Assembly: GCA_016871995.1 (NCBI GenBank)
Contig: VHBL01000003.1
Span: 60,001-92,000, forward strand
Origin: Nitrososphaerota archaeon
Lineage (GTDB): Archaea > Thermoproteota > Nitrososphaeria > Nitrososphaerales > UBA57
Direction: 5' to 3'
Length of the DNA stretch: 32,000 bases
The notes under the pieces were generated by a model. The model was not told the origin of the DNA. It worked only from the letters and a program-made list of their open reading frames with translations, and did not search any database. The position numbers were made by a program, and so were the translations under genes. Below are positions 1-32,000 of this stretch, piece after piece (the first letter of the stretch is position 1; each line of letters starts with the position of its first letter).

Positions 1-100
1 AGTAGAAGCTGTTTGGGCGAAAGCATTTCTTGACATAGGAACTCCAGCTGGGCTGAAGGCTGCCGATGATTTTCTAAAAGGGAAGATGGTTGCAGAATAG
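1..100 (+). CDS. C-terminal end of a sugar-1-phosphate nucleotidyltransferase (HddC-like; 5' part lies outside the window)
   Basis: The frame is open from the window edge to TAG 98-100 and reads ..VEAVWAKAFLDIGTPAGLKAADDFLKGKMVAE*. W..(x)..D-I-GTP..L..A is the usual C-terminal signature of NDP-sugar pyrophosphorylases. It overlaps the next gene by 11 nt and sits directly upstream of hddA-gmhA-gmhB. Confidence 0.5.
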   Translation, partial: VEAVWAKAFLDIGTPAGLKAADDFLKGKMVAE

Positions 101-1085
101 AATTAAGGTATACGCCCCTCACAGAATAAGCTACTGTGGAGGGGGGACAGACTTTCCATCATTTTACAACCAATATGGCGGTGCCGTCATAAACTGTGCT
201 ATCAACAGGTTTTCAAAAATCTACGCCAGACCTGAGCGCGGTTCGAATATATTTCTTGAAGCAAAAAGAGTAAACGAAACATACTCGGGAAACATGTTAG
301 AGGTAAAGAACAAGAATAAGCTTTCCATGCCGCTGAAAGCCATTCTTGACTGGAACCAACCGGTACATATGGTAATCGAGAGCGACGTTCCACCGGGAAG
401 CGGCCTTGGGTCATCTGGAACATTGGCAGTAAATCTGATTAACACGCTTAACTTTCTGAAAAGAGGCAGCACAATCCAGCCGAGTATTCTTGCCGAACAC
501 GCTTATCATTTTGAGGCTTATACATTGGGAAAGGCTGTTGGCAAGCAGGATCACTATGCTGCGGCGTTAGGAGGAATGAACTTCATAGAATTTGGTGCGC
601 AAGGAGTGAAAGTTAGCCGTTTTGCTACAGAAACTGCGATTGAACTGCAGAAAAGGTGCATACTTTTCTATCTTGGGAAGACTAGAATTGCAGACATAAT
701 TCTGAAAAGGCAGGAAAGAAATGTGGTTCAAAGAAATGAAAGTACGATTGAAGCTTTGAAGGGGATGATAACACTTACCCGCAGAATGAAAAGGTCGATA
801 GATAAAAGGAATTTTGGAGAAATTGGATCACTACTTGAAGACGCATGGCTGCTAAAGAAAAAGTACACTACAGGTATATCAAACAAATTCATCGACAAGG
901 TGCATACTAGAGCACTGCGATCTGGGGCTACAGGTGCAAAGGTTACTGGAGCCGGAGGTGGCGGCCATTTCTTCGTCTATGCAGAAGCAGATAGACACAG
1001 AAAAATCATAAGGAACCTTAATGATATAGGGTGCGAACATATACCGTTCAAGGTGTGCGAGAGTGGAGCTTGGGTTGAAAAGTGA
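90..1085 (+). CDS. hddA: GHMP-family sugar kinase, most likely D-glycero-alpha-D-manno-heptose-7-phosphate kinase
   Basis: 331-aa ORF with a TTG start. GHMP motifs are present: N-terminal RISYCGGGTDFPSFY, motif II PPGSGLGSSG and motif III TGAGGGGHF. The size and the GGGTD box fit heptose-7-P kinases. The flanking gmhA/gmhB context supports the call. Confidence 0.75.
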   Translation: MQNRIKVYAPHRISYCGGGTDFPSFYNQYGGAVINCAINRFSKIYARPERGSNIFLEAKRVNETYSGNMLEVKNKNKLSMPLKAILDWNQPVHMVIESDVPPGSGLGSSGTLAVNLINTLNFLKRGSTIQPSILAEHAYHFEAYTLGKAVGKQDHYAAALGGMNFIEFGAQGVKVSRFATETAIELQKRCILFYLGKTRIADIILKRQERNVVQRNESTIEALKGMITLTRRMKRSIDKRNFGEIGSLLEDAWLLKKKYTTGISNKFIDKVHTRALRSGATGAKVTGAGGGGHFFVYAEADRHRKIIRNLNDIGCEHIPFKVCESGAWVEK

Positions 1086-1629
1086 AACTAAGAGGTTTCT
1101 GGTAGATTCTAAGAGTGCAATAGATTCCTTCCTAAATAATCCTGCTGTTGAACGATTTATTTCAATTCTGAAAGACGCAAGACAGCGCCGAAAAAACGTG
1201 TTTGTATTCGGTAATGGAGGAAGCTCCGCTACTGCATCGCATTTTGTGTGCGACCTTCTGAAGACATCAATTGTAAAAGGCAAGCCTAGGTTCAAAGCCT
1301 ACTCGCTTACCGATAATGTACCTGTCATGACAGCTTGGTCGAATGACGTCTCTTACAGCGATATCTTTGCAGAGCAGTTGAAGAACTTTCTTGAATCAGG
1401 CGACATAGCGATAGCCATAAGCGGGAGCGGAAACTCTCCAAACGTGCTTAGAGGAACGGAATTTGCAAAAGAAAATGGCGCAGTCACAGTTGGATTGACT
1501 GGCAACTCTGGCAAATTGGCTGGAATGGTTGATATATGTATCAAAGTACCTTCTAGTAATATCCTCCTAATAGAAGGCGCACATTCTGTCCTTTTGCACT
1601 ATGTCACAGAAGTTCTACGAGAAGCATGA
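1063..1629 (+). CDS. gmhA: SIS-domain phosphoheptose isomerase (sedoheptulose-7-P isomerase)
   Basis: 188 aa. It carries FGNGGSSATASHFVCDL (GmhA-type GNGGS..A.HF..(E/D)L box) and ISGSGNSPNV. The GTG start overlaps the hddA end; a TTG at 1075 is an alternative start. Confidence 0.85.
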   Translation: MELGLKSETKRFLVDSKSAIDSFLNNPAVERFISILKDARQRRKNVFVFGNGGSSATASHFVCDLLKTSIVKGKPRFKAYSLTDNVPVMTAWSNDVSYSDIFAEQLKNFLESGDIAIAISGSGNSPNVLRGTEFAKENGAVTVGLTGNSGKLAGMVDICIKVPSSNILLIEGAHSVLLHYVTEVLREA

Positions 1630-2072
1630 TACCTGCTGTATTCGTGGATAGGGATGGAACTCTAGTAGAACAGAAGGACGGAAGTTACATTTCGTCAATA
1701 AATGAAGTCAAGTTCATAAATCAGAACGTCTATCCGCTTTTAAGCTGGTTCCAGAAGGAAGGCTTCCTTATTATCATAGTTACGAACCAAGCCGGGATAA
1801 ACAAGGGCTTGGTGACTTGGGAGCAGGTACGCAGAGTAAATGACTATGTTGTCAGAGAACTCGACAAGCACAAGGTAAAGGTAACAGATGTTTACACATG
1901 CCCCCACAGAATAGAGGAAAACTGCAACTGTAGGAAGCCTCAGCCCGGCTTGATACTTAGGGCAAGCAGAGAGCACAGAATTGACCTTGCTAACAGTGTG
2001 ATAATAGGAGACAGGGATATGGATGTGGAGGCAGGATTCCGGGCAGGTGTGAAGAGAGCCATAAAGATATGA
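1626..2072 (+). CDS. gmhB: HAD-family D,D-heptose 1,7-bisphosphate phosphatase
   Basis: 148 aa. It has the HAD motif I FVDRDGTL, TNQAG, the zinc-finger insert CPHRIEENCNCRKPQPG (C-x-H...C-x-C-RKP) and GDRDMD. An ATGA overlap joins it to gmhA. Confidence 0.85.
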   Translation: MIPAVFVDRDGTLVEQKDGSYISSINEVKFINQNVYPLLSWFQKEGFLIIIVTNQAGINKGLVTWEQVRRVNDYVVRELDKHKVKVTDVYTCPHRIEENCNCRKPQPGLILRASREHRIDLANSVIIGDRDMDVEAGFRAGVKRAIKI

Positions 2073-2848
2073 GCGTTAGCGTAATCACACCTGTCCATGG
2101 CAAAAAAGAGTCGTATGCGTCGCTGATAGAGGAAATTGGACAGCACCTAGCAGAACAATCTGCAAAACCAGCTGAATGGTTGTTGGTCTGCGACACAAAT
2201 TCGACATGGCTCAAAGACCTTACTCTGCCTCCATTCGCCGTAGTCCTTGTTTCCCCACAGAACAATATATCGTTGAAGAGGAATATAGCTTTGGACGAGG
2301 CTACGGGGGATTTCATATTCTTCCTTGATTCTGATCAAAGACCTGAAACTCCAGAGCTCATTGCCGATTGCTTAACAATGACAAGGGAAGGTTACGATAT
2401 ACTGCTAATCCCAGAGAAGTTCTCATATAGAGGCCCGTACCTCAAGAGATGTTATCATCATCTGCGCGGTCTCTACTGGAAGTACTCGGGCGAGGGCATA
2501 CCAAGATTTTTCAGAAGAAGCAGGATAGGAAGTGCCAGATATGATACCGTTCATCTGCACTTTGAGGATCTCAAGTTTTATGAATCTGTTAGGAAGGGTG
2601 CAAAAGAAGGCAGTGCCTCAAAATACATAATTCATGATGAGGCATATCAGATATACGGAAACCTGAGAAAAGCGAGGATAGCGCAGAAGCAGAAAACTAA
2701 ACATCAAATAGAATCACCATTTCGTCTCAGCACCAGCACGATATTGAAGGAGACGCCATTAAGCATGTTGCCAGGGGTAATTCTAATTTTGGTTCTACGT
2801 ACGCTAGCAAAAAGACTGCTCCCTGTAGCTGGCGATACGTCTCGTTAA
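2069..2848 (+). CDS. family-2 (GT-A) glycosyltransferase
   Basis: 259 aa. It has the N-terminal VSVITPVHGK beta-strand start and a DxD-like FFLDSDQ box, with a hydrophobic C-terminal helix. An ATGA overlap joins it to gmhB. Confidence 0.7.
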   Translation: MSVSVITPVHGKKESYASLIEEIGQHLAEQSAKPAEWLLVCDTNSTWLKDLTLPPFAVVLVSPQNNISLKRNIALDEATGDFIFFLDSDQRPETPELIADCLTMTREGYDILLIPEKFSYRGPYLKRCYHHLRGLYWKYSGEGIPRFFRRSRIGSARYDTVHLHFEDLKFYESVRKGAKEGSASKYIIHDEAYQIYGNLRKARIAQKQKTKHQIESPFRLSTSTILKETPLSMLPGVILILVLRTLAKRLLPVAGDTSR

Positions 2849-2854
2849 ATGGCC

Positions 2855-3904
2855 CTAGAAGAACCAAACCACGAGTAGCGCGAAACCAAATACAGCATAA
2901 GAGCCTGCAAGAAGCTTAAGCATCTTTCCCTTTAGTATGAAGCAAGGCATTCTGTAGAGCGACGGAGCCAATGAAATAAATCTAAAGTATCCTGAAAAAT
3001 ATGAATATGCTGGCTGTATTATTGAACCAAGCGCTATCAAGCATAGGCTGAATGTATCTACAAGCTTTTTCCTGACTGCAAAATAGATTGATAGAACTAT
3101 CCCAAGGAATACCGACCAAACAACTATCTCATTAAGAATCAGATTTATTCCACTAATTTGGAATGTACCAGTAGCCCCAAAAAATCTATTGTAGAGAAAT
3201 GAGCCGAAGGGAATTCCCAGCTGAGGAGGCAAATCACTCCCTCTTGCGAACTCGATAAAGTGCTCTATAGTGAACCTTGATATTAGATAATAACCAAAAC
3301 CTGCAATTGTAGCTAGAATTATTGATAGGTACGGCAGGAATTTTTTCCCTTTTGCAAGTGCAAAGTATGGCAGTGCAAAAATAAAAAAGTCAGGTCTGGC
3401 AATTACTGCCAATGAAAGAACTAGAGATGCTGGAAGAAACTTGTCTTTTCGGAACAGTAGAAGACCTCCAAGCATAAGCATATAGTACAGAGGCTCGTTC
3501 ATTCCTCCGTGTATTGAAACCAGCAGAATGGGGTTGAAAGCATAAAAGATCGTTGCAATTGCAAAACCATCTCCCCTAGTCATTTTGTAGAATATTGCAA
3601 CGCTTGAAGAGAATGCGACAACGTTAATGACTTCCATAGTAACTGCAGTTATAAAGGAATTTCCTGCGGCTACCAGCGAAACTAAAAGGGGGTACAGGAA
3701 TGTGGCGTACCTGAAGCCAGAATCTACTGGAGGGTCTTTGAATGGAGCAAGCGCAATTTTGTAATAGGAGATACCGTCCGTGTTAGCTTCACTTGCAAAG
3801 TTGAATACAGTCTTCCCACTCAATAATCCAATAACATAAAAGGCAAAATTCAAGATAATAAAAGCGGCAAAGACTGTGAAACTGTTGATTCTAAACGAGG
3901 GCAA
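2855..3904 (-). CDS. polytopic membrane protein, candidate GT-C/PIG-V-like mannosyltransferase or glycan polymerase
   Basis: 349 aa with about 9-10 hydrophobic helices. The first loop, DGISYYKIALAPF...FRYATFLYPLLV, resembles the D..Y..IA..GY...aFFPlyP loop of PIG-V-type membrane glycosyltransferases. It is the last gene of the minus-strand glycan operon. Confidence 0.55.
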   Translation of the reverse strand: MPSFRINSFTVFAAFIILNFAFYVIGLLSGKTVFNFASEANTDGISYYKIALAPFKDPPVDSGFRYATFLYPLLVSLVAAGNSFITAVTMEVINVVAFSSSVAIFYKMTRGDGFAIATIFYAFNPILLVSIHGGMNEPLYYMLMLGGLLLFRKDKFLPASLVLSLAVIARPDFFIFALPYFALAKGKKFLPYLSIILATIAGFGYYLISRFTIEHFIEFARGSDLPPQLGIPFGSFLYNRFFGATGTFQISGINLILNEIVVWSVFLGIVLSIYFAVRKKLVDTFSLCLIALGSIIQPAYSYFSGYFRFISLAPSLYRMPCFILKGKMLKLLAGSYAVFGFALLVVWFF

Positions 3905-3923
3905 TTTTAATCTGAACCAAAGG

Positions 3924-5057
3924 CTACATGGTATTAGTCTTTGCTTTTATTTGATCTATGGCCTTCTCCATGTTCTTCTGAAAAGCAGCCCAAGTGTAGT
4001 TTTCTTCGACCCTTTTCCTCCCCTTTTTGCCCATCTTTTTTCTTAGATTCGCATCACTAATCAAGATTGAAATCTTTGTAGCCCATTCTTTTGGATTTTC
4101 TTCAACGACATAGCCAGTTTCTCCATCAAGAATTGTTTCAGAAGGGCCTCCAATGTTTGACGCGATAACTGGCTTACCAGAAGCCATCGCCTCAACTGGC
4201 CCGAAGCCATAATGTTCCCCAGTCGGCGTGTACAAAAATATAGAGCAATTGCGGTAAAGCTCTAGCAATTCCTTATCCGAAACGTTGGTCAGGATTTTAA
4301 CGTCGTTTCCTAATCCTTTGCTGCGAACCTTTTCTTTCAACACATCGGCATAAGACTCGAAGCCCCGTTGAACAGTACCAGCTATTATAAGGGGAACTGC
4401 GTCTCTCGATTTCTTTAGTTCGGCAAGTGCATCTAAAGCAAGTTCGAGATTTTTATTGGGCATTATCCTGTTAACGCTGAGCAGGAAACCTTCATCATTT
4501 TCACTATAAGCAAACCGCATTGTATCGACTCCGGGGTAAGCAATTATCCCGTCTCTCGAAAACGCCCTTTTTATAGCATCAAGTGTGAAACCCGAGTTGC
4601 AAGTTACAACATCACCCCCTTCGAAGCCTCGCTTTTCCGCCCTGTCTATCAATAAATGCAATATTCGCCTCAGATTATCCCCTTTTTTGACAAGGTACTT
4701 CTCAGGATGGTGGCAGTAGATTATTGAAGGTCTGTACATATGCGCAAGATAGTAGCTGGAGCTAAAGACGAAAAGGTCAGGTCTGTACTTTGAAAGACAA
4801 TATTGCATCATCTTCTTTGAAGTTTGATAAGCTGCTATGGCTCTGAACATGCCGAAGAAAGTCTTTCTACCTCCTGATGCGAAGACGGTTTCTTTCTTGA
4901 ACTCTTCAAATGACGTCTTTGGATCGTAAAACGCTGTAAAATAGGCAACATCGTGACCAACGTTCTTCAATGAGCTCCCGAGCCCAAGCACGAGTCTCTG
5001 TGCTCCCGTTCTCATCGAAATATCATAGTGTATTATTGCTATTTTCATGCAGAGCAC
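3924..5057 (-). CDS. GT4 (GT-B fold, group 1) glycosyltransferase
   Basis: 377 aa. It carries the C-terminal signature GEHYGFGPVEAMASGKPVIASNIGGPSETI (E-x7-E region). The likely true start is MKIAIIHYD, 3 codons in. Confidence 0.85.
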   Translation of the reverse strand: MLCMKIAIIHYDISMRTGAQRLVLGLGSSLKNVGHDVAYFTAFYDPKTSFEEFKKETVFASGGRKTFFGMFRAIAAYQTSKKMMQYCLSKYRPDLFVFSSSYYLAHMYRPSIIYCHHPEKYLVKKGDNLRRILHLLIDRAEKRGFEGGDVVTCNSGFTLDAIKRAFSRDGIIAYPGVDTMRFAYSENDEGFLLSVNRIMPNKNLELALDALAELKKSRDAVPLIIAGTVQRGFESYADVLKEKVRSKGLGNDVKILTNVSDKELLELYRNCSIFLYTPTGEHYGFGPVEAMASGKPVIASNIGGPSETILDGETGYVVEENPKEWATKISILISDANLRKKMGKKGRKRVEENYTWAAFQKNMEKAIDQIKAKTNTM

Positions 5058-5987
5058 TTATTCAACCGTCTGTCTGTACATGTCGATTAGTTTCTTGCCG
5101 ACCTTCCATTTATCGTGATTTTCAAGTATGAACTCTCTGTTTCTTCTCTGCTCAGCTTTCAGTTTCTTCCTATCTGCAAGCTCGGCAATCCTTTCTCCCA
5201 TGTTATTCCTGTGCCTGTAATCTATTGTTGCCAATCCGCAGGACATCGACTCCAGACACGCCTTGCTCAATGAAAACACTGTCTGCCTGTCGATATAGAC
5301 ATCATATTTCTTGAGAACTTCGTGCATATCTGAATACTTGAAAGGTCTTCCAGTAAAAACATCTACATCAAAGCCATTTCTCCGCAAACCTTCAACAATA
5401 TTGTCAGGAACCTTATCGTACCACAGGTTGAAACCTATAGCTTTGGGTTTTTCATTTTCATAGCTCTTTGGCGAGAACCTCTCTGTATCAATAGGGTTTG
5501 CCAAGTATTCAGCGTCCTCTCGAACTTGCTTAGCTAATGGCAACAGATCAGGCGTAGAAACTATCACCTTCCTTGCAGCTTTTAGATTGCCTCTAATCAT
5601 CCACCCCCAGTTGCTCAAATCCTTGCTACGCTTCATGAACTCTTTGTCTAACAATCCAAAAAGGTCAGTGCCATGGCAGTGTAATAGATGGATAGTTATT
5701 CCAAAAACTCTGAATGCAAAAGCGTCCTGCATTGCATAGTTCACATGTTTAATGCCGGTGCTCCTTAAAGCATTCCAGAAAACTCCAATAGTCTTACCCA
5801 CGATCGATCTCCTCCTTGGTAGATACCTTACTTTGATTCCATATGATTTCAGAACAAGCGAGAGTTCGTAGCCAACCCATGCAGCATCGTTCACAATCGA
5901 AACTTCGTAATTGAAAGGTCTATCAAGTGTTCTCTGCAGAGATACCACACTTTGCAGAAAAATTAACTCACTATTGTCTCTTTCCAC
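5058..5987 (-). CDS. GT-B-like glycosyltransferase (divergent)
   Basis: 309 aa. Segments VIVSTPDLLPLA and SLSKACLESMSCGLATI loosely resemble the group-1 glycosyltransferase donor-binding half. There is no gap to the downstream GT4, and it overlaps the upstream SDR gene by 17 nt. Confidence 0.5.
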   Translation of the reverse strand: MERDNSELIFLQSVVSLQRTLDRPFNYEVSIVNDAAWVGYELSLVLKSYGIKVRYLPRRRSIVGKTIGVFWNALRSTGIKHVNYAMQDAFAFRVFGITIHLLHCHGTDLFGLLDKEFMKRSKDLSNWGWMIRGNLKAARKVIVSTPDLLPLAKQVREDAEYLANPIDTERFSPKSYENEKPKAIGFNLWYDKVPDNIVEGLRRNGFDVDVFTGRPFKYSDMHEVLKKYDVYIDRQTVFSLSKACLESMSCGLATIDYRHRNNMGERIAELADRKKLKAEQRRNREFILENHDKWKVGKKLIDMYRQTVE

Positions 5988-6978
5988 TTGCAGTTTGTAG
6001 AAGATGGAGAACCTTTCTGTACCAAGCTATAGTCATTTCCAAGCCCTGTTCAAGTGTGAATTTTGGAACCCAGCCAAGAACCTCTGTAGTTAACTTAATG
6101 TCTGCAACTAGTCTAGGCAAGTCTGCAGGTCTTCCCTTCTTAAACACAATTTGAGATTTTGACGCTGCAAGTTTCTTTATCTTCTCTGCAAGTTCTTTGA
6201 TAGAAGTGTCGACACCCGTACCTATGTTGAATGTCATGCCCTTCACGCCTTCCTTTCTGCGAATGGCCTCTGCATAAGCCCTGACAGCATCTTTAACATA
6301 CGTCAAATCCCTTGTCTGCTCACCATCGTTATGAACGACAATCGGTTCGTCAAGCAAGGCTTTTGTGATGAAGGCTGGCACGACTGCTGGATAACCTCTG
6401 TACGTGTTGCTCTGGTTCTCGCCGTAAGTGTTAAAGTTTCTGATGGTACATGTGGGATATTTGTACCAAAGATGTATTACCCTGACGTGACTTTCACCAG
6501 CAAGTTTTGTCACGGCATAGGTGCTCTTTGGCTTTGTTATATGATCTACATCCATTGGAACATGAACCGGGTCGCCGTAAACTTCTGGCGATGACGCAAA
6601 AACGAAGAATGGCTGAGTTTTCGTCTTTAGTAGTTCCTGCGTCAATTTGAATACGCCGTATTCATTGAAATTAAAATATTCCCAAGGCTTGTCCATAGAC
6701 TCTGGTATTGAAACTAAAGCGGCGAAGTGTACAATAGCATCAACATTTAGGTCGTCGATACTCTTGGCAGTAAGATCCCTATAGTCCTGTTTTAGCATGG
6801 TGAACTTCTTTGCAAGTGCATTCTTGTCCTCAATAATGTTGAAAGGATCTAGCGGGAAATCTTCGGAGCGCATATAGGTGTCCAACCCTACAATGCTCTC
6901 AACTTTGTCGTCATTGAGCAAAATGTTAACAAAGTTAGAGCCGTAAAAACCCGCTGCGCCTGTTACTAAGACACGCAT
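5971..6978 (-). CDS. extended short-chain dehydrogenase: NDP-sugar 4,6-dehydratase/decarboxylase/epimerase family
   Basis: 335 aa. It has the Rossmann motif MRVLVTGAAGFYGSN, the SSPEVYGDP box, the catalytic YAVTK (YxxxK), plus FNTYGE and DGEQTRDLTYVKD, as in UDP-glucuronate decarboxylase and dTDP-glucose dehydratase relatives. Confidence 0.85.
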   Translation of the reverse strand: MRVLVTGAAGFYGSNFVNILLNDDKVESIVGLDTYMRSEDFPLDPFNIIEDKNALAKKFTMLKQDYRDLTAKSIDDLNVDAIVHFAALVSIPESMDKPWEYFNFNEYGVFKLTQELLKTKTQPFFVFASSPEVYGDPVHVPMDVDHITKPKSTYAVTKLAGESHVRVIHLWYKYPTCTIRNFNTYGENQSNTYRGYPAVVPAFITKALLDEPIVVHNDGEQTRDLTYVKDAVRAYAEAIRRKEGVKGMTFNIGTGVDTSIKELAEKIKKLAASKSQIVFKKGRPADLPRLVADIKLTTEVLGWVPKFTLEQGLEMTIAWYRKVLHLLQTASGKRQ

Positions 6979-7028
6979 TGCAAAACAATCCTTTTGACGC
7001 TCTGGTTACTTTAGCGTATTAATTTTTG

Positions 7029-7736
7029 TCATAGCACTAACCTATGGCATTCAAAGGCTTCTGCAGCTTTGACACCTACTTGCCGCCCTCTACTTTCAGC
7101 TATACGCACTATGTTTTCTGCACTTCGTGGATGTGGCTCCTTTCTTATTTGTGATGAATAAAGTTTCAACGCTTCAATCTTAGTTCTAATTTCTGAACCT
7201 ATGTCAACAAAGAAGTTTGGGTTGAATACGGCCCTGCTCCATGAAATTTCTGGTTGCTCATATGACAACACTATTTTCGGTATAGGTTTTGATTTTCCCC
7301 CGACAGGTCTGCAAGCTGTAAATGCCGCTTCTGCAACAGCAACATGATCCTGGTTGGTAGAGTGCAAGTATGGTATGCATACCATCGTTGGTTTAATCGC
7401 AGACAGAGAGACCTTCTCTCCCGATTCTATGATATCAACAAGTTTTTTCTTTGGAACTTGATCTAAACACAGATGATATTTGTCTCCAGGCAAAGCCAGA
7501 TAGTAGCTGTCAAATCTCAGAAACTTCGCTACCCTTTCAAGCTCTTTGATTCTGACTTTGGTGTCGCTCTTGCCTCCATACTGTGCAATTGAACCTACCG
7601 TCATTACAAGAACATGGACTTCCCCTCCAGCTTTTTTGACTTTTGGAATTAGGCCTCCGCATCCAAGAACCTCGTCATCGGGGTGAGGAGCTACTACCAG
7701 AAGTCTCTGCCAAGCAAGGTCTAGCGACATGGCCAA
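7029..7736 (-). CDS. PIG-L/LmbE-family N-acetylglucosaminyl de-N-acetylase
   Basis: 235 aa. It carries the diagnostic VVAPHPDDEVLGCGG zinc-site motif, followed by HxDH (NQDHVAV). Confidence 0.85.
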   Translation of the reverse strand: MAMSLDLAWQRLLVVAPHPDDEVLGCGGLIPKVKKAGGEVHVLVMTVGSIAQYGGKSDTKVRIKELERVAKFLRFDSYYLALPGDKYHLCLDQVPKKKLVDIIESGEKVSLSAIKPTMVCIPYLHSTNQDHVAVAEAAFTACRPVGGKSKPIPKIVLSYEQPEISWSRAVFNPNFFVDIGSEIRTKIEALKLYSSQIRKEPHPRSAENIVRIAESRGRQVGVKAAEAFECHRLVL

Positions 7737-8492
7737 CTACTTTTTCGCAAGTATCCCGAGAACAACCTTATGAGTAACAAACGTAGATTTCTTATTGAAA
7801 TATTCATCCAACAATGATTCAAATTTGCTCCTTGCTCTTTCGTTGAAAAGGGTGTAAGAGTTCCAGTAATTCAACACCGATTTTCTGTTCGGAAATGTTA
7901 TCGGGTTCCTGAATATCGATGTCTTGACTGCCTCAAAGTACTTCTTGAAAGTCGGCAACGCTGTGTTGGACATGAATTGAGTGTTCTCTATGAAGTTGCT
8001 CGGTAGAGGGGCAACTTTGGCGTGTAGATTGGCAAGTTCTTTGTTATTACCTTCAGTAGGGCCACATACGAATACTCTACCTCCTTTCTTCAATAATGAG
8101 TATATGTCAGAAACCGTCTTGTCTATGTCCTTTGAATAATAGATCGCAAATGATGACGCAATGGCATCGAATCTGTCTTTCCCCAACACCTCAGCTAACT
8201 CTTCCATACCGCACTTTTTGACCCTAATTGAAACCTTAGCCTTCTTTGCAGCTTCCTCCGACCCTTCCAACAGTTCCTCTGAAATATCAACCCCGAATGC
8301 TACGCCTGTCTTTCCAACAATCTTGCCATATGGAATAAGCTGCTTCCCACTACCGCAACCAATATCAAGAATCTTCTCCCCCCTCTTAAGATCTAGATTC
8401 TTCAATATCCAATCATTCACTTCATACTTACCAAATCGATCATGTGTGGTTATCCTAATGCTCAGGGCTTGTGCTTCGTTAACGTCTTTCAA
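7737..8492 (-). CDS. class I SAM-dependent methyltransferase
   Basis: 251 aa with a TTG start. It has motif I ILDIGCGSGK, plus post-I VDIS and FDAIASSFAIYY. Its stop codon abuts the PIG-L start with no spacer. Confidence 0.8.
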   Translation of the reverse strand: MKDVNEAQALSIRITTHDRFGKYEVNDWILKNLDLKRGEKILDIGCGSGKQLIPYGKIVGKTGVAFGVDISEELLEGSEEAAKKAKVSIRVKKCGMEELAEVLGKDRFDAIASSFAIYYSKDIDKTVSDIYSLLKKGGRVFVCGPTEGNNKELANLHAKVAPLPSNFIENTQFMSNTALPTFKKYFEAVKTSIFRNPITFPNRKSVLNYWNSYTLFNERARSKFESLLDEYFNKKSTFVTHKVVLGILAKK

Positions 8493-8516
8493 ATTGCCCC
8501 TACCGATCTCTGCTGC

Positions 8517-8530
8517 TTATTTATAATTTG
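8517..8530. promoter_or_regulatory. candidate bidirectional TATA element in the divergent 71-nt spacer
   Basis: TTTATAA lies at 8520-8526. That is about 31 nt from the minus-strand start at 8492 and about 41 nt from the plus-strand start at 8564. This is the only strongly AT-rich box in the spacer. Confidence 0.3.
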
Positions 8531-8563
8531 TTTGTATGAGGTATTCCTACTGAAACTACTAAC

Positions 8564-8776
8564 ATGGTCTTATCACGTATCGTCTTTGGCAATAGCACTA
8601 ATATGGGAGAGGTGTGTGACGGCTCTGTTCAGCTTTTAGTAACAACTCCCCCTTACTATAACGCACCATTCGACTACCCAAATCTGTTCAAGAATTACGA
8701 AGACTTCATGCATATGATAAGGACGTATTCCATATTTGGCATGCTGTTGATCTGCCATCCGAATACCGTTTTGTAG
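8564..8776 (+). pseudogene. 5' stub of a beta-class N4/N6 DNA methyltransferase
   Basis: The 70-aa ORF reads ..GSVQLLVTTPPYYNAPFDYPNLFKNYEDF... This matches the N-terminal motif IV region ((S/D)PPY, here TPPY) of ParB-less N4C/N6A methylases. The ORF then runs into a stop. I found no SAM-binding motif I (FxGxG) in any frame of the following 170 nt. Confidence 0.5.
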
Positions 8777-8941
8777 AACTTTTGTGCGCGTTTTGGATTA
8801 TCGGCAGGAATTTCAAAATGGACAACGCTATCCATGGTGTTTTTTTACTGGATGCAGATTTAAGAGTTTGCAGAGCTATTTGCTTGCTCGTAGAAAAATT
8901 CTCCATCGGGATTTTATACCGTTATCTCCAATTACAGTGCA

Positions 8942-9505
8942 ATGATTGTCCTAGCTATAGAGATTTTTGCCAATATAGCGGTGTCAAGAGGGATTGCTTC
9001 TGCCAACGAGTTCAACACTCTGGCAGCACCATTATTGCTGATAGTAGGCCTTACTCTTGCTTTCTTCGGAAGGAAGTTCGTCAAGACATTGGTCTTCTTG
9101 GCTGGAGGGCTTGCAGGTGCTGCTGCAGGCTTTGCAATAGATTCCTTGATTTTAGGAGGTGCATTGGCATTAGTCGGTGCTATCGTAGGGTTCGTAGTCG
9201 TAGGGGTGATTGCGTACGTCGTGGCAAGGGTTGCTCTGGGTGTTGCTCTTGCAGCAGCATGTTTCTTCTTGGTCAGGGCTATAATCCCTAACACTGCAAT
9301 CGCGCTTTTTGTCGCTCTTATCGGATTGATACTTGGGATAATTGCATTCAACAAGTTCCTTTCATTTGCAACTGCTGTGACTGGAGGGTTGATTGTTGCT
9401 CACGCCCTTCAGGTATACACCTTCAACTTGCTGGCTCTTGCTGTAGGAATACTCATAATGGTGGTTGGAGGGTTAGTGCAGTCAAGGCAGCTCAAGAAGA
9501 AATAG
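8942..9505 (+). CDS. Gly/Ala-rich multi-pass membrane protein, function unknown
   Basis: 187 aa with an ATG start and about 6 hydrophobic helices. It ends in QSRQLKKK and is followed by T-tracts (AATTTTTGTCGCATTTTGTCG). The antisense and offset ORFs at 8782-9291 and 8932-9354 look like shadows of it. Confidence 0.6.
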   Translation: MIVLAIEIFANIAVSRGIASANEFNTLAAPLLLIVGLTLAFFGRKFVKTLVFLAGGLAGAAAGFAIDSLILGGALALVGAIVGFVVVGVIAYVVARVALGVALAAACFFLVRAIIPNTAIALFVALIGLILGIIAFNKFLSFATAVTGGLIVAHALQVYTFNLLALAVGILIMVVGGLVQSRQLKKK

Positions 9506-9588
9506 AAACAATTCCAGTGCACAGAAACTTGTCAAGGTCCTGCGTTAATTTTTGTCGCATTTTGTCGTGTTTAGGGGGAGGGGTATCT

Positions 9589-10227
9589 CTAGTATAGATA
9601 ATCTCTGTTCGACGCTTCTGAGATTATTGTAATCCCTGGTCTGTCTAATTCAGGCCGTCTGGATTTTAGATTACTGTCATCTCTTTGGGACACGACTACT
9701 GGATATGTACGCTTTCCAACCAGATCGTCCTTTGCAACATGGAGAGCCAGGCATAAAGCCCAGAATTGGTCATCATGCCTGTTTTCTGGGTGCTGATATT
9801 TCATTGTACCTGCTGTTGAATAGACCCGCTCCTGTTCCTGTATCTGGATTTTCAGTTCCTCGGCTCCTTTCCTTGGAAGTTTCAAGCGCTTCTGCTGGAG
9901 GAGCATAAGGAGAAATTGAACCATGTCGTGCTTGGACTGGGCTGTAAATGCCATTCCTTCAACAGGTATGTATTTTGCGTCATATTGCTCGATAACGGCT
10001 TCTCCAACAGTACTCTTGTCCAGCCCTAAATTTTCCCATTTGTACTTTTCGTAGAGTGCCTCTGTATCTTGTATAATTGTGTTGTAATCTACATGGGGCC
10101 ACTGTTTTACTCCTACTACTCGTGCTATTGACTCATCAGAATCGTCCTGCTCTTCTATTCGTATGATGACCAGAGCTGTAAAGTCTCTGCGCTTGGCTAG
10201 ATCTTGGCCTGCGTAATAATCGCTCAT
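9589..10227 (-). pseudogene. terminase large subunit, C-terminal RNase-H-like nuclease domain fragment
   Basis: It carries GQDLAKRRDFTALVI (the first acidic nuclease motif, G-x-D-x-A...D-x-T-A) and ENRHDDQFWALCLALHVA (the HDD..AL motif). Confidence 0.75.
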
Positions 10228-10375
10228 ATTTTGTCCAACTCGTAGTCTGCTAAACTCCCATCGATCAGTTCTGGAGGTACTGCCGCATTCTGCACGTTGA
10301 GGAAATTACACTCGTACTCTTGGCAAAATGATGGGCCTAGGGCGATCTTCTCTTGCTCTATCTCTTCTGGGTCTA

Positions 10376-10771
10376 TCAGGCCCGGTGCCACATGAATGGG
10401 AGGATGAATTTTCTGACCGAGTCATCATTGCTGTATAGCCTGTAGAAGAAGCCTCTCTGCCCGTTCGGAGTTGAAACTAGGACGAAATCTCCTTGTGTGT
10501 TGATTAGTGTTGGCCTTAAGGCTGTGTAAATGGTTTCGTCGTTCAGTCTTATGAAATGCGCCGCTTCATCTAGGTAGACTGCTTTGACGCGATCAAAACC
10601 TCTTAGAGATTGTGCTGTACTTGGCAGGGAGAATATTTCGCAGCCATTTTTGAGGACCAGATTATCAGATTTTGTCTTTGCTATCTCTGACTCCAATATA
10701 GAAAGGTTCGGAAGGATGATAGATCGTTTCCAGAATTTTTCATACATGCACTGAATATCAATGCAAGCCAA
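10376..10771 (-). pseudogene. terminase large subunit, ATPase-domain fragment (Walker A region missing)
   Basis: It has the Walker-B-like box AVYLDEAAHF and LVSTPNG (coupling motif). No P-loop is present, and the frame closes at a TGA at 10820-10822. A third frame between 10224 and about 10390 reads IDPEEIEQEKIALGPSFCQEYECNFLNV, which is the terminase Q-E-Y-x-C-x-F box. Confidence 0.7.
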
Positions 10772-11022
10772 GGACAGATACGTCTGTACCGCAAGAAGCG
10801 AGGGAGGGAACCCTATATTTCAAAGGCTGTGATTCATTATAATAGTATTGGGGAGTTCGCATTTATTTTCGAAACTCTAGGAAAAGCATGGGAGGGAACT
10901 ACAGAATAAACGTGCCGAAGGTGCAACACCAATAGCTCCAAAGTGCATACGTGCCGATTATGCACAAGAACCGATATTAGAACTACTTAGGTAGTGCCTG
11001 CATGTAGCCGTATTGATCCCCA

Positions 11023-12024
11023 ATGGATCCAAAAGATTCATTACGGCTAAAAAAGACTGTTGCCTTTGCGGTTGTGACAGTCTTAACACTGTCCATGTTA
11101 ACCGCGGTAATACCCCCTATGAAACAAGCAGAAGCTCAGGCTTCACTACCTGCAGATCAAAGAAACTGGGAACGAGTCAATGGGAATGAATTTGGATGGA
11201 ATTACAATCCCCAAAATCAGATCAACAAGGATACTGTGAAGTCACTAGAACTAAAATGGGTCTATCCAGTACCAACTGTTACCCAGCAGAACTTGAAGCT
11301 CGGAGGTCTTGTGGTGAATGAAGGTGCAATGGCTCCTCCAATTGTAATCGACGGGACGGCATATCTTGCTCTGAACAGCAGGAACATATTGGCTCTGGAC
11401 GCAAAGACTGGGAAACTGCTTTGGACATATCAAAATGAGTTCAATAACACGGGTTTGCAAAACAGGCTTCCACTTCTTACTGAGAGAACTCATCAGCATG
11501 GAATCAATTACATCGATGGTATGATCTGGCAAAATGATTATGGATGCAAACTGACTGCTATAGATGCTAAGACAGGGAAGGTTGCAAGGCAGCACACTAA
11601 CCTCTGCTTGGAAATTCCTCTGAATAGTGCTCAAGGAATGGGAGTTCCGACAAACTCTGGATTCTATGCGGGTGCAGCAGCACATCCACCACCATATTAC
11701 AAGGCTGGTAACCTTCTGATATGGGCTATTGGAGGTTCGGCTGAGGGAACTAACGGAGGAAGATCATTCGTAGCAGGAGTAGATGCTACCACGGGTCAGA
11801 CCAAATGGCGATTTTTCTATATACCTCCATGCGGAGACCCTGCAACATGTAAACCTCTATTCCAAAGAGAGAAGCAAGAATGGGGTCAATGGCTTGTCGA
11901 TAACTGCAATAAGATATGGATACAACAGATCAAATCATGTCAGGTAGACCAAGACTTGCTGAGAAACGACTTTGGAAACATGAGGTTCAATTCTGGAGTT
12001 AGTAAGTGTGGGGTACAATGGTAG
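11023..12024 (+). CDS. exported quinoprotein-like (PQQ-repeat) beta-propeller, N-terminal part of a frameshift-split gene
   Basis: It has a signal-peptide-like N-terminus. The segment NYNPQNQINKDTVKSLELKWVYP ... PPIVIDGTAYLALNSRNILALDAKTGKLLW matches the quinoprotein dehydrogenase N-terminal pattern and the paralogue at 24790-27162. Confidence 0.8.
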   Translation: MDPKDSLRLKKTVAFAVVTVLTLSMLTAVIPPMKQAEAQASLPADQRNWERVNGNEFGWNYNPQNQINKDTVKSLELKWVYPVPTVTQQNLKLGGLVVNEGAMAPPIVIDGTAYLALNSRNILALDAKTGKLLWTYQNEFNNTGLQNRLPLLTERTHQHGINYIDGMIWQNDYGCKLTAIDAKTGKVARQHTNLCLEIPLNSAQGMGVPTNSGFYAGAAAHPPPYYKAGNLLIWAIGGSAEGTNGGRSFVAGVDATTGQTKWRFFYIPPCGDPATCKPLFQREKQEWGQWLVDNCNKIWIQQIKSCQVDQDLLRNDFGNMRFNSGVSKCGVQW

Positions 12025-13112
12025 TAGATCAGGAAACTGGCATACTCTACTTTGGAACTGCGCAAGCTGGTCCAGACTGGAATGCAACATATGCTCCAGG
12101 CTTCAGATTATTCGGAGCATCAATAATTGCAATAAATGCAAATACCGGCCAACTAGTATGGGCCCATCAGACTACTGCAAGAGACCTCTGGGATTATGAC
12201 TGCTCATGGAATACGATACTGGCTACAGCAAAAGTGAAGGGACAGAATAAGAAAGTTGTCATAAAAGGCTGCAAGAACGGAATCGTTTATGTGCTTGACG
12301 CAGCAACAGGCGAAGCTTATCACATACTTGAAGGTCCAGATATGAAGCGAACGCCATTAGCCCAACTATATGATCCAAGAAACAAGGAACAGATGACAAA
12401 GCCATGGACAAACTATCCTAGCAAAGATGCATTCTGGATGAATTGTCCTGCATTTGGATGTCTTGAATCAGACATTGCATACGACCCAACAAGGAATATG
12501 GTATACGCAGCCATCATGAACTCGCCACAATGGTCTAAGGTTGGAAATGCAGAACTTAGAGGCGTAAGCCTCGCATCGGCGCCTGCAGGAACACCTCCAT
12601 TCACACCAAGTACCAATGCGACGATCAGTGCGTGGGACCTTGACACTGGTCAGCTAAAATGGAAGTACTTTATTGATGGAAGAGGATTCAGGGGAGGAGT
12701 AATGGTCAGCGGAGGTCTGGTATGGGGTTCAGCAGTAGATGGATACAACAGGGGATTGGATGCGGATACGGGTAAAGTAGCCTACGAAGCTAACCTAGGT
12801 GTCTCTACTCTTACTCAGCCTACAATGGCAGCAGACTCTGACGGCAAGATCAAACTTTTCAGAATAGTCGGAGGACAGAGCGTCATATTCGGAGGAGCCA
12901 ACTCGTTATTCTCTCAAGCACCCGGTGCACTGATGGTATACGGACTACCAGATACGATCCCAGCGCCAAAGGAAATAATCAAAGAAGTACCTAAGGAAGT
13001 CATAAAGGAAGTAACCGTAGAAACAGTGAGCCCAGTATCCTATGCAATAGTAGGAATAGGCATCATAATAGCTGTAGTAGGAATAGTACTATCGAGAAGA
13101 AAGAAGGCGTAA
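12006..13112 (+). CDS. exported quinoprotein-like beta-propeller, C-terminal part of the frameshift-split gene (repeat stalk + TM anchor)
   Basis: It continues the paralogue alignment: VWGTMVVDQETGILYFG versus VWGQYVIDQETGIVYLG. It also has LWDYDCSWN, KNGIVYVLDAATGE, the stalk PKEIIKEVPKEVIKEVTVET and the TM + SRRKKA tail. Confidence 0.8.
   Translation: MWGTMVVDQETGILYFGTAQAGPDWNATYAPGFRLFGASIIAINANTGQLVWAHQTTARDLWDYDCSWNTILATAKVKGQNKKVVIKGCKNGIVYVLDAATGEAYHILEGPDMKRTPLAQLYDPRNKEQMTKPWTNYPSKDAFWMNCPAFGCLESDIAYDPTRNMVYAAIMNSPQWSKVGNAELRGVSLASAPAGTPPFTPSTNATISAWDLDTGQLKWKYFIDGRGFRGGVMVSGGLVWGSAVDGYNRGLDADTGKVAYEANLGVSTLTQPTMAADSDGKIKLFRIVGGQSVIFGGANSLFSQAPGALMVYGLPDTIPAPKEIIKEVPKEVIKEVTVETVSPVSYAIVGIGIIIAVVGIVLSRRKKA
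12968..13015 (+). repeat. 12-nt periodic coding repeat (4 units, KEII-KEVP-KEVI-KEVT)
   Basis: Read directly from the sequence: aag gaa ata atc / aaa gaa gta cct / aag gaa gtc ata / aag gaa gta acc. Confidence 0.8.
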
Positions 13113-13125
13113 ACCAATAGCCCCA

Positions 13126-13149
13126 AAGAGGGGCAATCCTCTTTTATTT
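13126..13149 (+). terminator. stem-loop plus T-tract in the 31-nt convergent spacer
   Basis: AAGAGG (13126-13131) pairs with CCTCTT (13138-13143) across a 6-nt loop, followed by TTATTT. An alternative overlapping stem is GCCCC/GGGGC at 13120-13134. Confidence 0.35.
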
Positions 13150-13971
13150 CGCTTTGGGATAAGAACCCAAAACCTTCACAAATGGGCAATTTTTTGAAAT
13201 AACATTAAGAACTTCTGCACATGGTTTGTCGTTCCTGTGCCCTTCAAAATCGAGGTAGAAATAATATTCCCACGCCTTCTGCCTTGTCGGTCTCGATTCT
13301 ATCTTTGTTAGGTTTATTTTTCTGTCAGCAAACTCCTTCAGAACACCATGTAGCGATCCTGGCACATCAGGCGCCGAAAATATGATTGAAGTCTTGTCAG
13401 AACCCGTAGGTTTTGCATCCTTTTCTGCCAGCAAGAAAAAGCGTGTATAATTGTTCTTGCTGTCCTCAATCCCTTTTTCCAGAATCTTCATAGCGTAAAA
13501 ATCAGCTGCATATTCACTGGCTATCGCAGCGGCTTCCCTCAAGTTCTGTTCTTTTAATAATTTGACGCTTCCAGCAGTATCATATGTTGCAAGTGTCCTG
13601 TAGTTGTTCTTTTGCAGATATGTTCTACATTGGCCCAGCGCCTGAGGATGTGAATAAACGACCTTGACATCTTCCTTGGAGACTGTGGGTAATGAAATCA
13701 AACAATGAACTATCCGCAGGTTAAGTTCTCCGCAGACCTTGATATTAGTCCTGAGCAGCAGGTCGTAAGTTTCGTTGACGCTGCCTTCCGTCGAATTCTC
13801 TATCGGCACAACGGCATAGCCTACTTTGCCCTTTTCTATAGCGTCAAAAACTTCAGGCAGTATTCTATATGGCTTGGCTTCGACCCTTCTATCAAAAAAG
13901 TTCTGTACAGCAACTTCGCTGAACGCTCCCCTTTCACCCTGAAATGCGACTGTAATGCTTTTTTCAGGCAA
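13144..13971 (-). CDS. pheA: prephenate dehydratase with C-terminal ACT domain
   Basis: 275 aa. It has AFQGERGAFSE at the N-terminus, the TRF box, and the ACT-domain signature NLTKIESRPTR. Confidence 0.85.
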   Translation of the reverse strand: MPEKSITVAFQGERGAFSEVAVQNFFDRRVEAKPYRILPEVFDAIEKGKVGYAVVPIENSTEGSVNETYDLLLRTNIKVCGELNLRIVHCLISLPTVSKEDVKVVYSHPQALGQCRTYLQKNNYRTLATYDTAGSVKLLKEQNLREAAAIASEYAADFYAMKILEKGIEDSKNNYTRFFLLAEKDAKPTGSDKTSIIFSAPDVPGSLHGVLKEFADRKINLTKIESRPTRQKAWEYYFYLDFEGHRNDKPCAEVLNVISKNCPFVKVLGSYPKAK

Positions 13972-13981
13972 TTTTCTACCT

Positions 13982-14896
13982 TTAGTACACTGGTGTTACC
14001 CAGTCTTTGTGCCTTGAATCTTCGCCTATAACAGCCTTCAAGTACGATTCCCTAATCCTCTTCGTAACCTTACCCATAGATCCATTTCCTATAGTTCTCC
14101 GGTCGACCTCCACAATTGCTGTTACTTCCGCAGCCGTGCCAGTGAAGAAGACCTCATCGGCGGTGTATAACTCCGTTCTCGCAATATCCCTCTCCGCTAC
14201 TTGAACTTCTAGCTCCTTTGATAGCTGTATTACTGAATCTCTTGTTATCCCTTCAAGTATTGACGATGAAGGTGAAGGTGTATACATTCTGCCATTTTTC
14301 ACAACGAAGATGTTTTCACCTGTACCTTCGCTTACATATCCCCTTTGATCTAACAGGATGGCATCGTCATATTCATTTCTTAGAGCATCTAGCTTTGAAA
14401 GCACTGAATTGATGTAGTTGCCAGTAGCCTTTGCCTGAGGGGGAGTGGATTGATCACTGATCCTTCTCCATGAAGATATGCAGACCTTAAGTTCAGGCCT
14501 GTCGAAATACTTTCCATATGGAAAGGCCGCAATAGCATGTTGCAAAGGAAAACCCGTCCAATTTAGACCTATCCCTCCATATCCAACGAAGATTATTGGC
14601 CTTATGTATGCGGACGTTTTAATCTTGTTTATCCTTAGCGTCTCTAAAACCGCATTGGCCATCTCTTTTGCCGAATACCTAGGCTCCATGTAATAGATTT
14701 TGGCTGAATACATGAGCCTCTTGATATGATCCTCAAGTCTGAATACTAACAGATTTCCGTCAGACGCATAGGCCCTTAGTCCTTCGAATACCCCGGTGCC
14801 ATAGTGTAAGGCATGTGTTAGAACTGGAACCTTTGCCTCGCTCCATTTTACAAACTTCCCGTCTAACCATATGAATTCAGGTTCATCTATCGGCAT
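13982..14896 (-). CDS. ilvE: branched-chain amino acid aminotransferase (fold type IV PLP enzyme)
   Basis: FIWLDGKFVKWSEAKVPVLTHALHYGTGVFEGLRAY aligns with the E. coli IlvE N-terminus, and EGTGENIF and TGTAAEV boxes are present. I prefer ATG 14896 over the upstream GTG 14953. The homology starts at 14896, and a TTTATAAG-type box (14936-14943, read on the minus strand) lies upstream of it. Confidence 0.9.
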   Translation of the reverse strand: MPIDEPEFIWLDGKFVKWSEAKVPVLTHALHYGTGVFEGLRAYASDGNLLVFRLEDHIKRLMYSAKIYYMEPRYSAKEMANAVLETLRINKIKTSAYIRPIIFVGYGGIGLNWTGFPLQHAIAAFPYGKYFDRPELKVCISSWRRISDQSTPPQAKATGNYINSVLSKLDALRNEYDDAILLDQRGYVSEGTGENIFVVKNGRMYTPSPSSSILEGITRDSVIQLSKELEVQVAERDIARTELYTADEVFFTGTAAEVTAIVEVDRRTIGNGSMGKVTKRIRESYLKAVIGEDSRHKDWVTPVY

Positions 14897-14965
14897 GGAG
14901 CTCTGTCTCTGAAGGGGAAAGAAATGCGTAATGGGTTTATAAGAATATTTCACTATTCTAGAAAA

Positions 14966-15526
14966 CTATACCCTCATGAAATCAATCGAAATGGCTCTCT
15001 CCTCAACATAGCCGCATTCTTTACATTTTACCCTATCGTTTATTCTTACGACCGCTCCTCCACAGATGCTACATACAGACGTTAGGACTCCGTCCTTCTC
15101 ATTCTCTAACGATAATTGTATTATTGCGTTTTTTGTGCTTATCACAGTGGCTCTAATCAAGTCTCCCGGCTTTGCAATTATTGATCTTCTCTCCCTTCTC
15201 TGATACATGTCATGTTTTACCATTAGCATAGCAGTAAAGTTCGCGTTGCTTGGTTCTCCGTTTATGCGTGTAATTCTAATATTGGCTACACTCGGCTGCG
15301 CAGTCTCAACTACACCTTCAACGGTATTTCCCTTTAAAGGAAGGATTTGCTTCTTTACGGGGCTCCTTACAGTGACTTTTCTCTGCTTAAGATCGAACTC
15401 TGCCATCCCTAATGAAGATGCTCTTATGGATTCTCCGATGCTGTAAGTTCCTTCTCCGGGCTCAAACTCTTCGACAACTGCAAGTGCTTCCCCGGGAAGC
15501 GCTCGGCGCTCTTTCTTTAAACTCAT
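14966..15526 (-). CDS. csl4: exosome complex RNA-binding subunit Csl4
   Basis: 186 aa with three parts: N-terminal LPGEALAVVEEFEPGEGTY, a central S1-like barrel, and a C-terminal zinc ribbon CSICGG...CKECG. Confidence 0.8.
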   Translation of the reverse strand: MSLKKERRALPGEALAVVEEFEPGEGTYSIGESIRASSLGMAEFDLKQRKVTVRSPVKKQILPLKGNTVEGVVETAQPSVANIRITRINGEPSNANFTAMLMVKHDMYQRRERRSIIAKPGDLIRATVISTKNAIIQLSLENEKDGVLTSVCSICGGAVVRINDRVKCKECGYVEERAISIDFMRV

Positions 15527-15628
15527 TAGCCGTGCGTTAATTTTGGTGCCTAATAAGCAATGCTTGCTATTTAGTTATCTGCACATGTTTGCTCTGCCTT
15601 TTTGTTCTTCCTTAATAGATCTCTATTA

Positions 15629-15799
15629 TCACGTCTCTACTTTCCGCCTAAAACTTGGGCTATAGGTACCATAAAGTTTCTTGCAACTAATGCAACGAAC
15701 CCCAGCGTCATCGTGATACATAACCATGCCCCCACAAGAGCATACCCCGAATTCTGGCTTCTGCAGAACCTTTACCTCTTGAGCATATCGCGGTCTCAA
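15629..15799 (-). CDS. possible small zinc-ribbon protein (56 aa, TTG start)
   Basis: It is not in the ORF track because it is under 60 aa. My translation is MRPRYAQEVKVLQKPEFGVCSCGGMVMYHDDAGVRCISCKKLYGTYSPSFRRKVET*, with paired CxC...CxxC cysteines. It lies in an otherwise unassigned 400-nt gap upstream of csl4. The start codon is weak and no homology is recognised. Confidence 0.25.
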   Translation of the reverse strand: MRPRYAQEVKVLQKPEFGVCSCGGMVMYHDDAGVRCISCKKLYGTYSPSFRRKVET

Positions 15800-15934
15800 A
15801 CTTTCACCATTGCATAGACTATGGTGGCAATGTTTGATAAGGAACCCTCATGGAGAGAACGATCCAAACCGGTGGAACGGACGTCCACATTGTTTCATAG
15901 CGAATTACAGGTCTCTTATTACTTAATGCTATAG

Positions 15935-16039
15935 TGCGGGGGGTGGGATTTGAACCCACGAACCGCTAACGGATAGGAGCCTCAGTCCTACGCCTTCACG
16001 AGCAGTTTGCTCTCTTTGACCTAGCTTGGCAACCCCCGC
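15935..16039 (-). tRNA. tRNA-Leu (anticodon GAG), class II, with a ~20-nt intron in the D-loop/D-stem junction
   Basis: The reverse complement folds by hand as follows. Acceptor GCGGGGG/CCCCCGC+A. D-stem GCC/GGC. Anticodon stem TAGGA/TCCTA with loop CT-GAG-GC. Long variable arm CCG-TTAG-CGG. T-arm GTGGG-TTCAAAT-CCCAC. Between GGTCAAA and GGC sits an extra GAGAGCAAACTGCTCGTGAA (15995-16014). The 3' CCA is not encoded. Confidence 0.85.
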
Positions 16040-16119
16040 TCGACATACTTCGAGCCAAGGAATCTTATTTGCTTTTAAATATCTACGATATCTTTTTAGA
16101 AATCTTAAACGTATTATTG

Positions 16120-17148
16120 ATGATGCAATTCTGGGTAACAGCGATCGTTGTTCTTTTGGTAATACCGTTCAGTTATGGACAGGCTTCGGAATGGAGTATT
16201 AAGGCTCCTATGCCCACTCCGAGGACTGAAAACGCGGCCGCATCAATAGGAAGCAGGATTTACGTCATTGGAGGGTTTGCTGCTAACGGACAAACCCTAA
16301 GCACCGTGGAAGTTTATGATGCTGAGACTAACACTTGGAGCACCGTTCAGCCTTTACCAGTCGGCCTGCACCATATTGGAATAGCCTCGTTTAATGGCAA
16401 GTTGTATGTTGTTGGAGGATATCTCGAGGGCTGGGTCCCATCGAGCAGGCTTTACATTTACGATCCTGCTATGAACAGCTGGGCTAGGGGAAAGGACATG
16501 CCAACTGCTAGAGGGGCGCTGACAGTTCAATTTGTGGAGGGGATATTGTACGCTGTTGGAGGTCAATCAGACAGAACATTAGGGACTAATGAAGCCTACG
16601 ACCCTGTTGCGGAGACATGGACCGCAAAAGCTTCAATGCCGACACCAAGAGAGCATTTAGCCTCAGGAGTGGCTGAAGGGAAGATGTATGTTATGGGAGG
16701 GAGGCAGGGGAGCTTGGCAAGTAACATGGATGTAAACGAAGAGTATGATCCTAAACTTGATAGATGGAGCAGAAAGGCTCCCATGCCATCTAAAAGAGGA
16801 GGAATAGTTGCTGCATCGGTAATGGGAATGATCTTTGTCTTTGGAGGAGAAGCAGTATCAGGAACATTCCCTAACAATGAACAGTACTTCTCCACAAACA
16901 ATACATGGAGGGTCAGGCAGCAGATGCCAACTTCCAGGCACGGCCTTTCAGCTGCAGTCGTGGGAAACCAGATATTTGTGATTGGAGGGGGAAGGAACCC
17001 TGGCTTGACGGTGAGTTCGCTTAACGAGTCATTTATTCCGACGGAGATAGTTCCAGAATTCCCCCCAGCGATATTACCTATCTTCGTAGCAATGCTTATA
17101 GCTTTGGTATTTGTGATAAGAAGACAGGTAGTTCAGAAAGCCAAATAA
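16120..17148 (+). CDS. exported Kelch-repeat beta-propeller protein with PEFG-CTERM-like anchor
   Basis: It has a signal peptide MMQFWVTAIVVLLVIPFSYGQA. There are six repeats of the MPTPR....(I/L)YV(I/M)GG...YDP..N.W kelch pattern. The tail is VPEFPPAILPIFVAMLIALVFVIRRQ. ATG 16120 is preferred over the upstream TTG 16069. Confidence 0.8.
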   Translation: MMQFWVTAIVVLLVIPFSYGQASEWSIKAPMPTPRTENAAASIGSRIYVIGGFAANGQTLSTVEVYDAETNTWSTVQPLPVGLHHIGIASFNGKLYVVGGYLEGWVPSSRLYIYDPAMNSWARGKDMPTARGALTVQFVEGILYAVGGQSDRTLGTNEAYDPVAETWTAKASMPTPREHLASGVAEGKMYVMGGRQGSLASNMDVNEEYDPKLDRWSRKAPMPSKRGGIVAASVMGMIFVFGGEAVSGTFPNNEQYFSTNNTWRVRQQMPTSRHGLSAAVVGNQIFVIGGGRNPGLTVSSLNESFIPTEIVPEFPPAILPIFVAMLIALVFVIRRQVVQKAK

Positions 17149-17166
17149 TGCAGATGTTTTTGATTA

Positions 17167-17634
17167 ATGGAAATGTCGCAGGAACTACAAGTTGGAGACA
17201 GAGCACCTGATTTCACGCTTGAAAGTGATGTGGGGCAGAAAGTTTCTCTGAAGGATTTAAGAGGCAAACAGGTCATACTGTATTTCTATCCAAAAGACAA
17301 CACGCCAGGCTGCACAAAAGAGGCATGCAATTTTAGAGATTCTCTACAGAGCATAATCAACAAGGACACTGTAGTTTTTGGGGTGAGCAACGATAGTATT
17401 AATTCTCATAAGACTTTCAAGCAAAAATATTATCTTAACTTTCCACTTCTCAGCGACCCTGACAAGGAGGTCTCAAAAGCTTACGGAGTCTACAAACTGA
17501 AGAATTTGTATGGTATAAAGCACTGGGGCATAGAACGTTCAACTTTCCTTATCAACAAGGAAGGGAAGATCGCAAAGATATGGAGAAAGGTCAAGGTTGA
17601 CGGTCATAGGGATGAAGTTATTCAGGCTCTGTGA
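17167..17634 (+). CDS. bcp: thiol peroxidase / peroxiredoxin, Bcp (PrxQ) type
   Basis: 155 aa. It has GDRAPDFTL and the active-site box FYPKDNTPGCTKEAC with the CxxxxC arrangement. Confidence 0.9.
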   Translation: MEMSQELQVGDRAPDFTLESDVGQKVSLKDLRGKQVILYFYPKDNTPGCTKEACNFRDSLQSIINKDTVVFGVSNDSINSHKTFKQKYYLNFPLLSDPDKEVSKAYGVYKLKNLYGIKHWGIERSTFLINKEGKIAKIWRKVKVDGHRDEVIQAL

Positions 17635-17672
17635 CTGCAAGGTTTTTCTTTAACGAATTCTAATTAAACGGT

Positions 17673-18059
17673 ATGAAGATAGTTCCAGTGCTTGGGGCAT
17701 CGGTTCTTTTGGGGCTGATAGTACAGATTATTATCGGCTTTATCGGAGGAATATATTCATCGCTACACACCTTTCTAGGTTTTGCAGGGATAGCATTTGC
17801 CGTTCTGTTTGTCGTAATCGCACTCAGGAGTAAAAAGGCAACGAAGACATCAAGAATCACAATGCTAGTCTTCCTAGCTCTTGTGCTTTCTCAAACATAT
17901 CTAGGCTTTACCGTGCTTACAACAAATACATTAAGAACCTCGCATTTGTATACCGCGTTTACGATCTTGATTGTAGCTATCGCAGCTGCAGGAATAACTG
18001 CGAGAAGAAGGCAACCCGCTACTCAAAACATGCGTACTGAAAGTTCGAACAATAATTAA
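17673..18059 (+). CDS. 4-TM membrane protein, function unknown
   Basis: 128 aa with four hydrophobic helices. Histidines lie within or near helix 2 (SSLHTFLG) and helix 4 (TSHLYTAF). No family is recognised. Confidence 0.5.
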   Translation: MKIVPVLGASVLLGLIVQIIIGFIGGIYSSLHTFLGFAGIAFAVLFVVIALRSKKATKTSRITMLVFLALVLSQTYLGFTVLTTNTLRTSHLYTAFTILIVAIAAAGITARRRQPATQNMRTESSNNN

Positions 18060-18098
18060 TGGAAGGAATATAAGCCAAAGCTGAGGCACTTAAGAGAA

Positions 18099-18386
18099 AT
18101 GTCTAGCCCATACGAAGACGACGCAATAAGGCTAATCGCTTTAAGGAAGGAGCAGTTAAAAGAGCTAGAAGAGAAACTTCAGAAGGATCCTGGCTGGTTC
18201 TCTAAAAAGACGCTTACGAAGAAGATTAAGCAATACAAAAAGGACATAGAGTACCTCCAAACAGAAATCGAAAGGTACAGAAGGGCTGTGAGCTGGCTAA
18301 GAAAGACGGGAGAGTTTTCTGAAAGGGTGATGAAGGAGCATGTGCCCAAACCTGCTGAACAGGGCGAAGCTACAGCAGGGCATTAG
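18099..18386 (+). CDS. small charged coiled-coil protein, function unknown
   Basis: 95 aa and K/E-rich with heptad-like sequence (LKELEEKLQK...IEYLQTEIERYRR). The call rests on ORF and codon appearance only. Confidence 0.45.
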   Translation: MSSPYEDDAIRLIALRKEQLKELEEKLQKDPGWFSKKTLTKKIKQYKKDIEYLQTEIERYRRAVSWLRKTGEFSERVMKEHVPKPAEQGEATAGH

Positions 18387-18643
18387 TTATTTTCTTTAAG
18401 AATCTTTTCGGTTTCCTTCTCTATCCACTTCTGGCCCGTTCCATATGCGGCCATATAGTTCGCAGCAACACCAATCCCCCAGAATACTATCGGAAAAATT
18501 GGCCATGGGAATCCTGCACCAGTAAGATACCAAAGGGCTACAAGTCCGGAATTGACAAGAACGTAAACTGCAAAATGGATTCAGAAACCATAGCGAGCCT
18601 CTGCAATCTTTCTTGCTCTTCTAACCCTCTCCTCCTCGCTCAC
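18383..18643 (-). pseudogene. 2TM-domain membrane protein interrupted by an in-frame TGA
   Basis: My translation from GTG 18643 is VSEEERVRRARKIAEARYGF*IHFAVYVLVNSGLVALWYLTGAGFPWPIFPIVFWGIGVAANYMAAYGTGQKWIEKETEKILKENN*. The stop is at 18581-18583. The whole sequence matches the 2TM-domain pattern (A.K...E..gF..H...Y..VN ... W.....GWGIG). Neither half is in the ORF track because each is under 60 aa. Confidence 0.6.
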
Positions 18644-18694
18644 GGCATATAATTGGAAAATTTAATTTAAATCCCTTTTTCTTCGGTTAAGGCA

Positions 18695-18706
18695 TTTAGA
18701 TATATA
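18695..18706 (+). promoter_or_regulatory. candidate TATA box for the 18739 gene
   Basis: TTTAGATATATA is centred about 37 nt upstream of ATG 18739. Confidence 0.3.
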
Positions 18707-18738
18707 CCCGACATATTTCATCTACAGCCAACATCGGC

Positions 18739-19356
18739 ATGTCCAAGGAAGAACAAAGGCGGCAGAAGAAGAAGGAAAGAATTGAGCGCAGGAGACAGGA
18801 GATCGAAGCCAGAGCACGCTCAAAGGGCAGAAGGAAGGTGCTAACGATATTCGTAATTGCAGCTATCCTTGCAGGTTTCGGCTACGCCGTCTATGTAGCA
18901 GTCACCAACAGCCCAAGCATAGGCCCTCTAAACTCTGCTCATTATCATGCTGACTGGGCGTTGTACATCAACGGGGCGCCCGTAACAATCAACCAAACAA
19001 AATGGCAGCTAAAAAGCGAATATGTGCATATGGAAGGTGGAATTTCAACTATACATATGCATGCAGTCAATGTCCCACTAGAATACTTCTTTAACAGTCT
19101 AGGGATGAGACTAACAGAAACATCTTTAACATTCGATGGAACTACATATAACAACGAAGGAGACAAGAAAGTCAGAACGTTCGTCAATGGTAAGGAGGTC
19201 TCTGATTTGACAAAATATGTTCCAAAGAGCATGGACAAGATTTTGATCGTGTACGGGAATGAAACTGATGCCAAAATACAAGAGTACATTAAGACGGTGC
19301 CAGATCTGGCAAAGTCTTTCGACCAGCCTCCACAAGCTCCAGCAGCAGGTAGATAA
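18739..19356 (+). CDS. single-pass membrane protein with a basic cytoplasmic tail and a His-rich ectodomain, function unknown
   Basis: 205 aa. It has an N-terminal K/R/E-rich 35 aa, a TM helix VLTIFVIAAILAGFGYAVYVAV, then AHYHADW and YVHMEGGISTIHMHAV. Confidence 0.6.
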   Translation: MSKEEQRRQKKKERIERRRQEIEARARSKGRRKVLTIFVIAAILAGFGYAVYVAVTNSPSIGPLNSAHYHADWALYINGAPVTINQTKWQLKSEYVHMEGGISTIHMHAVNVPLEYFFNSLGMRLTETSLTFDGTTYNNEGDKKVRTFVNGKEVSDLTKYVPKSMDKILIVYGNETDAKIQEYIKTVPDLAKSFDQPPQAPAAGR

Positions 19357-19380
19357 ACCAACTAATTCAATCTGCGAAAA

Positions 19381-19683
19381 TTAGTATAGATATGCGCGGA
19401 GAGGTTTTTCAGCCTCTGACATAACTTTATTCAGAGCTTCTTCAATATCGCTGGTGTAGAACCAAGTTTCTTCTCCTCCCGGGACATGCGCTTTCAGCGA
19501 TCTATCATAGACTTTCTCTGTCGCGTTGACAGTAAATTTATCACCTTTTTTTGTGACAAAAGTGAAACATTTCGAGCCTTCTCTCACGCTGCTGACCCTT
19601 ATGCCTTCATCTGAATCAAGGCTCTGCATAATTTTTCGAAGCTCACTAGCACTTCTGATAAGCTTCTCCCTGTAAGGTTTCAA
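19381..19683 (-). CDS. hypothetical 100-aa protein
   Basis: ORF with a TTG start. No motif is recognised. Confidence 0.4.
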   Translation of the reverse strand: MKPYREKLIRSASELRKIMQSLDSDEGIRVSSVREGSKCFTFVTKKGDKFTVNATEKVYDRSLKAHVPGGEETWFYTSDIEEALNKVMSEAEKPLRAYLY

Positions 19684-19850
19684 ACCCTATAGCCGGCTTT
19701 ACAGCTCCTAGAAAAGCTATTTACTTGCCTAACTAGTTTGACAGTTAAATTGCTCTCTGGACAGCGTTTTGTTTCGGGTTTTGACTTCCAAAGTAACGAA
19801 AAGGCTTTTACCCAGTAGAAACAGATTTTTTATCAGTTTTTGGGTGAGCA

Positions 19851-21095
19851 GTGTTGAAGCTATCTGGAATTATCGGGTATTCGCTGAAAGCGATTCAAGA
19901 GAGAAAGCTAAGGTCGACCCTGACAATCTTAATGGTTGTAATAGGAGCGGCTCTGATTACAGCGCTGAATGGTCTGGGAGGAGGTTTTAACTTCTTTATC
20001 AATGAACAATTCAGGTCTTTGGCGCCTGATGTGCTGACGATTACTCCTTCCCAGACTCTCCCCCAAGCAGGCCCTCCTATGCCGCAGGTAAGCCCGAAGG
20101 TGCCTCTGAACATCTTTACCGTAAATGCAATCCGCCCCATCTTGGGGGTAAAGGAGGTGATTCCGAGTTACCGGTCCTCCATAACTCTGATTTCTGGCGG
20201 CAAATCTATTTCTACTGCAGTAGTAGGAATAGATTCATCAAAACTTCCTTTTGTGATACCAAGTATGGAATTTGAGGATGGTGGTATTGCAATCGATAGG
20301 GATCCTACAGCGATGATCGTGGGATACAATATCGCACATCCTGCAGGCGAGTCTCAGCAGTTTGCGCAAGTTGGCAGTGTGGTTCGAGCGGAGGCTTCGA
20401 TCGTGGAACAGATCGGGAATACCCAGAAACTTGTGATCGAAAGGAGAAGTTTCGTTGTCAGAGGTGTAATCAAGGAGACGGGTAATCTGCTCTACGACAA
20501 TTCGGTTTCGATACCTCTTCAGTCAGCAAATTCCCTCTTGAAGAAATCAGGTGAATTTGACCAGATTTTTGTCGTGACAGAAAATGCAGACATGAATGCT
20601 TCTGTTGAGAGGGGAATAAGAGCCATTTACGGTAACAATATCGGAGTGACGACTCCTAGAGCAATTCAAGAAACACTCCGAAGCTTTATCACAGGCTTCA
20701 GTGTATTTTTGTTCAGCATCGGAGTAGTATCGATGCTTGTCGGATCTGTTGGCATAGTCACCACTCTGTTCACATCCGTGACAGAGAGAACCAGGGAGCT
20801 GGGCATTCTAAAAGCGATGGGTGCCACCGGCTGGGTCATCGTTCTCCTTATCTTGGCAGAATCCATGATTATAGGCGTGCTGGGAGGCACACTGGGAATT
20901 TTGTCTGGAATCTTCATGGGAGAACTCCTTACTCAAACTGCACAGTTTGGCGCGCAGAATCTTCGGCCCATCTTCACTTTCCAAGATTTAATATCTACAT
21001 GGTTACTTGCCGTAGTCCTCAGCGTAATCGCTGGGACATACCCTGCATGGCGGGCATCCAGATTGACGGCAGTAGCGGCATTAAGGAAAGAGTAA
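19851..21095 (+). CDS. ABC-transporter permease of the FtsX/MacB/LolE type
   Basis: 414 aa with a GTG start. Its topology is one N-terminal TM, a ~240-aa periplasmic-type domain, then three C-terminal TMs. It carries the ERTRELGILKAMGA box typical of FtsX-family permeases. Confidence 0.8.
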   Translation: MLKLSGIIGYSLKAIQERKLRSTLTILMVVIGAALITALNGLGGGFNFFINEQFRSLAPDVLTITPSQTLPQAGPPMPQVSPKVPLNIFTVNAIRPILGVKEVIPSYRSSITLISGGKSISTAVVGIDSSKLPFVIPSMEFEDGGIAIDRDPTAMIVGYNIAHPAGESQQFAQVGSVVRAEASIVEQIGNTQKLVIERRSFVVRGVIKETGNLLYDNSVSIPLQSANSLLKKSGEFDQIFVVTENADMNASVERGIRAIYGNNIGVTTPRAIQETLRSFITGFSVFLFSIGVVSMLVGSVGIVTTLFTSVTERTRELGILKAMGATGWVIVLLILAESMIIGVLGGTLGILSGIFMGELLTQTAQFGAQNLRPIFTFQDLISTWLLAVVLSVIAGTYPAWRASRLTAVAALRKE

Positions 21096-21180
21096 GTCTT
21101 ACTTCCACTGAAAGAGCAAAAAGCCGACAAGTAAAGTTATTACCAAGACAGAAAGGTCGAAGCCTGCAGTTCTGTTGAAA

Positions 21181-22380
21181 ATGAACCTCCGCCTCTATGA
21201 CACACTTTCAGGCAGGAAGAAGAATTTTGAACCTGTTCAAGGCAAAGTCAAAATGTTTGTCTGCGGTCCGACAGTCTACGACCATGCACATATTGGTCAT
21301 GCCAGAACGTTTGTTTTCTATGATGTCTTGGCAAGATACCTCCAGAGTCTTGGATTCACAGTAACCTTCATAATGAATCTAACAGACATTGATGAAAAGA
21401 TATTCAACCGAGCCAAAAAAGAAAGCAAATCGCACAAAGAAATTTCGAGATATTATGCAGAAGAATTCAGGCAGGCTCTAAAGTCATTGAACATTAGGAC
21501 AATCAGCAGGCTGGAAAGTGCAAGCGACTATCTTGAAAGCGCGATCCTGCAGATCAAAGGAATGCTCGCAAATAAGAACGCTTATGCTGTTAATGGTAAT
21601 GTGTATTTTGATACCTCCAGATTCTCCGACTATGGCAGGTTTTCGCACCAATCCCCGCTGGAGTTGAAGCTGAGAAGGATAGAACCATCTCCTGAAAAGA
21701 GGAACCAGGCAGACTTCCTGCTCTGGAAGAAGTTCGATGAGTATCCTTATTGGGAGAGCCCATTCGGCAGGGGAAGACCCGGATGGCATATAGAGGACAC
21801 GGCGATAGCCATCAGCAACCTTGGGCAGCAATACGATATTCATGGGGGAGGCATCGAACTTGTCTTCCCTCACCACGAAGCTGAGATAGCGCAGGCGGAA
21901 ATGCTGACTGGGAAGAAGCCTTACGTCAAATACTGGGTTCATACTGGCCTGCTGAATGTTCAAGGAAGAAAGATGTCGAAATCTCTGGGCAATTATATTC
22001 TGGTGAAGGACATTCTGGAAAGATACAGTGCAAACGTGATCAGGTTATTCTGCCTATCTACTCATTACAGAAAGGATATGGACTTCAACGAACGGACTCT
22101 AAAGAAAACTGCCAAGGAGGCAGAAATCATACTTGGGGCTTTGGCAGTTTTGCAAATAAAAAGTGGCGGTTCCAAGAATTTTGTAAGCACTATTAATGCG
22201 ATAGAGAAGAGGTTTTACAATAGTATGAATAATGACGTAAATACGGAAAAAGCTATCCAATCGCTCCTGTCTTTTGCAAAAATGATAAACAAAAACTCTG
22301 CTTTATTTAGTTTGCAAAGTCGTTTAGCAGCAAAGAGTCTTCTGGACAAGATGCTGGAAATACTTGGAATTTCGACATGA
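21181..22380 (+). CDS. cysS: cysteinyl-tRNA synthetase family enzyme, short form (CysRS or MshC-like cysteine ligase)
   Basis: It has VCGPTVYD (first Zn Cys), HIGH (HAHIGHAR), GRPGWHIEDTA, FPHHEAEIAQ, KMSKS and the DALR-2-like NNDVNTEKA. It is only 399-401 aa long. ATG 21181 is preferred over TTG 21175. Confidence 0.85.
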   Translation: MNLRLYDTLSGRKKNFEPVQGKVKMFVCGPTVYDHAHIGHARTFVFYDVLARYLQSLGFTVTFIMNLTDIDEKIFNRAKKESKSHKEISRYYAEEFRQALKSLNIRTISRLESASDYLESAILQIKGMLANKNAYAVNGNVYFDTSRFSDYGRFSHQSPLELKLRRIEPSPEKRNQADFLLWKKFDEYPYWESPFGRGRPGWHIEDTAIAISNLGQQYDIHGGGIELVFPHHEAEIAQAEMLTGKKPYVKYWVHTGLLNVQGRKMSKSLGNYILVKDILERYSANVIRLFCLSTHYRKDMDFNERTLKKTAKEAEIILGALAVLQIKSGGSKNFVSTINAIEKRFYNSMNNDVNTEKAIQSLLSFAKMINKNSALFSLQSRLAAKSLLDKMLEILGIST

Positions 22381-23129
22381 AAGTTTCAGACGAAGAGATT
22401 GACGATCTGGAGAAGAATGAAGAGGGCTTCTTCACCCTATGGAGTAAGGTTACATATCTTGATTCAGCACTCCTCTTTCTAAATAGCAAGTTCCCAGACG
22501 ATTTATTGTTCAATAGAGTTTCTACAAATTATCTGCAACATGATTACGAAGGGTTGGCGGATAAGGCTCTGGAGCATTTTCGGAAGAAGAAGATCAGACC
22601 GACATTCTTCATAGCAGAGCATCAGAGGAAACTCAAGGGAGAGCTCCTCAAAAAGAGTTTCAGGTGTATAAACAGTTTTAACATAATGAGGTTGAAAAGA
22701 TTCGTACCGTTTCCAAGCAAAGATGCAGAAGTTTCAATAGTGGATTCAGAAAGCATCGCAGCCTGGATAAACACTTACATGAAATCCTTTGACATTGATG
22801 CAAAGTTCAGACCAGAGGTCAGCAGAAGGGCAATAAAGTGCCTGAAAAGCAACAATTGCACCCTGTACATCGCAAGGATTTATGGAGAACCTGCAGGTAC
22901 ATCTTTAACATATATTGGAGAAGATGTTGCTGGATTCTATTGCATCGGCACAGTTCCAAAGTTCAGGGGAATCGGAGTAGCTTCTCTAATACTGGGACTA
23001 GCAATTAAAGATGCAGAGAAGCAGAGCCATTTGCAGTGTCTGCAGAATCTTGAGAGCGATGATGTAAGAAGATTTTACGAGGAGCGAGGGTTTGAAACAG
23101 TATTCGCGAAGAAGGTCTACCAACAATGA
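22377..23129 (+). CDS. GNAT-family N-acetyltransferase (degenerate N-terminal half + active C-terminal half)
   Basis: 250 aa. The acetyl-CoA motif A is VPKFRGIGVASLILGLAI (R-G-x-G-x-A), followed by FYEERGFE. An ATGA overlap joins it to the preceding gene. Confidence 0.8.
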   Translation: MKVSDEEIDDLEKNEEGFFTLWSKVTYLDSALLFLNSKFPDDLLFNRVSTNYLQHDYEGLADKALEHFRKKKIRPTFFIAEHQRKLKGELLKKSFRCINSFNIMRLKRFVPFPSKDAEVSIVDSESIAAWINTYMKSFDIDAKFRPEVSRRAIKCLKSNNCTLYIARIYGEPAGTSLTYIGEDVAGFYCIGTVPKFRGIGVASLILGLAIKDAEKQSHLQCLQNLESDDVRRFYEERGFETVFAKKVYQQ

Positions 23130-23152
23130 TTAGCAAATAAACCACTTTACCC

Positions 23153-24718
23153 ATGCAGTACTGCTTGGCCGTAATCAGAAAGTTCGAGCTTCTTGTCCCT
23201 GTAACAGTTCTGCTAGCGGGCATCGCATCAGTCTCCTATCTCTACTCTTCTGACAAATATTCACTGCTTTACTACGGCGACTCGATTTCTCACCTTGTTG
23301 CTGGGAGGAAGCTTGTAGACTGGCATAATCCTGGCATTTCCCAGCTTGGGACAGTGTGGCTTCCTTTGCTTCACATATTTCTAATCCCTGCAGCCCTAAA
23401 CAACTTTCTTTTTACAAGCGGCATGGCTGGAACAGTGATAAGTCTACCATCTCTAGTATTAACATCATTCTATATCACAAGGATGGCATATGATTGGACC
23501 AAGTCAGAGAGGACGGCAGTTCTGACTGGGTTAATTTTTGCGCTAAATCCCAGCGTAATCTACATGGGGCTAGTTTCCATGCAGGAATCACTCTTCATGT
23601 TCTTTGCAGTATCTTCTGCTTATTACGCGTATACTTGGCATAAGAATAGATCAACGACAGATCTCTACATAGCAGTCGCTCTTACAACATTTGCAACTCT
23701 GACAAGGTACGAGGGCTGGTTCCTGCCTATAGCCCTCGCGGTTCTTGCAGCCTCCAAGATACGAGCAGAAAGCTTTAGGATTAATTTGCTGAATTTTCTT
23801 TGTGCTTCAGCATCGTTTGCGGGGGTTATCTTTTGGTTTTTGTGGAATGCTTTAGCGTTTGGAGACCCCTTGGCCTTCATCAACACACCTTTCTATTCTT
23901 ACCTAGCTCAGGCGACCAGCAGGCCATTTAGAGAATTCCTGTATCTTCAGCCTCTGCAGTCTGGACAAATTTTGTCGACTGCAATGGAAGTCATGTACGG
24001 CGCTCCATTACTGGTCATTTCCCTACTCGGTTTGGCAGTCTTTGTTGCTAAGATGGGAGAACGCAAGAACAAGATGGTCTTTGCTACATTGTTGGCTCTT
24101 CCCTTCGCAGTAATCTACCTGTCATTGGTCATGGGAGTTGGGGAGATATTCCATCAGGGCGGAGGCATATGGTTCAACAGCAGGTTCTTAGTACTTGCAT
24201 CCCCAATAATATCGTTTGGAAGTACTGTTATTCTTGGCATTCCAAAAAAGAAACTCTTTGTTGTACCGCTCGTTGCGATAATAGTGCTATCAGCATCTTT
24301 TGGAGCTATTAGGCAGCTTGGCTATCCAAATCCTCCTATGGTTATGAAAGAAGCTTATGCAGGTTTTTCATATAGGAATGAAACTTTCTCCGCAATAGAA
24401 ACTGCAAGGATATTGCAGCAGAATTACAACGGTGGAACTGTGTTGATACTGACTTCTTCCGGGGACGCGCATAAGATAATGGTCTTTTGCGGTATACACC
24501 TAGTCAATTTTAGGGACTTGTTTGCCGGGGAACCTTGGCCTCTGGTTAATGGTAGCAGATCGTTCAACAAGTTTGTCATAGTTTCTAATAGGCCTTCGGG
24601 AGACGCTATTAACGGGGTTCGCTTTATTGAGAACAATTCTGTTCTTCTAAATGAGAAATATGAAGTCATCTACCATAATGAATTCTATACTCTTATGAAG
24701 CTGGGAAATTCTAACTGA
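23153..24718 (+). CDS. large polytopic membrane protein, GT-C (ArnT/PMT-like) glycosyltransferase candidate
   Basis: 521 aa with about 11 TM helices followed by a ~150-aa soluble C-terminal domain. The first loop, YYGDSISHL, has an acidic residue. This architecture is typical of lipid-linked-sugar-dependent glycosyltransferases. Confidence 0.5.
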   Translation: MQYCLAVIRKFELLVPVTVLLAGIASVSYLYSSDKYSLLYYGDSISHLVAGRKLVDWHNPGISQLGTVWLPLLHIFLIPAALNNFLFTSGMAGTVISLPSLVLTSFYITRMAYDWTKSERTAVLTGLIFALNPSVIYMGLVSMQESLFMFFAVSSAYYAYTWHKNRSTTDLYIAVALTTFATLTRYEGWFLPIALAVLAASKIRAESFRINLLNFLCASASFAGVIFWFLWNALAFGDPLAFINTPFYSYLAQATSRPFREFLYLQPLQSGQILSTAMEVMYGAPLLVISLLGLAVFVAKMGERKNKMVFATLLALPFAVIYLSLVMGVGEIFHQGGGIWFNSRFLVLASPIISFGSTVILGIPKKKLFVVPLVAIIVLSASFGAIRQLGYPNPPMVMKEAYAGFSYRNETFSAIETARILQQNYNGGTVLILTSSGDAHKIMVFCGIHLVNFRDLFAGEPWPLVNGSRSFNKFVIVSNRPSGDAINGVRFIENNSVLLNEKYEVIYHNEFYTLMKLGNSN

Positions 24719-24734
24719 AAATACGTATAAATTT

Positions 24735-24781
24735 CTATCAAAAAATAAAATGTAGAATGCCTTACCATAGAGGTAAGGCAT
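24735..24781 (-). terminator. perfect 10-bp hairpin followed (on the minus strand) by a T-rich tract
   Basis: ATGCCTTACC (24757-24766) pairs with GGTAAGGCAT (24772-24781) across the loop ATAGA. On the minus strand the hairpin is followed by TCTACATTTTATTTTTT. It lies in the 71-nt convergent spacer just after the 24790 stop. Confidence 0.5.
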
Positions 24782-24789
24782 CTTCACGT

Positions 24790-27162
24790 TTATGCCTTCT
24801 TCCTTCTGCTGAACAGCACTCCTGATATGACTACCAGAACTACTCCAATTCCTATTGCAGCATAGGATATTGGGCTGATAGTTTCCACTGTTACTTCCTT
24901 GACTATTTCTTTTGGTACTTCTTTTATGACCTCTTTAGGTACTTCTTTGATGACTTCTTTTACTATTTCCTTTGGTACTTCTTTAACAACTTCTTTGATT
25001 ACCTCTTTAGGAACTTCCTTTATGACTTCTTTTGTAATTACCTGAGGCTGTGGTAGGCGATCGGGCAGACCGTAGGCTATGAGGCTACCATCCGTGCGCG
25101 ATCCCACTCCTGCAACAGGTCCGCCTCCACCACCACCGACATGCACCAGCACTAGCATCTTGCCAGCCTTGGTAGCGCCTACGGTGGGCATGACGTTCAC
25201 TGGTATGCCGAAGAACTTTTCGTGGAGCAATTTTCCAGTTTCCGCATCGATGAACTTCAAGTTACCATCGCTCGCATACGCCATGACAAACCCTCCTGTT
25301 ACTGATATTCCTCCCCTGTGGCTTACACCCTCGATACGATATGTCCAGACTTGCTTTCCTGTATTCACATCAAGTGCATTTATGTTCGTGTTGCGTAACG
25401 TATCAATTGTAGCAACTGCTAGTCCTCCTGGAGGGACGGCACCTCCTAGTCCATTGTTCCCGTAGCGAACTACAGGTCCTTCATGACGCCATCTTGGCTG
25501 ATTGAAGCTTGCCATATACACTCGCTTTCCATCGTAAGCTAGGTCAGATTCAAGGCACTCCGTGACACAAGATACCTTGAGAACCTCTTTCTTGGGATAG
25601 ACTACCCATGGTTTGGCCATGTCTGCCTTTGTCATCCTGCAGCAAGCTTCCGGATCTGTTGGCCTGTTGTTTGCACCTACACCATAGTATACATTGAGGG
25701 CTTCCCACCCCGGATATACCCCACCCCTAACAACGTTCGGATTATCATAGACCCAGAATGGTTTTCCAGTCGCGGCATCTAATGCATATACGATGCCATT
25801 CTTGCAGCTCTTAATGTAGGCCTTCTTGCCCTGTACTTGTCCAAGGATGCCACCCCATGAACAGTCATAGTCCCATAAGTCATGAGGAATTGCGTTGAAC
25901 CACCATACCATCTTTCCAGTCCTTACGTCATGTGCAGTGAAGCCGCTACCATGCAACCCTGGTCCGTATCTATGAGTAAGGTTGGTATATGGTCCTTGAT
26001 CACCCCATCCTAGATAGACTATGCCCGTCTCCTGGTCTATGACATACTGGCCCCAGACTGGTGATATGGAAGAGGCTGAATGAACTTTTCCAAACGAAGG
26101 CGATCCTGGTACCAGATCAATCCAGTCGTTTCTCACTACGTCGGGGCTAACGTCGGTGCACTTTGTTGCCAAATATGTCGGTTCCCTGTCTCTTGCAGGA
26201 TAGTTTATTCCTTCTAGATATCTTGGATACTCGAAGTACCAACCATTACCGTTCGCTTTGCTACACTCGCTAATTGCCCAGTTGGGATCTCCCTGGGGTG
26301 ATGGAAATACCCATTCCCTATAGAGTCTCTTGGGGTTTGCTGGATCGCTCATGTCGAATGCTGTTACAAATGACCTCCCGCCGCCGCCGCTTCTGCCCGC
26401 TGGTGGGAAGAACATTATATTTCCGACGAATACGGGCGGATTAGTACCAGAAGCGGCCATGTACCCTTGGAACCCTAAGGAACCCAATAAAGCGGGCGTC
26501 TTAGTGGGATCCCCAAATTCTGCATTGGTCCCGCACAACTGTTCTGTGGTTAGAGTCCAGGCTGTCTTACCTGTTTTGGCATCGATAGCGAAGAGATTAC
26601 ACGATCCCTGTGAACTAGTTATGAGCCAGCCCTTATCTCGGTAGTAGTTTATAGCATGCACGTGGAGTCCTGGAGCAGCCTGCATCCATGGGTACGGTAC
26701 TATGTGTTTTTGCACATCAAAATAGGTTGCATAGGTGTTATTCCATAGCAACTTGCCATTCGTCGCATCAATTGCAAGGATCCTCCTATCATTCATCGCT
26801 ACATAGATTGTGCCATCAACTATTATAGGCGGTGCCATGGCACCCAGTAGTTGGGCTGCCGGGTCGAAATAGGGCTTGCCACCGGGTTTATTGTACGGGT
26901 AGACCCACTTGGGCTCCAGATATTGCACATTATCTTTGTTGATTTGGTTCTGGGGGCTGTAACTACCTCCAGTTGGTCCATAGTTTATCCATTCCCAATT
27001 ACCTGTTACTACTGAAGGAGCTGCTCCTCCAGCTGGAGGGCCTCCAGGATCGAATGCACTTACACGGGGGATCGCTGCAAGTATTGCTGGTCCGAGTAGG
27101 AGTATTGTCGTCAGCAGACTCAACATTATTAGTCGATTAGCCATGTCTCGCTTGCTAGTCAT
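24790..27162 (-). CDS. exported quinoprotein-like (PQQ-repeat) 8-bladed beta-propeller with repeat stalk and C-terminal TM anchor
   Basis: 790 aa with a signal peptide. It has YSPQNQINKDNVQYLEPKWVY, PPIIVDGTIYVAMNDRRILAIDATNGKLLW, recurring A(I/L)DA.TGK..W blade motifs and LWDYDCSWG. These are followed by 12 K-E-V-x units and VETISPISYAAIGIGVVLVVISGVLFSRRKKA. The second ATG (27144, MANRLIM..) lies about 26 nt from a TTAAATA box, so it may be a leaderless start. Confidence 0.85.
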   Translation of the reverse strand: MTSKRDMANRLIMLSLLTTILLLGPAILAAIPRVSAFDPGGPPAGGAAPSVVTGNWEWINYGPTGGSYSPQNQINKDNVQYLEPKWVYPYNKPGGKPYFDPAAQLLGAMAPPIIVDGTIYVAMNDRRILAIDATNGKLLWNNTYATYFDVQKHIVPYPWMQAAPGLHVHAINYYRDKGWLITSSQGSCNLFAIDAKTGKTAWTLTTEQLCGTNAEFGDPTKTPALLGSLGFQGYMAASGTNPPVFVGNIMFFPPAGRSGGGGRSFVTAFDMSDPANPKRLYREWVFPSPQGDPNWAISECSKANGNGWYFEYPRYLEGINYPARDREPTYLATKCTDVSPDVVRNDWIDLVPGSPSFGKVHSASSISPVWGQYVIDQETGIVYLGWGDQGPYTNLTHRYGPGLHGSGFTAHDVRTGKMVWWFNAIPHDLWDYDCSWGGILGQVQGKKAYIKSCKNGIVYALDAATGKPFWVYDNPNVVRGGVYPGWEALNVYYGVGANNRPTDPEACCRMTKADMAKPWVVYPKKEVLKVSCVTECLESDLAYDGKRVYMASFNQPRWRHEGPVVRYGNNGLGGAVPPGGLAVATIDTLRNTNINALDVNTGKQVWTYRIEGVSHRGGISVTGGFVMAYASDGNLKFIDAETGKLLHEKFFGIPVNVMPTVGATKAGKMLVLVHVGGGGGGPVAGVGSRTDGSLIAYGLPDRLPQPQVITKEVIKEVPKEVIKEVVKEVPKEIVKEVIKEVPKEVIKEVPKEIVKEVTVETISPISYAAIGIGVVLVVISGVLFSRRKKA
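24889..25032 (-). repeat. 12-nt periodic coding tandem repeat, 12 units (K-E-[VI]-[IPVT])
   Basis: It reads KEVI KEVP KEVI KEVV KEVP KEIV KEVI KEVP KEVI KEVP KEIV KEVT. The units differ by synonymous and third-position changes. Confidence 0.85.
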
Positions 27163-27164
27163 CG

Positions 27165-27177
27165 TGTATTTAAGATA
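27165..27177 (-). promoter_or_regulatory. candidate TATA box of the propeller gene
   Basis: The minus strand reads TATCTTAAATAC. The box is centred about 8 nt from ATG 27162 but about 26 nt from ATG 27144. Confidence 0.3.
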
Positions 27178-27284
27178 GAAAGGATCAGTCTGAAATAATA
27201 CGTCAATTGTCGAACATTATGGTAATGTGGGCCTAGAGATTCATGCGTTTTCAATTATTATAGATGTTGAAATACTAATCGGCA

Positions 27285-27749
27285 TTATTTTATCAAAGAT
27301 TCCTGAACGATTACTACCCTGCTATGAATAAGGTTCAAAATTTCTGGTATCTTGGTTTGAGCAACACCCTCGTCTACCCAAGAGAATTCATAGGTCTTCC
27401 CATTGACTCTAACGGTCAGCGTGTATTCAAAATAGTCTGCAGCTCCTGGACCAGCTTTTATCGAGGTACTAGGAACCCTGTCAATGTTTCTAGTTATGAA
27501 ACCTTTCAGGTCGTCAAAAACTATTGCATCGATTTTCGTAGTGAATTGTTTGCGTATGTTGCTGGTAAAAGATGCTCCGCCGTCTGCTTCCACGACGAAC
27601 TTCTCATCCATACCTGCAATTCCGCCTGTTCTTGCATATTCTATACGAAAGTCTGATGGCTGGATGATAGTAGTAGAAGGCAGAAACAATAAGACAGAAC
27701 CTGCAATTGCTGCTACAACTGCAACTACTATAATTATGATGGGTTTCAA
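27285..27749 (-). CDS. membrane-anchored protein with an emfourin-like pattern (tentative)
   Basis: 154 aa with a TTG start and an N-terminal TM. YARTGGIAGMDEKF and AADYFEYTLTVRVNGKTYEF..IPEILNLI recall the R-x-GG-F-A ... D-x-(Y/F)-F-x-(I/Y) pattern of the protealysin-inhibitor (emfourin) family. This rests on recall only, with no alignment run. Confidence 0.4.
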   Translation of the reverse strand: MKPIIIIVVAVVAAIAGSVLLFLPSTTIIQPSDFRIEYARTGGIAGMDEKFVVEADGGASFTSNIRKQFTTKIDAIVFDDLKGFITRNIDRVPSTSIKAGPGAADYFEYTLTVRVNGKTYEFSWVDEGVAQTKIPEILNLIHSRVVIVQESLIK

Positions 27750-27833
27750 TTGGGTCGCTGCTAGGTCTTCTGCAATTTATATAATACTTTACATATTTAC
27801 TTACTAAACCAGCTCAGTTTAAGACTGATCCAA

Positions 27834-28931
27834 ATGGGCATTCAGGAGAAGATCAAGCGCATCGAGGACGACCTGCACAGGACGCAGGTCAACAAGAAGA
27901 CAGAGCATCATATCGGTCTTTTGAGGGCCAAACTGGCAAAGCTCAAGCGCGAAGCTGAAGAGGCGAAGAGCCACGGCGGTGCTAGCTCGCTAGGATTTGA
28001 TGTTAAGAGGAGCGGAGATGCAACTGTCGTTCTGATAGGACTGCCCAGCGTAGGCAAATCAACACTGTTGAACAGCCTGACCAATGCCAAATCAAAGGTT
28101 GCTGCGTATCAATTTACGACACTAACAGTAGTGCCTGGAGTCTTGGAGTACAACGGTGCAAGGATACAAGTTCTGGATTTGCCAGGGATAATTCAGGGCG
28201 CATCGAGCGGCAAAGGTTTAGGAAGAAGGGTGCTGTCAGTTGCAAGGTCTGCAGATCTTATTCTGTTCGTGCTTGATGTATTCCAGCCTGAAGCACATTC
28301 TCTTTTAGTCAATGAAATCAAGGGCATAGGGGTAAGGCCTGGAGAGAAACCCCCAAACGTTACAATTGAGAAGACTGGCAACGGAGGAGTTTCCGTTGTC
28401 TCACAAATAAAGATGACGAAGATGAGCGAGGAACTTGTCAAGGACATACTGAGAGTATATGATATACACCATGCCCGAGTAATCATAAGGGAGGATATTT
28501 CTGACGAACAGCTAATCGATGTTTTAGTTGGCACCAGAACATATCCAAAGGCCCTAGTAGTGATGAACAAGATCGATCTAGTCAACGCAGGTTTTATCAA
28601 CGAAATACGTTCAAGGGATGGAGTAGATTTCGTTCCGATCTCTGCAGATGCAGGGATAAATGTCGAAGCTCTGAAGGAGCAGATATTCCAGAAACTAGGC
28701 TTCATCAGAATCTTCATGCGCCCAAAAGGAGAGGAAACAGATTACGAAGAGCCGATGATCGTAAGAAATGGCTCTTTAATTCTGGATGTCTGCAACAGGG
28801 TTCATCGAAACTTGAAGGATGAATTTCGATATGCTCAGGTCTGGGGCAGTAGCGTAAAGTTCCCTGGCCAGAGGGTTGGCATAAACCATCGCTTGATGGA
28901 TGGTGATGTGTTGACTCTGATAAGCAAGTAA
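27834..28931 (+). CDS. developmentally regulated GTP-binding protein (DRG/Rbg, OBG-HflX superfamily) with C-terminal TGS domain
   Basis: 365 aa. It has G1 GLPSVGKSTLLN, G2 FTT, G3 DLPGII and G4 NKID, plus the TGS-like end GQRVGINHRLMDGDVLTL. Confidence 0.9.
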   Translation: MGIQEKIKRIEDDLHRTQVNKKTEHHIGLLRAKLAKLKREAEEAKSHGGASSLGFDVKRSGDATVVLIGLPSVGKSTLLNSLTNAKSKVAAYQFTTLTVVPGVLEYNGARIQVLDLPGIIQGASSGKGLGRRVLSVARSADLILFVLDVFQPEAHSLLVNEIKGIGVRPGEKPPNVTIEKTGNGGVSVVSQIKMTKMSEELVKDILRVYDIHHARVIIREDISDEQLIDVLVGTRTYPKALVVMNKIDLVNAGFINEIRSRDGVDFVPISADAGINVEALKEQIFQKLGFIRIFMRPKGEETDYEEPMIVRNGSLILDVCNRVHRNLKDEFRYAQVWGSSVKFPGQRVGINHRLMDGDVLTLISK

Positions 28932-30317
28932 TCAGCCGAGCTTGAATTCGTCGTGGATGGCTCTGATCGTTTCGTCGCAATCCTTCTGGCCCACTACAAA
29001 CGAAATGTTCAGTTCTGATGAGCCCTGCGCTATCATTCTTACGTTGATGTTCTTCTTAGCAACGGCTCCGAATAATCTGCTTGCAACGCCGTGGGTGCCC
29101 TTCATTCCAGCTCCAATTACCGCTATTGCGGTTATATCATCCTCAAACGAAATGTCTTTGACTGAGCCTCTCCCCAAAAGTGCCAACTCCAAGGCGTTCA
29201 TGCCTTTTGCCAGCTGACTCTTCCTCACGAGCAGGGAAATGTTGGATTCTGATATGCTTTGCGAGATCATTATGACGTTTATCCCTTGGCCGCCGAGAAT
29301 ACTGAAGACCTTGGCTGCTGTGCCGGGCATACCAACCATGCTCATCCCTGAAATGTTGATTAGTGCAACATCTTTGATTGCGGCAATGCCCTTTACTATT
29401 TCGCCCTTTTTCACAATGATGTCTTTTGAGATAAGAGTGCCGTTTGCCGTCGGGTTGAAAGTGTTTTTTATGCGGATAGGTATGCTCTTTTCGGTTGCAG
29501 GTTCCAAAGCTCTTGGGTGCATGGCCTTGGCTCCGAGTATGACCATCTCTGCAGCCTCTGCGTAGGAAATCTGCGGTATTAATCTACAATTCTTAACAAT
29601 TTTGGGGTCTGCAGTCATCAAACCATCTACATCGGTCCAAATCCAGACCTCGTCCGCGTTTATGCATGAACCTATTATCGTTGCGCTGTAATCTGAACCC
29701 CCTCTTCCAATCGTTGAGATGTCCCCATTCTGAGTTGCACCTATGAACCCAGTTAAAACAGGAATTACGCCGTTTGCGAGTATTGGTTCGAGAGTATTCT
29801 TGACCTTCTGTCTCGTCATGTTCATCAGAGGAGTCGCTTCTCCAAAACTGTCATCAGTTATGATCCCCGCCTCCCCTCCAGTAAGGTGTAAAGATCTTAA
29901 GCCGAGGTCTTCTAATGTGCCTGCTAGAATTGGTGCTGCAAGCCTTTCGCCAAATGATAGAATGTAATCCTTCGATCTTGGTGTTAGTTCTTTTAGTATG
30001 GTTCCGCTTTCAACTATACTCTTTAATCGCTGAAATAGCTCCAGAACTTCCTGCTTCACTCTGCTGCGAATCTCCACTTTGGTTATAGCATCTACGATAG
30101 CTTGTTCGTGCCTCTTTTGGAGCGTATCTAGAACTGCATTGGAGGACTCGCCCTTGCGCGCTTTTTCTACTATGCCCAGCAATTGGTCTGTAACCCCGTT
30201 CATTGCTGAAGTTACAATTACTATGCTGCTGGAGTTATGCTTTACAATCTCCGCTACGTTCCTGATCTTCTTCCCCTCTCCTACAGAGCTTCCTCCAAAC
30301 TTCATTACGAGTTTCAT
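28932..30317 (-). CDS. lysC: aspartate kinase with tandem ACT domains
   Basis: 461 aa. It has MKFGGSSVG, TIGRGGSDYSA and two C-terminal ACT repeats (ISGMSMVGMPGTAAKVF / VIGAGMKGTHGVASRLF). Confidence 0.9.
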   Translation of the reverse strand: MKLVMKFGGSSVGEGKKIRNVAEIVKHNSSSIVIVTSAMNGVTDQLLGIVEKARKGESSNAVLDTLQKRHEQAIVDAITKVEIRSRVKQEVLELFQRLKSIVESGTILKELTPRSKDYILSFGERLAAPILAGTLEDLGLRSLHLTGGEAGIITDDSFGEATPLMNMTRQKVKNTLEPILANGVIPVLTGFIGATQNGDISTIGRGGSDYSATIIGSCINADEVWIWTDVDGLMTADPKIVKNCRLIPQISYAEAAEMVILGAKAMHPRALEPATEKSIPIRIKNTFNPTANGTLISKDIIVKKGEIVKGIAAIKDVALINISGMSMVGMPGTAAKVFSILGGQGINVIMISQSISESNISLLVRKSQLAKGMNALELALLGRGSVKDISFEDDITAIAVIGAGMKGTHGVASRLFGAVAKKNINVRMIAQGSSELNISFVVGQKDCDETIRAIHDEFKLG

Positions 30318-30320
30318 TTT

Positions 30321-31334
30321 CTATATCACTCTCAGACTGTTCCTGATTTCAAGCAGGTCTCTGAGTATTGCGCTTGCAGTTTCCATGCCTCCAGCACCCT
30401 TCCCTATGATCACCTGCTCCCCTGCAAATTGGGAAATGAACTTTACCGAATTTAAGGCCCCGTTTACGCACATGGGGTCTGCCTTCTTCAGTTCCACGGG
30501 CTTCACGCTCAGATTCCCGTCTACACTCGCAATTAGCTTTATCGTTGAATCCTTGGCTCTTGCCTTCTGAATGTCCTTTTGTGCAACATCCCTTATCCCT
30601 TTGATCTGAACATCCTTGATGGTTGTGGGGATGCCCATAAGAAAGTTGGCGAGTATGACGAGCTTGGCAGCTGCATCGAAGCCATCTACATCGAGCGACG
30701 GGTTAGCCTCGGCGTACCCAAGCTTCTGGGCATTTACCAGCCCTTCTTCAAATGACACCCCATTCGCATCCATCTCGGTAAGGATATAATTTGTAGTACC
30801 ATTTAGAATTCCTCTAACAGCAAGTATCCTGTCAGCGTCCAAGCAGCGCTTTCCAAATTCGAGTATCGGCGTTCCCCCTCCAACAGAGCCGCTGAACTTC
30901 AGCATGACTCCGTTGTACCTCGCGAGCTCCATGAGGGCTGGAAATGCCAAAGCAAGGGGGCCTTTGTTTACCGTTATGACATTCTTCTTCGATTTTAACG
31001 CCTTCTCTATATGGGATATACCTGGTTCGCCGCTTTGTATGTTCGTAGGGGTAGCCTCGACTACTACCTCTGCTTCAACCTCTTCTATGACCTCGAGACC
31101 TGTTTTTTTCATGCTCTTACCTTCAATCTCAGCAACAGATTTTTTGTTCTGCTTCATCTCAAGAATCTTTGTAATGTCCAGTCCTGCTTCATCCATCGCT
31201 GCACCGCCAGTGTCCGTTATGCCAACTATTTTGGGATTCAGGCCATATTTTGCAATAAGCTCCCTTCGCCTCTCATGGAGGAGGCTGCAGAAACCCTGCC
31301 CTACAGTTCCCAGACCGATTATTACTATCCGCAT
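30321..31334 (-). CDS. hom: homoserine dehydrogenase
   Basis: 337 aa. It has the Rossmann motif MRIVIIGLGTVGQG, NKGPLA and GILNGTTNYILT. It lies 3 nt upstream of lysC. Confidence 0.9.
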   Translation of the reverse strand: MRIVIIGLGTVGQGFCSLLHERRRELIAKYGLNPKIVGITDTGGAAMDEAGLDITKILEMKQNKKSVAEIEGKSMKKTGLEVIEEVEAEVVVEATPTNIQSGEPGISHIEKALKSKKNVITVNKGPLALAFPALMELARYNGVMLKFSGSVGGGTPILEFGKRCLDADRILAVRGILNGTTNYILTEMDANGVSFEEGLVNAQKLGYAEANPSLDVDGFDAAAKLVILANFLMGIPTTIKDVQIKGIRDVAQKDIQKARAKDSTIKLIASVDGNLSVKPVELKKADPMCVNGALNSVKFISQFAGEQVIIGKGAGGMETASAILRDLLEIRNSLRVI

Positions 31335-31476
31335 TGCTGTAAGCCAGCATCTTCATTTGGCATGAATATTTGTGTATTCGTTTCGGCGTTTTGTCTGGCC
31401 ATCGGTTGTGCATACTCAGGTTGTTGCTAATAGACTATGCAGCTCCCTAAAGACTAATCAACCAACTCCTTGCATA

Positions 31477-32000
31477 ATGATAAAGATGGATAGCCGCGTT
31501 ATGCACATGTTCGAAACCTTCTTGGAAGAGGACTATAGGAGAGGGGACATCACGACTGATGCGGTAATTGCGAAAGGTCAGACTGCGGATGCAGAAATAA
31601 TCGCCAAGGAAGATTGCGTCGTTGCAGGGCTCGCAGAAGTACTCTTCTTTATGAAGCAGAAGGGGCTGAAGAATGAACAGAAAGTTTCTGACGGCAAACT
31701 GGTTACAAAAGGCACGGTAGTTGCAAAAGTGTCGGGAGACGCAAGGGAGTTGCTCGCTCTTGAGAGGGTCTCCTTGAATATTATCAGCCATCTAAGCGGT
31801 ATAGCGACTGCTACATCAAAGGCAGTTTCTATCGCAGAAAAGGCCAGAGAGGGCGTAAGGATTGCAGCCACAAGAAAGACAACTCCGGGCCTAAGGTTGC
31901 TGGAGAAGAAGGCCGTCATGCTTGGGGGAGGAGACCCGCACAGGGTAGACCTGCAGGACATGGTTCTGATAAAAAATAATCACATCGAGGTTGTTGGAAG
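31477..32000 (+). CDS. nadC: nicotinate-nucleotide (quinolinate) phosphoribosyltransferase, 5' part (runs off the window)
   Basis: It is not in the ORF track because it is open-ended. My translation is MIKMDSRVMHMFETFLEEDYRRGDITTDAV...LERVSLNIISHLSGIATAT...ATRKTTPGLRLLEKKAVMLGGGDPHRVDLQDMVLIKNNH. The boxes DITT, ER..LN....SGIAT, TRKT.PG.R, GGG..HR and IK.NH are all present. Confidence 0.85.
   Translation, partial: MIKMDSRVMHMFETFLEEDYRRGDITTDAVIAKGQTADAEIIAKEDCVVAGLAEVLFFMKQKGLKNEQKVSDGKLVTKGTVVAKVSGDARELLALERVSLNIISHLSGIATATSKAVSIAEKAREGVRIAATRKTTPGLRLLEKKAVMLGGGDPHRVDLQDMVLIKNNHIEVVG

Follow-up and report, generated by a model that had tools for sequence, protein, structure and literature searches.

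Cysteinyl-tRNA synthetase (CysRS) is regarded as a single-chain enzyme, and in E. coli its C-terminal alpha/beta domain of ~65 residues recognises GCA, the anticodon that is one of two major identity elements in tRNA-Cys. The stretch of Nitrososphaerota DNA analysed here (the window, 32,000 nucleotides) encodes a CysRS that ends before this domain and is translationally coupled to a GNAT acetyltransferase. What such an enzyme does is the question that the locus raises. One precedent is MshC, a CysRS-derived cysteine:GlcN-inositol ligase of ~410 aa, after which the GNAT MshD acts in the mycothiol pathway, and the original prediction weighed an MshC/MshD-like pair against a housekeeping synthetase. 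Its interpretation is borne out in part: the truncation and the coupling to the GNAT stand, and the signal read into an Asp at the zinc site does not, nor do the proposed links to MshC, MshD, MshA and MshB. The component that we find most diagnostic of the locus, a neighbouring gene of ~100 aa, was absent from that prediction. Its linkage to the truncated enzyme hints that an enzyme usually taken to act alone may here consist of several parts.

A cysteinyl-tRNA synthetase without its anticodon-binding domain

The short CysRS lies on the forward strand at 21181..22380 and has 399 aa from its ATG; a start at the TTG of 21175 would give 401 aa. The ATG at 21181 is preferred by database gene calls (P0001 is 100% identical) and by the aligned homologues, so that the residue numbers first assigned to this protein run two higher than ours. 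The open reading frame, its CysRS motifs and their codon positions are all present in the sequence as originally described. Both class I signatures are in place, HIGH at 21289..21300 (+) and KMSKS at 21970..21984 (+). The Cys codon TGC at 21262..21264 (+), within VCGPTVYD, corresponds to the zinc ligand Cys28 of E. coli, and HHEAE at 21871..21885 (+), within FPHHEAEIAQ, supplies the equivalents of the ligands His234 and Glu238 (codons 21871-21873 and 21883-21885, respectively).

At the position of the remaining ligand, an HMMER alignment to 1LI5 places an Asp of the motif WHIED (GAC, 21796..21798, +) opposite E. coli Cys209. The codon is as originally reported; its reading as an unusual substitution and an altered zinc site fails, as Asp is the normal residue in this lineage. 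GWHIED occurs in 120/120 best matches, which include full-length CysRS of 465-475 aa from Korarchaeum cryptofilum, Bathyarchaeia and Nitrososphaerales, and the peptide PGWHIEDT is found in hundreds of archaeal and CPR-bacterial genomes among the matches listed. Full-length CysRS of methanogens also has Asp. A residue so widespread can be ruled out as a marker of altered function, which removes a false lead about these archaeal and CPR-bacterial CysRS. All four zinc ligands appear to be accounted for, with Cys, His and Glu identical and Asp as the lineage-normal fourth.

The protein comprises the catalytic Rossmann/CP domain, the stem-contact fold and the helical DALR_2 bundle. Pfam detects PF01406 and PF09190 but not PF23493 (CysS_C), which a full-length relative carries. 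In alignment A1 the short CysRS terminates at an ILG(I/L) helix after DALR_2, where full-length forms run on, and this end point, 136 residues past KMSKS, is exactly the same across 11 sequence clusters with identities as low as 57%. The truncation first proposed is real and conserved. A tblastn search with five such domains as queries found no free-standing copy anywhere in the window.

The family to which this enzyme belongs can be read from curated models and from its invariant positions. It scores 407.3 bits against TIGR00435 (cysS; equivalog cut-off 340) over profile positions 1-392 of 466, and 264 bits against the MshC model TIGR03447 (cut-off 485.1), aligned over model positions 16-400 of 411. 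Across 93 columns that are at least 95% invariant in 159 full-length CysRS, 87/93 are kept in the window enzyme, a median of 85 in the short family, 80 in E. coli CysRS and 70 in MshC. Where MshC but not E. coli CysRS departs, the window enzyme has the CysRS residue at most positions: it reads DIHGGG and PHHEAEIAQAE, MshC DIQGGG and PHHE(Y/F)(S/T)AAHAE, so that the His that becomes Gln in MshC and the Glu, Ile and Gln of PHHExEIAQ that become Ser, Ala and His are all retained, as are the residues altered in MshC by R165G and W251Y. With this score and these residues, the suggested membership of the MshC family is not upheld. The net charge of the shared region is +14 in the window enzyme, against medians of +6 for the short family and -5 for full-length CysRS, -13 for E. 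coli CysRS and -21 for MshC. In its catalytic motifs the short enzyme hardly differs from full-length archaeal CysRS, and as far as motifs can tell, it has everything required for zinc binding (Cys/Asp/His/Glu), cysteine selection and Cys-AMP formation. Within archaeal CysRS it represents a subfamily of its own.

The small partner protein

The partner gene lies on the reverse strand at 19381..19683 and encodes 100 aa from a TTG start at 19683, the stop codon being within this range. Every short cysS examined (22 counted, from several deep lineages) has a homologue at most 2 kb away. The linkage was found at 20/20 short cysS loci and at 0/69 full-length loci (Fisher p = 2.5e-20), and two further short-cysS lineages beyond this test also have the gene. 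Starting from the partner instead, cysS stands alongside it in L089, L090, L105 and L106. The linkage persists in Bathyarchaeia, where the GNAT is missing, and the partner is directly divergent from cysS in L088, L015, L044, L045, L089, L111 and L112. In the window, an FtsX/MacB-type ABC permease (19851..21095, +; PF12704 and PF02687, with NCBIfam MacB/LolCE-like models below their cut-offs) sits between the two genes, as it does only in the closest relatives L001, L085 and L086; the permease stands outside the conserved module. Domain loss and the presence of a neighbouring partner gene coincide strictly.

This co-occurrence bears on the simplest account of the locus, a stand-alone, minimal and lineage-specific CysRS that works through U73 and the acceptor stem, with the small protein and the GNAT as functionally unrelated neighbours. 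On minihelices U73 is by itself enough to confer cysteine identity (review PMC9976931), which makes a CysRS without the domain plausible on biochemical grounds. The short length is common to all relatives in the clade, the cysS cut-off is passed and the catalytic core is intact. In the literature, we found no report of a CysRS without its anticodon-binding domain. We consider the account improbable, because an unrelated gene would hardly show a perfect association with domain loss amid differing flanking genes, and because the junction with the GNAT stays overlapping or near-abutting even at 23-32% GNAT identity.

Among 1.84e9 proteins the partner family has 42 representatives of 60-127 aa, all free-standing except for one partial match of 3,485 aa, and the same sequences contain no fusion proteins. 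The family is recognised by LDxDEGIR, PGGxExW and a C-terminal PLxA(Y/W)xY in which the final residue is always Tyr; no Pfam or NCBIfam family matches it. Its AF2 model (pLDDT 92.6, pTM 0.82) indicates a genuine protein that folds. The protein is usually basic (median pI 8.9), and its predicted beta-sheet carries conserved aromatic and basic residues (F40, F42, Y/F50, W74, K45 and K/R57). The search with this model returned no significant structural match, and PC4/Whirly single-stranded nucleic-acid-binding folds recur only among the non-significant ones. That the partner is the split-off anticodon-binding domain was rejected on sequence (hhalign probability 0.1%), and the fold search gave no match to CysRS chains. 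The family arCOG08680 (Nmar_0968) was likewise rejected as the partner, being multi-copy and not beside cysS in other ammonia-oxidising archaea (AOA). Pfam, NCBIfam and the fold search gave no OB-fold/EMAPII match, which lowers the case for the partner as a member of the Arc1p/Trbp111-like cofactor family and not the case for its working as those proteins do.

The coupled acetyltransferase and a possible thiol pathway

The GNAT acetyltransferase (22377..23129, +; 250 aa) overlaps the stop codon of cysS with its start codon, in an ATGA at 22377..22380 (+), which confirms the predicted overlap and translational coupling. Its C-terminal GNAT domain (residues ~147-240) matches PF00583 at 30.3 bits (cut-off 20.7), together with PF13508 and PF13480; NCBIfam gives no match. 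Motif A (Q/R-x-x-G-x-G/A) is the acetyl-CoA pyrophosphate-binding loop, and reads RGIGVA at 22965..22982 (+); in family alignment A5, R197 is invariant and G200 nearly so. The N-terminal half is conserved as well, in ExNExx(F/W)xSx(W/F) and (L/F)FN(R/H), and its first 120 residues match nothing in Pfam. The family profile aligns over residues 58/80-247 to the same-size tandem-GNAT structures 3frm and 6wqb, and the N-terminal half is probably a second, degenerate GNAT-like domain. The original description of a two-half GNAT is thus clear for the C-terminal domain and motif A, and plausible, through this alignment, for the other half.

The pairing of cysS and GNAT holds across Nitrososphaerota. 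The 4-nt overlap recurs in L085, L087 and L088, the junction measures -17 to +6 nt in L015, L036, L038, L044 and L045, and gaps of 20-60 nt occur in further lineages. GNAT homologues lie directly downstream of the short cysS in all Nitrososphaerota-type loci and are absent in Bathyarchaeia; some occur without cysS (L100). A lack of conservation of the adjacency had been named as one sign of an ordinary CysRS. Instead, the coupling is conserved over deep divergence. Separately, a related GNAT subfamily adjoins thioredoxin-fold redoxins, and an AhpC peroxiredoxin near the module is conserved in the window's lineage. No tRNA-Cys was found near the module, Rfam matches nothing in the window, and defence-system models do not match the trio of partner, cysS and GNAT.

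The same pairing is known from a cultured organism. The complete genome of Nitrososphaera viennensis has NVIE_003280, annotated cysS-1, beside the GNAT NVIE_003270, and next to this pair a myo-inositol-1-phosphate synthase. The organism also has a core CysS, of a family common to all three AOA compared, with cysS-1 in a separate family and expressed ~8-fold below the other synthetases. The module can therefore be accessory. It is absent in N. maritimus and N. franklandianus, and patchy among AOA. Taken with the conserved truncation and the conserved GNAT coupling, the presence of cysS-1 beside a core CysS means that the earlier judgement, that this is not an ordinary stand-alone housekeeping CysRS, holds.

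The short enzymes cluster together in a neighbour-joining (NJ) tree of the shared core. Members of this short family share 40-50% identity, full-length enzymes from different phyla 53-60%, and the short family is the faster-evolving of the two. One member (L089) is degraded, with SWHMQD, PHHRSY (the Glu ligand replaced by Tyr) and 65/93 invariants, and keeps its partner and GNAT. Among the best matches, no full-length CysRS is attributable to the window's lineage. L103 and L109, from the same metagenome, were considered as the short and full-length pair of one genome and rejected on composition: the only Nitrososphaerota-labelled full-length clade and the short-type organism differ in GC (0.39 vs 0.46), with a tetranucleotide correlation of r = 0.69, and are different organisms. 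NCBI accession proximity, for entries with an accession, revealed no genome with both forms, and the flanks of the full-length 'Nitrososphaerales' clade differ from those of AOA Nmar_0967 and NFRAN_0108.

Several of these observations would suit an MshC/MshD-like pathway that arose separately, out of an archaeal CysRS. Here Cys-AMP would donate cysteine to a small-molecule amine, an amino-sugar or other, the GNAT would N-acetylate the cysteine to yield a low-molecular-weight thiol, the small protein would help to bind the new acceptor, and a separate CysRS would serve translation. The domain architecture is that of MshC, the linkage to an acetyl-CoA-type GNAT is tight and conserved, and the N. 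viennensis copy is accessory, weakly expressed and next to an inositol-phosphate enzyme; the faster evolution of the family, the degenerate L089 member (which implies that the enzyme is non-essential there) and the redoxin and peroxiredoxin neighbours agree with it. We nevertheless regard this pathway as possible, if unlikely. The score falls short of the MshC cut-off, the acceptor-associated substitutions of MshC are absent with 6/93 CysRS invariants changed in the window enzyme, positive charge has been gained rather than lost, and the Bathyarchaeal modules have no GNAT.

The relationship of the GNAT to MshD fares no better. MshD is a tandem GNAT of ~315 aa (250 aa here) with the acetyl-CoA motif in its C-terminal domain alone, a layout that the window protein appears to share; no specific sequence relationship between the two is detectable. 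Against PDB sequences the GNAT profile gives 101 matches at E<=1, led by YpeA, 3frm, 6wqb, Naa50/30/60 and RimI, and MshD is not in the best 60 of 101. The PIG-L enzyme (7029-7736) and the GT4 glycosyltransferase (3924-5057) are present as reported, and their proposed likeness to MshB and MshA does not survive: GT4 scores 77 bits against MshA (cut-off 462) and 59 against BshA (274), PIG-L scores 61 against BshB1 (182.5) with no MshB-level match, and both sit in a heptose/glycosylation (sugar-nucleotide) cluster. Within the window, no MshA, MshB or MshD accompanies the short CysRS. Two AOA genome papers, by Spang in 2012 and Kerou in 2016, are said to discuss mycothiol genes; our literature search found no report linking such genes or MshC to Thaumarchaeota.

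The weak expression of N. viennensis cysS-1, the degenerate L089 homologue and the patchy AOA distribution could also mean that the locus is a redundant relic with little or no function, a working CysRS being encoded elsewhere. This we judge very improbable for the window copy, which retains all motifs besides its invariants. Because those 87 invariant residues, the fixed C-terminal end and a three-gene synteny kept across deep lineages, where other flanking genes differ, are all preserved, purifying selection appears to act on the module.

A proposed two-subunit enzyme and its known counterparts

We propose, with about even confidence, a CysRS of two subunits, with the small protein making up for the missing anticodon-binding domain. 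The partner would bind the truncated CysRS, probably at the C-terminal helical bundle, and supply the tRNA (anticodon-arm) binding of the lost domain, so that the pair would still charge tRNA-Cys; the catalytic core would read U73 and the acceptor end. The GNAT could be a facultative third component whose substrate is either a member of the complex or the cysteinyl product, at its alpha-amino group. Mainstream ammonia oxidisers may later have acquired another CysRS, rendering the module redundant, and its fates would then be loss (N. maritimus, N. franklandianus), low expression (N. viennensis cysS-1) or degeneration (L089).

For this two-subunit enzyme speak the cysS score, the invariants, the basic charge, the linkage to a folded and basic partner, the NJ grouping, the sufficiency of U73 and the lack of a full-length CysRS of the lineage among the best matches. 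Against it stand the accessory module of N. viennensis, the degraded L089 active site, the faster evolution of the short family, and a partner whose fold matches are non-significant and which has no homology to the canonical domain. The GNAT, too, finds no explained role in pure tRNA charging, and some of its homologues live apart from cysS. A further view, which we think unlikely, is that the trio encodes an archaeal machine of independent origin for an N-acetylcysteinyl product. A CysRS with a tRNA-type active site would act on an acceptor (tRNA-Cys or other) presented by the new-fold small subunit, and the coupled GNAT would acetylate the cysteinyl amine. The outcome would be N-acetyl-Cys-tRNA, serving as an activated donor, or else a new thaumarchaeal low-molecular-weight thiol. 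No CysRS is known to have such a role, which would fall outside translation.

The locus presents a natural and widely conserved CysRS lineage without the anticodon-reading domain, and an unrelated small protein strictly accompanies that loss. Should the partner stand in for the domain in trans, we would have here, to our knowledge, the first heteromeric CysRS and a clear non-homologous replacement of a synthetase's tRNA-recognition module, with a bearing on the evolution of tRNA identity and on the engineering of orthogonal synthetase/tRNA pairs. Should a cysteinyl conjugate be what the module makes, it would offer a lead on the low-molecular-weight thiol of Thaumarchaeota, organisms abundant in soils, lakes and oceans. 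Either way, an orphan protein family and a GNAT subfamily gain a concrete, testable context.

Canonical CysRS (TIGR00435; E. coli 1LI5/1U0B, archaeal 8QHP) and the short enzyme have in common the Rossmann HIGH/KMSKS core, the zinc site, the cysteine-binding motifs, the stem-contact fold and the DALR_2 bundle, with 43-57% identity to full-length archaeal CysRS over the shared core. Unlike the canonical enzyme, the short CysRS has no C-terminal alpha/beta domain, is more basic, is always found with the ~100-aa partner gene and usually has a tightly linked GNAT downstream. MshC (TIGR03447; M. smegmatis 3C8Z, 8HFM) has the same CysRS-derived build without an anticodon-binding domain and a length near the 399 aa found here, but keeps Cys where the window enzyme has Asp and is strongly acidic where the latter is basic. 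N. viennensis, of the same phylum, shows the same gene pairing, a likeness known from annotation and family clustering; its cysS-1 coexists with a core CysS, and no gene is annotated between cysS-1 and its neighbours. We know of no CysRS with a separate tRNA-binding polypeptide. Other synthetases do have one, as in yeast Arc1p with MetRS/GluRS, Aquifex Trbp111, the alpha2-beta2 GlyRS and the split AlaRS of Nanoarchaeum. Arc1p and Trbp111 use an OB-fold/EMAPII domain, a type to which the partner, with no significant structural match, does not belong. The concept would nevertheless be the same, with a separate polypeptide that, in our proposal, binds tRNA on behalf of the catalytic chain.

A CysRS that ends after its helical domain

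In this window, from an uncultured Thaumarchaeota/Nitrososphaerota archaeon, the open reading frame at 21175/21181–22380 on the forward strand carries VCGPTVYD, HIGH, FPHHEAEIAQ, KMSKS and WHIED exactly where the original prediction placed them, and the sequence ends after the helical DALR_2 domain, as had been claimed. Homologue alignment and database gene calls favor a start at the ATG of 21181, giving a protein of 399 amino acids that is 100% identical to a database entry (P0001) annotated 'MAG: cysteine--tRNA ligase [Thaumarchaeota archaeon]' and found on contigs as long as 522 kb. The protein scores 407.3 against the NCBIfam cysS equivalog (cut-off 340), over profile positions 1–392 of 466 only. 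Pfam matches its tRNA-synt_1e and DALR_2 domains; PF23493 (CysS_C), present in a full-length relative, is absent by the same search, and tblastn with five canonical C-terminal domains as queries found no such domain anywhere in the window. All short proteins in the alignment terminate right behind a conserved ILG(I/L) helix, whereas the full-length forms run on into a C-terminal alpha/beta domain. In 11 sequence clusters of the window's clade (57–100% identity), KMSKS is followed by exactly 136 residues up to the C-terminus. The truncation is therefore conserved in the lineage, a point the prediction had left to be checked, and is no assembly artefact.

The Asp in WHIED (GAC, 21796–21798, forward strand) had been taken as a possible sign of altered function, a reading that did not hold. 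A HMMER alignment places it opposite the zinc ligand Cys209 of E. coli CysRS, with the other three ligands conserved. GWHIED occurs in 120 of the 120 best database matches, including the full-length, 465–475-residue CysRS of Korarchaeum cryptofilum, Bathyarchaeia and Nitrososphaerales. When one genome per species was scanned for the peptides PGWHIEDT and [FY]PHHEAEI, at least 600 rows came back, and CysRS of Methanobacteriales, Methanotrichales, Thermoplasmata, Desulfurococcales, DPANN and several CPR bacteria are among the matches listed. To judge from these matches, a very large set of CysRS normally has Asp at the Cys209 position, and the residue thus carries no information on changed function.

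Two further observations concern this wider group. Archaeal-type WHIED CysRS, 41–43% identical to that of the window, lie on six of the fetched contigs labeled as CPR bacteria (Saccharibacteria, Nealsonbacteria, Wildermuthbacteria and Yanofskybacteria). A full-length clade labeled 'Nitrososphaerales archaeon' (proteins P0036/P0086; loci L007 and L107–L110) has KMAKS in place of KMSKS and an AEIAQME motif, on contigs whose GC content is 0.39 and which encode a four-subunit pyruvate:ferredoxin oxidoreductase close by. Its identity to Methanobacterium CysRS (59–60%) exceeds that to other TACK enzymes, which suggests acquisition by horizontal transfer.

A small partner protein and an acetyltransferase

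Every short cysS among the fetched loci is adjoined by an open reading frame of ~100 codons whose product, here called the partner, shares the motifs LDxDEGIR and PGGxExW and a C-terminal PLxA(Y/W)xY. The partner gene is mostly divergent and immediately upstream of cysS (ten loci); in three Bathyarchaeia loci it is convergent and downstream. In the window it occupies 19381–19683 on the reverse strand, with an FtsX/MacB permease gene between it and cysS, an arrangement confined to the window's closest relatives. The partner was found near cysS at 20 of 20 short loci and 0 of 69 full-length ones (Fisher p = 2.5e-20, the loci not being phylogenetically independent), and two further short-cysS lineages with a partner were confirmed after this tally. 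The partner-bearing short loci span several deep lineages, and their other flanking genes differ. Starting from the partner instead, cysS lies alongside in four loci, and a fifth (L091) is too short to tell. That the window's enzyme is a lone minimal CysRS with unrelated neighbors is hard to square with this synteny, and we consider it improbable.

No Pfam or NCBIfam family covers the partner, and its annotation is 'hypothetical protein' only. Among 1.84 billion representatives, searched exhaustively with HMMER, 42 members were recovered. Apart from one partial match of 3,485 amino acids they are free-standing proteins of 60–127 amino acids, and there is no synthetase fusion among the 42. Most of the family is basic (median pI 8.9); E6, D25, R29, F42 and the C-terminal Y100 are invariant, and conserved aromatic and basic residues lie on the sheet. 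A confident AlphaFold model built from a diverse 35-sequence alignment (pLDDT 92.6, pTM 0.82) has the predicted topology beta-alpha-beta4-alpha-beta. Foldseek searches of the PDB and of predicted viral structures returned no significant fold match; the single-stranded nucleic-acid-binding folds PC4/Sub1/Whirly recur solely among its weak matches, and we treat this predicted resemblance as a lead, not a test. Sequence kinship with the canonical C-terminal domain was considered and rejected, as hhalign gave a probability of 0.1%. Limited to residues 21–61, the partner also has a weak match (E = 3.5e-5) to phrog_9091, a family of phage proteins of ~106 amino acids to which no function is assigned. 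The window's lineage (the window, at 17167–17634 on the forward strand, L001 and L085) further conserves an AhpC/TSA peroxiredoxin and two small unannotated ORFs, all upstream of the partner gene.

The stop codon of cysS overlaps the start of a 250-residue GNAT acetyltransferase (22377–23129, forward strand) in the ATGA at 22377–22380, as originally noted. Relatives with other flanking genes, and with CysRS identities as low as 63%, share this 4-nt overlap. The gene immediately downstream of short cysS encodes a distant GNAT homologue (23–32% identical over its full length) in Nitrosopumilales, Nitrososphaerales, other Nitrososphaerota, a 'Thermoprotei' MAG and an unclassified archaeon. At these distant loci the junction measures between -17 and +6 nt; in two further lineages the gap is 20–60 nt. 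The adjacency, whose conservation had been in question, thus extends across Nitrososphaerota and fails in Bathyarchaeia, whose modules lack the GNAT. The resulting hierarchy is strict: short CysRS and partner are invariably paired, and in Nitrososphaerota the GNAT usually accompanies them. The GNAT is tied to the module less tightly than the partner, given the Bathyarchaeia modules and a related GNAT subfamily that has no cysS within 5 kb (L100).

Members of that subfamily (L095, L096, L097 and L100, from metagenomes Ga0315312 and Ga0315314) are 32–34% identical to the window's GNAT. In L095 and L096 the gene lies just downstream of one for a 177-residue thioredoxin-fold redoxin, and neither cysS nor partner occurs in the available flanks of the four (5 kb upstream in L100). 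Across the family of the window's GNAT, the acetyl-CoA motif A is intact and the N-terminal half is conserved, and the best profile matches are YpeA, the tandem GNATs 3frm and 6wqb, Naa50/30/60 and RimI.

Constraint on the catalytic core

Every catalytic motif of the short enzymes is essentially as in full-length CysRS, save in the outlier L089 and in L067, where there is an assembly artefact. In the latter, the cysS frame (L067:5007–6251) has an X and a second copy of the segment 'WHIECSAMSLALLGERFDIH', which suggests masked or chimeric sequence in the public assembly; the locus was therefore left out of the conservation statistics. From 159 full-length enzymes we took the 93 alignment columns that are at least 95% invariant, with E. 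coli CysRS and M. smegmatis MshC (3C8Z, sequence from a printed alignment) as calibration. In the short family, 73 of the 93 are at least 90% conserved, and in another 18 the substitutions are mostly conservative. The window's enzyme keeps 87 of these residues, E. coli CysRS 80, MshC 70 and the L089 enzyme 65. Departures seen in MshC and not in E. coli CysRS include H to Q in DIHGGG, E to S, I to A and Q to H in PHHExEIAQ, R165G and W251Y; at all of these positions the window has the CysRS residue. By these measures, the catalytic core is under CysRS-like constraint. Such conservation of the window's copy is also hard to reconcile with a decaying relic, a reading to which we give very little credence.

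Median net charge over the shared region is +6 in the short family versus -5 in the full-length enzymes, and over the helical bundle +2 versus -4. The window's enzyme stands at +14 over the shared region, E. coli CysRS at -13 and MshC, confounded by actinobacterial composition, at -21. Within archaea, the shift from long to short, as read from sequence, is the opposite of that predicted from loss of RNA binding. Identities are 40–50% among the short enzymes versus 53–60% for full-length enzymes across phyla; a neighbor-joining tree of the shared core, midpoint-rooted and without support values, places all short enzymes on one side and suggests a single origin.

The L089 homologue (L089:2712–3893; GCA_033581295.1, contig JAVQTN010000001.1) has a degraded active site, with SWHMQD and PHHRSY (the Glu zinc ligand replaced by Tyr), and its count of retained invariants falls below that of MshC. 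With partner and GNAT still alongside, it represents a module member that is either in decay or re-purposed.

A proposed heteromeric synthetase or a possible thiol ligase

In the complete genome of the ammonia-oxidizing archaeon (AOA) Nitrososphaera viennensis, the GNAT NVIE_003270 adjoins NVIE_003280, 'cysS-1' (PMC7785015 supplement), the pair lying within NVIE_003260–003290 between a myo-inositol-1-phosphate synthase and a radical-SAM gene (PMC7785015 and PMC12448741 supplements). L015 and L101 likewise have a radical-SAM gene after the GNAT. Both NVIE_003270 and NVIE_003280 are expressed ~3 log2 units below trpS, pheS, proS and aspS (PMC7785015 supplement). In a comparison with N. franklandianus and N. 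maritimus, their protein families occur in N. viennensis only, and CysS family FAM000731, with no GNAT alongside, is common to all three (NFRAN_0108, Nmar_0967; PMC12448741). At least one genome thus has a GNAT-linked CysS besides its core CysS, and two cultured AOA lack the module. We infer the putative membership of cysS-1 in the short subfamily from its GNAT adjacency and separate clustering. The AOA core CysS is not among the listed matches to the two WHIED-type patterns, and from this absence it may be a different enzyme, for example of WHIEC type. The degraded homologue of L089 is a second sign of dispensability, besides N. viennensis.

This accessory status and the adjacent inositol-phosphate synthase are compatible with an MshC/MshD-like mechanism for the module, the thiol-biosynthesis pair raised in the original prediction, as are the CysRS architecture, the conserved GNAT and the redoxin-linked GNAT relatives. 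No membership test favors it: the CysRS scores 264 against the NCBIfam MshC model, far short of the cut-off of 485.1, and MshD is not within the best 60 of 101 matches to the GNAT profile. The GT4 (3924–5057) and PIG-L (7029–7736) genes, proposed as MshA/MshB-like, fall far under the MshA, BshA and BshB cut-offs. They belong to a sugar-nucleotide/glycosylation cluster (90–8492) with a GHMP kinase, a SIS isomerase (GmhA-like), a HAD phosphatase (GmhB-like), a GT2, an NAD-dependent epimerase/dehydratase and a SAM methyltransferase, which resembles a heptose-type pathway and no gene of which reaches a thiol-pathway model. The GT4 and PIG-L genes lend no independent support to a thiol pathway, and we regard the MshC/MshD-like mechanism as possible but doubtful.

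Beyond this cluster, each of two small adjacent ORFs (9589–10227 and 10376–10771, reverse strand) has matches in viral large-terminase families (Terminase_6C nuclease domain, E = 2.4e-11; phrog_5909, 1.5e-18; phrog_7579, 2.5e-11), and together they look like a split, degraded terminase gene, a provirus remnant in a thaumarchaeal chromosome. A PQQ beta-propeller dehydrogenase is divided between two overlapping ORFs (11023–12024 and 12006–13112, forward strand; PF01011 positions 1–215 and 230–336) by a frameshift, pseudogenization or an assembly error; an intact PQQ dehydrogenase of 790 amino acids lies at 24790–27162 on the reverse strand.

We propose that the partner makes up, in trans, for the missing anticodon-binding domain; the resulting heteromeric CysRS would serve as the functional CysRS of lineages like that of the window. 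Acquisition of another CysRS would have made the module redundant, leading to its loss in N. maritimus and N. franklandianus, its weak expression in N. viennensis and its decay in L089. This proposal accounts for most of the observations, and we give it about an even chance of being correct. The sequence observation behind the original prediction is confirmed, and its interpretation is borne out in part. What is new is a CysRS without an anticodon-binding domain that is tied to an orphan small protein without detectable structural relatives and to a GNAT.
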